Assembly: GCA_043821645.1 (NCBI GenBank)
Contig: JBDRCO010000111.1
Span: 64,001-128,000 of the forward strand
Direction: 5' to 3'
Length of the DNA: 64,000 bases
From: Pseudomonadota bacterium
GTDB taxonomy: Bacteria; Myxococcota; JACRCW01; JAFGSX01
Shown: positions 1 through 64,000 of the stretch, one piece after another
Numbering within the stretch: the stretch's first letter is position 1
Layout: each line of letters begins with the position of its first letter
Notes under the pieces: generated by a model
What the model was told of the DNA's origin: nothing
Seen by the model: only the letters and a program-made list of their open reading frames with translations
Databases searched by the model: none
Translations under genes and position numbers: made by a program

Positions 1-117
1 GGTCCCTTCGTCGGCCAGGACCAGGCCGGGCAGGTTCAGGAGCAGTCCGAGGCCCACTCCCAGCAGGGTCCTGGTGCGTTGCCCTTTCGGATGGAGACGG
101 GAGAGGGACAGGGGCAC
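1..117 (-). CDS. 5' end of a putative secreted protein running off the left edge (partial)
   Basis: Minus-strand frame from GTG at 117 reads ..RLHPKGQRTRTLLGVGLGLLLNLPGLVLA-DEGT, a basic plus hydrophobic signal-peptide pattern with an Ala cleavage site; open to the window edge. Start uncertain. Confidence 0.35.
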   Translation of the reverse strand, partial: MPLSLSRLHPKGQRTRTLLGVGLGLLLNLPGLVLADEGT

Positions 118-331
118 GGGAACAGGCGAAGGACTGCAGTGTGGTATGCGCCAGACAGACATCGGTCTCCGGTTCGGGTTCGGGGTTACACGGGTGTGTC
201 GCGTCGAGCGATGAAGCGACGTTGCACGGCGACGGCCTCATCATAGCGCAGCGAGCGCCCAGGTCCACCCCACGTCTTGGCAGGGGGCCTGCGCGTGCTA
301 GCATGTGGGCTTCAACGCCCCGGGGGCCGGC

Positions 332-1828
332 ATGAGCGCGGAGAGCATCGGCGTCGTCGTCACCTTTGCGATCTACCTAGTCCTGCTGATCGTGATCGGT
401 CGCCTGGGTGAGCGCCGACACGCGGGCAGTTACGCCGACTTCGTCAGCGCGGACAAGTCCCTGGGCGGCCTGGTCACCGCCATCTCGGCCGCGGCCTCGT
501 CCGAGAGCGTGTGGGTCATGCTGGGCCTGTCGGGTCTGGGCTACTGGAAGGGCGCGGCCGCCCTGTGGGCGTCCATTGGCTGCGTGGCTGGCTTCGCCTT
601 CAATGCTCTGTTCGTGGTCGTGCAACTTCGACGTGACTCGGGCCGCCTGAACGCGCTCACGGTATCGGACTACCTCGAGCGCCGGTTCGGTGACCACAGC
701 AGAATCCTGCGCCTGGTGTCGGCTCTCATCATCGTCTTCTTCATGCTGTCCTACGTGGTGGCCCAGTTCACCGGTGCTGGGGACTTGCTGCAGGGCATGC
801 AGCTGCTGGGCCCCGACACACCCTACTGGCTGGGTGTCGTCGTGGGTGCGGCCATCGTGGCCCTGTACATCGTCATGGGTGGCTACGCCGCGGTGTGCTG
901 GACGGACACCGTGCAAGGTCTGCTCATGTTCGTGGTCATGCTGACACTCCCCGTCGTCGCCGTGGTCGGAGCGGGTGGTCTCGGCAGCATGGCCAGTATC
1001 CTTGAACCTCTCGGGCTGTGGTCCATGAGCGGCAGCGAGACCACCATGTGGGCCTCGCTGGGCTTCGTGGTGGGACAGTTCGGTATCGCCCTGGGCTACC
1101 CTGGAATGCCGCACATGATCGTTCGCTACATCACCGTGCGCGACGAGAAGGAAGCCAGGCGTTCGGCCTGGATCTCACTGATCTGGGCTGCCGTGGTGCT
1201 CTTCGGATCGGCCATCCTGGGCATGGCCGTGCGCGCCATGGCACCCGAGCTCGTCGCCACCCAGAAGGAGGCCGAGCAACAGGTCATCCCCTTCGTGTGC
1301 CGGACCTACCTGCCTAGCATGCTCACGGGTGTGGTGCTCTCCGCCGTCACCGCGGCCATCATGTCCACCGCGGACAGCCAGCTCATGTACGCGGCCACCA
1401 GCCTGTTCACGGACTTCTGGATGCGCGGCAAGCCCCGGCCAGACCTCGACGCCCGGCGTCTGGTGTGGATGACCCGTGTGGCACTCGTCGTCATGACGAT
1501 CATCGCCATGCTCTTCGCCCTGGCCAAGATGCGCCTCATCTACACCTTCGTGCTGTTTGCCTGGGGGGCGCTGGGCGCGGCCTTCACTCCAGTGATCCTG
1601 CTCAGCCTGTACTGGAAAAAGCTCACCCGCTGGGGTGCCCTGGCCTCGATGGTCGTCGGGCCCCTCGTCATCGTGGCCTGGTACAACGTTCCGGTGCTTC
1701 ATGGTGCGGTGTATGAACTGATCCCCGCCTTCGTGTTGAGCCTGTTCAGCGCAGTGGTGGTCAGCCTGGTGACGTGGACAAGCGAGCAGGGCCGGGTGTC
1801 GCTCCCCCGGTCTTCGCACGGAGTCTAA
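332..1828 (+). CDS. putP: Sodium:solute symporter, sodium/proline (PutP-like)
   Basis: Many TM segments; SSS motifs SAAASSESVWVMLGLSG, GGYAAVCWTDTVQG, LGYPGMPHMIVRY, AAIMSTADSQL. ATG at 332 preferred over GTG at 305. Confidence 0.85.
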   Translation: MSAESIGVVVTFAIYLVLLIVIGRLGERRHAGSYADFVSADKSLGGLVTAISAAASSESVWVMLGLSGLGYWKGAAALWASIGCVAGFAFNALFVVVQLRRDSGRLNALTVSDYLERRFGDHSRILRLVSALIIVFFMLSYVVAQFTGAGDLLQGMQLLGPDTPYWLGVVVGAAIVALYIVMGGYAAVCWTDTVQGLLMFVVMLTLPVVAVVGAGGLGSMASILEPLGLWSMSGSETTMWASLGFVVGQFGIALGYPGMPHMIVRYITVRDEKEARRSAWISLIWAAVVLFGSAILGMAVRAMAPELVATQKEAEQQVIPFVCRTYLPSMLTGVVLSAVTAAIMSTADSQLMYAATSLFTDFWMRGKPRPDLDARRLVWMTRVALVVMTIIAMLFALAKMRLIYTFVLFAWGALGAAFTPVILLSLYWKKLTRWGALASMVVGPLVIVAWYNVPVLHGAVYELIPAFVLSLFSAVVVSLVTWTSEQGRVSLPRSSHGV

Positions 1829-2108
1829 GATCCTTCTCAGAAGTTGCACCGAGGCGATGCGCCACTGCGTGCGCCGCGGTGTGTCGTCGAACGGAGCGTC
1901 CAGCGTCGGTGCCGTCGTCCCATCGCAGGCGAGGCCACGCCGAATTCCTTCGGGGCGGTGTGCCCTTGAAGCCCGCGCAAAAAAACCGGATGCCCGTCGG
2001 CAGATCAACGCTGGGTGTGGCAGGAGCAGGGCACGCTTCAGCTTGACGGTGTTCGCCGCGTCAACGAGCCTAGTCGAGGGCCGGTGCGTCTGCACCCGGA
2101 GGTCTCGC

Positions 2109-2657
2109 ATGCCCGTCCGAATCGTCGAGGATCTGATGCTGCCACTGGATCGCTACCCGCGCGTCTCCGCCGACGCAGTGCTCAGCGATGCCCTCGCGGC
2201 GTTGCGCCAGGCGCGACAGCAGGGACCGCTCGGGAGCGAACCGGCCCGCGCCGTGCTGGTGGTCGAGACAGATGGCGCGGTGAGCGGCAAGATCAGCTTG
2301 TGGGCCATCCTGCGAGCCCTCGACCCACGCCTGAGGACACGCAGCAAGGTGTCTCCCCTGGTGCGCACGGACATGGCTGCCGAGTTGCTTGCGGCGGGTG
2401 AGCCTGGCAGTGGTGTGGCGGACGGCGACTTCCAGGAGTGCTGCAGAGCTGCGGCGGCGGTTGCCGTGCGTGACGTCATGCTGAGCACGCGCGAGAGCGT
2501 CGAGGCCACGGCACCCATTGGCCAGGCCGTCGAGAAGATGGTGTTGCATCGCGCCCAGTCTTTGCTGGTGACCCGCGGCCCGCGCGTGGTCGGCATCATC
2601 CGCCTGAGCGACGTGGCAGAGCAGGTCATGGACGAGGTCCTGGCTCACGAGGCCTGA
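2109..2657 (+). CDS. CBS-domain pair protein
   Basis: GGAGG SD before ATG 2109; two CBS repeats (VEDLM..YPRVSADA..AVLVVETDGAVSGKIS; VRDVM..SLLVTRGPRVVGIIRLSD). Confidence 0.8.
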   Translation: MPVRIVEDLMLPLDRYPRVSADAVLSDALAALRQARQQGPLGSEPARAVLVVETDGAVSGKISLWAILRALDPRLRTRSKVSPLVRTDMAAELLAAGEPGSGVADGDFQECCRAAAAVAVRDVMLSTRESVEATAPIGQAVEKMVLHRAQSLLVTRGPRVVGIIRLSDVAEQVMDEVLAHEA

Positions 2658-2792
2658 GCGCGACCAGCCGGAGGCGTTACGACGCCCGCAATAGAGGGGA
2701 GCCGCCTCGCCACCTCCGGGTACTGTGCTGGTGCCTGGCGTGATCGCTCCTGCCGCCGCCGGCGCGTCTGGTCGCTTTGCCCAGGCCCCAAG

Positions 2793-3053
2793 ATGGATGC
2801 CCTCAACGTCGAGGACTTCGATTCCTTCGGCGAGCTTGAGCGCACGGTGCGCGCATGCCAGGCCGAAGGCAGCCTGGATGCGGGTCGTGATCCGGGCGCC
2901 ATGAGCATGGCCATCTGGGCCGAGGTCCACGGCCTGGCCCTTCTGCGCAACGAGGACATGATCGCGGGCATGGCCTAGCAGCGGGGCAAGAACGAGGCCG
3001 GGACCCTCGAGGCCATCTTCGACATCATCAAGGGGCACCATCTGGGTTCATGA
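2793..3053 (+). pseudogene. Remnant of a TetR-family C-terminal (WHG-type) domain
   Basis: AIWAEVHGLALL motif; no HTH upstream; in-frame TAG at 2976-2978, after which the frame continues QRGKNEAGTLEAIFDIIKGHHLGS to TGA 3051-3053. Confidence 0.6.
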
Positions 3054-3495
3054 CCGCAGTCGATGCGCTCGAGTCTGGCCGTGGATTGCCCGAAAGCTGC
3101 GCAGACGACGATAGACGACCCGTGGAGACCGATTCACGGTGCTCGCATGGATATCCCTGCCCATGGCGGACCTGGCACGGTGACCCGATAGGGCCGCGCA
3201 CGCGGTCGACAGCACGGAACCTCTCGCCAACAACCGGGGCGGTCGCAGCCTTGGTGTTGCTGCAGGGCTGCACCCTGTTTTCGATGACCGTGAGCCCGCG
3301 GCGAGAGAAGTCTCAAGTGGGGGTGCAGATCCCCGACCAGGTTCGCATCAACTCCACCGTAGCGGTCAGTGGATGCGGACATCGAGGTCAGGCCGCTTCA
3401 GCACTCGAAGAAGCAGCGGGGCAGGGCAGATGGCGCATGACGCGGTCAGATCGAAACCTGGCTATAGCCTGCAGCCCTTTAGCGTGAACCGGCGC

Positions 3496-3720
3496 ATGGC
3501 CGCGGCCACCGTGGCCGTGACCGTGGGCAGCCTGTTCGAGCAGCCCGTGCTCCGCGACGGCCAGCTCGAGAACCGCGAGCATCTGTGTCTGACCCTGAGT
3601 TTCGATCACGACGTCGTCGACGGGGCACCCGCCGCGCGCTTCATGAAACGCTTTTGCGAGTTGCTGGCGAGCGGGGAGCTGGTACCTGTGGCAGCCGGCG
3701 CCGGGGTGCGGCCAGCCTGA
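3496..3720 (+). pseudogene. C-terminal fragment of a 2-oxoacid dehydrogenase acyltransferase (E2-like) catalytic domain
   Basis: LCLTLSFDHDVVDGAPAARF matches the DHxxxDG motif, but only about 75 codons are present. Confidence 0.7.
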
Positions 3721-3907
3721 GCAGCCAGGCGATGCGCGCGTGCCCGGACGCGCTGTGCCAGCATGGATCCGTCAGCGCGACAGCACCGCGTCGACGACGA
3801 GGGGGAGGGCCGTCTCACGGGAGCCAGCGTCCGAGGGGACTGCGTCGGGAATCCCGCATCAGGTGTGACGCGAGCACACCAGGAGTCGCCACAGTCGGGA
3901 TCCCATG

Positions 3908-3935
3908 TTGACGACCGCCATGCGCGTACTATCTT
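3908..3935 (+). promoter_or_regulatory. Putative sigma70 promoter of the leader ORF/RND operon
   Basis: TTGACG (3908-3913), 16 nt spacer, TATCTT (3930-3935). Confidence 0.4.
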
Positions 3936-4003
3936 GTCCGGGATGCCTTTGCAGGCTCGTCCGCGGGTGCTCCGAGCGCCAGATCCTGTTACCGGGAGCC
4001 CCT

Positions 4004-4333
4004 TTGATTCGCCGTCGCCTCGTCAGGACCCTGCTCTTCGTGCTGCTCGCCGGCACAGCCATGACTGCCGCGGGTGAGCTCTTGCAGGTGCATGATGGTG
4101 ATCAGGTCGCTCATGCGGACGGCGCACCCTGTCCAGACCCCGGTCACGACGGCGAGCCCTGTGGCCCTGGCTGTGCCTGCACCTGCTGCCCCGGACACGC
4201 CACCGGAGTCGCTTTGCCCGTACCAGCGGTCTTTCTCGATCGACCCTTCGCCTCCGAACAACTGCATCATGGTAGCGACGGTCTGAATCCTCGAGAAGTC
4301 TCCAAACGTATTTTTCACCCGCCCCGCGCCTGA
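4004..4333 (+). CDS. Small exported Cys/His-rich protein with C-terminal IFHPPRA (DUF2946/CzcI-like leader ORF)
   Basis: GGGAG SD then TTG at 4004; signal-like N-terminus (IRRRLVRTLLFVLLAGTAMTAA); HADGAPCPDPGHDGEPCGPGCACTCCPGH cluster; 105 nt upstream of the czcC-like gene. Confidence 0.7.
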   Translation: MIRRRLVRTLLFVLLAGTAMTAAGELLQVHDGDQVAHADGAPCPDPGHDGEPCGPGCACTCCPGHATGVALPVPAVFLDRPFASEQLHHGSDGLNPREVSKRIFHPPRA

Positions 4334-4438
4334 GCCAGCCCCAGGAACATCACACCGGTGCGCAGCATGAAGCCTGTGCCCGGCACTGACGTGACCAGAC
4401 GTCCTGTGCGGACGTGGTGGCAAGGCAGGTGAACGAGC

Positions 4439-5740
4439 ATGCGACGCGATCCTGTGCGCGCCCCTCTTCGAGAGAGGGCTCCGCTAGTGTGCCTGGTGCT
4501 CATCGCGGCAAGCCCTGCGAAGGCCGATTCAGAGCACTCGCAACCTCTCCCATTGGCACCAGCATCCTCGGCCAGCCAGCGTGTCGAGGTGAGCTGGACG
4601 GACATCGACCATCTGCTCGATGCGCATCCAGGACTTGCTGTCGGCGCGCTCCAGATCGAGGCAGCTCGCAGGGGTGTCGACGTCGCGGGCGCAGTGCCGA
4701 ACCCGACCCTCGAGGGCAACCTCGGCCAGGGCTTCGCCCGGACCGGTGGCGGGTCGGGTGTGGAATGGGGACTGGCGCTCAACGTTCCGCTCGACTGGAT
4801 CGCGCGACGAGGCTCGCGCATTTCTGCAGCCGAGGCTGCCGTGGAGGTGGCGGTGGCCGAGAGGCAGGCGCTGCGGCGCGACGTCGAGCTCCAGCTCAAG
4901 ACCCTGTACTGGAGCCTCGTCCACGAGCAGGCGCTGGTCGAGTCCCTCGGGGAACTCGAGGCTCAAAGCGCGGCCCTGGTGCATACCGTCGGCATGCGGG
5001 TCGACACAGGCGAGGTCCGTCCGGTCGAGGTCACGCGGGTCGAGATCGAGTTTCACAAGATCAGCGGCGAGAGCGAGGCTGCATACACCTTGCTCGCGGC
5101 ACGGCAGGCCCAGCTCGCGCTCTGGCTCGGCGTGCGCAGGGGCACGACCATCGTGGCCATCGCCGACCTGACGGCGTTGCCCGTCGTCATCGACCTCGAC
5201 ACTGCCCTCGACCGGCTCCGCGCGACGCACCCTGACCTGCTGACCGCGCGGGCCAGACTGCGAGCCCTGCAGGCCGAGGTCGAGACGGAGAAGATGGCAC
5301 GGGTGCCGGCGATCTCTCTCATCGGACACGCCGACGACGAGCTGGACCGGCGAGCCTACGGGGTTGGCCTCGCGGTCGATCTGCCGCTGTTCAACTGGAA
5401 TGTGGGAAGCATCGGGCAGGCCGAGGCCATGGCCGCTGCGGGGCGCCAGCGTGTCGAGCAGGTGGAGAGGGACCTCGAGGACGCCGTCATCGAGGGACAC
5501 GCCGCGTGCCTGGCCTCCATCCAGACTGCCACGCGCCTTGGCACACAGGTGGTCCCGCGCGCCGAGGATGCCGCGACGACCATGGAGAAGACATACATGC
5601 TCGGAGAGCTGAATCTGATCGAGCTAATCGACGCTCGTCGCACCCTGAACGAGGCGCGTCGACTTCACCTGGACGCGCTTGCGCAGGCTCACATCGACTG
5701 CAGTCGTCTCGATGCACTGGTTCCGGAGGAACCCCGATGA
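4439..5740 (+). CDS. czcC: TolC-family outer membrane efflux protein (CzcC-like)
   Basis: Signal peptide; PNPTL, two helical OEP repeats, LPLFNWN, YMLGELNLIELIDARR; first structural gene of the RND operon. Confidence 0.85.
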   Translation: MRRDPVRAPLRERAPLVCLVLIAASPAKADSEHSQPLPLAPASSASQRVEVSWTDIDHLLDAHPGLAVGALQIEAARRGVDVAGAVPNPTLEGNLGQGFARTGGGSGVEWGLALNVPLDWIARRGSRISAAEAAVEVAVAERQALRRDVELQLKTLYWSLVHEQALVESLGELEAQSAALVHTVGMRVDTGEVRPVEVTRVEIEFHKISGESEAAYTLLAARQAQLALWLGVRRGTTIVAIADLTALPVVIDLDTALDRLRATHPDLLTARARLRALQAEVETEKMARVPAISLIGHADDELDRRAYGVGLAVDLPLFNWNVGSIGQAEAMAAAGRQRVEQVERDLEDAVIEGHAACLASIQTATRLGTQVVPRAEDAATTMEKTYMLGELNLIELIDARRTLNEARRLHLDALAQAHIDCSRLDALVPEEPR

Positions 5741-7053
5741 ACATCCTTCATGCCGCCTTGGTGCTTGTCCTGACCCTCGCGATCGGAGGCCAGTCCTGCG
5801 ACCGAGGACAGCCCGTCGTCCCGCGACCCACGGCCGGGGAGGAATCCGCAGAGCACTCGGGGCACGGCTCGGACAGCCACGATGGCCACGGCGATGGCCA
5901 CCTGGCCGAGGAGGTTTCTGACCTCGACCGACCTGTGAAGGAGCTGTTCAGCCTGTCGTGCGAACACAGCAAAAAGACCTTCGAGTGCGACGAGTGTCGC
6001 TACGAGGTCGGCGTTGTCAGGGCACCCGTGTTCCTCACCGAGGGTGGGTTGATTCAGACGGTCACGGCCAAGCACCACAAGATCTCGGTACCGATCACCC
6101 TCACCGGTGAGGTCCGCTTCGACGAGAGGCGAGTCGGTCACGTGAGCGCGCAGGTCGAGGGAGTCATCAAGAAGGTCCACGTCGCGCTCGGCGATCCCGT
6201 GCGAGCGGGGCAGGCCCTGCTGGAGATCGAGAGCGTCGCCATCGGTGACGCCCAGGCGGCGTCTCTCGAAACCCAGGCCATGCTCGATCTCGCGCGGAGA
6301 AACTTCGACCGCGTGTCCGGGCTTCGCCGGGAGAACATCGCGTCGGAGAAGGAATTTCTTCAGGCCAAGCTCGAACTCGAGGCGGCGGAGATCCGCAGCC
6401 AGGGCGCGCTTGGCAAGCTGGCGCGTCTTGGCAGCGACGGCGTGCGCGGGCGGCTCGTTCTTCGCGCTCCCATGGATGGCACGGTGCTGGTCATGCATGC
6501 CGTGTCCGGCGAGGTCGCCAAGACCGAGGAATCCCTGGTCACCGTTGGTGACAACACCACCGTCTGGGTCTGGGCCGACCTGTACGAACGAGATATCGCG
6601 GCCGTGAACAGCGGGCAGACCGTCCAGAAGATCGAGACGGTGGTCCAGGTCAAGGCCTACCCGGAGGTGGAGTTCCCCGGTGTTGTCAGCCTCGTGAGCC
6701 CGGCCATGGACGAGTCCTCGCGCACGGTCAAGGTGCGGGTCGAGGTCCTCAACGCTGACCGCCGTCTCCTCGCAGGGATGTTCGCCAGTGTGAAGCTCTT
6801 CTTGCCCGGTGCTGAAGAGGCGCTCGCGATCCCCAGGAGCGCGGTGCTTGAGGACGAGGGCCGGTCCTTTGTCTTTGTCCATGACCATGACGACTACTAC
6901 ATCCGGAGGCCTGTGGCGGTGGGTCGAACCTGGGCAGGACTGGTCGAGATCACGAAGGGGCTCGAGCCGACGCAGATTGTGGTGGCCGAGGGCGCCTTCC
7001 TCATGAAGTCCGACGTGCTGCGCTCGAAGATGGGCGCTGGCTGCGCAGACTGA
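5737..7053 (+). CDS. czcB: RND efflux periplasmic adaptor (CzcB/CusB-like)
   Basis: ATGA overlap with the upstream stop; lipoyl-like halves (GDPVRAGQALLEIES, LRAPMDGTV), VWVWADLYERD, DESSRTVKVR, GMFA; His-rich N-terminal region. Confidence 0.9.
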   Translation: MNILHAALVLVLTLAIGGQSCDRGQPVVPRPTAGEESAEHSGHGSDSHDGHGDGHLAEEVSDLDRPVKELFSLSCEHSKKTFECDECRYEVGVVRAPVFLTEGGLIQTVTAKHHKISVPITLTGEVRFDERRVGHVSAQVEGVIKKVHVALGDPVRAGQALLEIESVAIGDAQAASLETQAMLDLARRNFDRVSGLRRENIASEKEFLQAKLELEAAEIRSQGALGKLARLGSDGVRGRLVLRAPMDGTVLVMHAVSGEVAKTEESLVTVGDNTTVWVWADLYERDIAAVNSGQTVQKIETVVQVKAYPEVEFPGVVSLVSPAMDESSRTVKVRVEVLNADRRLLAGMFASVKLFLPGAEEALAIPRSAVLEDEGRSFVFVHDHDDYYIRRPVAVGRTWAGLVEITKGLEPTQIVVAEGAFLMKSDVLRSKMGAGCAD

Positions 7054-7064
7054 GGAGAGAAGGC

Positions 7065-10000
7065 ATGACGCTCGCAAGCTTTCTGCTCAGGAACCGACTG
7101 CTCGTGCTCCTCGGTACCGCGGTCCTCATCTTCGCCGGGGTCCTGGCCTGGATACGCCTGCCCATCGACGCTTTTCCCGACGTCACCAACACCCAGGTGA
7201 TGATCCTGAGCACGTCCCCAGGTCTGGCCGCGGTCGACGTCGAACAGCGCGTGAGCTACCCCATCGAGCAGGTGATGCGCGGCTTGCCTCGGGTCCAGCA
7301 GGTGCGCTCGCTGTCCAAGGCGGGACTGTCGCAGGTGGTGATCATCTTCGAAGACGGCGTCGACACCTACTGGACACGACAGGTCGTCTTCGAACGCCTG
7401 AGCATGGCCCGAGAGCACCTGCCACCCGGGGTTGAGCCGGAGCTGGGTCCCATCTCCACCGGTCTCGGCGAGATCCTGCAGTACACCCTCGAGGGTGAAG
7501 GTCTGAGCGCCATGGAGCTGCGCACCGTGCAGGACTGGATCGTTGCACCGCTGCTCAAACCCATACCGGGTGTCAACGAGGTCAACAGCTTTGGTGGCGA
7601 GGTCAAGCAGTACCAGGTCCTCGTCTCCCCCGAGAAGCTCCTCAAGTACGGGCTGACCGTGAACGACGTGGTCGAGGCCGTCGAGCAGGGAAACGCCAAC
7701 GCTGGCGGTGGCGTGATCGTTCGAGGCTGGGAGCAGCTGTACATGCGGGGTGTCGGGCTGCTCCGGGACACCGCCGATATCGAGCATATCGTGCTCAAGG
7801 CCAGTGCCGGTGCGCCGGTCTACATCCGGGACGTCGCGGACGTCGTCATCGGCGCCGAACCCCGGCAGGGCGCAGTCTCGCGGGACGGTAAGGGCGAGGT
7901 CGTGGCCGGCATGATCATCATGCTCAAGGGCGAGAATTCCGATGACGTCGTCAGCCGGGTCAAGGCCTCGATCGGCGCGATCGAGGGCACGCTCCCCCCG
8001 GGGGTGCAGCTCAGCGTGTTCTACGACCGCACCTCGCTCATCGAGGCCTGCATCAAGACCGTTGTCGACGCGCTGCTCGAAGGTGGCATCTTCGTCATCC
8101 TCGTGCTCGTCCTGTTCCTTGCGGAGCTGCGCACCGCGCTCATCGTGGTTTTCTCGCTGCCCTTCACCTTCCTGGTGAGCTTCATATTCATGGACCTTGC
8201 CGGGATCTCCTCCAACCTGATGAGCCTGGGAGGCCTCGCCTTCTCGGTTGGCATGGTGGTGGACGCCTCCATCGTGGTGGTCGAGAACGTCCGCCGCCAC
8301 CTCGCGCTTCAGACCGGGCGGGAACACAAGCGTCGTGTCGTGACCGAGGCGCTGGTCGAGGTCGCGCGACCGGTCACCTTCTCGGTGCTCGTCATCGCCA
8401 TCATCCTGGTGCCGCTGTTCACGCTGCAGGGGATCGAGGGCAAGATGTTTGCCCCGCTGGCCGCAACCATGCTGATCGCTCTTTTGGTCTCGCTCGTGGT
8501 GGCCCTCACGGTGATCCCGGTGTTGTCGGAATCCGTTCTGAAACAGGTTACCGAGAGAGAGTTCGGGATCATTCGACGCTTCCACGGGGCCTACATGACG
8601 CTGCTCCGCCGCGCCATCCAGCGTCCTGTCGTGACACTTGGGCTGTCGGGCGTCGTGCTCGTGGCCTCGCTCGCGCTGCTGCCCTTCATGGGGACCTCAT
8701 TCATGCCGGATCTCGACGAGGGTTCGATCGCAGTCAACGTGGTGCGCTTGCCCAACGCCTCGCTCGAGGGCTCCGTCAAAGTCGCCACCTTCATGGAACA
8801 ACGTCTGCGCCGCTTTCCCGAGGTGGAGACCGTGGTGAGCAAGACGGGGCGTGCCGAGATCTCCGAGGACCCCATGGGCCCCGAGCAGACGGACCTCTTC
8901 ATCATGCTCAGGCCGCGCGCGCAGTGGACTACCGGCTGGGACAAGGACGCGCTGGTGGAGGCGATCCAGCAGGACCTGTCCCGGATCCCGGGGCTGCGAT
9001 TCTCGTTTTCACAGCCCATCGCGTTGCGGGTCAACGAACTCATCTCGGGCGTCAAGAGCGACCTCGCGGTCAAGGTCTTCGGGCCCGACCTCGAGGTGCT
9101 CAAGAGCTTTGCGGACCGCGCCGGAAGCGTGCTGCAAGGCATCGAGGGCGCGCGTGACATCAAGGTCGAGCAGGTATCCGGCATGGCGCAGCTCGACGTG
9201 GTCATCGACCGCAAGGCCGTGGCCAGGCATGGCATCCAGATCGCCGCCGTCAACGCCGTCATCGAGACCGCCGTTGCCGGCAAGAAAGCGACGATCCTGA
9301 TCGAAGAGCAGCGCCGCTTTGCGGTGGTCGTCCGATTTCCGGAATCAGCCCGCGCGGACATCCCGGAGCTCGAGCGCTTGCTGGTCACGGCCCCCGGTGG
9401 CGAGCGTGTGCCGCTGGCCCAGATCGCAGAGTTTCGCCTGGTCGAGGCGCCGGCCCAGGTGAGCCGCGAGAACGGCATGCGGCGCGTGGTGGCCGAGGCC
9501 AACATTCGTGGCCGGGATCTGGGGGGCTTCGTCTCCGACCTTCAGCGTCGGCTGGCACACCTGGTGAAAGAACTCCCGGCCGGCTACTACGTCGAGTACG
9601 GCGGGCAGTTCGAGAACCAGCAGCGCGCCATGCGCCAGCTCGCCATCGTTGTCCCGGTGGCTCTCCTGCTCATCCTTTTTCTGCTCTTCCTGGCCCTCGG
9701 GTCCTTCCGGGACGCACTACTGGTGCTGCTCAACCTGCCCTTTGCACTGGTCGGAGGGGTGATCGCGGTCATCGCCTTCGGTCTCCCGGTTTCGGTGTCT
9801 GCGGCCGTGGCCTTCATCGTGTTGCTTGGCATCGCGGTGCAGAACGGCGTGGTGCTGGTGGCCTTCTTCGGTCAGCTCCGGGCGCGGGGCGAAAGCGTGC
9901 TCGACACGGTGACCAAGGGATGCGAACTCCGGTTCCGGCCCCTGTTCATGACCGCTTCGGTCAGCTTCATTGGCCACCTGCCCATGCTCTACGCAACAGG

Positions 10001-10157
10001 GTCAGGCGCGGACATCCAGAAGCCACTGGCGGTGGTTGTGATGGGCGGGCTCATCACCTCGACCCTGCTCACGCTCATCGTGCTGCCGACGATCTACGTC
10101 CTGATCCAGCGCGCGCCTGGCCCAGGCCCGACGGGGCGAGGCCGCGTGGCCGCCTGA
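7065..10157 (+). CDS. czcA: Heavy-metal efflux RND permease, CzcA/CusA family (divalent-cation type)
   Basis: LPIDAFPDVTNTQV, LGPISTGLGEI, MSLGGLAFSVGMVVD, EGKMFAPLA, EDPMG, SQPI..RVNELISGVKSD, ENQQRA, GADIQKPLAVVVMGG. The CusA Met triad is not evident. Confidence 0.95.
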   Translation: MTLASFLLRNRLLVLLGTAVLIFAGVLAWIRLPIDAFPDVTNTQVMILSTSPGLAAVDVEQRVSYPIEQVMRGLPRVQQVRSLSKAGLSQVVIIFEDGVDTYWTRQVVFERLSMAREHLPPGVEPELGPISTGLGEILQYTLEGEGLSAMELRTVQDWIVAPLLKPIPGVNEVNSFGGEVKQYQVLVSPEKLLKYGLTVNDVVEAVEQGNANAGGGVIVRGWEQLYMRGVGLLRDTADIEHIVLKASAGAPVYIRDVADVVIGAEPRQGAVSRDGKGEVVAGMIIMLKGENSDDVVSRVKASIGAIEGTLPPGVQLSVFYDRTSLIEACIKTVVDALLEGGIFVILVLVLFLAELRTALIVVFSLPFTFLVSFIFMDLAGISSNLMSLGGLAFSVGMVVDASIVVVENVRRHLALQTGREHKRRVVTEALVEVARPVTFSVLVIAIILVPLFTLQGIEGKMFAPLAATMLIALLVSLVVALTVIPVLSESVLKQVTEREFGIIRRFHGAYMTLLRRAIQRPVVTLGLSGVVLVASLALLPFMGTSFMPDLDEGSIAVNVVRLPNASLEGSVKVATFMEQRLRRFPEVETVVSKTGRAEISEDPMGPEQTDLFIMLRPRAQWTTGWDKDALVEAIQQDLSRIPGLRFSFSQPIALRVNELISGVKSDLAVKVFGPDLEVLKSFADRAGSVLQGIEGARDIKVEQVSGMAQLDVVIDRKAVARHGIQIAAVNAVIETAVAGKKATILIEEQRRFAVVVRFPESARADIPELERLLVTAPGGERVPLAQIAEFRLVEAPAQVSRENGMRRVVAEANIRGRDLGGFVSDLQRRLAHLVKELPAGYYVEYGGQFENQQRAMRQLAIVVPVALLLILFLLFLALGSFRDALLVLLNLPFALVGGVIAVIAFGLPVSVSAAVAFIVLLGIAVQNGVVLVAFFGQLRARGESVLDTVTKGCELRFRPLFMTASVSFIGHLPMLYATGSGADIQKPLAVVVMGGLITSTLLTLIVLPTIYVLIQRAPGPGPTGRGRVAA

Positions 10158-10272
10158 GTCGCCCCCGTGGGCGCGGATGCCCAGGGCGATGCGCACACAC
10201 ACACCCGCCCGCGCCCGGTGCCTCTCCCCGCGCGGACTGGGATGATTGGCTCACAATCGAAGGGGTGCGAAC

Positions 10273-10515
<243 letters not shown>

Positions 10516-10651
10516 TCATCCGGCCATTGCGTCAAGAGCAAATGGTCATGTTTTCGTCGGTTCAAGCTGGGATAGCCCGCTCGGTAAGGTTTAGCCACGC
10601 CGTGGGAGTCTTGGAGCGTCCTGGCGCGCCTCGAAGAGGTATACTGAGACC

Positions 10652-11161
10652 ATGTTGCGCGAGGTCCTCAACGTCACCCAGAACAGCCCGGATACCCTGA
10701 GGCGCTGGTTCTCGGACAGCGAGTTCGATCTGATCGTGTGGCACGATCGGAGTGAGGGCCGCCTCGTCGGTTTCCAGCTCTGCTACGACCTGCACCGGGA
10801 CGAGCACGTGCTGACCTGGCATGCGGACCGCGGCTATGCCCACAACAAGGTGGACAGCGGCGAGGACAACCCGGTGCGCAACATGACCCCCATCCTGGTA
10901 CCGGATGGTCTGTTCGAGCGCGACCGGGTCAGCGACCGCTTTGCCGAGCGCAGCCAGGACATCGACGACGAGGTGCGGGCCCTGGTGCTGGACAAGCTCG
11001 CTCGCTTCGAACAGGAGCAGGAGGCTCAGGGTGTCCGCACAGGGGACGCGGAACCTGTCGAGTCCGCAGGAGTGGCTGTGGTGGTCGAGGACGAAGGCGC
11101 GGAGTCTCGTGAGGAAGACATCGGGACATCCACCGCGCAGCGCACCGTCGACGAGTCGTAG
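10652..11161 (+). CDS. Hypothetical protein
   Basis: Globular-looking N-terminal ~120 aa (RRWFSD..DLIVW..GFQLCYD..LTW..VDSGE..TPILVPDG); acidic tail overlaps the convergent gene. Confidence 0.7.
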   Translation: MLREVLNVTQNSPDTLRRWFSDSEFDLIVWHDRSEGRLVGFQLCYDLHRDEHVLTWHADRGYAHNKVDSGEDNPVRNMTPILVPDGLFERDRVSDRFAERSQDIDDEVRALVLDKLARFEQEQEAQGVRTGDAEPVESAGVAVVVEDEGAESREEDIGTSTAQRTVDES

Positions 11162-11652
11162 CCCACGCTCTTGCGCAGGCGCAGCACTTCGAGATCCACG
11201 AACTTGCCCTGGCGCAGGCGAGCCCTGACCTGGGTGGCCTTCGCGCCCTGGGGCTCATCGGCGACCCACTCCCGCGGGACCACACCGCGGGCGCAGCAGC
11301 CAGGGAATTGCAGCTGCGAGGCGCTGCGCTGATACTCATCCAGCGTCGGCAGGCGGCGCCCCACCCACGCGCAGTAGGCCCGGGCCATGTGCCAGGTGAC
11401 CGACATGGCAGGCTCGTGCGCATACTCGGGGTCGCGGTTGAAGCTGTCGTAGCTGGGTCGGGCACACTTCCCGGCGTCGACGCAGCGCGAGAAGGCGACC
11501 CCGTTCACCGGCCGTAGATCCACGGCGACCTGGCCACCCGGCTTGTCGATGATCACGACCTGGTGCCCCGAGGCCGCGTCGGGGTGCGAGGGGCGGGGTG
11601 TGGCGGGAGCCTGTACCCCGGCCAGGGTCAGCAGCACCAGGACGGCAGGCAT
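11026..11652 (-). CDS. Secreted SUMF1/FGE-sulfatase-fold protein (compact, degenerate)
   Basis: Signal peptide MPAVLVLLTLAG; FSRCVDAGKC, PAMSVTWHMARAYCAWVGRRLPTLDEY, REWVAD, VRCA motifs. Confidence 0.7.
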   Translation of the reverse strand: MPAVLVLLTLAGVQAPATPRPSHPDAASGHQVVIIDKPGGQVAVDLRPVNGVAFSRCVDAGKCARPSYDSFNRDPEYAHEPAMSVTWHMARAYCAWVGRRLPTLDEYQRSASQLQFPGCCARGVVPREWVADEPQGAKATQVRARLRQGKFVDLEVLRLRKSVGYDSSTVRCAVDVPMSSSRDSAPSSSTTTATPADSTGSASPVRTP

Positions 11653-11662
11653 GGATGTCCGA

Positions 11663-13642
11663 TCAGCGCCGGCGTCGACGCAGGCCGCGGGCAAACACGA
11701 ACACGGTGCCGAACAAGAAGGCCTCGCGCACGAAGCTGGTGTCGCGGTAGCAGCCCGCCAGTTCGACCGCGCAGCGGTTGCTGTCGGTGTCCTCGTCGTA
11801 GCCGCAGTCGCCACTTTGGCACTGCTCGCTGCTGGCGCACTCCTCGCCAGTGCCGAGGAGTGGAATGCATTGCCCGGTGACAGTCTGGCTCAGCTCGCAG
11901 ACCTGGACGATCGAGTAGGTGCAGGTGGTCTGAGCTGCACAGCTCGTCGCGTCATCGGGGTACTGGCCGCAGACCGGATCGCAGTAGCCATAGAAGTCGT
12001 CGTAGATGCAGCCGGCTCCGCTGCAGCCCGTGGCATCGCCGTCGAAGAAGTAGCACACCGGCGCACAGGACTGGCTCGGTGGATCGTAGCGGCAGCCCAC
12101 TTGCTGGCCGCAGCCCGTGCCGTCACCACTGAAGGCGGCGCAGTCTGACACGAAGTCGCAGCGGCCCTCGTCGACCACGGCGCAGCCCTCGATCTTGTTG
12201 CAGATCTGGGGGCTCTGGCCCGCACAAGGGTCGCCAGGGATGCGGCAGTAGCTCGATGCGGGGCACTCGCTGCTGTCAGCGCAGGCAAAGGGAGCCCGTG
12301 CCTGGCACAGGCCATCGGCGCCACAGAACTCGCCGGGCTGGCAGTCCTCGTTGTACTCGCACAGGTACATACAGCGGCTGTTGACGCAGCTCAGGCCACT
12401 GTTGCAGTACGCCGCCGCCACACCATCCTCGGCGCAGGTCTCGTTTTCCAGGGCCAGGGCGCGGCAGCCGCTGCTGTGGCAATAGGATCCGAGCTGGCAG
12501 ATGTAGCCGTGCAGGCAGGCGCCGGTGGAGGGCAGATCGCTGGCCTCCGTGCACACGCCCTCGACGCTGCTGCACTCCTGGTAGTCGCTATCGTAGGCGC
12601 AGATGGGGGCGTTGGCCACACAGGCGGTCTCGTCGCCGCTGTACTGCGCGCAGTTGATGGTGGGTATGCAGAACAGGTCGGGGTTGCACAGGGCCTGCAC
12701 TGTGCCACCGCAGCGCTGGCTCGCACCCACGGTGCCGCAGACATTGCCCGTACAGCCCAGATCATCCAGGCAGTCCAGCCAGTCGCGGCAGTAGTCGCCC
12801 GCGGCGCCGAGGATGCGGCAGGCCAGGGGCCCGCCTGCGGCTGCGGGTCGGCACTTGGCACAGTCCCCTCCGCACGCGTCGTCACTGGTGCAGGGGGCCT
12901 CATAGTCCAGCAGCGGCTCGGGGCTGGGATCACAGCGTCCGGCGTCGCTGCACGAGGCGGACAGGCAGTCGTCGCCGTAGAGGTTGGGGTCGCAGCGGCC
13001 ACCGTCCTCCTTCTTGAGCAGGCAGGTGCCGTTGTTGCAGTAGGTCGCATCGCTGCAGGAGTGGTAGTCGCCGCAGGCCTGGTCCACTCCCGCGGGCTTG
13101 AGGCAGACCGCGCCGCCGGGCGCGAAGGGGGTGTCGCTCTGACAGCTCGAGCCGTCGGTGCAGTCCCAGTCCTGCACGCAGGCCTGGCCGTCGGCGGTGA
13201 TGCCCTTGAAGAAGGCGGTGCACGCGCCATCCTTCAGCGCGTTCCACTCCTTGCTCTGGATCAGACTGTGCCCCGGGTTGCCACTGCGCAGGCTGCGCGA
13301 GCTGGTCAGGCACTGTCGCGCCAGCTTCCAGTCTATCGCCACCCGGCTCTCCCGCAGCGAGGCCAGCAGGTCCTCGGCCCACACCCGGCCCTCGGTACCG
13401 GGGCGGCAGCTGCGCGCCAGTTCTGCGTCGCTGAAGGAGGCGCCGGTCTTGAGCGGGCCGTTGACGCAGAGGCCAGAGAAATTCGCCTGGGACTCGTAGA
13501 TGGCGCAGATCTCGACGGCGGTCAGCGGCTGGGCGGGTGGCTCGATGGGGTTGGGCTGGACCTTGGTCTCGGGGCAGGCCGCGAGAAGGGTTGCCAGGGC
13601 CAGGGCTCCGCCAGCGTGCGTCAACCTACCACTCGTCGTCAT
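11663..13642 (-). CDS. Very Cys-rich surface lipoprotein with C-terminal TM and poly-Arg tail
   Basis: Lipobox LLAAC; many G-x-x-C-x4/5-C disulfide modules; ends GCYRD..FLFGTVFVFARGLRRRRR. Confidence 0.8.
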   Translation of the reverse strand: MTTSGRLTHAGGALALATLLAACPETKVQPNPIEPPAQPLTAVEICAIYESQANFSGLCVNGPLKTGASFSDAELARSCRPGTEGRVWAEDLLASLRESRVAIDWKLARQCLTSSRSLRSGNPGHSLIQSKEWNALKDGACTAFFKGITADGQACVQDWDCTDGSSCQSDTPFAPGGAVCLKPAGVDQACGDYHSCSDATYCNNGTCLLKKEDGGRCDPNLYGDDCLSASCSDAGRCDPSPEPLLDYEAPCTSDDACGGDCAKCRPAAAGGPLACRILGAAGDYCRDWLDCLDDLGCTGNVCGTVGASQRCGGTVQALCNPDLFCIPTINCAQYSGDETACVANAPICAYDSDYQECSSVEGVCTEASDLPSTGACLHGYICQLGSYCHSSGCRALALENETCAEDGVAAAYCNSGLSCVNSRCMYLCEYNEDCQPGEFCGADGLCQARAPFACADSSECPASSYCRIPGDPCAGQSPQICNKIEGCAVVDEGRCDFVSDCAAFSGDGTGCGQQVGCRYDPPSQSCAPVCYFFDGDATGCSGAGCIYDDFYGYCDPVCGQYPDDATSCAAQTTCTYSIVQVCELSQTVTGQCIPLLGTGEECASSEQCQSGDCGYDEDTDSNRCAVELAGCYRDTSFVREAFLFGTVFVFARGLRRRRR

Positions 13643-13896
13643 GACAACCTCTCTGTGGACCCGACCCGCGATCTCGCCCCGCCACTTCGGTCCGAGACCT
13701 CACGTCGAATATGGAAAATGAACGTGGCAGCGACTAGATAGGTGGCCACGACGCGGCCCGTCAAGCGAGACCTTCGCCAGCGGATCTGGTGCCCGGGGCT
13801 GGCGGACCGAGGCGCAGGGTCGCAACCTGCTCGCGGCTCGGGCACAATCGGCGGCCAGCCGAGATGCGCGGAAATCGGCGGCAGGGGAGGGCAGAC

Positions 13897-14751
13897 ATGC
13901 AGCAGCGACCAGCGATCTTTGCAGCCCAGGGCTGGTATCCCGCAGATCCCGGGCAGTGCCTCGAGCGCGTCGAGTTCTTCCTGCGCAGCGCCGCGACGGA
14001 GGAGCCGGCCTCGATGCTGGGAGGGATCGTGCCCCATGCGGGCTGGTCCTATTCGGGTCAGACCGCCGCTCGCACCTTCGGCGCGCTCGCCGGGCTGCAA
14101 CCCGAGCTGGTGCTGCTGTTCGGCGGTCACCTGCGACCGCGCGACACGGCCCTGTGCATGACCCGCGGTGCCTTCGCGACGCCCCTGGGTCCGCTGCCGG
14201 TCGAGGAAAGCCTGGCGCGCGAGCTGGTGGCGACCTTCCCCGTCGACGAGGAGATGCCCGATCATTTTGCCGCCGACAACACCATCGAGTTGCAGCTCCC
14301 CTTCGTGCGTCACTTGTGGCCCCGGGCGCGGGTGCTGGCCGTGCAGGTGCCTGCTGACGAGAGCGCAGCGGTCCTGGGCCGCTGGCTGGCCGAGCGCACC
14401 GCGGCCCTGGGACTGCGCACCCTGGCCATCGGTTCGACCGATCTCACGCATTACGGCACCAGCTATGGCTTCACACCCCAGGGCGTCGGCGATGAGGCGC
14501 ACGCCTGGTCCATGCGTGAGAACGATGGTGGCTTCCTCGAACGGGTGCTTGCGCTCGACGGACAAGGGGCCAGCGAACACGCGCTGGCTCACCACAGTGC
14601 GTGCTGCCCCGGGGCGACCGCAGCCACCCTGGCCTTCGTGAATTCCCGGGGAGGGGTCCGCCCGCGCCTGGTCGAGCACACCACGAGTCACCTCGTCCGC
14701 AACCAGGGCTCGCCGCAGATGTGGGTGGGCTATGCAAGCGTCGTGTTCTGA
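13897..14751 (+). CDS. amrB: AmmeMemoRadiSam system protein B (Memo-like)
   Basis: GWYP, IVPHAGWSYSG, TPLG, IELQLPF, STDLTHYG, CCPG, VGYASVVF; GGAGG SD before ATG 13897. Confidence 0.9.
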   Translation: MQQRPAIFAAQGWYPADPGQCLERVEFFLRSAATEEPASMLGGIVPHAGWSYSGQTAARTFGALAGLQPELVLLFGGHLRPRDTALCMTRGAFATPLGPLPVEESLARELVATFPVDEEMPDHFAADNTIELQLPFVRHLWPRARVLAVQVPADESAAVLGRWLAERTAALGLRTLAIGSTDLTHYGTSYGFTPQGVGDEAHAWSMRENDGGFLERVLALDGQGASEHALAHHSACCPGATAATLAFVNSRGGVRPRLVEHTTSHLVRNQGSPQMWVGYASVVF

Positions 14752-14769
14752 GCCGGAACGAGGAAACCC

Positions 14770-16128
14770 ATGAACCCACTGGCGAAGCTGCTCCTGATCC
14801 GGCGCCTGCGTCAGCAGATGTACGGGCTGGACCGGGTGGGCTTGCAGCGGCTGCAGCACAAGCTGTGTGCCGAGACCGTGCGCCACGCCGTGACCCACAG
14901 CCCCTTCTTTCGACGCCACTACCAGGGCTGTGACCTCGCAGATTTCGAGGAGCTGCCACTGGTGGACAAGGCCGTCATGATGGCCAGCTTCTCGGACTAC
15001 AACAGCGCAGGCCTGGACCGCGAGGCCTTGCTGGCCTTCGCCATCGACAGCGAGCACAGGGCCGGCATGGGTCTGTATCAGGGCCGCTGGTCCGTGGGTC
15101 TGTCGTCGGGAACCTCGGGGAACAAGGGCCTGGTGCTGCTCTCACCCGACGAGCGCGATCGTTACGGCTGTCTGATCGCGGCGCGGCATGGTCTGCCGCC
15201 GTCGGTGAAGCAGTTCCGGGTGCTGTTCGCGTTGCGCATCAACAATCCGAGCTTCGAGAACCTCAATCGCTTCGGCCTGCGCATCGTCTACACGGACTAC
15301 AACCGGCCCATCGAGGACGTCATCGCCGTGGTCAACACCCAGCGGCTCAACGTCCTGGCCGGGCCGCCGTCGTTTCTGGCGCTCATCGGAGATCAGGCCG
15401 CGCGCCTCGATCACGCCATCGAGGCCGTGGTGTGCTACGCCGAGGTGCTGCAGCCCGAGGTGCGTGCGCGGCTCGAGAAGACCTTCGCGGCGCCTGTGGT
15501 CGAGATCTACCAGGGCAGCGAGGGCTTCATCGCGGCCACCTGTCGTCAGGGCCGGCTGCACCTGATGGAGGACGTGGTCCGCGTCGAGGTCTTGCCCCTG
15601 GCCGGGGAGGGTGCCGTCGCCAGCGCGTCCGGGACAGCCCAGGGTACCGGGCGCATCGTGATCACCGACATGCACCGGCGCAGCCAGCCCATCCTGCGCT
15701 ACCAGCTCAACGACGTGATCGAGGTCGGCGAGAGCGACTGTGGCTGCGGCTCCGCGTTCCGGGTGGTGCAGAAGATTCATGGCCGCATGGACGACGTGCT
15801 GACCTTTGTCGACGGGCGTGGCCACCGGCGCTGGCTGTTCCCCGACGTGGCAAGCCGCGCCGTGATCCTGGCCTCGGACGAGGTCGAGGAATACCAGATC
15901 GTGCAGCATGCCCTGGATCACCTCGAGATCCGCTTGCAGCTCCGCGACGGGGCGGACCACACAGGGATCGAGGCCGCGGTGGCGCGCCTGCTGCGGCAGC
16001 GCTTGCGCGACGCAGGCGTCGACGACCCGGGTCACCCGCGCCTGGAATTCGTGCTGCGCGCGCCCGAGAAGAACGCTGTCAGCGGCAAGCTCATTCGCGT
16101 GCAGCGGCGCTTCGCGGTGGCAGGCTGA
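14770..16128 (+). CDS. F390-synthetase-related / phenylacetate-CoA ligase family adenylate-forming enzyme
   Basis: SVGLSSGTSGNKG P-loop-like motif, EIYQGSEGF, PILRYQLND, CGCGS, GRMDD. Confidence 0.85.
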   Translation: MNPLAKLLLIRRLRQQMYGLDRVGLQRLQHKLCAETVRHAVTHSPFFRRHYQGCDLADFEELPLVDKAVMMASFSDYNSAGLDREALLAFAIDSEHRAGMGLYQGRWSVGLSSGTSGNKGLVLLSPDERDRYGCLIAARHGLPPSVKQFRVLFALRINNPSFENLNRFGLRIVYTDYNRPIEDVIAVVNTQRLNVLAGPPSFLALIGDQAARLDHAIEAVVCYAEVLQPEVRARLEKTFAAPVVEIYQGSEGFIAATCRQGRLHLMEDVVRVEVLPLAGEGAVASASGTAQGTGRIVITDMHRRSQPILRYQLNDVIEVGESDCGCGSAFRVVQKIHGRMDDVLTFVDGRGHRRWLFPDVASRAVILASDEVEEYQIVQHALDHLEIRLQLRDGADHTGIEAAVARLLRQRLRDAGVDDPGHPRLEFVLRAPEKNAVSGKLIRVQRRFAVAG

Positions 16129-16138
16129 CCGGCGGCGC

Positions 16139-16167
16139 TTGCACCCCCGGGGCAGCGTGGATATACG
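16139..16167 (+). promoter_or_regulatory. Putative sigma70 promoter
   Basis: TTGCAC, 17 nt spacer, TATACG, about 70 nt upstream of ATG 16237. Confidence 0.35.
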
Positions 16168-16236
16168 TTGCCGGTCCGGTCGACGGACCCACGCTCGCGG
16201 CATTTCTGAATCCATGAGCACGACGGGAGGAGATTC

Positions 16237-17061
16237 ATGAAGAGATCGCTATGGTCGCTCGCCCTGACCGCGTTGCTGCCCTGCACTGCTCTCGCCCAGG
16301 ACGCTCCGGCCGCGGACACACCCGCCGTCGAGCCGGCGCCAGCCGTGGAGGCGGCGCCAGATCCCGAGGCCCAGAAACGAGCCCAGATCGAGGCTCTGCT
16401 CAAGGAGGTGGACACCCTGTACGCGCAGCGCGCGCAGTCCGGCAAGGCCGAGGCCGTGATCGCCAAGATGCAGGAGCTGCTCAAGCTCGACGACAAGAGC
16501 TACGACGCGCAGTGGCGCATCGCCCGCGCGGCCTACTGGATCGGCGACGGCACCGAGGACAAGAAGGTCAAGGAGAAGTACGGCAAGATCGGCTGGGACG
16601 CCGGCATCGCGGGCACCGCGCTCAAGCCCAACGGCATCGAGGCCCAGTTCTGGGGTGCCGCTTCGCTGGGCAACTACGCCAAAGGCGTGGGCATCATGAA
16701 GGCGGTGTGGGACGGCCTGGGCAAGCAGTACGAGAAGTGGGCGCGCAAGGCCTACGAGATGAACCCCAAGTACGCCTTCGGCGGCCCCCCGCGCGCCCTC
16801 GGTCGCTACTACTTCACCCTGCCCGGCATCGCCGGTCGCGACATCAAGAAGTCGATCAAGTACCTCGAGGAGAGCCGTGACCTGGCGCCCGAGGCCCTGC
16901 GCACCCGCGCCTGGCTGGCCGAGTCCTACCTGGACGACGACCAGAAGGCCAAGGCCAAGGCCGAGCTGGACTACTGCTTGGCCGCAGATCCCAAGAACGG
17001 TGACTACGCCGACAATCTGCGCATGCAGCCCGAGTGCAAGCGCCTCGCGGGCACCCTGTAG
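16237..17061 (+). CDS. Secreted helical-repeat (TPR-like; TatT/RMDN-like) protein
   Basis: GGAGG SD; signal peptide ending ALA-Q; TPR-like helices (AQWRIARAAYWIG, AQFWGAASLG, GGPPRALGRYYFTLP); strong codon bias. Confidence 0.75.
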   Translation: MKRSLWSLALTALLPCTALAQDAPAADTPAVEPAPAVEAAPDPEAQKRAQIEALLKEVDTLYAQRAQSGKAEAVIAKMQELLKLDDKSYDAQWRIARAAYWIGDGTEDKKVKEKYGKIGWDAGIAGTALKPNGIEAQFWGAASLGNYAKGVGIMKAVWDGLGKQYEKWARKAYEMNPKYAFGGPPRALGRYYFTLPGIAGRDIKKSIKYLEESRDLAPEALRTRAWLAESYLDDDQKAKAKAELDYCLAADPKNGDYADNLRMQPECKRLAGTL

Positions 17062-17095
17062 GCGGACCTTCGCCCTCGCTCGACACACCCACACC

Positions 17096-17824
17096 GTGAC
17101 AGATCCGGTCGACAGACGCCCCCTGGCCGTGGTGCTGCTCTCCGGTGGCATGGACTCCTGTGTCACCGCCGGCATCGCGGCCCGGGACCACGAGCTGGCC
17201 CTGCTTCATGTCAACTATGGCCAGCGCACCCAGCGCCGCGAGCTGCGCGCTTTCGAAGCCATCGCCGACCACTACCTCGTATCCTGTCGTCTGGTGGTCG
17301 ACTTACCGGCCATTGCCCACGTCGGCGGCTCCAGCCTTCTCGCCGGCGGCCCGGCCGTGCCCGACGCCGCCTTCGTCGAGGGACAGATCCCCTCGACCTA
17401 CGTCCCCTTCCGCAACGGTCAGATCCTCGCCGTGGCCGCGGCCTGGGCCGAGGTTCTGGAGGCGCAGGCGATCTATGTCGGAGCGGTGGAGCAAGACAGC
17501 TCCGGCTATCCAGACTGCCGGCGGCCTTTCTTCGACGCCTACGAGCGCGCCATCCAGCTGGGCACAGGGGCGACCTCCCTGCTGCGCATCCACACCCCCC
17601 TGGTCGAGCTGAGCAAGGCGCAGATCGTCCGCCGGGGCATCGATCTCGGCGCGCCGCTGCACCTGACCTGGTCCTGCTATCGCGACGAGGACCTGGCCTG
17701 CGGGCGCTGCGAGTCCTGCATCCTCAGGCTGCGCGGTTTTGCAGGTGCCGGGGTTGACGATCCTGTTCCCTATCAGGACCCCGCGACGGGGCCAGGATCC
17801 ACCCTGCCCCCGCGCGTCGATTGA
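17096..17824 (+). CDS. queC: 7-cyano-7-deazaguanine synthase
   Basis: AVVLLSGGMDS, NYGQR, TYVPFRN, SGYPDCR, TWSCY..ACGRCESC..R zinc motif. GTG start inferred. Confidence 0.95.
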   Translation: MTDPVDRRPLAVVLLSGGMDSCVTAGIAARDHELALLHVNYGQRTQRRELRAFEAIADHYLVSCRLVVDLPAIAHVGGSSLLAGGPAVPDAAFVEGQIPSTYVPFRNGQILAVAAAWAEVLEAQAIYVGAVEQDSSGYPDCRRPFFDAYERAIQLGTGATSLLRIHTPLVELSKAQIVRRGIDLGAPLHLTWSCYRDEDLACGRCESCILRLRGFAGAGVDDPVPYQDPATGPGSTLPPRVD

Positions 17825-17880
17825 CCGGGCCGATCGCCGCTTGCTACAAAACCAGCACCATCCTGTTCAAGGGGAATGCC

Positions 17881-19524
17881 ATGCCTCGCCTCTGCCTGCC
17901 GACCCGCGCTCTCACCGCCCTGTCCCTGGTGCTGTTGCCCTTCGCAGCCTGCGAGTGCGACGAGATCGGCGATCTGTCCGCCCTGGGCGCGCTGGAACCG
18001 GCCACCCACAACTTCGGTCCTGTGGTGAGCGGCGAGCGCTGCGTGGCGCAGATCAGCCTGCGCAATGATGGCCAGGCCGACTTGACCGTCAACGAATCCA
18101 AGTTCGTCGACAGCAGCGGCAACTTCGCCATCGACGGCATCGTGCCGGCCTTCGTCAGCGCCTTCAGCTCCGATGTGGTGGCCGTGGCCTACACCGCGGG
18201 CACGCCGGGAACCACCTCCGAGGGCGCGACCCTGTGGCTCAAGACCAATACCCCCGAGAACGACGGAGTGCTGCAGGCCGCCCTGCGAGGCACTCCCGTG
18301 GCAGGGCTGTCCGCCATGGTGGGAAGTTCCTGCGACGTCGACGGCACAGCCACCGCACCCTGCAGCGACCTCAACTTCGGGGCCACGGTGGTCGCCACCA
18401 CCAGCCCTGGCGTGCTGCGCACGGTGCGCATCCACAACGACGGAACCTCCACCATGACGGTGGTCGAGCCCGTGGTCCTGGACAATGCGGACTTCACCCT
18501 CGACAGCGCCCGCGTGCCCTCTGCCGACGGCCTGGGTGGTCTGGTCGAGGTCACCCAGTGGCCTCTGCAGCTCGAGCCCGGCAAGGGCCAGTGCGGCGTG
18601 GACTCTGGCAACGCGGTCACCTTCGTCGAGCTCAGCGTGCGCTACCTGCCCACGGATATCGGCGCCGACGCCGGGCGGCTGCGGGTCGACACCGATGCCG
18701 CTATCACACCGTCGTACGTGGAGGTCGGCCTGGTTGGCATCGGCTCGGGGGATGGCATCGCCACCGACCCGGACTTCGTGAACTTCGGCGAGGTGGCGGT
18801 GGGGCAGAGCTCGACCAAGAGCGTGCGGGTGTTCAACCTGCGGCTCGACCAGGCACGCATCAACAACAGCTGCCTCGACACCAACCGCGACGATGTCTGC
18901 GATATCGACTGCACCGCGATCAACGACCAGGCCGTGCTCAGCTGTGGCGTCGAGAAGAGCGATGGCAGCCACGAGGGCAAGGGCTTCGTGCTCGAGCCCG
19001 CCGATGCCATGGCGGGTGGTGACGACGAGCGCACCGTCAAGATTCGCTGGGCCCCGGATGCGCCTGGCGCCCTGCGCGCACAGCTCCTCCTCGACACCGT
19101 GCTTGGCGGGGGTCGGGTGTGGAAAGTGCTGGTCAACGGAGGTGTGGCGGGTACCTTCACTCCGAGCAGCGACCCGGTGGTCGTCGTCGCCAGCGGCACC
19201 CCGCTCGCCGGTCAGGCCAGCTTCACCGTGACCAACACCGGGGCGGCCCCCCTGACCATTCGCCAGGTCAACTTTGCCGGATCCAGCTCCATCACCGGGG
19301 AGTTCACCTTGACCCGCGCCGGCGACGGCAGCTTCAGTGTCAATGGCACGACGCCCTGGACGGGGACCCTGACCTTGCAGCAGAACCAGAGCGAGAGCTT
19401 CACCCTCGATTACCTGAACAGCGGTGTGGTCAACTGCGACAGCTTCGATGTGCACTGGTTCCACGACGGTGACGGCCAGGATCCCTATATCCTTGGCGTC
19501 GAGGTCGACGGCGACAACTGCTAG
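17881..19524 (+). CDS. Choice-of-anchor-D / Ig-like (ASH-type) repeat lipoprotein
   Basis: Lipobox FAAC-EC; repeated P..[ND]FG.V...N.G...L Ig modules. Confidence 0.8.
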   Translation: MPRLCLPTRALTALSLVLLPFAACECDEIGDLSALGALEPATHNFGPVVSGERCVAQISLRNDGQADLTVNESKFVDSSGNFAIDGIVPAFVSAFSSDVVAVAYTAGTPGTTSEGATLWLKTNTPENDGVLQAALRGTPVAGLSAMVGSSCDVDGTATAPCSDLNFGATVVATTSPGVLRTVRIHNDGTSTMTVVEPVVLDNADFTLDSARVPSADGLGGLVEVTQWPLQLEPGKGQCGVDSGNAVTFVELSVRYLPTDIGADAGRLRVDTDAAITPSYVEVGLVGIGSGDGIATDPDFVNFGEVAVGQSSTKSVRVFNLRLDQARINNSCLDTNRDDVCDIDCTAINDQAVLSCGVEKSDGSHEGKGFVLEPADAMAGGDDERTVKIRWAPDAPGALRAQLLLDTVLGGGRVWKVLVNGGVAGTFTPSSDPVVVVASGTPLAGQASFTVTNTGAAPLTIRQVNFAGSSSITGEFTLTRAGDGSFSVNGTTPWTGTLTLQQNQSESFTLDYLNSGVVNCDSFDVHWFHDGDGQDPYILGVEVDGDNC

Positions 19525-19808
19525 GCTCTTTTCGCCGGTATCCGAGTACCTGATGCCGTGGCCAGTGCTCAGGCGAAGGCTGGCTACCCACGCGACCTTT
19601 GTGCGTCACGATCGCCGGGCTGCGATCTCGGGTCCTCGCCCCTGCACAGGTCCGTTTCATCCCATAACAGTGGGTCGGCGCCCTGAAACGGCACCCCGTC
19701 GCGTTGAAAAGGCGTTGTTTTCCGGACTGTTGTGATCTCGCACACCAATGTCCCTGTGCCGTCGATAAGATATGTATAGGGGCGGTCGTGGTGGATTGGA
19801 GCCGGACC

Positions 19809-21821
19809 ATGCGACGCTACGCTGCATTCTTGATGACCAGTGTCCTGGGTGCCGGGCTCGGCTGCTCGCCAGCCGTGGTCACCGGGAGCAACTGCAAGAC
19901 CTCCCTGGACTGTCCAGCCAGCAAGGTCTGCGTCGACGGGCTGTGCCAGGATTCCACGCGCGTGGCCTGCACCAGCGACGCCGTGTGCCTGCCCCTGGGC
20001 GCCACCTGCATCAACGGCTTCTGCTCGACCACCTCGATGGTGGATGCGGGACCCGGGGAGGACGCGGCCAGCGGCACCGACAGCGGCACCATCGTGTCCG
20101 GGCAAGGCATCATCGCCGTGGACACCGAGCTGCCCATCGACTTCGGCGACCCTCTGTTCGGGGCGTCGGTGGTCCGGGTGCTGACCGTGCGCAATGCGGG
20201 CGACGAGCCCCTGCACATCTACCGGGTGGGCCGGGTGCCGGGCACCAGCGACGAATTCGCCCTCGATCCCGACGGTGCCGCCGCGGATTCGGTGCTCCTG
20301 CCCGAGCAGACCCTCGACGTCACCATCACCTACGTACTGGCCGATGGTGAGGCGGACATCGGCGAGCTCTTCGTGCTCAGCGACGCGGCCTCGTGCGCAC
20401 AGTTCTGTCAGGATCCGCACAACATCCGCGTGCCGCTGTATTCGGAGTTCAAGGGCGCCCGCAATCTCGACGTGACCCCGGCCAGCCACGACTTCGGTTT
20501 CGTGGTGGGCGGACAGACCAGCCTGTTTGCGCCCTTCACCCTGAGCAACGAGGGCACCCTGAGCAAGGTGCTCACCGTCGGCGACGTGCGCCTCGAGGGA
20601 ACCGATGCCTCCCACTTCGGACTGCTCTTCGATCCCTTGCCCTACTACCTGACGCCTGCGGGCAGCCAGATCGTCCGCGTGCGTTATGCGCCAGGCAACA
20701 CCGCCTTCCACACGGCCGAGCTGGTGATCGAGGCCAACAGCGACGATCCCGAGCGCCAGGTCGTGCGCGTGCCGCTCACCGGACGCTCGGTCCCCTCGGC
20801 CTCGCTGTCCGTGGCCAGCCCCCTGGACTTCGGGGTGGTCGAGGTGGGGCAGGCCTCGGTGCGGACCACCACCGTGCACAACGGTGGCGGCATGGCTGCC
20901 ACCATCACCTCGCCCGAGCGCTTCGAGTTCGGGGACCAGGGCTTCTCACTGGTCAGTCCTGTGCTGCCGCAGATCGTACAACCTGGACAGCAGGTGACCT
21001 TCACCTTGCGCTTCGCCCCGGCCAACGCCGGTGACAAGGGCGACAATCTGTTTTTGGACCACGACGCGGCTGGCTCGCCGCTCACCGTCGGCATGACAGG
21101 TCGGGGCAAGGACCCGCCCCAGGGCTACAGCAGCCTGCGCATCGAGCAGCGGTTCTCGCGGGCCCTGGCCGGGACCGGCTGCGCGTTCCAGACCAATTAC
21201 CAGAACGTGGATCTCGAGGTCGTGGCCGGCGGTGCCATCTGTGACAAGAACGCGGGCGGCTGCCAGGCCGATGTCTGTGCCTGCAATCTGGGCAGCCTGG
21301 GCAGCGCCACCTGGTCCTGCAACAACTGCGGTGGTGGTACGGCCTCGTCGGAGATCGTCTCCAACTTCGGCTCGGGCGCGGACGGCTCGCTTGACGTGCG
21401 TGCCTACTACTTCGATGCCTGCACCGCGGGCTACTTCGGGGTCTCGGGGGCGGCCTTGCAGGCCGTATGCTCCTTCCCGGGCACGCGCGAGGCCTGCTTC
21501 CCCTACGAGGTCTTCAGCCAGGCCATCTACGTCGAGCCGTGCCAGTACACGGACCACTGCATCTCCGAGAGCCTGTGCATGGTCTATGTGCCGACCCTCG
21601 CCAATCGCTGCATGTCGACGGCCGCCACCCAGGTGCGCACGATCATCTCGCTGTCCCAGGGCACGAGCGCAGATCGCACGGTGGTCTTTTGCACCGATCT
21701 GCAGAGCCTGTACGAGCGGCAGGCTGTGGCCCGGATCGAGCGCGCGGCCGGCCTGTTCAACCTGATAGGGCCCCTGGGAAGCTCGCGGGAGATCGCGCCC
21801 AGCGACCCCTGCGGTTTGTAG
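19809..21821 (+). CDS. Choice-of-anchor-D repeat lipoprotein with Cys-rich N- and C-terminal domains
   Basis: Lipobox GLGC; CxxxxDC-type modules; three DFG..RNxG Ig repeats; Cys-rich C-terminal domain. Confidence 0.8.
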   Translation: MRRYAAFLMTSVLGAGLGCSPAVVTGSNCKTSLDCPASKVCVDGLCQDSTRVACTSDAVCLPLGATCINGFCSTTSMVDAGPGEDAASGTDSGTIVSGQGIIAVDTELPIDFGDPLFGASVVRVLTVRNAGDEPLHIYRVGRVPGTSDEFALDPDGAAADSVLLPEQTLDVTITYVLADGEADIGELFVLSDAASCAQFCQDPHNIRVPLYSEFKGARNLDVTPASHDFGFVVGGQTSLFAPFTLSNEGTLSKVLTVGDVRLEGTDASHFGLLFDPLPYYLTPAGSQIVRVRYAPGNTAFHTAELVIEANSDDPERQVVRVPLTGRSVPSASLSVASPLDFGVVEVGQASVRTTTVHNGGGMAATITSPERFEFGDQGFSLVSPVLPQIVQPGQQVTFTLRFAPANAGDKGDNLFLDHDAAGSPLTVGMTGRGKDPPQGYSSLRIEQRFSRALAGTGCAFQTNYQNVDLEVVAGGAICDKNAGGCQADVCACNLGSLGSATWSCNNCGGGTASSEIVSNFGSGADGSLDVRAYYFDACTAGYFGVSGAALQAVCSFPGTREACFPYEVFSQAIYVEPCQYTDHCISESLCMVYVPTLANRCMSTAATQVRTIISLSQGTSADRTVVFCTDLQSLYERQAVARIERAAGLFNLIGPLGSSREIAPSDPCGL

Positions 21822-21851
21822 TTCCCGGTTCCCAGTTCCCAGTTCCCGGTT
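21821..21851. repeat. Tandem heptamer array (GTTCCCR)x4
   Basis: gttcccg gttccca gttccca gttcccg gtt, read directly. Confidence 0.9.
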
Positions 21852-21953
21852 GACGGAGCCCACCGCTCGCCCGGTGTTTCGTCGTCGACAGATCGCCCCG
21901 AAGCACGTTGAATCAGCACGCGGGAGGACCGGGCCTGCTCAGCTTGGACGGGC

Positions 21954-21991
21954 AACTCGGAACTCGATACTCGAAACGCAGAACCGGGAAC
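21954..21991. repeat. Degenerate heptamer array, inverted relative to 21821-21851
   Basis: aactcgg aactcga tactcga aacgcag aaccggg aac; 21982-21991 is the exact reverse complement of 21821-21830. Confidence 0.75.
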
Positions 21992-22002
21992 AAGGATCGC
22001 CA

Positions 22003-22758
22003 ATGGCACACCTCAAGGACATCGTGAGCTGGCTGGACCACGAGCTCGACGTGGAGCGGGTGCACGACGTGGCGGTCAACGGGCTGCAGGTCGAGGGCCG
22101 CAGCGAGGTTCAGCGAGTGGTCACCGGGGTCAGTGCCAACCTGGCCCTGCTGCAGGCCGCAGTCGATCGCAAGGCAGACCTGGTGGTGGTGCACCATGGC
22201 CTGGTGTGGGGTGGCATACAGCGCATCACCGGACCACTGCGTACCCGGATCCGACTCGTGCTCGAGCAGGAGCTGTCCCTGGCTGCCTACCACCTGCCTC
22301 TCGACATGCACCCCGTTCATGGCAACAACGCGGGGCTGGCAAGCAGCCTCGAGCTGCAGGACGTGCAGCCCTTTGGCCTGTACAAGGGACAGCTCATTGG
22401 CCTGCGCGGCCAGCTGGCGAAGCCACTTCCCATCGCCGAGGTGCTTGCCCGGATCCGGAGCCGGATTCACGATCAGGCCCAGCTGCTGCCTGGCGGGGAG
22501 CATCCCGTGCACCGCGTCGCGGTGTGTTCCGGCGGCGCCGCCGAGCTGGTGTGGGAGGCCATCGAGGCCGGTTGCGATCTGTTCGTGTCGGGGGAGGCCA
22601 CCGAGTTCTCGCCAGCACTGGCAGCCGAGGGTCGCATCCACGTCGTGGTCGCGGGCCACCACGCGACCGAGCGCTCGGGGGTGCAAGCGCTGGCCCGGGC
22701 GCTGCAGCAGCACTTCGGCATCCCCAGCGAATTCGTCGATATTCCTAACGCGCTGTGA
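22003..22758 (+). CDS. ybgI: Nif3-like dinuclear metal center hexameric protein (YbgI/DUF34)
   Basis: NGLQVEG, VVHHG, AYHLPLDMHPVHGNN, CSGG, AGHHATERSG. Confidence 0.93.
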   Translation: MAHLKDIVSWLDHELDVERVHDVAVNGLQVEGRSEVQRVVTGVSANLALLQAAVDRKADLVVVHHGLVWGGIQRITGPLRTRIRLVLEQELSLAAYHLPLDMHPVHGNNAGLASSLELQDVQPFGLYKGQLIGLRGQLAKPLPIAEVLARIRSRIHDQAQLLPGGEHPVHRVAVCSGGAAELVWEAIEAGCDLFVSGEATEFSPALAAEGRIHVVVAGHHATERSGVQALARALQQHFGIPSEFVDIPNAL

Positions 22759-22801
22759 CAGCGGCCGCAGCCTCCTGCAAGTGGCGAGAGCGTTCACTGG
22801 C

Positions 22802-22810
22802 TGTTATCCT
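22802..22810 (+). promoter_or_regulatory. Extended -10 element, probable leaderless transcript
   Basis: TG-t-TATCCT, then 6 nt, then ATG 22817; no SD. Confidence 0.5.
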
Positions 22811-22816
22811 GCAGCC

Positions 22817-23257
22817 ATGAACGTCGCGGCCAGAGCACTCGCACTCACCTCGCTGCTCGCCCTGGCCTGTGCACCGGGAGGCGAGGAACCCGACGATCCT
22901 CCCGTGCTCCGCCTGCGCTCGCCGCTACTGGCGCCCGTCGGGGCCCTGGTGACCTTCGACGCCAGTGCCAGCGTCGACGATCACGGTATCGTGATGTACA
23001 GCGTGCAGTTTGGTGACGGTAGCCCCGAGGCCGAGCTGTCGAGTCCGATCTTCACCCACGTGTACCGCGAGCCCGCCACCTACGAGATCGAGGTGCTGGC
23101 CCTGGACGCTCCGGGACACCGGGACGTGCTGCGGCGGAGCATCACAGCGGTCGAGCGCTACTGGCCGCCGTACTGCGACGACAACCTGCCGTGCGAATGG
23201 GGAGCTCTCTGCGATCAGGGAGAGTGTTTCATCGAGGGTGAGGCCGGCTCTCCGTGA
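22817..23257 (+). CDS. PKD-domain lipoprotein
   Basis: Lipobox LALAC; VTFDASASVDD..YSVQFGDG..HVY..PATY; short Cys-rich tail. Confidence 0.8.
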   Translation: MNVAARALALTSLLALACAPGGEEPDDPPVLRLRSPLLAPVGALVTFDASASVDDHGIVMYSVQFGDGSPEAELSSPIFTHVYREPATYEIEVLALDAPGHRDVLRRSITAVERYWPPYCDDNLPCEWGALCDQGECFIEGEAGSP

Positions 23258-23290
23258 GATCTCACCTGCCGCTGATGTGGTGACCGTGCG

Positions 23291-23995
23291 TCAGGATGCC
23301 GCGGCCGCGGCCGGGTACCACTCCAGGACCTGATCCGTGTTGGGCACGCCGGTGATCTGGGTGCGGCCGTCCCCGACGCGCACCTGACCCTCTGCAATCA
23401 GGCGGACGCCAGCCACGAAAGCCTTCTGTTGCAGCACGCTGATGCGGATACCCAGAGATTCCTCGTCGTCATCGCTCCACACCCGCAGCGCGCTCTGCAG
23501 CAGAATGCAGCCAACACCGCAGTTCTCGTCGAGAAAATGCAGGGTGCAGCCGGTGACGCGAACGCCAGCTGCCAGGGCGTCGCTCAGTGGAGTCTCTCCG
23601 GCAAAGGCAGGCAGCAGCGACGAGTGCATGCGCAACACGCGCTGGGGGAACGCCTGCACCAGCTTCGTGCCCAGGGTCGGGGAGAAGCCTGCCAGGCACA
23701 CCAGCTCGACATCGCGATTCTGCAGGGCCTCGACCAGGGCGGTCTCGTAGGCGTCCGCGCTGTCGAAGGCGTCCTCCGAGAGCACACGGGTAGTCAGTCC
23801 CTGTCCGCGAGCACGCTCGAGGAGGGGGCTTTCCTTGTGGTTGCTCAAGACCAGTTCCACCGAGGCTGCAAAGGCGTTCTGCTGGCAGGCGTCGATGAGC
23901 GCCTGCAAGGTCGCCCCGGCCCGGGACACCAGCAAGCCCAGGCGGAGCGGCGCGCTCGTGTCGCAGGGAGCTCGATCGACGGGCGACGTACTCAT
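23291..23995 (-). CDS. PurN (GAR transformylase)-fold protein lacking catalytic residues
   Basis: Colinear with PurN (LQALIDAC, VLSN, LERAR, CLAGF, HSSLLPAF, GCTLHF, ILLQ), but SGNGSN reads SRAGAT, NIHP reads RMHS and LDGGP reads CGVGC. Confidence 0.8.
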   Translation of the reverse strand: MSTSPVDRAPCDTSAPLRLGLLVSRAGATLQALIDACQQNAFAASVELVLSNHKESPLLERARGQGLTTRVLSEDAFDSADAYETALVEALQNRDVELVCLAGFSPTLGTKLVQAFPQRVLRMHSSLLPAFAGETPLSDALAAGVRVTGCTLHFLDENCGVGCILLQSALRVWSDDDEESLGIRISVLQQKAFVAGVRLIAEGQVRVGDGRTQITGVPNTDQVLEWYPAAAAAS

Positions 23996-24191
23996 GGTGG
24001 CGACCCTCGTTTCGTCCGGCTCGACAGTGGCTCGCGCCGTCGCTGCGGTCAAGACTTCGCACGCGGATCCGTCGCGGACAGCCCTCTGAAGAGCACGCGG
24101 CGTGGAAGGTCAGACTCGGCAAAACCGGGCATTCGCCGTGCGGAGGCCAGGGTGATTTACAGTGCGCCACCGCTCGCGCTAGGCTGCCGCC

Positions 24192-24905
24192 ATGGAATCT
24201 CTGGTGGTTGTCGCCTGCGCCCCAGGCCTGGAGGCCTTGACCGCGCGCTTGCAGGTTCGCTTCGAGGCAGCGGACGCTGCCGCTGCGTCCCTGGCCTTTG
24301 TCGACGCGGCCGCGGCACTGGCGCGTGGCTTCAAGCAGAGCACTGTGCCCAGTGACGGCAACCGCAAGGTGGTCTTGCTGGTGCGGCCCGGCCAGGGTGA
24401 CGAGAGCCTGGCGCGGGTGCTCGAGGGTGTGCCCGCGCGGACGGTCGAGGTGCCCGCAGACCAGGTTGATGCGGCGGTGGCCGAGGCGGTGCGCCACGAG
24501 GTGGATAGGGGCGCCCGCTCCGTGGTGGTGGCGTCGGTGTTGGCGCCAACCCTGCCTCCCTACCTCCTCGATCACGCGTTCCGGGCGCTGCTGTTTCACG
24601 ACCTGGTGGTGGGACCTGACTTCGCCGGTCATACCTACCTGCTGGGTGTGCGCCGCCCGCCGCCGTCCTTTGCCCTGGATCTGCACTGGGATCCGACGCC
24701 TGCCGTGAGTACGGTCCTGGACGCCGCCGCGCGCGGCACCAACATGACCATGCTGCCCTTCTGGTACCAGCTGGGCGATGACGCCTCGCTCGCCTGGCTG
24801 GAGACGCACTTGCGAGTTCTTCGCGGTCGCCCATGGCTGCTGGCCTCGGCCTTGCCTGACCTGGTCGAGCGGGCGAACCGCAGCGAGAGCCCACTGGCTC
24901 CCTGA
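24192..24905 (+). CDS. DUF2064 / TIGR04282-like (CofC/MobA-fold) protein, degenerate
   Basis: PTLPPYLLDHAFRALLFHDLVVGP...YLLG..LHW..LPFWY matches the family layout, but the conserved Lys/Asp motifs are absent. Confidence 0.65.
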   Translation: MESLVVVACAPGLEALTARLQVRFEAADAAAASLAFVDAAAALARGFKQSTVPSDGNRKVVLLVRPGQGDESLARVLEGVPARTVEVPADQVDAAVAEAVRHEVDRGARSVVVASVLAPTLPPYLLDHAFRALLFHDLVVGPDFAGHTYLLGVRRPPPSFALDLHWDPTPAVSTVLDAAARGTNMTMLPFWYQLGDDASLAWLETHLRVLRGRPWLLASALPDLVERANRSESPLAP

Positions 24906-24938
24906 ACGGGCCGCGTTGCCGCATCCATCGAGGGTCGC

Positions 24939-27710
24939 ATGTCCATCCGCAAGCTGCTCAGTCGCGCCGGTCCACTGGCCATCGCCTTGAGCTTCGCCCT
25001 GTTCTTTGGTGTCGTCGACTGGCTGCAGGAAGAGCGGGGTTGGCACGACTGGTTCGGCTACAAGCTCGAGCTCAAATTGCTCGACCAGATGTTCGAATGG
25101 CGGGGACCGGTGGCTGCCGATCCCAAGGTCGTCATCGCTGCCATCGATGAGCGCAGCCTCGAAGCCTACGGTCAGTGGGGTAGCTGGCGTCGCACACTGT
25201 TCAAGCTCGGTCTGGATCGCCTTCGGGCCGCCGGTGCGGACACCATAGGCTGGGACATCGTGTTCGCTGGACCCCGCCAGTACACCGACACCTCCATGGG
25301 GCAGCGCCTCGAGAACATCCTGCGCGATATCGATCCCGGAGCCACTTCGGAGGGGCTCGGTACGGGTTTCGCGGAGGTCGGAGCGTCCCTCGACCACGCC
25401 ACGGACGCCCAGAAGAAGGCCACGCTTTCGGGCGACGAACTGCGCCGGCTCGATGCTTCGGTCAAGGAACGGCATCGCAGCGGCATGCTCGCTGCCGGCA
25501 GCGACACTGCCCGAGCCAGGCAGCGTCTGGATGGTCTGCAGCAGCTTTCCCAGCGCTTCGTCAGCAAGACCGAGGCCCTGGTCGAGAACATCCGCCAGGA
25601 GGCCGAGGGCGAGAGCCCGGATCAGACCCTGGCCGAGGGCATCGAGGAGCATTCTGGCAACACGGTGCTCGGCTTCATTGCGCTGTTCGAGGAGGAGGAA
25701 GAGGAGCTGTCGCGGCCCGACGTGTCCGACCTCAACTTCTGCCGCGTGGCCAGCTCGGCCCTGGACAGCATTGCCGTGGGCTGGGGCTTGCCCGGTGAGG
25801 GTGAGCAGGTTGCGGTCCCCATCTTCAAGGAGAACTCGAAGCCGGGCTTGCAGACGCTGATCCCCAAGGTCAAGGGAGGCTTCGTCTCACCGAATCCCGA
25901 GTTCGCCAACGCCGCCCAGAATCTGGGCACCTTTGCCCTCAATCCTGACCCTGACGGCGTGTGCCGCCGCCTGCCCTTGCTGGTCTACTACACCACCGCG
26001 GCGCCGCCGCGGCCGGCCTGGACCGAGGAGTGTACCTACGAGGTGGGCAACTTCATGTTGCCCTCGCTGGCCCTGAGCACAGCCTCGCAGCTGCTGGAGG
26101 CGCCACCTGTTCCGATCGTGCATCCCATCTTCAAGCGCGGCATCCAGTCGGTCAGCTTCTCGGTGTCCCGCGATGTGATCGAGCGCCTGTGCCGGCTTCG
26201 CAAGGGGACGATGGACGACGCGACGCTGCAGGACTGCGTGCGCAGCTTTCCGGGCGAACGCATCGCCGACAGCGTGGTCATCGACCTGCCAACCACACCC
26301 ACCGGCGAGATGCTGGTCAACTACTATGGACCCGAGAAGACGACCTTCCCGCGCATCTCATACTCCGACGTCGTCGCTGGCACCTTCAAGCCCGAGCTGG
26401 TCAAGGGCAAGGTGGTGCTGGTCGCCGCCACCGCCATCGCCACCCACGATCAACGCGTCACACCCTTCAGCGCCTTCGCACCTGGTGTCGAGGTTCACGC
26501 CGCTGCGATCCAGAACATCATCGACGGCCGCTTCTTGTCCCGACACCCCCTGGCCATCCCCTTCGAGTTGCTGTTCATGCTCTCGGTGGCCTTGCTCCTC
26601 GGGCTGCTGTTGCGCCGGGTCAGCGTGCCCATAGGCATCGGCGTGACCCTGGCGATCGCGGTGGCCTACTGGGCCATCAACACCTTCGTGCTGTTCCGGC
26701 AGGGCTACTGGTTTTACCTGGTGCTGCCTTTCTTGCAGATCTTCCTGACCTGGGCCGGCATCACGGTGTTCGGGTACCTGGTCGAGGGTCGCGAGAAAAA
26801 GCGGATCACGGCGCAGTTCGGGACCTACGTGTCACCCGATTACGTCAGGGAACTCATCGACAACCCCGACGTGATCGGCCTCTCCGGCGCCGAACGTGAG
26901 ATGAGCGTGCTGTTCTCGGACATCCGCGGTTTCACGACCATGAGCGAGCGGCTGGCCCCTGAGGAGCTCACGCGCTTCCTCAACGAGTACCTCACGCCCA
27001 TGACCTACTGCCTGCAGCGCAACCAGGGCACGCTCGACAAGTACATGGGCGACGCCATCATGGCCTTCTTCGGTGCGCCCAAGTGGTTCGACGACCACCC
27101 CGTCAAGGCCTGCCTGACGGCGATCGAGATGATGGACGAACTCAGAGACCTTCGAAAGAAGTGGCGCAGCGAGGGCAAGCCCGACATCGACATCGGCATA
27201 GGGATCAACTCGGGCAAGATGCGCGTCGGCAACATGGGCTCCGAGGCCATGCGCAACTACACCGTGCTCGGCGACAACGTCAACCTGGGTTCCCGGCTCG
27301 AGGGCCTCAACAAGCAGTACGCCACCAACATCATCGCCAGCCAGACCACCTTCGAGGCGGCTGGAGCGTTGATCTACGGTCGCGAGCTCGACTCGGTGGC
27401 GGTCAAGGGCAAGAAGGAGCCGGTGCGCATCTTCGAGGTCATGGGCCGCGGCCGGCCCGTGGACTGGCAAGCCGAGCTCATTGGCGCCTTCGAGCGAGGT
27501 CTCGTGGCCTACCGCAAGCAGGAGTGGGAGGAGGCCCTGGAGCTGTTCAAGACCTGCCTGCGCATTCGCAAGGAGGCCACGGGAACCCCCGACGGTTGCA
27601 GCCACATGTACCTCGAGCGCGTGCACCTGCTGCAGAAGAATCCCCCCCGGCCCGGACTGGGACGGGGTGTGGAAGATGACCACCAAGTAGCGATCACGAC
27701 GCCGAGGTGA
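24939..27710 (+). CDS. CHASE2-domain class III adenylate cyclase; the conserved C-terminus lies in another frame, ending at 27690
   Basis: CHASE2 motifs (AIDERSL, PDPDGVCRR, GKVVLV, PGVEVHA), 3 TMs, LFSDIRGFT, DKYMGDAIMA, YTVLGDNVNLGSRLEG, VKGK. Lys/Thr specificity residues suggest ATP. Confidence 0.92.
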   Translation: MSIRKLLSRAGPLAIALSFALFFGVVDWLQEERGWHDWFGYKLELKLLDQMFEWRGPVAADPKVVIAAIDERSLEAYGQWGSWRRTLFKLGLDRLRAAGADTIGWDIVFAGPRQYTDTSMGQRLENILRDIDPGATSEGLGTGFAEVGASLDHATDAQKKATLSGDELRRLDASVKERHRSGMLAAGSDTARARQRLDGLQQLSQRFVSKTEALVENIRQEAEGESPDQTLAEGIEEHSGNTVLGFIALFEEEEEELSRPDVSDLNFCRVASSALDSIAVGWGLPGEGEQVAVPIFKENSKPGLQTLIPKVKGGFVSPNPEFANAAQNLGTFALNPDPDGVCRRLPLLVYYTTAAPPRPAWTEECTYEVGNFMLPSLALSTASQLLEAPPVPIVHPIFKRGIQSVSFSVSRDVIERLCRLRKGTMDDATLQDCVRSFPGERIADSVVIDLPTTPTGEMLVNYYGPEKTTFPRISYSDVVAGTFKPELVKGKVVLVAATAIATHDQRVTPFSAFAPGVEVHAAAIQNIIDGRFLSRHPLAIPFELLFMLSVALLLGLLLRRVSVPIGIGVTLAIAVAYWAINTFVLFRQGYWFYLVLPFLQIFLTWAGITVFGYLVEGREKKRITAQFGTYVSPDYVRELIDNPDVIGLSGAEREMSVLFSDIRGFTTMSERLAPEELTRFLNEYLTPMTYCLQRNQGTLDKYMGDAIMAFFGAPKWFDDHPVKACLTAIEMMDELRDLRKKWRSEGKPDIDIGIGINSGKMRVGNMGSEAMRNYTVLGDNVNLGSRLEGLNKQYATNIIASQTTFEAAGALIYGRELDSVAVKGKKEPVRIFEVMGRGRPVDWQAELIGAFERGLVAYRKQEWEEALELFKTCLRIRKEATGTPDGCSHMYLERVHLLQKNPPRPGLGRGVEDDHQVAITTPR

Positions 27711-27785
27711 GGAGAAGGCGTCTGCGACACCTCGCGACCTTCCAGACCATGACGGCAAGGGATGGCCGCCCCACCAGGCCCGCGC

Positions 27786-29621
27786 TCAGTGATCGAGGGC
27801 AATGCGCAGGTGCTTGCGCACGCAGCGCAGCGTCGCATCATCCGTGGCCGCATCGGCCAGCACCCAGCGCACGCTCTCGCCCTGCAGATCGACCAGAGCC
27901 ATCACGCCATAGGCCGTGACGACGGGATCGCGGTGCTCACGCATGCGCGCGTAGGTGTTGTACAGGCCCTTGGCCCGACACGCCCACAACACGTAGGCGG
28001 CTTCCTGGGGAGGCAGCTCGGGTTGACCCAGCAGGCCCTCCAGGCTCTGGGGGATGCGCTGGCCAATGGAGATCAGGGCTTCGAGGATGCGCTCGGGCAG
28101 GCCAAAGGCCGCGTGGCTCGGAGTATCAAACAGGGGACGTGGGTCCTGCGTGTGCGCCTCGGCCAGGGCCTTGAGAAGTGGCTCCACGGCTTCTTCACTG
28201 CCGATCCGACCCAGGGCATAGGCCGCACTGACTTGCAGTTCCGGGTCCTTGCTGCTGGCCAGCGCCTCGATGAGCAGTGCGCGGGATTCCAGGTCCGCCA
28301 GGTCGGCCAGCTCGCGCGCTGCCCGCGGTGCCCAGACGCTGGCGGCCATGGGGGCGAGCAGTTCACGCATCCGAGGTACGACCTGATCCCGGGTCAGGCT
28401 CTGTTCTCCGCCACTCTCCAGTGAGAGCACGTAGCCTGGCGCGGTGCTGGCAATGCCCGTGACGCCGAAATTCTGACCGCGCCGTTCAGGCCAGGGCGCG
28501 CGCAGCGAAGTGGTCACGGCGGGCCTAAAAGCTTCAAAGGCAGTCAGGGCTGTCTCTATTTCCTGCACCAGCTCGGCCGGCGCGTGGCGATCCTTGGCCC
28601 GGCGCAGCAGCTTGCGGTAGGCCAGCAGAACCTTGCGACGCAGCGCGCTTTCCTCAGGTGCGAGGTAGGCCTCCAGCAGTGGTGAGCGGCTCAGATCAAG
28701 TTCCCGGGTCGGAGGTCCCAGGCTCATGCCACGCAGGCTGTTCGGTGCAGAGGTCACCCTGCGGTAAAAGAAGTCCGACATCCCCACCATGCGAAGCATC
28801 GCACGCAGACCATCCACACCCTGATCCAGCTGCAGCACCTCGCGATACGCATCCTCGGCCATCGCACGCAGCGCCGCATTGTGTTCGGCCTCGCTGCGCG
28901 CGCGCTGCTGGTCCCCGAGGCGCGCCAGGCAGGTGTCGTCGGAGCGGTAGTCCTGTTCGTGGGCCTCACCGACGCAGAAGTGGGATTCGAGCACCAGCCC
29001 CCTGGCCTCGGAACGCCAGGGTGCGGTGACGCTGGCGGCCAGGGGCACCACCGCCGCGCACGCAGTTCTGGCTGCGACGACCTCATGGCGCGTCAGCGCG
29101 CTCCAACCCCGGCACAGCGACTGCCAGGTCAGGTACAAGGCGCGGTCCTCAAGGTCTTGCTGGGCACGCCGGGAGTCGCACAGCAGCTGCAGTGATGCGG
29201 CATCGCCGGCCGTGCGCAGGTGCTCCGCCTCGACCTGCAAGGCCTGGAGCTTGTCACCGGTCGCTGGTGCGCTGGTCGGGCCTGTCGACGTAGCGGTGTC
29301 GGATTCTCGCCTCTGCGCAGGCAGGGGTGCTGTGGCTGCGGGTGCGGGGGAAGGCGTGCGACGCCTGGGTGTGGCGGGCTGCGGGACCGCGGCAGGTGGA
29401 GCAGAAGACGCCGGGGGTGAAGCAGGCGCTGCGGTGGATGCCGCAGGCGTGGCCACGGGTGGTGTGGCCTGGGCCTCCGCCGGGGGAGCTGCCACACGGC
29501 TCGGCACGGCCGGAGCACTGCTCGGGGTCTTGGGCTCCTCCTGGGCCCTTGTCGTCGACGTCAGGACCCAGGCCAGGAGGACCAGGACCCAGGCGCGATA
29601 CCTCTGCACCCGCTGGCTCAT
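27786..29621 (-). CDS. Secreted protein with Pro/Ala-rich linker and C-terminal HEAT repeats
   Basis: Signal peptide; low-complexity PA region; LIEAL..DPELQVSAAYALGRIGSEEAVEPLLKAL HEAT motif. Confidence 0.75.
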   Translation of the reverse strand: MSQRVQRYRAWVLVLLAWVLTSTTRAQEEPKTPSSAPAVPSRVAAPPAEAQATPPVATPAASTAAPASPPASSAPPAAVPQPATPRRRTPSPAPAATAPLPAQRRESDTATSTGPTSAPATGDKLQALQVEAEHLRTAGDAASLQLLCDSRRAQQDLEDRALYLTWQSLCRGWSALTRHEVVAARTACAAVVPLAASVTAPWRSEARGLVLESHFCVGEAHEQDYRSDDTCLARLGDQQRARSEAEHNAALRAMAEDAYREVLQLDQGVDGLRAMLRMVGMSDFFYRRVTSAPNSLRGMSLGPPTRELDLSRSPLLEAYLAPEESALRRKVLLAYRKLLRRAKDRHAPAELVQEIETALTAFEAFRPAVTTSLRAPWPERRGQNFGVTGIASTAPGYVLSLESGGEQSLTRDQVVPRMRELLAPMAASVWAPRAARELADLADLESRALLIEALASSKDPELQVSAAYALGRIGSEEAVEPLLKALAEAHTQDPRPLFDTPSHAAFGLPERILEALISIGQRIPQSLEGLLGQPELPPQEAAYVLWACRAKGLYNTYARMREHRDPVVTAYGVMALVDLQGESVRWVLADAATDDATLRCVRKHLRIALDH

Positions 29622-29628
29622 GATGCGG

Positions 29629-29910
29629 TCACCCCCACCCAAGACAGGCCCTCAGCATGGTCGAACTCATCAGGAGCAGCAGTAAAAGCACTGCCACGAT
29701 GGCCACGATGCGGTCGGCAAGCCGGCGCCGGGGAGGTTTGTCTGTCCGTGCGGGAAGCACCTGCAGCAGCAGGTAAGCCGGAGGTCCACCCAGGGCGCAG
29801 GCGAACAACCAGAATTCGGGGTCGCGCCGCCTCTCCTGGGCAAGGCGCTGGCCTGCAACCCCGGACAGGGGCCACACCAGCAACATCACCATCAGGACAA
29901 CGAAGCTCAC
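29629..29910 (-). CDS. Small membrane protein
   Basis: Three hydrophobic segments; fills the gap between two co-oriented genes. Confidence 0.55.
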   Translation of the reverse strand: MSFVVLMVMLLVWPLSGVAGQRLAQERRRDPEFWLFACALGGPPAYLLLQVLPARTDKPPRRRLADRIVAIVAVLLLLLLMSSTMLRACLGWG

Positions 29911-29934
29911 GATTGGCGCAAGCGGCTGGCCGCA

Positions 29935-31080
29935 CTACGGGGTCTCGGGCGCGGGCTCCTTGGCCGGGGCCTTTTCGGCGGGAGCGGCCTCTCCAGGACG
30001 CAGGCGATGCACCTTGTACATGGCCTGCTTGCCCTTGATGCGCAGCAGCCCGGCCATGCCGATGGACTCGGTGCCGTCGAGCAGGGGCCAGCGCACGGCG
30101 TCTGCAGGGCCGGGATTGAGGTAGAGCTCGGACACGTAGGTGTCTGCCCGGATCTCCTCTTTGCCCGTCAGATCCGTGGCCTTGCCGCCGGCCTCGTGGA
30201 TGTTGCCGAACATGCCGAAGTGAATCTTGTTGGTGGTCAGGAACTTGGCCAGCACAGGGTCGCCCACATTGACGCCCTCGTGGATGCGGTCGATGCCCGT
30301 GCTGCTCTCCTGCCGAGGCGGACCGTGGGAGGCCAGCACCGCGGTGGAACTCGCCAGGCTCATCAGGGTGGTCAGAGCGGACACGTCTTCGGGCGTGTAG
30401 CGGCATCCATCCTGCGAGTGAATGTAGGCAGGATTGAAGTAACCCGGCAGGCTGATCAGGCTCGCGTCGTCGGCGTTGTAGACGCGAATCTGGTTCATGT
30501 TGACGAGGTTGCTGTGCTCCGGGCTGACCGCGTCAAAGGCCTTGGTGAAATCGGTGAGGCCCTCGCGATTACCGATCATGAGCAGGACCGGTCCAGGAAA
30601 CTGTGCCAGGGCGCGCATCACGCTCTCGATCGAGGGCTGGCTCTCTCCCAGGTCACCCGTGACCACCAGGGCGTCAGCCTTCTCGGCGATCAGCCACTGC
30701 AGGAGGCGCTTGACGTTGCCCAGGTTCTCGGGCGTGTCCTCCTTGACGTCGGTGATCTGGCCAAAGGTGTACACGTCGTCGGCATCGGCGGTCTTCGAGG
30801 TCAACACGTCGCCGGCGCGCCGGAACGCTTGCCCGGCGATGGTCAGGTCCGCGTCGTCGCCCGTGGCCTTGAAGGGCTTGAGGCAGGACGGCTGCTTGGC
30901 ATCCTCAGGGCTCACGGCCAGCGGGTCCTCGTCGGCCGGCTGGGATGCCGCTGGCGTCGTGGCGGGTCCGGGCGTGGGGGTCGGGTCGGCGGGTGGCGGA
31001 GCGTCCTTCTTGGGGCAGCCCAAGGCAACGGCCAGCAGCGCCGTGCAGCCGAGCAGAACAACAGGACGAGAGAAGGTCAT
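29935..31080 (-). CDS. Calcineurin-like metallophosphoesterase lipoprotein (variant motifs)
   Basis: Lipobox ALGC; motifs ITDVKE, TGDLG, GNRE, SHGPP, FGNIHE, NPG. Confidence 0.8.
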   Translation of the reverse strand: MTFSRPVVLLGCTALLAVALGCPKKDAPPPADPTPTPGPATTPAASQPADEDPLAVSPEDAKQPSCLKPFKATGDDADLTIAGQAFRRAGDVLTSKTADADDVYTFGQITDVKEDTPENLGNVKRLLQWLIAEKADALVVTGDLGESQPSIESVMRALAQFPGPVLLMIGNREGLTDFTKAFDAVSPEHSNLVNMNQIRVYNADDASLISLPGYFNPAYIHSQDGCRYTPEDVSALTTLMSLASSTAVLASHGPPRQESSTGIDRIHEGVNVGDPVLAKFLTTNKIHFGMFGNIHEAGGKATDLTGKEEIRADTYVSELYLNPGPADAVRWPLLDGTESIGMAGLLRIKGKQAMYKVHRLRPGEAAPAEKAPAKEPAPETP

Positions 31081-31338
31081 GGATTCCACCCTGTGCCTGG
31101 ACCTGCGAGCCAGCTGGCAGTGTGCCATCAAGCATGGCTCCCAGGCGTGGTTTGACGACGGGGCTGTAACACGGAGCACGGTGGCGCGGCAACGGAAAAC
31201 CCGGAGCCTCCACGAGAGCTTGATTTCAAGGCAATGAGCCCGCCGCAGGGGGCCGATGAACTGCACTTCATGCGCTGGTTCACGGGCTGGCGCGACCACG
31301 AGGAGACGATCGGGATCTGCGAGAAGATCGGCGCCGGT

Positions 31339-31674
31339 TCAGTCAGCGCTCGTGCTGTCTGCTTCGACCTCGAATGCGCCCAGGGACTCGAGGAGCTCCT
31401 GCAGCATATCCTGGGTCTCTGAGGTGTAGGCGTACAGCAGCACGTGGTTGCCTCTGGCTTCAGCCAGGGGAGAGTCCTCCCAGTCGGTATCGTTTTCACG
31501 ATCCAGCGCATATTCCTCGGAGGTCAGTCCGAAATCCTCGAACAGGTCCGGAATGTCGGACTCGTTTGCTTCCATGACCCACTGGAACCATGCATTGAGG
31601 GCGCGCGCCACTTCCGCGGCCGTGTCCGCACTGTCGAAGGTCCCGACGATCTTGACTTCCTGCATCCCGGTCAC
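31339..31674 (-). CDS. Small acidic hypothetical protein
   Basis: Protein-like, D/E-rich sequence with GC3-biased codons; start is GTG 31674 or ATG 31665. Confidence 0.7.
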   Translation of the reverse strand: MTGMQEVKIVGTFDSADTAAEVARALNAWFQWVMEANESDIPDLFEDFGLTSEEYALDRENDTDWEDSPLAEARGNHVLLYAYTSETQDMLQELLESLGAFEVEADSTSAD

Positions 31675-31957
31675 CGTCCAGCCGCCACTGCGTCGGTGTG
31701 GTAGCGGCGTCCATTGAACACGCTCCGACCAATGGCGAATGACTTATCCCGGTCGACCGAAAACGCAAGCCAAAAAAACCGCCGGAGCCTGAGCGAGGTA
31801 CCATGCGTCGACGGATTCCTGCGCAGGGGAGGGCGAGCCGCCCGATCAGGCCGTGGTGGAGCACCGGGTGCGCCGATTGAGCAGCACAGGATCCGGGTGA
31901 CCCGGGGCACCTCTCCGGAAAAACCAATCATGTCGGGCGCCGAGTCGTACCTGAGTC

Positions 31958-31972
31958 TGGCACGGGGCTTGG
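31958..31972 (+). promoter_or_regulatory. Putative sigma54 (-24/-12) promoter
   Basis: TGGCACG-GGGC-TTGG: perfect -24 box and correct spacing, one mismatch at -12 (TTGG versus TTGC); about 115 nt upstream of ATG 32088 in a long intergenic region. Confidence 0.5.
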
Positions 31973-32087
31973 ATCGGGACAGACCATGCCCAGGCGTCGG
32001 CACATGGTACACTTTTCTGGTCGCGCAGCCTGTTCGCGGGGCGGTGCCCGCCGCTGCACCGGTGGCACACAGAGAGGGCCAGGAGAC

Positions 32088-34970
32088 ATGGGGCGAATCG
32101 GACCCTCAGCGCGCCTGCTGCCCCTGCTACTCGCAGCTCTCTATCCCGGCTGCGAGTGCCAGGAAACGGAGTTCGTTGAACTCCAGGCCACGGCGACCCT
32201 TCCCGAGAACATCATCGATTTCGGTGAGGTCCCCGTCGGATCCGGACGCACGCTGACACGGGTCCTGCGCAATGAGGGCACTGCGGCCCTCGAGATCGCG
32301 GCGATCGCCGTGGAACCGGACAGCGGCGCGTTCTTTGTCGAGGTGGTGCCGGCTCCGGTCGCAGCCCAGAGCAGTGGCGAGGTGCGCGTCACCTTCAGGC
32401 CGGAGCGTGAGGCGAGTTACGAAGCCACGGCCAGCCTGGACACCAACGCACGCCAGGAACCACCTTCGCTGCGCCTGCTGGGACGCGGCGTCACTCCCGC
32501 CATCGAGGTGCACCCGGCCAGCATCGACTTCGGAGCGGTGGCCCTCGGCGCCAGCCGTGTGCAGGTGCTGCGCGTGCTCAACCTGCGCAGTGTGGACCAG
32601 GAGGTCTGGCTGGCCCTGCAGGACGACGGAGCCCTGCACTTCGCCGTGGACGACGGTGGCGAGGGGAGGCGCACCGTGCCCGCGGGAGGCGAGATCCGCG
32701 TCGATCTGCATTTCATCCCACGCCACGGTGGCCGCCATGGTGCAACCCTGCGCGTGGATAGCTGTGGCGATGGTTGCGGCGTGCAGGTCCAGCTCCAGGG
32801 GCGCTGTGAGGTCCCGCGCATCGTGGTGGAGCCTTTGCTGCTGGACTTTGGAACCCTGGCGCCAGGCGCGTCGGAGCAGCGCAGCGTGACCGTGCGCAAC
32901 CTCGGCTTCGGGGATCTGCAGGTCGAGCGCATCGAGGTCGTGGCAGGTTCCCAGAGCTTTGCGGTGGAGCCCGCGTTTCAGGCCGCGATCGTGCCCGAGA
33001 ACACCGAGGTTTCGGTCCTCGTCCGCTGTGCTCCCGAGACGAGCGGGACCGCCAGCGGCCGCCTGGAGATTGCGAGCAGCGACCCGGCCTCTCCGACAGG
33101 CCACGTCGAGCTCGTGGGTCGGCGCCAGGGGGCAGAGCTGCTCGCGGTGCCCGACCGACTCGAGTTTGGCATCGTGCGCGATGCCGGTCCGCATACCCGC
33201 CACGTGGTGCTGGTCAACCGCGGCGACCAGCCAGCCCAGGTGCTGGCGGGGGCTGTGCTGGGAGAAGCCTTCGAGAGCAGCCTGCTTCCCACCTGGCCTC
33301 TCGAGGTCCCCGGGGGTGGCAGTGCCGTCCTGGAGCTGAGCTTCAGCGCGGGCAACCCGGGAACCTTCTTTGGCCGCTTGTCCCTGCACAGCGACGTCGC
33401 CGAGACACCGCTGCTCGAGGTCACGCTGGCTGGCACACGCAGCGACAGCGCCTGTGTCCTGGTCCCGGCGGTCGAGACCGTGCGCTTCGGCAACGTGATG
33501 GTGGGGAGCAGCTCGTGGCAGAACCTGATGCTGCGCAACGAGGGCAGTCAGAGCTGCACCATCCAGAGCCTGGGCTTCTCGCCGCTGCACATCAACGATC
33601 CCGCCTTCACCGTCGAGGCCCCCGTCACCACGGTGGTGGATCCGGGACAGCAGGTGCAAGCGCGTACGGTGTTCGCCCCGACCGAAAGCGGTCCGGCCAA
33701 GGCTGCGATCCAGGTGCGTCTTGAGGGTGGCGTCATGCCTCCCCTGCTGCTCGGGCTCGTCGGCAGTGGCGCCCGGGCCGGGCTCACGGCAGCTCCCCCG
33801 GTGCTCGACTTTGGCACCACCACCGCGGGGTGCGGTCAGGCCGAGCGCATCGTTGCCATCGGCAATATCGGCCAGGTCGAGGCCAACCTCGGCTTCGTGC
33901 GCCTCGAGGCACCATCGACAACTGCCTACCGGATCGTCGAGGGGGGGTGGATAGGGCGGTTGCCCCCGGGGATGAGGCACATGATTCGCGTGCGCTTCGA
34001 GCCGCAGCAGCCAGGGACCCACAGCGGACTGCTCATGGTCGAGGACAGCGACGACGTTGCCGGCGTCGTGGTGCCGCTCAACGGCCTCGCCCTGGCCGCC
34101 AACACGGCGCACCTCACCGAGACCTTCACCGTCGCTGGGATCAGCAAGGTCGATGTTCTGTTCGTCATCGACAACTCCGGGAGCATGCTGGACAACCAGG
34201 ACAACCTCGCGGCCAATTTCGACTACTTCATTCGCTCCGCGGACATTCTCGGACCCTCCATCAACTACCAGATCGGCGTCGTCACGACGGACGTGGCGGA
34301 CCCGCAACAGTCGGGCCGACTGGTGAGCACCCCCCGCTTGATGAACCGCAGCACACCCGACCTGACCGCGCGCTTCGGCGATTCCGTGCGCGTCGGCGCC
34401 ACAGGTTCGGGCTGGGAGCAGGGTCTCGAGGCTGCCCTGCTGGCCCTCAGCCCGCCGCTCATCGACGATCCGATCTACAACGATGGCCTGCTGAGATCCG
34501 ACGCTGCCCTGGCGCTGGTGGTGGTCAGCGACGAGGATGACGGCTCCCCGCAGCCCGTCGACGCGTACGTCGGGTTTCTGCTTGGCCTCAAGGCCGCCCA
34601 GGCCCTGCCGGTGCTGTTCAACGCCGTCACCGGCGGTGTCGCAGGCTGCTCCGAGGGCGAGGTGTGGGCGGATCCGGCTCCGCGCTACGACGACGCCGTG
34701 CGCCAGACCGGCGGACGCTGGATGAACCTGTGCGCCTCCGACTGGGGCAGCGAGCTCGAGAGCCTGGGTGCCAGCATCTTCCTGTCCCGGGGACGGTTTC
34801 ATCTGCAGGGCCAGCCCGAGGCCGGAAGCCTGAGTGTTCGCGTCGACGGGACCGTGTTGCAGCCTGGCCAGTGGAGCTACGACGATGCCTCGCGCACGGT
34901 GATCCTCGATCCGTCTGTGGTCCCGGGTCCGGGTGCGGTGGTGGAAGTGGACTATGTGGTCACCTGCTAG
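32088..34970 (+). CDS. Lipoprotein with six choice-of-anchor-D/Ig repeats and a C-terminal VWA domain
   Basis: AGGAG SD; lipobox-like YPGC-EC; six [DER]FG.....N.. Ig modules; MIDAS motif DVLFVIDNSGSM, VVTTD, EQGLEA, VSDEDD. Confidence 0.88.
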   Translation: MGRIGPSARLLPLLLAALYPGCECQETEFVELQATATLPENIIDFGEVPVGSGRTLTRVLRNEGTAALEIAAIAVEPDSGAFFVEVVPAPVAAQSSGEVRVTFRPEREASYEATASLDTNARQEPPSLRLLGRGVTPAIEVHPASIDFGAVALGASRVQVLRVLNLRSVDQEVWLALQDDGALHFAVDDGGEGRRTVPAGGEIRVDLHFIPRHGGRHGATLRVDSCGDGCGVQVQLQGRCEVPRIVVEPLLLDFGTLAPGASEQRSVTVRNLGFGDLQVERIEVVAGSQSFAVEPAFQAAIVPENTEVSVLVRCAPETSGTASGRLEIASSDPASPTGHVELVGRRQGAELLAVPDRLEFGIVRDAGPHTRHVVLVNRGDQPAQVLAGAVLGEAFESSLLPTWPLEVPGGGSAVLELSFSAGNPGTFFGRLSLHSDVAETPLLEVTLAGTRSDSACVLVPAVETVRFGNVMVGSSSWQNLMLRNEGSQSCTIQSLGFSPLHINDPAFTVEAPVTTVVDPGQQVQARTVFAPTESGPAKAAIQVRLEGGVMPPLLLGLVGSGARAGLTAAPPVLDFGTTTAGCGQAERIVAIGNIGQVEANLGFVRLEAPSTTAYRIVEGGWIGRLPPGMRHMIRVRFEPQQPGTHSGLLMVEDSDDVAGVVVPLNGLALAANTAHLTETFTVAGISKVDVLFVIDNSGSMLDNQDNLAANFDYFIRSADILGPSINYQIGVVTTDVADPQQSGRLVSTPRLMNRSTPDLTARFGDSVRVGATGSGWEQGLEAALLALSPPLIDDPIYNDGLLRSDAALALVVVSDEDDGSPQPVDAYVGFLLGLKAAQALPVLFNAVTGGVAGCSEGEVWADPAPRYDDAVRQTGGRWMNLCASDWGSELESLGASIFLSRGRFHLQGQPEAGSLSVRVDGTVLQPGQWSYDDASRTVILDPSVVPGPGAVVEVDYVVTC

Positions 34971-36237
34971 GCCTTTTTCGGGTGCCGTGGTGATCGCGCT
35001 GGCCGCCATGGCCTGCAGCGGCCCGCCCTGTCGTGGTCACAATGACTGCGAGCAGGGCTCGTACTGCGACGTGGCCAGAGGCGCGCTCGAGGGTGCCTGC
35101 GCGCGCGACTGTGATGCCCTGTGGTCCTGTCCCGAGGGAACCTTCTGCACCAACCGCGGACAGTGCCAGCTGGAAAGCCGGGCTCCTGAGCTGATCGTCG
35201 AGGAACCCGCGGGTGCCATCGAAGGTGAACCCGGGCAGACCTTTCTGGTGCGTGGCCGCGTTCGCTTCCTGGGCGCCGAGGCCACGCTGCGCATCGAGCG
35301 CGAGGACCACGCCGGCTGCGACGCATTCCGGCCCTACTTGCTCCGCTTGCCGGGGGATCGCAGCAAGGTGATCGAGTTCCCCTTCGAGATCCCGGCGATC
35401 GCCCTGCCCGACGGCGGGGGCCTTCTTCGCGTGGAGGCTACGGTGGGTGACCGCCACGCCGTGGTCGAGCGCAGCCTGAACTCTGGCCTGCTGTGCCCGG
35501 ACTGCCCGCGGCTGGAGATCCTGCAGCCGGTGTCTGCCCAGCTCGAGGCGCGTTCGCTCTTTACCTGGGCCGCCGGGAGGGTGGACCGTGTGGAGCCCTC
35601 GGCCGCGACCTGGCATGTCCGCACCGACGATGGCCAGAGTCTGACCTTGCCCTTTGCCCAGGTTGGCGCCGAGCTCCTGTTGCCCCTGTTCCTGGGGCAC
35701 AACACCGTCGCTCTGGAGGCGAGCAACGCGGCTGGAACCCGTCGTTGCGAGCGCTGGGTCGACACCACCGCTCCGGCCACGGACAGACTTCAGGTGGTGC
35801 TGGGCTGGGACAGTCCCGAGGTGGATCTGGATCTGCACCTCATCCCGCCTGGGGGGCGCTACGGTCCGGAGGACTGCTCGGCCGCGGTGTCCCAGAGCAC
35901 TCGTTTTGCGGGTTGCCAGGTGGGTGCCGATGCGCGAGCTCATGGCCCCGAGTGGGCCCTGGTGCCTTCCAGCGGACCCTCGGGAACCTACGGCATCCTG
36001 GTGGTGGGTTTCGGTGGCGCTGGCGCGGCAGCCAGCGGTGCCTACGTCCGGGTGCTGTCCCACGGCACCCTGATTGCTGCGCTCGGCCCGCGCGACCTGA
36101 GTCCGGCGCGGGGAGAGATCTGGGTCGTCGGGACCGCGGCGGTCGGGGTGCACGGCGCGGCCGCGGCGTTCACGCCCGTCGACGAGATCCTTGGCTACGC
36201 GCCCAGCCATGCCCCCGAGGACTGGCCACCCTACTGA
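34954..36237 (+). CDS. Lipoprotein with Cys-rich N-terminus and C-terminal YfaP/DUF2135-like domain
   Basis: Lipobox AMAC; LQVVLGWDSPEVDLDLHL..D...HGPE..GTY.I.V motif; overlaps the upstream stop. Confidence 0.75.
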   Translation: MWSPARPFSGAVVIALAAMACSGPPCRGHNDCEQGSYCDVARGALEGACARDCDALWSCPEGTFCTNRGQCQLESRAPELIVEEPAGAIEGEPGQTFLVRGRVRFLGAEATLRIEREDHAGCDAFRPYLLRLPGDRSKVIEFPFEIPAIALPDGGGLLRVEATVGDRHAVVERSLNSGLLCPDCPRLEILQPVSAQLEARSLFTWAAGRVDRVEPSAATWHVRTDDGQSLTLPFAQVGAELLLPLFLGHNTVALEASNAAGTRRCERWVDTTAPATDRLQVVLGWDSPEVDLDLHLIPPGGRYGPEDCSAAVSQSTRFAGCQVGADARAHGPEWALVPSSGPSGTYGILVVGFGGAGAAASGAYVRVLSHGTLIAALGPRDLSPARGEIWVVGTAAVGVHGAAAAFTPVDEILGYAPSHAPEDWPPY

Positions 36238-36273
36238 CCCCTCGCAGCTTCGTGTGTCGGTATCCTCAACGCA

Positions 36274-36888
36274 TCAGGGTCGGCGAACCCCTCGCTGAAA
36301 CTCGGCGAACAGAGCGTGGGGTGGTGGCCTCGTCGTGCCCTGGTAGACCGTGCGCTCGACGCTCGCCGTGTCGAGATGGGAGGCAAAGGCCTCGCGCAGT
36401 TCTGTCGGAGACAGGCGGTAGGGGCCCGTCGTGCCGGGTTGTTTTTCGCTGAAGCACTTGAGCAGAAGCACCCCTGCAGGTGCCAGGATGCGCGCCATGG
36501 TGTCGACGTAGTGGGATCGGCGACCCGGCGGCAGCACGTGAAAGCAGCCGCGATCCACCACCAGGTCAAAGGGCCCGGTGAGCTGACTGTGCAGGATATC
36601 GTCGACGACACCGTGCAGCGTCAACCCCTGCTCGGACGCCAGCCTCTCCGTGTGCAGGACCGCGGCCCCAGAGATGTCGCTGGCGGTGACCTCGAAGCCG
36701 TGGCGCACGAGGTGCAGGCTCTGGGTGCCCGGGCCACAACCCAGATCGAGGGCATGGCCCGAGGCGAGCGCGCGCCGCCCCAGCGCGGCTTCGACGTCGG
36801 GATCCAGCGCCTCGTAGTACCAGGGAAGCTGCTGCACCTTGCCGTCGGCGTACAGCGCGTCCCAGCCATCCTGCGCTCTGTCGTGCAC
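36274..36888 (-). CDS. Class I SAM-dependent methyltransferase (TPMT/TehB-like)
   Basis: ALDLGCGPG, DISGAA, FDLVVDRGCFH. Confidence 0.9.
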   Translation of the reverse strand: MHDRAQDGWDALYADGKVQQLPWYYEALDPDVEAALGRRALASGHALDLGCGPGTQSLHLVRHGFEVTASDISGAAVLHTERLASEQGLTLHGVVDDILHSQLTGPFDLVVDRGCFHVLPPGRRSHYVDTMARILAPAGVLLLKCFSEKQPGTTGPYRLSPTELREAFASHLDTASVERTVYQGTTRPPPHALFAEFQRGVRRP

Positions 36889-36917
36889 CTGTCAGCTCCA
36901 ACGCAGTTCGGGAGGCA

Positions 36918-39900
36918 TCATATCGCCCTGCGCCGTCGCCAGGCCACGAGGAGCAGCACACCCATCCACGCGGTCGACGGGGTGCCTCCCCGGCACACGC
37001 ACCCCCCTCCACCGACCACCAGGTCATCCCGCCCATTGTCCGCCCTGGTCACGGCGTCGTTCCGGCCGGCGTCCGCCTGCACCACGCCGCTGTCGATGCC
37101 ACTGTCGACGCTACCGTCCGGCAGGGTGGCAGCATCGATCGCTGTGGTGTCCGTGCCTGTGCTGTCCAGTCCGGCGAGGTCAGACAGCTCGACGTCAGTA
37201 CCCACCACGTCCAGGAAGCCCGCGTCCAGCCCAGCGCTGTCCTGGGGATTCGCGTCGGACGCGGTCAAGGTGTCGCCGGCCGCGGCATCCTGTAGCGGCA
37301 GGGCATCCGCCGCCGTGGTGTCCCCGGTCAGCGCGTCCTGAGCTGATGCGTCGGCAAGACCGCCGCCATCCTGGAGCGCGCCTGTGTCGCCGGTCGCGGC
37401 ATCCACAGGAAGCGCCCCGTCCGCCACCGCCGAGTCGCCAGGCGGTACGTCCGAGGTGGTCGCGTCCATGCTGGACCCGATGTCAGCGCCGGACGCCGCG
37501 TCGCTGGAGCCTCCGGTATCGGTCGCAGTGGCATCGTTCGCAACGCCGGCATCGTCGAACATCGGATCGCAGGGGTCGCCCAGACCATCCGCATCGCCGT
37601 CGCGCTGGTCGATGTTCAGATCGTCCGGGCAATTGTCGATGCTGTCCGGGACCGTGTCGCCGTCCCGATCTGGTCGGCACACGAGCTGCTGCCCCGGGTT
37701 GCCCAGGGGCGGGCAGTTGTCCGCGCTGTCCACGACGCCATCCTCGTCATCGTCGTCATCGCAGGCGTCCCCCTCCGCGTCGCTGTCGTGGTTGGCCTGA
37801 CCGTGGTTCGCCACACCGGGGCAGTTGTCCCGCTCGTCCGCCACACCGTCTCCGTCAGCGTCGGCGTCGCACGCATCCCCGATGCCGTCGCCGTCCAGGT
37901 CGCCCTGCGCCGGATCCGCGATGCCCGGGCAGAGGTCTGCGCCGTCGTCGAACCCGTCGCCGTCGCTGTCGACGTCGAGGTCACAGGCGTCGCCCACACC
38001 ATCGTTGTCGCCGTCGGCCTGCAAGGGATCCGCGACCCGGGGGCACAGGTCAAGAAGATCGTTCACGCCGTCGCCGTCGCGATCTGGATCACACACGTCC
38101 CCCACGCCATTTCCGTCCTGGTCCCCTTGCTCGGCGTTGGGGGACCCGGGACAGTTGTCGTCCAGGTCCACCACGCCGTCGTTATCGTCGTCCAGGTCGC
38201 AGACATCTCCGGCGCGATCGGCATCGCCGTTCTCCTGCCCGGGGTTGGGGATGAGCCAGCAATTATCCAGGCGGTTGACGATGCCGTCCGCGTCCTCATC
38301 CAGGTCGCCTTCGTCGGCCACGAAGATGACGGTGGAGACATCGGCAAAGGGCACGCCATCGACGTCGTAGGACAAGGTCGCTGTCCCTGGAGCGCTGCCG
38401 GAGGTGAGAGACGCGGTGTAGCGACCGTCACCCAGGTCAAGAACGGAGCCCAGGGCTCCTGCGGTGCTGTGCAGCGTGACGGTGGCGCCGGCCACGCCGT
38501 TGCCCGAGGCGTCGCGCAGGGTCACGGTGACCGTGGTCTGGCTGATCCCATCCGCCAGCAGGCGGCTGTCGGCTACCACGATGTCCGAGTTGTCGTCGAG
38601 GGCTTCCCCACTGACCAGGGTCACCTCGGCCGTGGCTGGGAATGGCTGCGCGTCCACCGAGAAGCTCAGGGTGGCCGTGCCGGGGGTGGTTCCCGCTGTC
38701 AAGGTGGCCTCGTACACGCCAGGGCTGGTCTCCACGGTGCTGCTCGCGCTGCCCAAGCTGGTGGCGATGCGCACCGCACGCCCTGGCACAGGGTTGCCAT
38801 TGGCGTCCTGGGTACGCACGGTCACCGTGGACTCTTCCAGCCCGTCGGCGACCAGCACACTGGGCGTCGCGGCGATGGTCGTGGTCGAGGGATCCACTGC
38901 ACCGGCAACGAAGGCCACCGTGGCCGTGGCGTCGGCCGTGAGGCCGTCGATGGTGAAGGACAGCAGGGCCGTGGAAACGGTGTCCGGGGCGCGCAGGGTC
39001 TGGGTGTAGCTGCCATTACCCACGTCCACCACGGCCCCTTCCAGCGAGCCGGTGGTGGTGGCGATGACAACAGCGTGTCCTGCCAAAGCGTGATTGAAGT
39101 CGTCGCGAACCACCACGGTGACGAGGGTAGACTGACCGGAGTCCGCCACCAGGCTGGGGTCCGCCACTGCGATGGTGGAGGCGGCAGCCGAGCTCGGTCC
39201 GGGCAGCAGAACGATGGTGGTCTGCACGAAGCTCGACAGACCGTTCACGCTGACGTCGAGCGTGGCCCCACCAAGCACGATGCCCGCGGTGTAGGTAGCC
39301 GTGTAGGTCCCATTGCCGAGGTCGGCGACCGCGGCGACCGAGCCTTCGCTGGTGGTGACGACCGCTGTGGCCCCGGCCACCGGATTGTCGTTCGCATCCC
39401 GGAGCGTCACGGTGACGGTGGAGGTGGAACTGCCGTCCGCGGTCAGCGTGGCAGGAAGCACCGTCGCGACCGAGTGCCCCGAATCAGGAGGTCCCGCAAG
39501 GAGCACGATGCTGGCGCCATCGCTCAGGGCGGTCCCGTCAGCGACACACTGGACCACGATGGGAGTGGCCAGGGTATCGACCTGCAGGTCTTGTTCGTAG
39601 TGCCCCGGCGTGACCTCGACCATGGTCGCTTGCCAGGTCCCCCGGCCAGCGCTGCTGCAGCTCACGCTGGCGCTGGTCACGGGATGTCCGTAACCATCGC
39701 CGAGGGTCACCGCGATCGTCGTCAGGCTCGCACCATCGGCGACCAGGCTCGCCGGGCTGGCCTCGACCAGGGAGGCCGCGTCCGCGACCGGACCCGCGAC
39801 AAAGGCGACCGTGGCGGTGCTGGTGAAGGTGACGCTGGAGGACACCACCGAGAAGCCCAGCACGGCGCTGACCAGGCTTGTCGACGAGGTCAGGGTGATG

Positions 39901-42900
39901 CTGTAGCTGCCGTCGCTGTTGTCCGTGGCGACGCCACCTGGATTGCCCAGGGTGCCCTGGGAGCTGGTGACCACCACCGTGTGTCCGGGGGCGGGATTCC
40001 CCTGCGTGTCCACCAGGAACACCGTGACTGCAGAGACCTCACTGCCCGAGGCGATCAGCGTCGCGGGTGCCGCGCTGATGGTGGATCCCGCATCCACCGG
40101 TGCACCTGCCACGAAGCTCACTGCGGCCTGGTCCGAATACGCTGCCCCGTCGACCGTGAAGCTCAGCTGAGCCAGGGCCACGCTGGTCGAGGACTGAAGC
40201 AGCAGGGTGTAGACGCCATTGCCGAGGTCACTGGCTGCGCCGTTCGCAGGAACCAGGGTCCCGGCGTTCGTGGATACCACCACCGCGTGGCCTGGTTGTC
40301 GCGTGCCGTACTGGTCCTCGAGAATCACGGTCACCATCGACGTCGAAGCTCCATCTGCGACCAGGATGACCGGCGACGCAGCTATTGTGGAATAAGCATC
40401 CAGCGGTCCCGAGCTGACAACCTGGACATCGACGGAGTCCGCGGCTGCTGGACCGTTGATCGAGAAGCCGACGCGACAGCTCTCGACCGTGTTGCCGGCG
40501 TTGAGGGCGCGCGTGTAGCGGCCGTCGCCGAGGTCCTGAACGCCGGAGGCGGCAAAGGCGCAGCTCCCGGCCAGGAGGGTCATCGCCACGGTCTGGCCCG
40601 GTATGGGATTGTCATGGGCATCGACCACGCGCACCGTGATCAGTGCGCTCCCGGTGCCGATGAAGATCACCGATGGCGCGGCGGCGATGGTCGAACGAGC
40701 GAGATCCACAGTGCCTGGCACGAAGCGCACCACCGTCGTGGGGTAGCCTGTTCCGCCGTCGACCGTGAACGACACTGTGGCGTCCTGGCTCAGGATCACG
40801 CTGCTAAGCACGACCTGGTAGCGACCATCTCCAAGGTCGCTGACGGTGCCCAGGTTGCCGGCGCTGGTCGAGAACACGACGGTCCGGCCGGGTACGCCAT
40901 TGTCGTAGCTGTCGCGCACCGTGGCCGTGAGCACACTGGTGCTGGCTCCGTCCGCGGTGATGGTCGAGGGCAGGGCGGCGATGCTGGAGCGCGAGCTGTC
41001 CGGTGCGGCTGGCGCGAACACCACGCTGGCCAGGTCGCTGAAATCCACACCGTTGACCCTGAAACTCAGGCTCGCGGTGCCGGCGCTCTGGGAGGCGACG
41101 AGGATCTGCGTGTAATCCCCGGTGCCCAGGTCCTGCACGCTGCCAATGAGGACACCCAGGCTGCTGAGGATCTCCACCGCCTGGCCCGGCACCGGATTGC
41201 CCAGGCCGTCGACCAGCCGCACGCGAAGCAAGGACTGGCCTGTCCCCACGACGATGGTTGTGGGGCTGGCTGTCAGGCTGCTGGCCGCGTCGTCTGCGGG
41301 CCCGGCCACGAAGTCCACGCTGGCGCTCGGTCCGGCAAGTGCGTGCCCGTTGACCACCGTCGTGACCAGGGCGTTGCCCGTGGTCGTGGTGCTCTGCAGG
41401 TCCTGCGTGTACACGCCGTTGCCTTGCTCGACCACCGAACCCAGCAAGGTTCCCGCAGTCGTCTGCAGCACGACGGATTGCCCGGCCACGCGGTTGCCAA
41501 AGCCGTCCTCGAGGATCACGGTCAGGGTGCTGGTGGTGCTGCCGTTGGCGACCACACTCGAGGGGACGGCGGAGATCTGGCTGGCCGCCGGGGACACGCT
41601 GGTCACTCGCAACACCGTGGGATCGTCGTCGGCGAGAGTTGCGGGATCGTCCGACAGCTCGATGCCGTCCAGGGAGCCGTCGCCGTCGCTGTCGTACTGC
41701 AAGGTGGCCTGGTTGCCGACGAGGCTGGCGTTGGGGATGGCCGTGGCCAGCTGGACCCTGAAGCGCAGAGTCACGCCGGTGCTGGTGGTCAGGTCACCAT
41801 TCCACTCGATGCGATGGAGGCTGCTGTTGAAGCCGATGGCTCCGGCCGAGGCACTGGCGGAACCGGCGACGTAGCTGGTGTAGGTCGGGATGGCGTCGAC
41901 CAGCTCGGGAAAGCCAGCGCGATCGAGGATGTCACGGGTGCCCCCGTTGCTCAGGATCAGCTCGTACTGCAGCGTGTCACCGGGCTCCAGCAGGCCCGGG
42001 CTCTGGTCCTGGGCGGTCTTGGTCACCTCGGGCAGCGCGATGTCGCGGGGAATCGTGATCTCGGCACCCGGCTCGATCGCGAACCAGGACGCGAATTCCT
42101 GCAGGCCCGTGCGCTCCGCGTCGCCGACCTGGTCCTCGTCCAGGTGCACCCACACCTGATCCTGCGTCAGATCCGAACCCGCGGTGGCGTTCGGGAAGCA
42201 GCGGCGGATCCATGCTCCGTTGGTGCCCTGCATCGAGTTGTGCGACACCGCGGCGTGCGGGGTTCCCCCGAAACCGAACACCACGGGAGCCACCGGCAGG
42301 GCAAAGCAGCCGTCCTGGTGGCGGTCGACGTAGAAGTTGGCGCTGCGCCCTGCATCGAGCGCCCGGTTGTTGCCGAGGCTATCGACCAGAACCGCCGTGC
42401 CGCGGTCGATGGCGATCCAGCCTATAGTCTCGGCGACGCTGGCGCCTGGGCTCGGGTGCTGGGCCACGACCTCGGCTCCCTCGAGGGCCAGGCGGAAGCT
42501 GGTGGTGGTCGGCGGCTGGGCGGTGGTGGAGCCATAGGCCGTGGTCGCGATCCACTGCGGGTGGTTCTGGGTCTGAAGTCCATGCAGCAGGGCGGGCTCG
42601 GCAGCGAAGGCCTGGCTGAAGAAGATGAAATCTCCTGCGGAGCCGGACCCCCCGGCAACGTTGGAACGGACAGTGGTCGTGGAGTGCCGTCCCACCTCTG
42701 CAGCGAGTCCGCCCAGGATGTAGCGTCCGGGTTCGATGGCGAGCCAGGTCGCTGTCAAGGCCGGGGTGAGCGCGGACACCAGGCCTTCGGGCCTCAGCAC
42801 ACCGATCTCGAAACCTGTGGTGGTGATGTTGCGAAGTCGCACCGACACCGAGAACTCGCCGGCCTGGCTGGCGAAGCTGCCGTGGCTGACCGGTCCTGGA

Positions 42901-43118
42901 ATGACGACGGGGAGGTTGCCGTAGGCTGATGCAAAACTCACGGCCACCCAGCCCGTGGAATCGAGGACATCCGTGCCGCTCACCGTGCTGGTAAAACTCG
43001 CCGCGCCGGACTCGAGATGGCTGTCGACACCAGACTGGGCCCTCGCCCCCGGGGTCAGTGCGGCCAGCGAGAACAGGATGGGATAGATGGTCGACAAGGG
43101 GCGCAGAGAATTAGGCAT
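36918..43118 (-). CDS. Giant surface adhesin: N-terminal lectin-like region, DUF11, 11 invasin/Big-1 Ig repeats, thrombospondin type-3 repeats, MYXO-CTERM-type anchor
   Basis: Signal peptide; PGDTLQYELILSN (DUF11); 11 repeats of S...A.P....ADG.....TV..D..GN.V.G; DxDxDGxxDxxDNCP repeats; tail GGGGCVCRGG..WMGVLLLVAWRRRR; GGAGG SD. Confidence 0.92.
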   Translation of the reverse strand: MPNSLRPLSTIYPILFSLAALTPGARAQSGVDSHLESGAASFTSTVSGTDVLDSTGWVAVSFASAYGNLPVVIPGPVSHGSFASQAGEFSVSVRLRNITTTGFEIGVLRPEGLVSALTPALTATWLAIEPGRYILGGLAAEVGRHSTTTVRSNVAGGSGSAGDFIFFSQAFAAEPALLHGLQTQNHPQWIATTAYGSTTAQPPTTTSFRLALEGAEVVAQHPSPGASVAETIGWIAIDRGTAVLVDSLGNNRALDAGRSANFYVDRHQDGCFALPVAPVVFGFGGTPHAAVSHNSMQGTNGAWIRRCFPNATAGSDLTQDQVWVHLDEDQVGDAERTGLQEFASWFAIEPGAEITIPRDIALPEVTKTAQDQSPGLLEPGDTLQYELILSNGGTRDILDRAGFPELVDAIPTYTSYVAGSASASAGAIGFNSSLHRIEWNGDLTTSTGVTLRFRVQLATAIPNASLVGNQATLQYDSDGDGSLDGIELSDDPATLADDDPTVLRVTSVSPAASQISAVPSSVVANGSTTSTLTVILEDGFGNRVAGQSVVLQTTAGTLLGSVVEQGNGVYTQDLQSTTTTGNALVTTVVNGHALAGPSASVDFVAGPADDAASSLTASPTTIVVGTGQSLLRVRLVDGLGNPVPGQAVEILSSLGVLIGSVQDLGTGDYTQILVASQSAGTASLSFRVNGVDFSDLASVVFAPAAPDSSRSSIAALPSTITADGASTSVLTATVRDSYDNGVPGRTVVFSTSAGNLGTVSDLGDGRYQVVLSSVILSQDATVSFTVDGGTGYPTTVVRFVPGTVDLARSTIAAAPSVIFIGTGSALITVRVVDAHDNPIPGQTVAMTLLAGSCAFAASGVQDLGDGRYTRALNAGNTVESCRVGFSINGPAAADSVDVQVVSSGPLDAYSTIAASPVILVADGASTSMVTVILEDQYGTRQPGHAVVVSTNAGTLVPANGAASDLGNGVYTLLLQSSTSVALAQLSFTVDGAAYSDQAAVSFVAGAPVDAGSTISAAPATLIASGSEVSAVTVFLVDTQGNPAPGHTVVVTSSQGTLGNPGGVATDNSDGSYSITLTSSTSLVSAVLGFSVVSSSVTFTSTATVAFVAGPVADAASLVEASPASLVADGASLTTIAVTLGDGYGHPVTSASVSCSSAGRGTWQATMVEVTPGHYEQDLQVDTLATPIVVQCVADGTALSDGASIVLLAGPPDSGHSVATVLPATLTADGSSTSTVTVTLRDANDNPVAGATAVVTTSEGSVAAVADLGNGTYTATYTAGIVLGGATLDVSVNGLSSFVQTTIVLLPGPSSAAASTIAVADPSLVADSGQSTLVTVVVRDDFNHALAGHAVVIATTTGSLEGAVVDVGNGSYTQTLRAPDTVSTALLSFTIDGLTADATATVAFVAGAVDPSTTTIAATPSVLVADGLEESTVTVRTQDANGNPVPGRAVRIATSLGSASSTVETSPGVYEATLTAGTTPGTATLSFSVDAQPFPATAEVTLVSGEALDDNSDIVVADSRLLADGISQTTVTVTLRDASGNGVAGATVTLHSTAGALGSVLDLGDGRYTASLTSGSAPGTATLSYDVDGVPFADVSTVIFVADEGDLDEDADGIVNRLDNCWLIPNPGQENGDADRAGDVCDLDDDNDGVVDLDDNCPGSPNAEQGDQDGNGVGDVCDPDRDGDGVNDLLDLCPRVADPLQADGDNDGVGDACDLDVDSDGDGFDDGADLCPGIADPAQGDLDGDGIGDACDADADGDGVADERDNCPGVANHGQANHDSDAEGDACDDDDDEDGVVDSADNCPPLGNPGQQLVCRPDRDGDTVPDSIDNCPDDLNIDQRDGDADGLGDPCDPMFDDAGVANDATATDTGGSSDAASGADIGSSMDATTSDVPPGDSAVADGALPVDAATGDTGALQDGGGLADASAQDALTGDTTAADALPLQDAAAGDTLTASDANPQDSAGLDAGFLDVVGTDVELSDLAGLDSTGTDTTAIDAATLPDGSVDSGIDSGVVQADAGRNDAVTRADNGRDDLVVGGGGCVCRGGTPSTAWMGVLLLVAWRRRRAI

Positions 43119-43182
43119 GAGCGAGCCTCCGCATGCAGATACCGAATATCAAGTGCTTCGGTGCGATGTACCGATGGCGCCG

Positions 43183-43210
43183 AGTATACGCAGCCCTCGC
43201 CGCGCATCAA
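43183..43210 (-). promoter_or_regulatory. Putative sigma70 promoter of the adhesin
   Basis: Minus strand TTGATG, 16 nt spacer, TATACT, about 65 nt upstream of the ATG. Confidence 0.5.
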
Positions 43211-43244
43211 GCAGCGGTGGTCTCGCGATGGGTGGAAGGCGGGA

Positions 43245-43544
43245 TCAGCTCGCGCCGAGCAGCAGGGTCGTTGCCGTGGCCACATCCACACCCGTGACAT
43301 TCACCAGCTTGCGGCGACCGCTCGAGCCGGCGCTCACCCGGACATGTCGTCGCGGCACCTCAAGCAGCGCAGCGATGAGAGCGATCACCGCTTCGTTGGC
43401 CTGATTGTCGACGGGGGGTGCTGCGATCTGGACCTTGATGGCCTCACCATGCATCCCGACCACGCGGCTGCGCGAGGCCCGGGGCTGCACGTGAAGCTGC
43501 AGACAGACACCATCCTGGGTTGCGCTGATGGGGTGGCCAGGCAT
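43245..43544 (-). CDS. yggU: DUF167 / YggU family protein
   Basis: HVQPRASRS, IAAPPVDNQAN, GSSGRRK; follows divIVA. Confidence 0.9.
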   Translation of the reverse strand: MPGHPISATQDGVCLQLHVQPRASRSRVVGMHGEAIKVQIAAPPVDNQANEAVIALIAALLEVPRRHVRVSAGSSGRRKLVNVTGVDVATATTLLLGAS

Positions 43545-44107
43545 CAGGACGAGTGGGCGGTTCGCTCCAGTTCCTCGTCGTCATCGGCAGGGCGAACGGG
43601 GTGGGGCTCCGGGCGTCGCAACACGCTCAGGTTCTCTTCGATGCGGCGCACCTCGGTCGGGTCCTCGTGCTCCATCTCCAGCAACTTGCGATGGGTCTCG
43701 AGCAAACCCTTGAGCCGCTCGCGGAACATGGTGCGCTGGCGCTTGACCTCGGCGATGTCCTCGAGCAGGTCGGTCAGCCGGGTCTGGGCCGCCGACACGA
43801 CGCGCTCGGCCTCCATCTCGGCACGGGCGATCACCACGTCGGCTTCCTTCTGGGCGCTGGCCTTGATGTCCTCGGTGATCTTCTGCGCCGTGATCATCGT
43901 CTCCTTCAGCGCCTGTTCGCGATCGCGGAAGTCATCGATGAGGTTGCGCTGCCGCCGGCTATCCTCCTCGAGGTCGTGAATGCGGCGGTTGAGGTTCTCG
44001 ACCTCCGAGGCGACCAGGTTGAGGAAGGCGTCCACTTCCCCCCGGTCGAGGCCGCGCCACACGGTGCGAAAGCGCTGCTGCTGGATGTCCAGTGGCGTGA
44101 TTTTCAT
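43544..44107 (-). CDS. divIVA: DivIVA-domain protein
   Basis: MKITPLDIQQQRF...RGLDRGEVDAFL plus coiled coil; GGGAG SD. Confidence 0.93.
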   Translation of the reverse strand: MKITPLDIQQQRFRTVWRGLDRGEVDAFLNLVASEVENLNRRIHDLEEDSRRQRNLIDDFRDREQALKETMITAQKITEDIKASAQKEADVVIARAEMEAERVVSAAQTRLTDLLEDIAEVKRQRTMFRERLKGLLETHRKLLEMEHEDPTEVRRIEENLSVLRRPEPHPVRPADDDEELERTAHSS

Positions 44108-44251
44108 GGTGTTCTCCCTCTCGCGGCGGGGCCCGCTGGCTCCGATGGTACCAGAGGCTCCCACCCCATCGCCAATTTCCGACCGCCAGCGCCGACCACC
44201 CACACAAACGCGGAGCGTGAACGAGCTGTCAAGCGCTGGCCTGAGCGGGCT

Positions 44252-44935
44252 TCAGCCCCGGGTGCCGAAGATGGCCGTGCCCACGCGCACCATGGTCGCA
44301 CCCTCGAGGATGGCCTGCTCGAAGTCCTCGCTCATGCCCATCGAAAGCTCGTGGCTGCTGTCGAGCGCACCCTCACCGGCAAGGCTTTGGCCAAGCTCGC
44401 GCAGCGCCGCGAAGTAGGCTGTGGTCTTCGACAGGGGGAGATCGAAGGGAGGCATGCACATCAGCCCGCGGGGCGGGAGCCCGAGCGTCCGCAGCGCGTG
44501 CACGAGTTCTGCCGCAGCCTCCGGATCGACACCTGACTTCTGGGGCTCGCGGGCGATGTTGACCTCGACGAGGACGCGCGGTGTGCGGTCCGCACGGTCG
44601 CACCTGTCCTTGAGTTCGCGGGCGATGCTCAGGCGGTCGATGGTGTGCACCCAGTCCGCATGAGCGGCCACATAGCGTACCTTGTTGGACTGGATGGGAC
44701 CGATGAAGTGCCACTCGGGGGGCCGCTCCACCAGCGCCGCGGCCTTGTCGCGCAGTTCCTGGCCGTAATTCTCGCCGATGTCACGCTGGCCGGCCTTCAG
44801 CACCTCGCGCACCTTGTCGATGGACTGCTTCTTGGCCACCGCGACCAGGCGCACGGCGTCCACGGGCCGGCCAGCCCGTTCGCAGGCCGAGGCGATCCGC
44901 TCGCGGATAGCGGCCAGGTTCTCGGCCACGCTCAT
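44252..44935 (-). CDS. yggS: PLP homeostasis protein YggS/PLPBP
   Basis: LVAVAK, GENYGQE, WHFIGPIQSNK, GLMCMPP, LSMGMSEDF, GATMVRVGTAIFG. Confidence 0.95.
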   Translation of the reverse strand: MSVAENLAAIRERIASACERAGRPVDAVRLVAVAKKQSIDKVREVLKAGQRDIGENYGQELRDKAAALVERPPEWHFIGPIQSNKVRYVAAHADWVHTIDRLSIARELKDRCDRADRTPRVLVEVNIAREPQKSGVDPEAAAELVHALRTLGLPPRGLMCMPPFDLPLSKTTAYFAALRELGQSLAGEGALDSSHELSMGMSEDFEQAILEGATMVRVGTAIFGTRG

Positions 44936-45513
44936 GTGGTCTCCTCCTCGACGATGCCGTGCCCGCGCAGCGCAGCGAGCACTTCTGCCAGGGGCAAGCC
45001 GACCACGCAGGTGTAGGAGCCCAGGACCTGGTCCACCAGCGCGCCTCCATCGCCCTGGATGCCATAGCCACCGGCCTTGTCGAGGGGCTCGCCGCCAGAC
45101 ACGTAGCGGTCGATGTCTCCCGGACCCAGCGGTCGGAATCGAACCCGCGTCGATACCGAACTCTCCTGGACGACGCGGGCGCTTTTCGCCAGGGCAAAGG
45201 CCGAGGTCACAACGTGCCAGCAGCCCGAGAGTTCGCGCAGCATGCGGCGCGCGTCGTCGCTGTGCGCAGGCTTGCCGTACACGCGTCCCTCGAGATGCAC
45301 CACGGTGTCCGCCGCCAGGACCCAGCGCGCATCCTGTGCCGACACGGCCAGGGCCTTGTCTCGGGCCATGCGCAAGGCATAGCGCACCGGGCCCTCGTCG
45401 TCCCGGGGAGTCTCGTCGATGGCTGCGGGGATCACCGTGGGGTGCAGTCCGGCTCGCGCCAGCAGCTCGCGTCGACGTGGTGAGGCGGATGCCAGGATCC
45501 AATCCAGTGCCAT
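44932..45513 (-). CDS. maf: Maf family nucleoside triphosphate pyrophosphatase (YhdE-like)
   Basis: ILASASPRRRELL, IDE, ADTVV, GKP, DKAGGYGIQG, VVGLP; ATGA overlap with yggS. Confidence 0.95.
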   Translation of the reverse strand: MALDWILASASPRRRELLARAGLHPTVIPAAIDETPRDDEGPVRYALRMARDKALAVSAQDARWVLAADTVVHLEGRVYGKPAHSDDARRMLRELSGCWHVVTSAFALAKSARVVQESSVSTRVRFRPLGPGDIDRYVSGGEPLDKAGGYGIQGDGGALVDQVLGSYTCVVGLPLAEVLAALRGHGIVEEETT

Positions 45514-45521
45514 GGCGAGGC

Positions 45522-45549
45522 ATCTTACGAGGCGAGCCGGTTCTGTCAA
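45522..45549 (-). promoter_or_regulatory. Putative sigma70 promoter of maf-yggS
   Basis: Minus strand TTGACA, 16 nt spacer, TAAGAT, ending 8 nt before the maf ATG. Confidence 0.6.
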
Positions 45550-45722
45550 ACCACTCCGGTGGCGACGGGGCAGCGGTCGATGATGCTTGCGTCGGACGAT
45601 GAATCGCGGTTTGAGGGTCCGGCAAGCCAGCGCCGATCCTCCGCGACCCGCGTCGCTGAGCGAGGCGCCGGTGCCGCTTTCTGTGGCGGCTTGCAGGCAG
45701 CCCAGCGACGAGGGAGGAGACC

Positions 45723-46610
45723 ATGCGCAATGCGATGACGGTGGGGGTGCTCGGCCTGCTGTGGAGCGGTCTGGCGACGGCACAGGAAACCCGGGATATG
45801 GACCTGGGTGGCGCGATCATGCCTTCCGAGAGCGGCAGCAGCGACACCGCCGCCGATCGCGTCGAGCAGTACATCCCCAGCGCGGTCGAGGAACTCCCCA
45901 TCGAGGAGAGACCGACGCCCAAGGCCGACGGCAAGGACTACCTGCCCTTTCTGTGGGAGCGCTTCAAGGTCCTGCACAGCCGGGGCGAGTACCTCCGCGC
46001 CTGCGACGATCTCGAGACCCTGCACGGGGCGGGTGAGGACATGGCGTCGAGCCGGGACATGGCCGGTCGAAGCTACCTCGAGTGCGCACGTCTGCGTGCC
46101 GAGCAGAAGGACGGTGAGCGCGCCACGGTGCTCCTGGCCCGTTCCGAGGAGCTCATTGGCCAGGTCGACGAGCGCAAACGGGTGGTTGGTCCCCTGGCGC
46201 GGCAGCGCAGTGACGCCGCCCTGGCCAAGGGTGATCTGGTTGCTGCAGTGACGGCCTTTGACGAAGCCTTGCAGCTGGAGCCCGACGCCACGGACCGGCT
46301 GGAGTTCTCGACCAGGTTGGCCATCCTGGCGCGAGCAGCCTATGGCCGCGAGGACATCGCGGGCACTGAGAAAGCCCTGGCCGCAGCCCTGAAGTATTTT
46401 CCAAGCAACATGGAAGCCCAGCAGCTCAAGCGACAGCTCTGGCTGCGCGCCAACATGGGATGGATGGTCGGGGGCTCCTTTGCCGGCGTGTTGCTGCTGG
46501 TGGTGGCAACCATGCTGTGGCGCCGCGCTGCCGCAGGCCGCTACAAGAATATCGACCTGGATCAGGTCCCCGACCTCGGGGACGACGATGACGATGCGCT
46601 GGAGGCCTGA
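45723..46610 (+). CDS. Exported TPR-like protein with C-terminal TM and acidic tail
   Basis: GGAGG SD; signal peptide; TPR-like helices; TM followed by DDDDD tail. Confidence 0.75.
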   Translation: MRNAMTVGVLGLLWSGLATAQETRDMDLGGAIMPSESGSSDTAADRVEQYIPSAVEELPIEERPTPKADGKDYLPFLWERFKVLHSRGEYLRACDDLETLHGAGEDMASSRDMAGRSYLECARLRAEQKDGERATVLLARSEELIGQVDERKRVVGPLARQRSDAALAKGDLVAAVTAFDEALQLEPDATDRLEFSTRLAILARAAYGREDIAGTEKALAAALKYFPSNMEAQQLKRQLWLRANMGWMVGGSFAGVLLLVVATMLWRRAAAGRYKNIDLDQVPDLGDDDDDALEA

Positions 46611-46788
46611 GCTGCACCCTGGGTGTTGCTTCGAACAATCTGCTGTTACTCCATGATCGATTGAACGCTTGCTGGGCGCGGCCTCACAAACGCTGTATGT
46701 GACGCATTGAGTTCCCGGGGCTTGACCCGAGACCGTTACAGGATGGATGATCCCTGCTCCTTTCGCACGATCACATGGGGCGGTTGAC

Positions 46789-47484
46789 ATGAACCGATGG
46801 CTGACCTGGACTTTTGTGGCTCTTATGGGCGTCCCCGCGGCCGCGCAGGAGCAACCTGCCCCCGCGGGTGAGGCAGAGCCTGTGCCGGCGGCGGCAGCAC
46901 CAGCCGCGCCAGCACCGGCGGCACCGGCCAATCCAGGCCTGGGGCAGGCGGATCTGCGCTTCGACACCGAGACAACCTTGAGCCCTCAGCAGATGGTCGA
47001 GGATTCCCAGGCGGCCCTCGAGGGCATGCGCGCCGGGCTGGCCAGGGCTCTCGAGGTCCTGACCAAGGCCCGCGAGTCCAAGGATGTGATCCGTCTCAAC
47101 TGCGTCAACGAGAAGCTCACCCCGATGAAAGGCATCCTCAAGATCGCCGAGGACGCGCTGATCAGCCTTCAGGAAAACGTCGCCACCGGCAACGTCGAGG
47201 CAGCCCGCTACGAGTACTCCAAGATCCGGATATCCAAGGAGAAGATCAATACCCTGCTGGTCCAGGCGATCAATTGCGTGGGGGCCGAGTCCACCTACAC
47301 CGGCGACACCGAGATCACCACCGATGTCGACCCTGACATGGTCGGCGATGACCCCTATTACGGCGACCCGCAGATCCTGGTGGATCCGGCCAACAACACC
47401 GTCGAGCCCGACCCCACCGAGACCGACGTGGGTGAAGACACCCCGCCCATCGATCGGCCGCCTCCTGCCAGTCCCTACCGCTAG
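46789..47484 (+). CDS. Secreted hypothetical protein (helical core, acidic Pro-rich tail)
   Basis: Signal peptide ending AAA-Q; PA linker; KDVIRLNCVNEKL..AINCVG two-Cys helical region. Confidence 0.75.
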   Translation: MNRWLTWTFVALMGVPAAAQEQPAPAGEAEPVPAAAAPAAPAPAAPANPGLGQADLRFDTETTLSPQQMVEDSQAALEGMRAGLARALEVLTKARESKDVIRLNCVNEKLTPMKGILKIAEDALISLQENVATGNVEAARYEYSKIRISKEKINTLLVQAINCVGAESTYTGDTEITTDVDPDMVGDDPYYGDPQILVDPANNTVEPDPTETDVGEDTPPIDRPPPASPYR

Positions 47485-47515
47485 TCCGCGAAGCCGAACC
47501 GCACACTTTTTTTCC

Positions 47516-47544
47516 TTGCGTGGCGACGAAGCGCCAGATACAAA
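47516..47544 (+). promoter_or_regulatory. Putative sigma70 promoter of tRNA-Asp
   Basis: T-tract upstream; TTGCGT, 17 nt spacer, TACAAA; 12 nt before the tRNA. Confidence 0.5.
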
Positions 47545-47556
47545 CGCGCTCGCTTT

Positions 47557-47633
<77 letters not shown>

Positions 47634-47634
47634 T

Positions 47635-47670
47635 GAAAGCCCCTGAGAAATCAGGGGCTTTCTTTTTTTT
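47635..47670 (+). terminator. Intrinsic terminator after tRNA-Asp
   Basis: gaaagcccctga-gaaa-tcaggggctttc followed by T8. Confidence 0.93.
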
Positions 47671-47802
47671 GCCTGTCGAGCGTTCTGCGTCTCTTTCTGC
47701 CCTCCAAGCCCGGAATTGCTCTCCAGATTTGTTGGCAGCTGTGCGGCGCGTGCCCGCCATGTATGGTGGGAGCTCGTTCCACGAGAAAGGGCGGGTGGCG
47801 GC

Positions 47803-48183
47803 ATGGCTGACGACGTGTGCAGTGCTTGCGGTGGTGACGGCACCATTCACAACTCCTTTGGCCTGACCAACAGGTGTCCCAACTGTCGAGGTTCGGGTCG
47901 ACGGTCCGAGGACCAGGCCCTGTTTCGCGACGTCACCAAGACCAAGCCGTCACACCACCACAGGCCTGTTGCTCCCGTAGAGGAGAAGCTCAAACGCGAC
48001 GCGCCGAGCAGCAAGAATGGCCTCCTGCTTGCGGGCGACATCCGCGGCAGTGCCCAGCTCTCGGCTGAGAACAAGGAGCTGCTGATCCGGGAAATCATCG
48101 AGTACGAGGGGATTCATGGAGGCTGCACCAAGACCTTCGTCAACAAGATGCGCAAGAAGCTACGGGCCGGGGACGGAGCCTAG
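47803..48183 (+). CDS. Small protein with a DnaJ-type zinc-finger (two CxxCxGxG)
   Basis: CSACGGDG and CPNCRGSG; no J-domain HPD motif. Confidence 0.7.
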   Translation: MADDVCSACGGDGTIHNSFGLTNRCPNCRGSGRRSEDQALFRDVTKTKPSHHHRPVAPVEEKLKRDAPSSKNGLLLAGDIRGSAQLSAENKELLIREIIEYEGIHGGCTKTFVNKMRKKLRAGDGA

Positions 48184-48320
48184 GAAACCGTGACAGCGGA
48201 CTGAAAAGGGACGACAGGAACGATCGCTGCGCGCGACGTCGAGGGGGGGGCGGCATGTTGATAACCCACGACGATGATGTCATTCTTCATGTGTAGCACG
48301 ATGGGTCAGGGGACCAGGCC

Positions 48321-49277
48321 ATGGACCACGGCGCGACAGACACGCTGGGCGGCCGTGCACGGTCGACCTGGCAGACCGCGGGCTCGTTGGCTGTCCTGCT
48401 GACGTCCTCCCTGATGGCCTTTCCTGCAGCCCGAGCCGAGAACCCGACCCTGGCCGAGGCGCGCGCGCTTTATGACGAGCTGAGCTACACCGAGGCGTAC
48501 CAGGCCTACAGCAAGGCGCTGGCGGTCAAGGGCAACCGGCCCGGGGAGATCGCACACATCTACGAGCGCCTGGGCATCATCTCGGCCGCCGGCGACAGGA
48601 ACGAGGAGGCCCTGGGTCACTTCAAGCGGCTGATCTGTCTCAATCCCGATGCCAGGCTGTCAGGCGGACTCTCCCCCAAGGTCCAGCATCCCTTCGAGCA
48701 GGCCCTGGCGCAGGCGTCGCAAGAGCGTCCGTTTCGCCTGCTGCAAAAATCCGTGCGACTGCTCTCGGACGCCGGGGGGCTGGTTCTCGAGGTGGAGCTG
48801 GAGCCTGATTCTCTGGGGCTGGCCACGGGCGTCACCCTCAACTATCGAAAGGCGGGCTCCGGGGTTTTCCAGGCCCTGACGCGCGAGGGTCACGGCACCC
48901 TGTGGTTGACGGTGGGGCCCGGCGAGTTGCCCGCCGGGAGCAGTGCCGAGTACTTCCTGCAGGTCAACGACAGCCACGGTGGCGTACTGTGGGAGCTGGG
49001 GGCCGAGCGCTCGCCCTTTGTCAAGCGCATCGCCGGGGATGGAACCCAGGTGTTGAGCGCATCCGCGGTGGACGGCCAGCCGACGATGAACTCGAGCACA
49101 AACCGAAGTGACGACGGGGAATGGTACCAGGAGCCTCTGGTCTGGGTGGGTGCTGGTGCTGGGGCACTGGTCCTGGTGGCCGGCGTGACGACGGTGGCCG
49201 TGATCGCGGCTCTCGCGGGCGATGGCTCGCCTGTGGACTTTGGCGAGATGAAACACGAGATCGCCCAGGCTCGCTAG
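48321..49277 (+). CDS. Exported TPR protein with beta domain and C-terminal Gly-rich hydrophobic segment
   Basis: Signal ending ARA-E; TPR helices; WYQEPLVWVGAGAGALVLVAG segment. Confidence 0.78.
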   Translation: MDHGATDTLGGRARSTWQTAGSLAVLLTSSLMAFPAARAENPTLAEARALYDELSYTEAYQAYSKALAVKGNRPGEIAHIYERLGIISAAGDRNEEALGHFKRLICLNPDARLSGGLSPKVQHPFEQALAQASQERPFRLLQKSVRLLSDAGGLVLEVELEPDSLGLATGVTLNYRKAGSGVFQALTREGHGTLWLTVGPGELPAGSSAEYFLQVNDSHGGVLWELGAERSPFVKRIAGDGTQVLSASAVDGQPTMNSSTNRSDDGEWYQEPLVWVGAGAGALVLVAGVTTVAVIAALAGDGSPVDFGEMKHEIAQAR

Positions 49278-49320
49278 CGCGGCCCGGGCACCGCACCGAC
49301 TGGTTGAGCAACGACGGCAC

Positions 49321-51171
49321 ATGGAAGATAAGCCCAGCGAGTCACCAGAAACTCCGGCCAGCGGGTCTGACGATCCCTTGCTGGAACCCATGGCGCATGG
49401 CGAAAAGCTGGGACGCTATACCCTGCTCAATGAGTTGGCCACGGGGGGCATGGCCACGCTGTATCTGGCACGTGTGACAGGTCCCTCCGGTTTTGAAAAG
49501 TACTTCGCGGTCAAGCGCATCCATCCCCACCTGGCCAAGGAGAAGCACTTCGTCGAGATGTTTCTCGACGAGGCCCGCATCGCGGCGCGCATCAGTCACC
49601 CCAACGTGGTGCAGATTCACGAGCTCGGTGTGGTCGAGAAGAACCTCTTCATCACCATGGAATACATCGAGGGCGAGAGCCTGGCCCGGCTGATGAGCAC
49701 GGTCTGGAAGAAGCCCCAGAGCGGTGGACACCGGACGCGCTTCCCGCTGCGCGAGGCAGTGCACATCATCGGCGAGACCGCTGCCGGACTGCACGCCGCG
49801 CACGAGCTCTGTGCGCCGGATGGGCAGCACATCGACCTGGTCCACCGCGATGTGTCTCCGCACAACATCCTGGTGTCCTACGGCGGTCACGTGAAGTTGA
49901 TCGACTTCGGCGTCGCCAAGGCCCGCTGGCGCATCGCTCACACCGATGGTGGCGCGGTGAAGGGCAAGATCGCGTACATGTCTCCCGAGCAGTTGCAGGG
50001 CGAGCCCCTCGACCGTCGCTCCGACCTGTTTTCGCTCGGCATCGTGCTCTACGAGCTGACCACGGGGCGTCGCCTGTTCAAGCAATCCGCCGATGTGGGT
50101 TCCCTGGCTCAGATCATCAACGTCACCATCCGACGTCCCACCGAGGTGTTGGCGGACTACCCGCGTGAACTCGAAGACGTGGTGCTGCGGGCGCTGGCCA
50201 AGAAGCGGGAAGACCGTTTCCAGACGGCGGACGAGATGCGCCGGGCTCTCGAGCACGTGGCCATGTCCCTCGGCCCGCCCCGGGGTGCGACCGACCTCGG
50301 CGTGATCATGCGCACGGTGTTTGCCGACCGCATGCAGCAGAAGTCCCGCCTGCGCGACGGCTACCACATGGCGGACCTCGAGGCGGAACAGTCAGACCGC
50401 ATCAGCTCGAGCGGCACCCTCGACCTGGGCCCGGCCACACCCAGCGTCGACAGTCTCAAGCCAACGGTGGTGCAGCAGCTGGGAGGCAAGCGACGCCCCG
50501 GCGTGCTCATTGCTGGGCTCGGGGGCATCATCGCCGTGCTCGTGCTGATTCTCGTCTGGGCCCTCGGCATGCGATCTGCGGCCCCACCGCCATCCCGTCT
50601 CGGCAGCGTTCGCATCTCCAGTAGCCCGGCCGGGGCTGCGGTTTATGCCAACGGCCAGGGCCCAGTGGCCAACACGCCGGCTCTGCTCGGTGAGCTGGTC
50701 CCCGGTGCGCTCACTCTGGCCCTGCAACTGGACGGCTACCAGCGCTGGGAGAGAACCCTCCAGGTCGGGGACAAGGGTCAGGAGATCATCCTGGATGCCT
50801 CACTATTGCCGCTCCCCAAGCCGACGGTCCAGGAGCCGCCTGCGGCGACGCAGCCTGCACCACAGCCGTTGCCGCAGGAGCCGGCGGTCGCTCAACCCGA
50901 GACCACCGCTCCGCGGGTTCGCGCGCCAGCCCCCCGGCCCCCGGCTGCCAGGAAGCCAGGCCAGCTCACCCTCGACGCGGCGCCGTGGGCGGAGGTCTGG
51001 CTCGGCTCCAAGAAACTTGGCCAGACCCCGCTCATAGACCTGTCCCTGCCGGCCGGCACGCACACATTGATGCTCCTTCCCAAAGGCCAGAAACCCGGGC
51101 GACGGCTACAGATCGAGATCAAACCCGGCCAGAAGACGCGCAAGCAGGTCACCCTCGACAACCTTCGCTGA
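49321..51171 (+). CDS. Hanks-type Ser/Thr protein kinase, TM, two PEGA-like domains
   Basis: LATGGMA, AVKRI, HRDVSPHN, IDFG, GKIAYMSPE, DLFSLG; TM; SSPAGA..TP and PWAEVW..LGQTP PEGA modules. Confidence 0.95.
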   Translation: MEDKPSESPETPASGSDDPLLEPMAHGEKLGRYTLLNELATGGMATLYLARVTGPSGFEKYFAVKRIHPHLAKEKHFVEMFLDEARIAARISHPNVVQIHELGVVEKNLFITMEYIEGESLARLMSTVWKKPQSGGHRTRFPLREAVHIIGETAAGLHAAHELCAPDGQHIDLVHRDVSPHNILVSYGGHVKLIDFGVAKARWRIAHTDGGAVKGKIAYMSPEQLQGEPLDRRSDLFSLGIVLYELTTGRRLFKQSADVGSLAQIINVTIRRPTEVLADYPRELEDVVLRALAKKREDRFQTADEMRRALEHVAMSLGPPRGATDLGVIMRTVFADRMQQKSRLRDGYHMADLEAEQSDRISSSGTLDLGPATPSVDSLKPTVVQQLGGKRRPGVLIAGLGGIIAVLVLILVWALGMRSAAPPPSRLGSVRISSSPAGAAVYANGQGPVANTPALLGELVPGALTLALQLDGYQRWERTLQVGDKGQEIILDASLLPLPKPTVQEPPAATQPAPQPLPQEPAVAQPETTAPRVRAPAPRPPAARKPGQLTLDAAPWAEVWLGSKKLGQTPLIDLSLPAGTHTLMLLPKGQKPGRRLQIEIKPGQKTRKQVTLDNLR

Positions 51172-51261
51172 TGCGCGAGCCCATGCTGGACTGTTCATCG
51201 CCTGGCTTCGGTGCGCTGGCACTTCTATACTTAACAGGGTGCCCATCACTGTGAGGCTGAC

Positions 51262-54200
51262 ATGAGATCCCGGTTTTTTCGGCAGGGTCTCGCGCTCCTG
51301 CTTGGGGCGTTGCTGGCAAGCGCCTGCGGCGCCGGCAACTACAGCCTTGTGCTGGTCTATCCGGATCAGTCCAGCTACGACCAGTCGAGCCAGGGTGAGC
51401 TCTTTGTCGGCGAGGGAACATCATGCGGGGACCTGGAACAGCGCGAGGCCCGGCTGCGCTTTGACCCACACGGCAGTGGTCCGGCCCTGGGCAAGATCCA
51501 GCCAGGCCAGGTCTCGTTCGCTGTCCGCGTGCGCGATGTGGACTGTGCGCTCATCCTCAAGGGCTGCGTCGAGGCCGAGATCCGACGCGGAACAGACAAG
51601 GAAGTTCGCGTGGTGCTCACACACGCAGACGAATCTCGCTGCGACAGTGGACAGTCCTGCCAGCTGGGGCGATGCGTCACGGCAGACGGCGGAGGCGTGG
51701 ACTCGTCGGTCGTGGATGCCGCGGTCGATGGTGGAGGCCGGGATACGGGTACTGACGGTGCCACGCCTGCAGACGCGAGCAGCACCGACCTTGCGCTGCT
51801 GGACGTGGCTGGTGCGGACCTCGTCGCAACGGATGGCAATGGAACGGACGCCGTGGCGAACGATGCGACGATCGGAGATGGAGCCGGATTGGACTCGGGT
51901 TCGTCGTCAGACTCTGGACCCTCAACGGACTCGGGTGTCGCTGGCACGTCCACCATCACCGGCACCGGCCCCGTGGTCGCGGACGGTGTGGCTGCAAGCA
52001 CCATCACCATCACTCTGCTGGACGCGCTGTCCCAACCTGTGATCGGGAGGGTGCCAACCTTCACCAGCGACGGTCATGACAACACCATCCTGAATAATTG
52101 CACGGCCAGCAGCAGTGGCGGCGTGTCCACCTGCATCGGCGCGCTGCGCTCCACCCGGGCCGAGACCAAGCACCTGGTGATCTCCTCTCCCTCCGTGGTT
52201 TTCGGCGGCAGCGTCGAGTTCGTGGCCGGTCCCGCGGTGGTGGCGACCTCGCGGGTGCAGGGCAGCAGTCCCGTGGTGGCAGATGGCCAGCAGGCCAGCA
52301 CCGTGGTGGTGTCGCTGCGCGATGCGCACGACAACCCAGTCGTCGGCGTGCAGCCTGTCATCGACGCCACGGGCACCGCGGTCCAGGTCAGCCAGACCTG
52401 CTCTGCCACCGCCAGCGACGGCACGGCAACCTGTCCGGCCGCTGTGCGCTCGACGGTCGCCGAGACCAAGCGCCTGCGCCTGACCGCTCCTGTGGACATG
52501 GATGGCGACACCGTTGACTTCGTGAACCTGCCCGTTCCGGCTCGTGGCTACACCCAGCGCCCCTGCGGCTTCGACATGAACCACGACGGGATCATCGGTG
52601 GTCCCGAGGACTGCGACGTGTGCGATGGCCAGACCACGGATCCCGATCACGATGGCCAGGCCGAGGACCTGATCTACGTCGACGCGGTCAACGGGCACGA
52701 CAGCACCGGAACAGGCAGTCCGACCTCACCCTACCGGACCATAGCGAAGGCCATGAACGTGGCCAACGGACCGGGCGTCGGCGCTGAGGACATCCTGTGC
52801 CTGCGTGGCACCTTTCGCGAGAGGATCGACCTGCTTGTCTCGGGCCAGGGTCCGGCCTACCAGCGAGGCGACATAGAACTGCCCTTGAATCCCATGATGA
52901 TCGTGGGCTGGGACACCGACAACGATGGCCAGTATCCGCCCTACGATAGCGACGACGTGGTCCTGCTCGACGGCGATGGCGCCTGGAACAGCGGTTTCAA
53001 CGCTGCGGGGCCGGCCGTCAGCTATATCGAGGTCGCCCACTTGGTGGCCCTCAAGTTCACCAACATCGTCAGTTCGGGCTCGGACGCCTTCTACTTCGCG
53101 CACTCGGAGGCCGGGCCCATCAGTCACCACTACCTGCACGATATCGAGGCGGACCAGATCAACGTGGGTACGGGTGAGCAGGACAACGACGATCACGGGG
53201 TCGCCGTCGGTGCAGTGGGCACCAACCTGGCCTGGCACATCACCATCGACAACAACCAGTTCACCAGGGCCGGGGCCACGGTGTTCGAGGCCTGGGCCGA
53301 GGACGAGTTCGAGACTTCCCGCAACCTTTTCTACGGCCACAACACGGTGACCCTGGAGGGGAGGGTCGGTGTCAACGCCGTCTTCTCAAGAATGTTTGTC
53401 ACCGACCACGTATCCATCATCGACAACGTGGTCCTGGGACGACCCGCGGCGTGGGGTGGAGGCGAGACGAGCGGCATCTTGATCTCCGATTGCACCGTCG
53501 ACACCCTGATCACTCGCAACCAGTTCATCGATGTGCAGTTCCCCCTCGATATCGATGCAGATGTGATTGGCTGTGACGAAGCCAGGCCTATTGATGCGAT
53601 GGTGGACGGGAACATCATCAGCAACCAGTACTACAGCGCCACGGACATGTGGTGGGGGATCTACCTGCACTCGGCGCACGACGCGGGGCCCTCCCTCGGT
53701 GATCTGCTCGTCTACAACAACGTCATCACGGCCACCCCGGGGCACGAGTTCAAGTCGAGCATCTACCTGGCTGCGGGAAATACAACCAGCACGCAGTGGA
53801 GCTTCATCGTCGTCGCTGGCAACACCTTCTGTGGAAGTACCGGCGGCAGTGTGTTGCTGGACGTCGATAGCCAGACCTACCTGGCGGACAATGTCTTTAT
53901 CCTCAACAACATCTTCGCCTGCCAGACGGGGTCGGATGCGCTGACCCTGGGCTGGGTACCGGGCGCGCTGGAGAGCAACGGCAACGTGTTCGAGGCTCCG
54001 CTGATCAACAGCGCCACACTGACAGATTGGCGCACCAGCAGCGGCCAGGATCAGAACTCGGCGAACTGTTCACCGGCGTTCGTGACCGGATCGCCGGTGG
54101 CCGAGCTCAGCTCGTTGGACACCTGTGCCCGCGGTGTCGGTGATGACATCACGTGGTTCACGGACACGGATGTCGATGGGGAGCCGCGGCCGCAGAGCGG

Positions 54201-54825
54201 AGGCATCGCGGGGGCCAACGTCGATCCCGGCGCGGTCGATGTGGTGTTCCAGGATCACTTCGTGCGCACCACCGCGGATACCGTGGGCCGGGGATGGCTC
54301 GAGACCGAGAGCAACCGCTTCTGGTACACATGGATGGGCTCCCTCGGCTCGGACGACGGTGTCGACCCCACCGCGCCCTTCTCGGTGCAGCGGAGCTTTG
54401 TGCCCAGGACCAGCGGTAGGCTTCACTGGTCCTTCTTGCTCGCCATCAACCGGGCCTCGCAGACGCGCTACGTGCTCGACATGCAGCTGGGCAGTGCGGA
54501 CGCTATGCTGCCGAACAACCCCGACCCAGGTGCGGCGGTCTACCTGCGCTGGGGCGGGACCTACTACGGCTTGCCCCAGCCCGCCGGTCTGGGTGTGGTC
54601 GAGACGGGTGGTGTCACCCAGTTCGACATCCTGGACAACGACCTCGTCGTGATCGACGTGTTCATCGAGCTCGACGCCCGGACCTACGACGTCTACACCT
54701 GGGGCAACCCCGTGGCCTCCGACGTCGCCTTCTTCGCCGACGTTCCCATCGACACCATTCGCTTCTTCTCCGACGCCGGCCGCATGGAGATCGACATCGA
54801 CGCCATACGCATCGAGGTCCCGTGA
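51262..54825 (+). CDS. Large lipoprotein: Asp-rich linker, two invasin Ig repeats, DUF1565-like start and right-handed beta-helix, C-terminal beta domain
   Basis: Lipobox LASAC; VVADG..TITITLLD and VVADG..VSLRDAHDNP repeats; IYVDAVNGHDSTGTGSPTSPYRTIAKA; repeated I.NN.. beta-helix rungs. Confidence 0.82.
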   Translation: MRSRFFRQGLALLLGALLASACGAGNYSLVLVYPDQSSYDQSSQGELFVGEGTSCGDLEQREARLRFDPHGSGPALGKIQPGQVSFAVRVRDVDCALILKGCVEAEIRRGTDKEVRVVLTHADESRCDSGQSCQLGRCVTADGGGVDSSVVDAAVDGGGRDTGTDGATPADASSTDLALLDVAGADLVATDGNGTDAVANDATIGDGAGLDSGSSSDSGPSTDSGVAGTSTITGTGPVVADGVAASTITITLLDALSQPVIGRVPTFTSDGHDNTILNNCTASSSGGVSTCIGALRSTRAETKHLVISSPSVVFGGSVEFVAGPAVVATSRVQGSSPVVADGQQASTVVVSLRDAHDNPVVGVQPVIDATGTAVQVSQTCSATASDGTATCPAAVRSTVAETKRLRLTAPVDMDGDTVDFVNLPVPARGYTQRPCGFDMNHDGIIGGPEDCDVCDGQTTDPDHDGQAEDLIYVDAVNGHDSTGTGSPTSPYRTIAKAMNVANGPGVGAEDILCLRGTFRERIDLLVSGQGPAYQRGDIELPLNPMMIVGWDTDNDGQYPPYDSDDVVLLDGDGAWNSGFNAAGPAVSYIEVAHLVALKFTNIVSSGSDAFYFAHSEAGPISHHYLHDIEADQINVGTGEQDNDDHGVAVGAVGTNLAWHITIDNNQFTRAGATVFEAWAEDEFETSRNLFYGHNTVTLEGRVGVNAVFSRMFVTDHVSIIDNVVLGRPAAWGGGETSGILISDCTVDTLITRNQFIDVQFPLDIDADVIGCDEARPIDAMVDGNIISNQYYSATDMWWGIYLHSAHDAGPSLGDLLVYNNVITATPGHEFKSSIYLAAGNTTSTQWSFIVVAGNTFCGSTGGSVLLDVDSQTYLADNVFILNNIFACQTGSDALTLGWVPGALESNGNVFEAPLINSATLTDWRTSSGQDQNSANCSPAFVTGSPVAELSSLDTCARGVGDDITWFTDTDVDGEPRPQSGGIAGANVDPGAVDVVFQDHFVRTTADTVGRGWLETESNRFWYTWMGSLGSDDGVDPTAPFSVQRSFVPRTSGRLHWSFLLAINRASQTRYVLDMQLGSADAMLPNNPDPGAAVYLRWGGTYYGLPQPAGLGVVETGGVTQFDILDNDLVVIDVFIELDARTYDVYTWGNPVASDVAFFADVPIDTIRFFSDAGRMEIDIDAIRIEVP

Positions 54826-54912
54826 GCGGACCCTCGAGCTGGAAGTGAACTCTGCGGCCGACACGTGTGAAGCAGACCCGGAGGGGAGGATCGCGCGAGT
54901 GGAGCGGCGGGG

Positions 54913-56232
54913 CTAGAAAGCCTGGGTGCCGCGATCCGCGACCGCGCCGAAGAAGCCGGCAGCCTGCTCGGTGGGGTAGCGGTTGCCGTACATCGACACC
55001 TTGCTGCTCATCTTGCCCTGCTTGTTCATCCCCATGGCCTCGCGGAACTGGTTGGCCGGCGAGTCGGGGTTGTAGTCCAGCTTCTCGCTGTAGCGCACGT
55101 TCAAGAAGCCCTCGAGGTAGGCCTTGTCGACGGGCAGGGTCTTGGGGATCTTGGTTTCATTGCCGGTGACGCTGGCGAACTCGAGGTCGCCGAACTTGTC
55201 CGTGGTCAGGGTGAGCTTGGTGTTGCTGGCGGGGCTGTACTCGAAGTCGGCAGCCTTGTTGACGAAGAAGATGTTGTTGTCGAGCTTGAGCGGGTTCTGG
55301 TTGAAGCGCGTGTGATCGACGCCGCCCTGCACGTTGCCGCCGAAGATGTTGTTGTGGATGTCATAGCTCACCATGGTCATCACCCGGAAGCCGTAGCCCA
55401 TGTCCTTGAGGTCCTTGATGCGGCTCCAGGTGAACAGCACGGTGTTGTAGCCGAAGTCCACGTTGCCACAGACGGTGGTGAGCTTGGCCGAGGGGCCCGA
55501 ACCCTGGGCACGGCACGTGCCGTATGCCTCGACCGCGGCCATGCGGTTGGCCACGAAGAGGTTGTTGCGGATCTTCAGGGTGCCGCCGCGCAGGCCGGCC
55601 TGGATGCCAAAGCTGGCGCAGTTGGCGAACACGTTGTTGCTGAAGGTCATGTCACCTTCCTTGGCGGCACTGGGGATGGACAGGCAGGGCTCGGTGACCG
55701 TGGGCTTGTCGTCGCCACCCTTGGCCGGGGGCAGGGTCAGCATGCCCGTGGCCAGGCCGTCGGGCTTGCCCTCGGTGGGGTGGTAGCTGTTGCGTCCACC
55801 CATGTCGAGGATGAAGCCGTCCACCACGGCGTCCTTGACCTCGCCGGTGAACTTGAACAGCGCCTTGCGCGCCTTGGCACCGCTGGCGTTGTCCGGCGCG
55901 AAGCGGGTGGCGTGCTTGGCCAAAGAGCGCGCGCTGAAGTCGGGGCTGTAGCTGCCGTACAGCTTGACGGCTTTCTTGAACTCGACGTAACCGATGTCGA
56001 AGGTGCCTGCGTAGGTGCCCTCGCACACGGCGATGACCTGACCTGTCTTGGCCTCCTTGGCAGCCTTGTCGATGTTCTTGTAGGGCTTGTCCTTGCTGCC
56101 CGGATTCTTGTTGTCACCGGTGGCCTGGCACACGAAGAGCGCACCGCTGAGATCCGGCATGTCCGCTGCGCGGGCCGGTGCGATCAGCAGCAGAGCTGAG
56201 GATAGGGCCACAAACGAGATCAGGCGATGCAT
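54913..56232 (-). CDS. Secreted DUF1565 / parallel beta-helix protein
   Basis: Signal peptide ending ARA-A; GDNKNPGSKDKPYKNIDKA..AVCEGTY; repeated NN.F rungs; strong codon bias. Confidence 0.82.
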   Translation of the reverse strand: MHRLISFVALSSALLLIAPARAADMPDLSGALFVCQATGDNKNPGSKDKPYKNIDKAAKEAKTGQVIAVCEGTYAGTFDIGYVEFKKAVKLYGSYSPDFSARSLAKHATRFAPDNASGAKARKALFKFTGEVKDAVVDGFILDMGGRNSYHPTEGKPDGLATGMLTLPPAKGGDDKPTVTEPCLSIPSAAKEGDMTFSNNVFANCASFGIQAGLRGGTLKIRNNLFVANRMAAVEAYGTCRAQGSGPSAKLTTVCGNVDFGYNTVLFTWSRIKDLKDMGYGFRVMTMVSYDIHNNIFGGNVQGGVDHTRFNQNPLKLDNNIFFVNKAADFEYSPASNTKLTLTTDKFGDLEFASVTGNETKIPKTLPVDKAYLEGFLNVRYSEKLDYNPDSPANQFREAMGMNKQGKMSSKVSMYGNRYPTEQAAGFFGAVADRGTQAF

Positions 56233-56375
56233 GGAAAACTCCGTGGGCTGGAGACGCGCTCGTTCACAGGATGTCCAAGTGCGGTCGCAGCGTTGTGAGA
56301 ATGCGCCGACCCTCGCACAGGTCCTGGAACGGGGCAATCCTGGTGCACAGGCCGTGGTGCCAGTTCGCGCTCCCC

Positions 56376-59300
56376 TCACGGGCAGTCCACACCCCGCCAG
56401 AGATCGACCTTGGTGATATGAACTTGCCGCGCATCGCGGTCGCCGATGACGACGAGGTCTCGATTGGAAAGCTCCTCACATGCACTGCCTGTCTCGACGC
56501 TGGCCCAGGTGCCGCGGGTGAACTTGAACAGCAGATGCTGACCCTCGGTGACAAGGGTCGTGGCCTCGGCCCAGTCTCCGCTGCGGGCCATGGGCTGGGC
56601 GTCGGGAACCCAGCCGCCCAGATCGCTTGCCAGGTACACCGTATCGCCGGTGGGGGTCGTGGTGGGCAGGGCCACGCGCAGGGTCAACGCGACCTGGCGC
56701 CCCTGAACGGCCACGAGATCCGCGTCCAGGTCGATGATGGCTCCCGCGGGTTGCCGCGGCAGACGCACGTGGACCACCTGCGCGGCGGCGTCGTGCCACC
56801 AGCCTTGCGTCGACGACAGCGCCTCGACACTGGCCACCTCGGACAGGGGCACTGCATCCAGGTGCACGGCCGTCGGCGAGCTGGCCACACCGCGAAAGCG
56901 CAGCCACAGGTGATCATGCTGGGGCACGAAGCTCCCCTGCTCGGGTGCGAGCTGCAGGGTCGCGCGGGTCGCCGTCGCGCTCAGCACCATGCCCTGGCGG
57001 TAGGGCACACCGGCGTCCTGCCCGGGGCTTTCACCGTCGTCGAGTACGACGAAGCCAGGTTGTGCGGGCTGATCAGGCACCGCAAACAGCTCGAGGTAGA
57101 GCGGGTCGGCCACCTGCGCACCCACGTGGCGCTGCGCAGGCCACAGCGGCACGATGGCGTTGGCGCGGGCTAAAACAGGCAGGCGATGAATGGGCGCCTC
57201 GACGGAGATGCTGCCGCCTCCCTCGTGGCGACGACCGGTGTCCCACTCCACCCAGGTCCCGGTGGGCAGGTGCACCTGGCGCGTGTGCACGCCTTGCCCG
57301 ACCACGGGAGCCACCAGCAGGGCAGGGCCCAGCATCAGCTGGTCGTCGATGCCTGTGGCCAGGGCGTCCTCCTGGAAGTCGTAGACGAGGGGTCGAAGCA
57401 GGGGCGCACCGGTGTCCGCGGCGTTGTGGGCAAGAGAATAAACATAGGGCAACAGCTCGTAGCGCTGGCGGATCAAGGCGCGGCTGATGGCCTCGATCTC
57501 GACGCCAAAGGACCACGGTTCCTGCCGCGGTGCGCCAGTCATCACGTGAGCCCTGAAGAACGGTGACACGGCACCCAGGGCCATCCAGCGCACGAACAGC
57601 TCGCCACCTGGATTGCCCGAGAAGCCACCCACATCCGAACCCACCATGCCGACGCCGGACAGCCCAAGGTTGCCAAGCATGGCGGGTGCCATGGCGAGGT
57701 GACCCCATTCGCTCTTGGCGTCACCGGTCCACACCGCAGCCTCGCGCTGTATGCCCGCAAAGCCCGACCGCGTCAGCACGAAGGGGCGCCGTCCAGGGGC
57801 TCCTTGCTGCATGCCGTGGCGGGTGGCCCGGGCCATGAGCAGGGCATACACGTTGCGTGTCTCCCTGTGGTCCGTGGCCACTCCTTCGCCATCGAAGCGC
57901 GTGTCGAGGGGAAAGCCACCTGTCTGCCACGTGGTGGGCTCGTTCATGTCTATCCACACACCGCGGATCCCCGTCGTCATCAGACCCGCCACCTGCGCGG
58001 CCCACCAGCCGCGGGTGGCGGGTCGCGTGAAGTCCGGGAACACCGCGTCGCCGGGCCACACCAGGCCCACGTAGGGCTCGCCCGACGGCAGGGTCACGAA
58101 GTGCGCGCCGGCGAGGCCATCGTCGAACACGGCATAGCCACCCCCGGGCTGGTGCTTGATGCCAGGGTCGATGATCACCGTAGTCTTGACCCCGAGCGCC
58201 TCGAGGTCGCTGATCAGACCCGCCGGGTCGGCGAAGCCAGAAGGGTCCCAGGTGAAGGAACGAAAGCCGTCCATGTAGTCGATGTCGAGCCAGACTCCAT
58301 CCAGGGGGATGTCGCGCTGGATGAACTGGTCCACGACCTGTCGCACCTCGCTCTCGGGCGCGTAACTCCACCGGCACTGGTGGTAGCCCAGGGCCCACAG
58401 CGGGGGCAGGGCGGTGCGGCCGGTGAGCGCGGTGTAGCGACGGACCACCTCGGGCACCGACGGCCCATTGAACAGCACGAGGTCGAGTTCACCTGCATCC
58501 ACCTCGATGCCCAGCGTCGACGCCTCGGTCGCGCCCAGGTCAAAGCGACTGCGATGGGTGTTGTTCAGGTACAGGCCGTGAGCCCGCCCCTCACGCAGCG
58601 TGATGAAGAAGGGATGGGACTGGTAAATGGGATCCGAGCTCGGCGAGAAGGTGGGCTCGGGGTACCAGGGATCCGCGGTCCACATCTCCAGGCGCTGGCC
58701 GCGCTTGTCCAGACGCCCGGTCTTCTCGCCAAATCCGACGAAGTGTTCGTCGGCATGCAAAGCGGCGCTGAGGAGTCGAGGAGAAGACAGGGGATCCACC
58801 CCCGTGGCCCTGCAGAGCTCGTGGCCACGGCTGTCGACGATCAGGAAGCGCAGGCTCGTCCTGTCCACCTCGATGCTCAGCTCGCCTGTGTTGATACGCC
58901 AGCGGTCCCCTAGGTCGTCGGGGACGATGGGCTGGTCAGGCCACGCCGTCGGCACCGTGGTCCAGCCCCGATCGTGCTGCGCTGTCCCGGAGAGATAGCG
59001 CAGCCTCACCACACCGGGCTCGAGCACGGTCAGCTGCAGGCTGAAAAGTCCTGCATCGAGCACGACCATCCCCTGGGTCACGAGAGGACCTCCGTCGGTA
59101 CGTGCGTCGCCATCCCCACCTCCATCGTTTTGAAGCCCCCCATCATGGGAGCTGTCGCCAGCCCAGGAATCGACCAGGTTGCTGTCGACCCTGGAACCGG
59201 CCTCGCCTGGGAGGTCCGCGGCGTTTCGGTCACCTGGCCCAGCGTCGCTGCTCATATCCAGGCCTGGGCGATCTGAAAAACCCCCCTCGGTGCTGGCATC

Positions 59301-59459
59301 GACCCAGGTCAAGCTGTCGTGGATTCCGCTGTCATGCGGCGTCGTGGCGTCCCCCACCGGTGGTTCTGGTGCTGGGCACCCCGCAAGGAGAGTCAGCACC
59401 AGGCCGCTGCCCCAGAAGAGAGCCCGGTGCCAGAAAACAGGGGTGTGTCTCAGTGCCAT
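56376..59459 (-). CDS. GH31 alpha-glucosidase lipoprotein with C-terminal CBM20-like domain
   Basis: Lipobox LLAGC; GFGEKTG, PPLWALGYHQCRWSY, WLDIDYM, WIDMNEP (nucleophile), WTGD (acid/base), SDVGGF; C-terminal TVYLAS..W..FKFTRGTW..VE. Start among 59492/59474/59459. Confidence 0.92.
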   Translation of the reverse strand: MALRHTPVFWHRALFWGSGLVLTLLAGCPAPEPPVGDATTPHDSGIHDSLTWVDASTEGGFSDRPGLDMSSDAGPGDRNAADLPGEAGSRVDSNLVDSWAGDSSHDGGLQNDGGGDGDARTDGGPLVTQGMVVLDAGLFSLQLTVLEPGVVRLRYLSGTAQHDRGWTTVPTAWPDQPIVPDDLGDRWRINTGELSIEVDRTSLRFLIVDSRGHELCRATGVDPLSSPRLLSAALHADEHFVGFGEKTGRLDKRGQRLEMWTADPWYPEPTFSPSSDPIYQSHPFFITLREGRAHGLYLNNTHRSRFDLGATEASTLGIEVDAGELDLVLFNGPSVPEVVRRYTALTGRTALPPLWALGYHQCRWSYAPESEVRQVVDQFIQRDIPLDGVWLDIDYMDGFRSFTWDPSGFADPAGLISDLEALGVKTTVIIDPGIKHQPGGGYAVFDDGLAGAHFVTLPSGEPYVGLVWPGDAVFPDFTRPATRGWWAAQVAGLMTTGIRGVWIDMNEPTTWQTGGFPLDTRFDGEGVATDHRETRNVYALLMARATRHGMQQGAPGRRPFVLTRSGFAGIQREAAVWTGDAKSEWGHLAMAPAMLGNLGLSGVGMVGSDVGGFSGNPGGELFVRWMALGAVSPFFRAHVMTGAPRQEPWSFGVEIEAISRALIRQRYELLPYVYSLAHNAADTGAPLLRPLVYDFQEDALATGIDDQLMLGPALLVAPVVGQGVHTRQVHLPTGTWVEWDTGRRHEGGGSISVEAPIHRLPVLARANAIVPLWPAQRHVGAQVADPLYLELFAVPDQPAQPGFVVLDDGESPGQDAGVPYRQGMVLSATATRATLQLAPEQGSFVPQHDHLWLRFRGVASSPTAVHLDAVPLSEVASVEALSSTQGWWHDAAAQVVHVRLPRQPAGAIIDLDADLVAVQGRQVALTLRVALPTTTPTGDTVYLASDLGGWVPDAQPMARSGDWAEATTLVTEGQHLLFKFTRGTWASVETGSACEELSNRDLVVIGDRDARQVHITKVDLWRGVDCP

Positions 59460-59593
59460 GCTGCATCCTGACATCGCCACTGCCTCGGTCAACTAGATCG
59501 CGCACGCAACCCGGAGGGAACTCACCTGTGCTGGGGGTGGCCAAAGTTATTGCCCGCGCTTACTCTTGCTGAGTGGGAACAATTTCGAAAAAA

Positions 59594-59621
59594 TTGCCGA
59601 TAGAGCTGTGGTGGGTATAAT
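59594..59621 (+). promoter_or_regulatory. Strong sigma70-type promoter
   Basis: A-rich UP-like tract; TTGCCG, 16 nt spacer, consensus TATAAT. Confidence 0.7.
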
Positions 59622-59691
59622 TCTCGGGGAGAGGAGAACACGCCACATGGGCCCTTGAGTAAGGAGCCAGCAGGGGGCATAGGAGCCCGAA

Positions 59692-59853
59692 ATGATTGAT
59701 GTTTATATTATAGAAGAGCTGGAGAAGGAGCGTCGCAAGGATCGCCGCGATGAGGCCTTTGTCTGGATCTCCGATCCGGGCGAGGAAGCGCCGTGGGAGC
59801 GACCCGAGCCAGTTCGCCCCGAACCTCCGAGGGTCATCGTGATTGACCTGTAG
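59692..59853 (+). CDS. 53-aa small protein (not in the ORF track)
   Basis: AGGAG SD at 59681-59685; MIDVYIIEELEKERRKDRRDEAFVWISDPGEEAPWERPEPVRPEPPRVIVIDL; flanked by a promoter and a terminator. Confidence 0.8.
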   Translation: MIDVYIIEELEKERRKDRRDEAFVWISDPGEEAPWERPEPVRPEPPRVIVIDL

Positions 59854-59876
59854 ACCGGACACCCTCCCGGTCACGG

Positions 59877-59909
59877 AGGCCTCGTCGCCCGGACGGGGCC
59901 TTTTTGTTT
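59877..59909 (+). terminator. Intrinsic terminator
   Basis: aggcctcgtc-gcccg-gacggggcct then ttttgttt. Confidence 0.85.
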
Positions 59910-60047
59910 CTGGTCCGAGCTGGCTTTGGTGCTCTGAGCTGGGTGCTCTCGCATCCCATCCCCGTTTGATAGTGCCCGAGCGTCGTGACAGCGCTGCCCG
60001 GGACGGCGTGCTCCTCCCGATCGAGATTCCGGGTATAAGCTACGCTC

Positions 60048-61988
60048 ATGTACCAACACCACAGAGCTGCGGGCGTGGCGCTTGTCCTGTGCTGGGGCCT
60101 CGGCTGCGAGCCGCCGCCGGCCGCCCAGGAGACCTCCTTCACCGTGCCACGGCAGGGTCGCCGCCACTTCCTGGACCTCCCCTGGCCCTCGGATCTGGAG
60201 CGGCGCAGCGACGGAACCATCGTGCTGCGGACCTACCCCAACCCCACGAATTCGAGCACGCTCGACGACTACATGCTGCTGGCCGAAAAACTGGAGGGCT
60301 TCGCTCTCAATGCGGCCATCTACCTTGGGATCGGTACACCGCTGGAGGTCGAGAGCCTGCCGACACCAAGCGGTGCCTGGGGCGAGCCACATTCCAGCGT
60401 GCAGCTGGTGGATGTGGATCCCGATTCTCCCCGACGAGGCGAGCGCTGGCCCCTGACCTGGAGGAGCTACCTGGGTGACCAGTTCATGCCCGATCACAGT
60501 CTTGCGGTCATGCCCGTGCTTGGCTTCCCACTGGCGCCGGAGACCACCTACGCCGTGGTGGTGACCTCGGAAGCCAGAACCGGGGCGGGGGGGCGGCTCG
60601 CCGCGTCGGCAGATCTGCGTGCCCTGCTCGACGCCGTGGAGCCTGAGGACTCGGCGCTGAAGGTGGGCCATGCGCTGTTCGAGCCGCTGCGCACGCTGTG
60701 GCGCGACGAGGGGCGCGAGAGCGAGGAGATCGTACAGGCCACGGTGTTCACGACGCGGGACCCGGTGAGCATGATGCAGAGAGCCGCCGATGATCTGGCG
60801 GCGCGCAGCGACGCACGCGTTGTCTCTTTGGCGCCTGGCCGGGACGCCGAGACCCACGCCCTGTATCGCGTGTACGAGGGCGTGGTGGAGCTCGATCAGT
60901 TCCAGCAGGGCGCACCACCGTTCGAGGCCTATGGCAGCGGTGGCCTGGTCGTCGACGGCCAGGGCGTGCCCGTGGTTCAACGGCGCGAGCAGATGCCATT
61001 CGCCCTGACCGTGCCTCGCCAATCCCCTCCGGCGGGTGGCTGGCCCGTGGCTCTGGTGGCCCACGGAACGGGAGGCTGGTGGCGCGGATTCATCGGCGAT
61101 CGCGCGGGAGATGAGGCGGTGTTCCTGGCGCGCGCGGGCTGGGCCGCGCTCTCGATCTCGCAGCCTCTACACAGGGATCGAGAGGGCTACCGGCCAGGCC
61201 TCGAGGAGCTGAACACCTTCAACTTCGTCAACCCCGTTGCGGGCGTCACGGTGTGGCAGCAATCGGCCCTGGAAACCGTGGCCCTGGCGCGCCTGCTGCG
61301 GGAAGGGGAGCTGTGGCTGGACAGTGGCGCACGTGTGGCCGTGGATGGGTCGCGCATCGGCCTGTTCGGGCACAGCCAGGGTGGACTCAGTGGCGCCCTC
61401 GCCCTGGGGGTCGACCACATCATCGGCACTGCGGTGTTGTCCGGCGCCGGTGGAGGTTTTGCCTTTTCCCTGCTCGAGAAGACCTCTCCCAGTGCACCGG
61501 TGGCTGCCATCCGCCTTCTGCTCAGCCTCGACGATGAAGCCCCCCTGGATGTGTTTCACCCTGTGCTCACCTTGCTGCAGCTCCTGGCCGAGCCCGCCGA
61601 GCCACTCAACATGGCTCCGCGGCTGTACCGCGAGGGGCCGAGGCGAATTCCTCCGTCGGTGCTGATGACCTCTGGTTACATCGATACCTACACACCGGTA
61701 TCCAACCACGCGCCCCTGGGTCTGGCCATGGGCCTTCCTGTCGTCGGGCCGGTGGTCCGCTGGCCAGCCCCCTACGACCTGGTGCAAGCAGGACCACTGG
61801 CCGCGCCTCTTGCAGGAAACCTGGCGCGGGCAGGCCGGACAGTGACCGCTGGCCTGGTGCAGTTCGCTGCGCTGTACCCGGATGACGGGCACTTCGTGGT
61901 CTTCGACAACCCACGTGCGACTGCCACCGTGCAGCGATTCTTCTCGACGGCCAGGGAGGGAGTTGCGGTGATCGATCCGCGACCGTGA
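60048..61988 (+). CDS. Lipoprotein alpha/beta hydrolase with N-terminal Ig-like/lipase-N domain
   Basis: Lipobox GLGC; PWPSD, AHGTGG, nucleophile elbow GHSQG, D(TYTP), GHF. Confidence 0.85.
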   Translation: MYQHHRAAGVALVLCWGLGCEPPPAAQETSFTVPRQGRRHFLDLPWPSDLERRSDGTIVLRTYPNPTNSSTLDDYMLLAEKLEGFALNAAIYLGIGTPLEVESLPTPSGAWGEPHSSVQLVDVDPDSPRRGERWPLTWRSYLGDQFMPDHSLAVMPVLGFPLAPETTYAVVVTSEARTGAGGRLAASADLRALLDAVEPEDSALKVGHALFEPLRTLWRDEGRESEEIVQATVFTTRDPVSMMQRAADDLAARSDARVVSLAPGRDAETHALYRVYEGVVELDQFQQGAPPFEAYGSGGLVVDGQGVPVVQRREQMPFALTVPRQSPPAGGWPVALVAHGTGGWWRGFIGDRAGDEAVFLARAGWAALSISQPLHRDREGYRPGLEELNTFNFVNPVAGVTVWQQSALETVALARLLREGELWLDSGARVAVDGSRIGLFGHSQGGLSGALALGVDHIIGTAVLSGAGGGFAFSLLEKTSPSAPVAAIRLLLSLDDEAPLDVFHPVLTLLQLLAEPAEPLNMAPRLYREGPRRIPPSVLMTSGYIDTYTPVSNHAPLGLAMGLPVVGPVVRWPAPYDLVQAGPLAAPLAGNLARAGRTVTAGLVQFAALYPDDGHFVVFDNPRATATVQRFFSTAREGVAVIDPRP

Positions 61989-62078
61989 TCGCGAACAAAG
62001 CTGTGTCGACGTGAAGTGCCAGCTATGCTTAGATGGCACCACCGAATGCATGAAGGAACCCCTCGGGAGCGAGCAAGG

Positions 62079-63203
62079 ATGGGGAAGCAGCGTGTCCAGT
62101 CACAGCGTCGAGCATGCGCGCTGCGCAGGCCCTTCGTCTCTGACGCGTGGGCCTTCGCGATCCTGATGCTCGCCGCATCCCTGGCCGCCCGCGGTGCCAG
62201 TGCTCAGGAGCTCGCCGGCGAGGAGCGCGTGCTGGTCCTGGGACTCGTCGATAGCGGGGTCGGGGAGGATGCGACGCGCCGGATCACCTCGGTGCTCCGG
62301 ACCGAGGTCGCCTCGGTTGTCGCCGGGCGCTACGTCGAGGCCAAAGGCGCTCTGGCAAGTGAGAGCTGTCCGCTCGAGAACCTGACCAGTTGCGCGGCGA
62401 GCAAGGGGCGGCTGGCCCGAGCGGGGCTGGTCGTCGTCGGAACCGTGGCTGCTCTGGCTGACGTGCAGCTCGTGGATCTGCGTGTCATCGATGTCGTGGG
62501 AGGCGTCGAGACCGGGCGGCTGCAGAGTGCCCTGGGCGGTACGGCCGAGGAAAACCGGCGGGTGCTGCGCGAGCTGTCTGTTCGTCTCCTGGCTCCCCAG
62601 GCCTACGTGGGCAGCCTCGCCGTCGAGAATCTGGCGGCGGGAGATCAGCTCGTGGTCGACGGAGCGGAGGTCCAGACCGAGGTGCCGACGACCCGGGTCA
62701 CGCTCCCGGTCGGGCAGCACGCCATCGAGGTGCTCAACAACGAAGACATCCGGCTGAGCGAGATCGTGGACATCGCCTTCGACCGCACGCACGTGGCGCA
62801 CCTTGGCGGCACCCCGGAAGCGGTGCCCGAACCCACGACCTCGTCACCAAGCTGGCCATTCTGGGCATCGCTTTCCGCGAGTGCGCTGACTGCCGTGACC
62901 AGCGTGGCGCTGCTTTCCACCTTCTTTGCGCTGGACCTGATGGGTCAACTCGAGGCCGCCGAGAACAACAAGCAGGACAGGATTCGCTCGGATTCCGCCT
63001 GCATCGTTCCCCCGGGGCGGGACAACAACGTGTCGCAGTTCTACTATTGCGACGAGCAGATCGATACCGCGACCACCAACATCGCGCTTGTGCTGGGCGG
63101 TGCGGCCGCGACCGGGCTGCTGGCCATCGGCAGTGGCGTGGCCGCCGGGCTGCTCTTCTCTTCTGGCAGCGAGGCGACCGAGGACACCGTCGCGGCGCCC
63201 TGA
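62079..63203 (+). CDS. Exported protein: CsgG/TolB-N-like alpha/beta domain, PEGA-like domain, C-terminal hydrophobic Gly-rich helices
   Basis: Signal ending ASA-Q; VLVLGL..C......C....G....A.LVVVGTV; GSLAVE..VDG..LPVGQHAIEV. Start uncertain. Confidence 0.7.
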   Translation: MGKQRVQSQRRACALRRPFVSDAWAFAILMLAASLAARGASAQELAGEERVLVLGLVDSGVGEDATRRITSVLRTEVASVVAGRYVEAKGALASESCPLENLTSCAASKGRLARAGLVVVGTVAALADVQLVDLRVIDVVGGVETGRLQSALGGTAEENRRVLRELSVRLLAPQAYVGSLAVENLAAGDQLVVDGAEVQTEVPTTRVTLPVGQHAIEVLNNEDIRLSEIVDIAFDRTHVAHLGGTPEAVPEPTTSSPSWPFWASLSASALTAVTSVALLSTFFALDLMGQLEAAENNKQDRIRSDSACIVPPGRDNNVSQFYYCDEQIDTATTNIALVLGGAAATGLLAIGSGVAAGLLFSSGSEATEDTVAAP

Positions 63204-63222
63204 GGCTGAGGCCGGATAGCAC

Positions 63223-63251
63223 TTGCAGGATCCTGCGCAGCCAGCTACAAG
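63223..63251 (+). promoter_or_regulatory. Putative sigma70 promoter
   Basis: TTGCAG, 17 nt spacer, TACAAG, 30 nt upstream of ATG 63282. Confidence 0.45.
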
Positions 63252-63281
63252 GCGAGCCCTTCTGTTAGGATGGAGGTCCCC

Positions 63282-63416
63282 ATGTCGTCCTGTTCAAAAC
63301 GATCCGAGACGCGACGCAAAGCGAAGCGCACCACGGCTGGTCTGAAGCGAAAGAAGCTCCTGAACCGGGAAGGCTCGACCAAGTCGGCCAAGGACCTGTT
63401 CGCGACCAAGAGCTGA
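63282..63416 (+). CDS. 44-aa highly basic small protein (not in the ORF track)
   Basis: GGAGG SD; MSSCSKRSETRRKAKRTTAGLKRKKLLNREGSTKSAKDLFATKS. Confidence 0.72.
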   Translation: MSSCSKRSETRRKAKRTTAGLKRKKLLNREGSTKSAKDLFATKS

Positions 63417-63525
63417 CGGACCCTCCCGCGGCGGCTTCTCGCCACCGGGATCCCATCATCGGTCTTCTTGTCGAGTTTGCCGAGCACGGCAGTGCTCGCG
63501 ATAATGGACGTCCGGACGGAGAAGG

Positions 63526-63858
63526 TCAGACCTCTTCGGCTACTTCCTCGTCGGTACCCGCCCCGAAGTCATCACTGGACTCCTCGTCCAGATCTTCCTC
63601 GTCCGTTTCAACGATGGCTTCCAGCTCGGCGTCGTCCTCGAACGCGTCCTCGCTGCCCTCGCCCTCGAACACGGCGCGCAGCTTGAGCACGCCGCCGTCG
63701 TCATCCGCCAGGCTGGACGAAGTGCTTCGCCGCGCTGGCGTGGAGTCCTGAGGATTCCACGCGCACTTGGGACAGACCGGGGTGTTGCGTCCCAGATCGT
63801 AGAACTTGGTGCCGCAGCTCGCGCACGTGTACTTGGTTCCCAGCTTGGGCTTCGCCAT
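63526..63858 (-). CDS. FYDLN acid domain protein (TIGR02300 family)
   Basis: LGTKYTCASCGTKFYDLGRNTPVCPKC zinc ribbon plus acidic tail. Confidence 0.9.
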   Translation of the reverse strand: MAKPKLGTKYTCASCGTKFYDLGRNTPVCPKCAWNPQDSTPARRSTSSSLADDDGGVLKLRAVFEGEGSEDAFEDDAELEAIVETDEEDLDEESSDDFGAGTDEEVAEEV

Positions 63859-64000
63859 GATGTGCCTCATGCCCGTGCCTGCGCGGGCTCGGCGACGATT
63901 GTCGTCAACCGCGGTTTTTTTTCACACCAGGTAGAAGCGTGTCAAGGCTGACGCACAGATCTGGTCAGCAGCCTTGCCGGGGAGGGCTCCCGGCCAGGAT

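Follow-up and report, generated by a model that had tools for sequence, protein, structure and literature searches.

Organization of the locus

The locus lies in a 64-kb stretch of DNA (64,000 nucleotides, hereafter the window) and consists of three genes (Table 1). A PurN-like and a DUF2064-like gene diverge from a common spacer, and the latter is followed by an adenylate cyclase gene, with a 33-nt gap (24906-24938, containing a GAGGG) between its stop codon and the cyclase ATG. These coordinates confirm the gene layout, the 196-nt spacer and the gap given in a preliminary description of this DNA. That description also spoke of full-length ORFs with normal codon bias, and the G+C content per codon position (0.70/0.50/0.81 in the PurN-like gene, 0.77/0.50/0.82 in the DUF2064-like gene and 0.63/0.44/0.86 in the cyclase gene) indeed resembles that of the remaining coding ORFs in the window. 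At its maximal extent the PurN-like ORF covers 23291..24052 (-), from a TTG at 24052. Its start is likely the ATG at 23995, giving a protein that matches its relatives in length.

Table 1. Features of the locus, with positions in the window.
Feature	Position	Strand	Description
PurN-like gene	23291..23995	-	234 aa from ATG 23995; GAR-transformylase fold, SLLP kept, N-terminal 'RAPC' extension
Divergent spacer, PurN-like/DUF2064-like	23996..24191	.	196 nt
DUF2064-like gene	24192..24905	+	237 aa; CofC/MobA-like nucleotidyltransferase fold
GAGGG, ribosome-binding-like	24930..24934	+	4 nt 5' of the cyclase ATG; read from the sequence
Membrane class III adenylate cyclase with CHASE2	24939..27710	+	923 aa

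The spacer contains a promoter-like pair, TTTACA (24156-24161) and TAGGCT (24180-24185) separated by 18 nt, just 5' of the DUF2064-like ATG. The same pattern is present in the spacer of a related locus, L001. The pair was not called by a consensus promoter scan of the spacer, and no Rfam family matched within its 196 nt. No purN, purT or purM was found elsewhere in the 64-kb window, nor was a Crp-like gene found within it.

The cyclase comprises a CHASE2 domain with lineage-specific insertions (Pfam, residues 41-555, E 9.7e-49), a transmembrane segment reaching to about residue 612, a cyclase domain (Pfam, residues 653-828, E 3.6e-21) and a TPR-like C-terminal region (about residues 851-883). 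The nearest relatives of its catalytic domain are Synechocystis Cya2 (2w01, E 8.9e-37) and P. aeruginosa CyaB (3r5g, E 9.9e-36). Residues D661, K701, D705, T775, N782 and R786 fall at positions that are conserved in solved class III cyclases, where they play metal, substrate and transition-state roles; the catalytic motifs are thus intact, as had been claimed. Judging from the sequence, K701 and T775 suggest specificity for ATP.

The DUF2064-like protein has lost the metal-binding aspartates

The DUF2064-like protein passes the Pfam DUF2064 model (PF09837; 37.4 bits, cut-off 25.8) and falls far below the cut-off of TIGR04282 (36.8 bits against 134). Its AF2 model (pLDDT 91.8) finds 3cgx as best Foldseek match (E 3.5e-12), followed by FbiD and CofC structures (6bwg, 7p97, 2i5e). 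PMC6450877 describes D116, D188 and D190 of FbiD as three Mg-binding aspartates. In our alignment these positions are L117, Q193 and G195 in the window protein, while generic family members show D/D/D. Moreover, the lysine of the KTRL motif is replaced by T (EALTARL vs G-x-VKTRL). Framework motifs are kept (P119, L121-P122, G141-P142 and LPFWY). Since the Asp triad and the KTRL lysine are both lost, the protein, as far as its residues tell, cannot work as a nucleotidyltransferase in the way of its family.

The window protein also keeps a set of subfamily-specific residues, E2, D55, N57, R58, E103, R106, R109 and R131, which are present in at least 92% of 25 subfamily members, dead or intact, and in 0-23% of 97 generic members. 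It belongs to a degenerate clade of eight intact ORFs (support 100/99) with long branches between its members. As a deep clade of intact ORFs with common losses, it does not look like simple decay. Within the subfamily, catalytic motifs were lost at least three times (bootstrap range 2-4). Four DUF2064 proteins retain all three aspartates, and three of these are cyclase-linked (L004, L005 and L006). The latter keep all catalytic motifs, represent 3/7 of the cyclase-linked proteins, and two of them adjoin a GT2 gene. Overall, three loci carry the GT2 gene, each of them with intact motifs; six lack it, and five of these are degenerate. TIGR04282 scores in the related loci follow a wide range (150-172 in L004-L006, 83.9 in L003 and 76.5 in L001; cut-off 134). 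Fusions among the DUF2064 family matches involve GT2 (2), aminotransferase (2), NUDIX (1) and radical SAM (1) domains, never a cyclase.

The DUF2064-cyclase pair is conserved

A scan of genomes matched 27 stretches, which resolved into nine loci: eight from Myxococcota/'Deltaproteobacteria' MAGs and one generic Bacteroidota DUF2064. In the window and in all six loci with downstream DNA (L003-L008), the DUF2064 gene is immediately followed by the cyclase gene or its ortholog; the contigs of L001 and L002 stop before any cyclase position and were left out of this count. These orthologs show 32-40% tblastn identity and align in full wherever the contig is long enough. In the six loci the DUF2064 stop codon overlaps the cyclase ATG (ATGA), while the window has the 33-nt gap instead. 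Thus, the synteny check supported the linkage of the DUF2064-like gene with the cyclase, in the window as in 6/6 evaluable loci. The outer flanks vary among loci (Crp-like, GAF, lectin/TIG and 3HCDH genes), a Crp-like gene being found 3' of the cyclase in L004 and L005. Because L003-L008 are close relatives, with purM 76-81% identical, the eight loci amount to about three deep lineages and not to eight independent samples.

Adjacency to purMN is conserved about equally to adjacency to the cyclase, so the purine genes and the cyclase operon could be co-regulated. Divergent intergenic regions measure about 0-60 nt in L003, L006, L007 and L008. The dN/dS values between the window and L001 (NG86) were 0.46 for the PurN-like and 0.71 for the DUF2064-like gene, against 0.21-0.39 for canonical gene pairs, and are uninformative given a saturated dS.

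Probable descent of the PurN-like gene from purN

The PurN-like protein matches Pfam Formyl_trans_N (E 8.7e-39) and passes TIGR00639 PurN (EC 2.1.2.2; 162.1 bits, cut-off 150.1), a cut-off under which its clade mates P0009 (146.1) and P0006 (132.5) fall. Its AF2 model (pLDDT 80.5) has solved PurNs as top Foldseek matches, with TM of about 0.79-0.9. To our knowledge, the triad Asn106/His108/Asp144 (E. coli numbering) is kept by all characterised formyltransferases. Here Asn106 is R122, Asp144 is G160 and His108 is kept as H124. The claimed loss of catalytic residues therefore holds fully for the DUF2064-like protein (L/Q/G) and in part for the PurN-like one, with two of the three triad residues lost. 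N13, S12, R90, P109, E173 and H174 are replaced as well; among these, N13, P109, E173 and H174 have roles in GAR binding. PMC4786211 presents Asn106/His108/Asp144 as the catalytic triad, including that of formyltransferases of secondary metabolism, and SLLP as a tetrahydrofolate-associated motif, while His108 and Asp144 are given as catalytic in PMC3261824.

The protein belongs to a monophyletic clade of seven intact ORFs (support 100/100) with common losses. Asp144 is replaced in 7/7 members; Asn106 is kept in 4/7, His108 in 6/7 and SLLPAF in all seven. Of 80 columns conserved at 90% or more in 114 canonical PurNs, 17 are replaced and 30 kept throughout the clade. N13, P109, D144, E173 and H174 are replaced in every member and invariant in the 114 canonical plus six syntenic PurNs. 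With these five invariant residues and the purM neighbour lost, it is very unlikely that the protein still acts as a GAR transformylase. Again, a deep clade of intact ORFs sharing the same losses does not look like simple decay.

A canonical purM-purN operon occupies the position of the PurN-like gene in 6/8 related Myxococcota loci (L002-L004 and L006-L008), purN being encoded behind purM, 5' of the DUF2064 gene and on the other strand. Consequently, the 'two back-to-back pseudoenzymes' of the preliminary description are not a conserved unit. Orthologs with canonical active sites were found for both genes (six canonical purN and four DUF2064 proteins with all aspartates), which by that description's own standard speaks against it. 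In L005 the DUF2064-cyclase operon stands without a purN. An N-terminal extension, RAPC or a variant followed by PLRV, is shared with five of the six syntenic canonical purNs (the exception is L006) and is absent from the three other canonical PurNs of the alignment. The best reading sees the PurN-like gene as the positional descendant of the lineage's purN, an ancestral neighbour and not a recruited one. Its identity to canonical PurNs (38-42%) is about 5 points lower than that of the syntenic purNs (43-48%), a comparison biased because the outgroup was picked by similarity to the window protein. In the tree, the PurN-like clade joins the syntenic purN clade with weak support (69/40).

Dead PurN and dead DUF2064 occur together in the window and in L001, and probably in P0004/P0006, which were taken as one 2303-bp contig from equal size alone. 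PurN was inactivated only once, which leaves no basis for statistics on co-degeneration.

Proposed role of the locus and alternatives

We propose that the locus is centred on a conserved two-gene operon of a group of uncultured Myxococcota, in which a DUF2064-subfamily protein precedes a CHASE2 class III adenylate cyclase and, in the window, the first gene has turned into a non-catalytic partner, next to a former purN inherited from the ancestral arrangement. We give this reading a probability of about 0.5. The cyclase would read an extracytoplasmic cue through CHASE2 and, with its motifs intact, make cAMP. In the window lineage the DUF2064 protein has lost the Asp triad and the KTRL lysine while retaining the charged residues of its subfamily, and it is most likely a cytoplasmic partner, co-produced with the cyclase, that may bind or tune its cytoplasmic catalytic or TPR-like part. 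The PurN-like gene would be the lineage's purN, deprived of its purM neighbour and of five invariant residues, yet conserved. Its position would come from an ancestral layout in which purMN and the DUF2064-cyclase operon diverged, with no assembly of a pseudoenzyme pair. The ancestral link between DUF2064 and cyclase could have been metabolic or mere co-expression, and not regulatory, since 3/7 of the cyclase-linked DUF2064 proteins are catalytically intact and two of them stand beside GT2.

Alternatively, the two genes could have no present link with the cyclase and be relics of unrelated or no function, held in order by phylogenetic inertia and operon hitch-hiking. The few deep lineages from which the related loci come, the indecisive dN/dS values and the score of the DUF2064-like protein far under its family cut-off (TIGR04282) are compatible with this, and three or more motif losses within the subfamily would fit a dispensable activity, for instance after the loss of a GT2 partner. 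We consider it unlikely, however: the ORFs stay intact and free of frameshifts in clades that share only 32-74% identity, the subfamily-specific residues are strongly conserved in dead DUF2064 members, the AF2 models of both proteins are confident, and the ATGA overlap persists in 6/6 loci despite varying outer flanks.

It is less probable still that both proteins remain enzymes with changed chemistry, the PurN-like one transferring a formyl or other group to a new acceptor and the DUF2064-like one using a new site made of the charged residues of its subfamily. His108, Asn106 and SLLP do persist in many or all members of the PurN-like clade (6/7, 4/7 and 7/7), two Asp have been gained in the 86-90 loop of the P0008-P0011 subclade (LFDYDT/LLDYDT), and a Glu occupies position 144 in P0007. 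However, the nearest relative of the window protein, P0006, shows R, R and G at the triad positions, the window protein itself has no compensating acid near position 144, and PMC4786211 reports the triad even in formyltransferases of secondary metabolism. As for the DUF2064 subfamily, its invariant D55, N57 and R58, plus E103, R106, R109 and R131, could suggest a new site, but members with an intact Asp triad have them just as often, so they do not form a replacement site.

The preliminary description had seen both dead enzymes jointly as ligand sensors or scaffolds coupling purine/folate or nucleotide status to the cAMP output of the adjacent cyclase. Part of this stands, namely full-length ORFs conserved without family-invariant residues and the close, recurrent linkage of the DUF2064-like gene to the cyclase. 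It is unlikely, on sequence grounds, that GAR or NTP is sensed in the parental way, because the parental ligand-binding residues have gone together with the catalytic ones (N13, E173, H174 and R90 of PurN; the KTRL lysine and Asp triad of DUF2064), leaving only the folate-associated SLLP, besides His108. We find the joint model very doubtful: a PurN or PurN-like gene on the opposite strand upstream of DUF2064 in 7/8 Myxococcota loci and the window, divergent regions short enough in four loci to permit shared regulation, the persistence of SLLP and His108 and the co-occurrence of both dead forms speak for it, but six loci carry an ordinary purM-purN operon with canonical residues, L005 does without purN, and a single PurN inactivation gives no co-degeneration statistics. 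Equally doubtful is a bolder reading, by which the DUF2064 protein would be an obligate cytoplasmic subunit of a Myxococcota CHASE2 cyclase and hence a new kind of cyclase accessory protein, a former active nucleotidyltransferase repeatedly made into a pure regulator. In the window's lineage, purN would then also have become a non-catalytic part of this module and would link one-carbon/purine status to cAMP.

Comparison with known systems

The PurN-like protein shares with E. coli PurN (GAR transformylase; 1cde/1c2t) the fold, the TIGR00639 match, SLLP and His108, and differs from it in the R and G at Asn106 and Asp144 and in the replacement of N13, S12, R90, P109, E173 and H174. The purM-purN operon of E. 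coli K-12 is also found in relatives of the window gene, which itself has no adjacent purM and an extra N-terminal 'RAPC' extension. Similarly, the DUF2064-like protein has the MobA-like fold and framework motifs of DUF2064/TIGR04282 (3cgx) and of the CofC/FbiD guanylyltransferases (6bwg, 2i5e, 7p97), but neither their three Asp nor the KTRL lysine (36.8 vs 134 bits). Unlike generic DUF2064 proteins, its subfamily contains a DxNR[KR] insertion, and its gene lies immediately 5' of that for a CHASE2 cyclase.

The window cyclase has its CHASE2 sensor and class III catalytic domain in common with CyaD1, CyaD2 and CyaK of Sinorhizobium meliloti, which, according to PMC13001267, work through the CRP-family regulator Clr. 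This cyclase-CRP pathway can be likened to the Crp-like gene that follows the cyclase in L004 and L005, whereas the window has none within 64 kb. The described CHASE2 cyclase systems have no conserved upstream DUF2064 partner gene, and a literature search for such a gene upstream of a CHASE2 cyclase found no paper.

A full-text literature search for 'DUF2064' found no paper either. If the DUF2064 protein acts on the cyclase, it would give the first clue to what this widespread family, so far without known function, does, and would add a layer of accessory proteins to CHASE2 cyclase signalling. With at least three changes of state, the locus also provides a natural set of active and inactive versions in which to study the passage from enzyme to non-enzyme. 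The losses in the PurN-like protein raise the question of whether these bacteria formylate GAR through PurT or through a second purN. They also set an annotation trap, as a protein that lacks five invariant residues, the catalytic Asp among them, passes the curated PurN model (162 vs 150 bits) and would be called PurN automatically.

Anatomy of the locus

At 66.6% G+C the window holds numerous spurious ORFs, and codon-position G+C together with Pfam leaves three real genes in the stretch under study (Table). The 196-nt spacer between the divergent PurN-like and DUF2064-like genes and the 33-nt gap ahead of the cyclase gene were read back from the sequence, so the gene anatomy and distances of the preliminary description stand. 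The cyclase has its own GAGGG just before its ATG, with no ATGA overlap.

Coordinates and strands of the genes discussed
Feature	Coordinates	Strand	Remarks
RND efflux operon (OEP, HlyD-type, AcrB-type)	4439–10157	+	
NIF3 gene (NIF3/DUF34)	21850–22758	+	E 1.6e-58
PurN-like gene	23291–23995	-	ORF extends to TTG 24052; ATG start matches relatives, all about 232–238 aa
DUF2064-like gene	24192–24905	+	codon-position G+C and Pfam
CHASE2/class III cyclase/TPR-like protein, 923 aa	24939–27710	+	Pfam
HEAT-repeat gene	27786–29642	-	neighbour of the cyclase locus
Ser/Thr kinase with PEGA domain	49321–51171	+	
GH31 glycosidase	56376–59492	-	

Rfam gave no match on 22500–25500 at E up to 1, hence no riboswitch in the spacer. 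Scanning of 23000–28000 called one promoter-like site, within the cyclase gene (0.4 expected), and three terminator-like sites (2.2 expected), none of them informative. Inverted repeats sought in the spacer came to one weak pair, located inside the DUF2064-like coding sequence. The spacers of the window (24156–24185) and of the related locus L001 (2660–2782) have in common GATTT[A/G]CAG, 17–18 nt and GCTA[G/C]GCTGC upstream of the DUF2064-like gene. Here a -35/-10-like pair (TTTACA, 18 nt, TAGGCT), absent from the calls of the consensus promoter scan, ends 6 nt ahead of the DUF2064-like ATG; this putative pair, so near the ATG, would give a nearly leaderless transcript.

A conserved DUF2064–cyclase operon

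The genome scan with the alignment of 12 close DUF2064-like proteins (A4) matched 27 stretches, which gave nine loci (L001–L009), eight of them on Myxococcota or 'Deltaproteobacteria' MAG contigs. The remaining one, L009, lies on a Bacteroidota contig; its generic DUF2064 gene has NAD kinase, rhodanese and DUF2461 as neighbours and neither a cyclase nor PurN. L001 and L002 break off at the DUF2064 gene and stand outside the linkage count. In all six Myxococcota loci with downstream DNA (L003–L008), a full-length cyclase ortholog follows the DUF2064 gene directly (32–40% identity by tblastn, 38–47% in A7, the alignment of cyclase orthologs), and in all six the stop codon of DUF2064 and the start codon of the cyclase overlap in ATGA (L003 4013, L004 3867, L005 10783, L006 9633, L007 6520, L008 7274), by its sequence a translational-coupling arrangement. 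The DUF2064–cyclase pair is thus kept in 6/6 evaluable related loci besides the window.

The gene immediately following the cyclase in L004 (6474–7112) and L005 (13281–13964, overlapping the cyclase end) encodes a Crp-like regulator (cNMP_binding and HTH_Crp_2); such a gene is absent in L008 and in the 64-kb window, and the remaining loci end too early to count. Known CHASE2 cyclases include CyaD1, CyaD2 and CyaK of S. meliloti, which act with Clr (PMC13001267). Against its six orthologs, the window CHASE2 carries several lineage-specific insertions (at about residues 113–148, 358–375 and 421–450; alignment A7), and the extreme C-terminus of the window cyclase differs from their conserved W-D-G-V-Y-D-F-K-T-K ending.

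Live and dead members of the DUF2064 subfamily

A word-indexed search found one relative of the DUF2064-like protein, P0004 (70%), and exhaustive searching with HMMER gave 1060 proteins at E<=0.001, 47 at E<=1e-10 and 3 at E<=1e-30. Its confident AF2 model (pLDDT 91.8) best matches the DUF2064 structure 3cgx, then FbiD, 3-phosphoglycerate guanylyltransferase, CofC and IspD. In the profile alignment to FbiD (6bwg), the GxD and DVD aspartates of the family fall on chain residues 130, 202 and 204 which, once a 14-residue tag is subtracted, are FbiD D116, D188 and D190, the two-Mg2+ site according to PMC6450877. At these positions the window protein carries L117, Q193 and G195; it also shows EALTARL where the family has G-x-VKTRL and scores 36.8 bits with TIGR04282, below the cut-off of 134.

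The three aspartates are intact in L002, L004, L005 and L006, and the triad is degenerate in the window and P0004 (LQG), L001 (ERC), L003 (AGD), L007 (TRE) and L008 (RDA); the seven cyclase-linked genes therefore divide into three intact and four degenerate. On a tree of 44 rows picked from 131 aligned, this state needs at least three changes (bootstrap range 2–4), and the window protein sits in a 100/99-supported clade of eight degenerate members on long branches. In 25 members of the DxNR[KR] subfamily, degenerate and intact ones together, M1, E2, D55, N57, R58, E103, R106, R109 and R131 each reach 84% conservation or more, against an occurrence of 23% or less among 97 generic DUF2064 proteins. 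The conserved feature is therefore that of the cyclase-linked subfamily, independent of catalysis. The most likely role of the dead DUF2064 protein would be that of a non-catalytic partner of the cyclase. Searching longer proteins for fused forms of the A4 set, which is weak evidence, gave a single match, a radical SAM/SPASM–DUF2064 protein, and no cyclase–DUF2064 fusion.

A GT2 gene lies directly upstream of DUF2064 in L002 (9198–9953), L004 (2065–2958) and L005 (9223–9948), all three intact; six other loci, the window included, are without it, five of them degenerate. These neighbours look generic (AglJ/GpgS-like), and their identification as TIGR04283, the partner of TIGR04282, was rejected at 21–24 bits against a cut-off of 182.

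The PurN-like protein

The PurN-like protein keeps the PurN fold (AF2 pLDDT 80.5; Foldseek TM about 0.8–0.9 to solved PurNs) and passes the NCBI PurN model with 162.1 against 150.1 bits. Its clade of seven, P0005–P0011 (51–73% identity in A1, the alignment of PurN-like proteins), is monophyletic with 100/100 support and separated from canonical PurNs by a clear gap: scores fall from 233 bits to 173, and no identity beyond exceeds 48%. When the protein was aligned with E. coli PurN (from NC_000913.3) and 113 others, 114 canonical PurNs in all, Asn106 (E. coli numbering) was found replaced by R and Asp144 by G, with His108 kept; in P0006, the nearest relative, the three triad positions read R, R and G. 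Eighty columns reach 90% conservation or more across the 114: 30 are kept in 7/7 clade members, 17 replaced in 7/7 and 33 mixed. N13, P109, D144, E173 and H174, of which we take N13 and E173 to be GAR-binding residues, are invariant in 114/114 canonical and 6/6 syntenic PurNs and replaced in 7/7 of the clade, and the SLLP folate motif is kept in all seven. PMC4786211 covers the catalytic triad and SLLP motif of formyltransferases, and PMC3261824 His108/Asp144. We think that the PurN-like protein is probably no longer a GAR transformylase and presumably has some other conserved role.

The subclade P0008–P0011 keeps Asn106 and His108, has Q or L at position 144 and shows L[FL]DYDT for LAGFMR, that is, two new Asp in the folate-loop region, possibly a compensatory change.

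An ancestral purMN neighbourhood

Upstream on the opposite strand, L002, L003, L004, L006, L007 and L008 carry purM-purN, and the six purN genes are canonical (SGSG[ST]NLQ, NVHPALLP, VDTGPIL; 205–224 bits with the PurN model). L005 has no purN at this position. In L001, the contig that encodes P0009, the immediately adjacent gene is PurN-like and purM is missing, the same arrangement as in the window. Ordinary purMN thus occupies in relatives the place that the preliminary description had given to one half of a special back-to-back pseudoenzyme pair, and this argues against such a pair. All canonical syntenic PurNs except that of L006 (5/6) carry, like the PurN-like clade, an N-terminal extension (RAPC or a variant form, then PLR[LV]), which is missing from the three other canonical PurNs in the same alignment. 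We infer from the same position and this shared extension that the lineage's own purN gave rise to the PurN-like gene. The best tree joins the PurN-like and syntenic purN clades, with support of only 69/40.

In about three deep lineages purMN keeps its place beside the operon, with outer flanks that vary, so the purine genes and the cyclase operon may be co-regulated. As for sensing of parental-type ligands, through which purine/folate or nucleotide status had been supposed to reach cAMP, the loss of both substrate-binding and catalytic residues argues against it. A canonical purN elsewhere in the genome, also raised in that description, was sought within the 64-kb window, which contains no purM, purT or second purN.

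P0004 and P0006 may be co-located, the sole indication being that both are on contigs of 2303 bp. L001 has two ORFs downstream of its PurN-like gene (84–1994, minus strand; 188 and 446 aa), for which neither Pfam nor comparison with the window and the other loci gave a match.

Selective constraint

Between the window and L001, NG86 dN/dS is 0.46 for the PurN-like and 0.71 for the DUF2064-like gene, at saturated synonymous sites. The values are 0.31–0.39 for canonical purN pairs, 0.30 for purM, 0.21–0.34 for canonical DUF2064 and 0.39–0.46 for degenerate DUF2064 of L003 against L007 or L008. All NG86 values lie below 1 yet are indecisive for the proposed check against simple decay, since saturation and strongly biased GC3 make pairwise dN/dS unreliable, and ML dS (2–33) is meaningless. 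In both dead clades the ORFs are full-length and free of frameshifts at 32–74% identity, with sharply conserved motifs, and this is the stronger argument for constraint. In similarity to canonical PurNs, PurN-like proteins fall short of the active syntenic ones by only about 5 points, a comparison biased in favour of the window protein because the outgroup was picked by similarity to it.

Literature and surroundings

No paper was found for the term 'DUF2064', and the matches listed for TIGR04282/PF09837/glyco_like_cofC concerned soil metagenomes and an iodate reducer. Among the matches listed for bacterial formyltransferase pseudoenzymes none was on PurN by title, and among those for at least two of Myxococcota, adenylate cyclase and CHASE2 none described this operon in its title or the start of its abstract.

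The antisense ORF 21913–22797 (minus strand, 294 aa) has coding-like codon-position G+C; it was rejected as a gene in view of the plus-strand NIF3 match (E 1.6e-58) and is a high-GC shadow ORF. Further neighbours are a PKD-domain ORF, a metallophosphoesterase and several Ig-like secreted proteins. The window is unusually rich in very large secreted repeat proteins (36918–43118, minus; 17821–21821, 31986–34970 and 51262–54825, plus), one a 2066-aa invasin-D3/Big_1/thrombospondin-type-3 protein and several with HYDIN/ASH/Cep192-like Ig domains.
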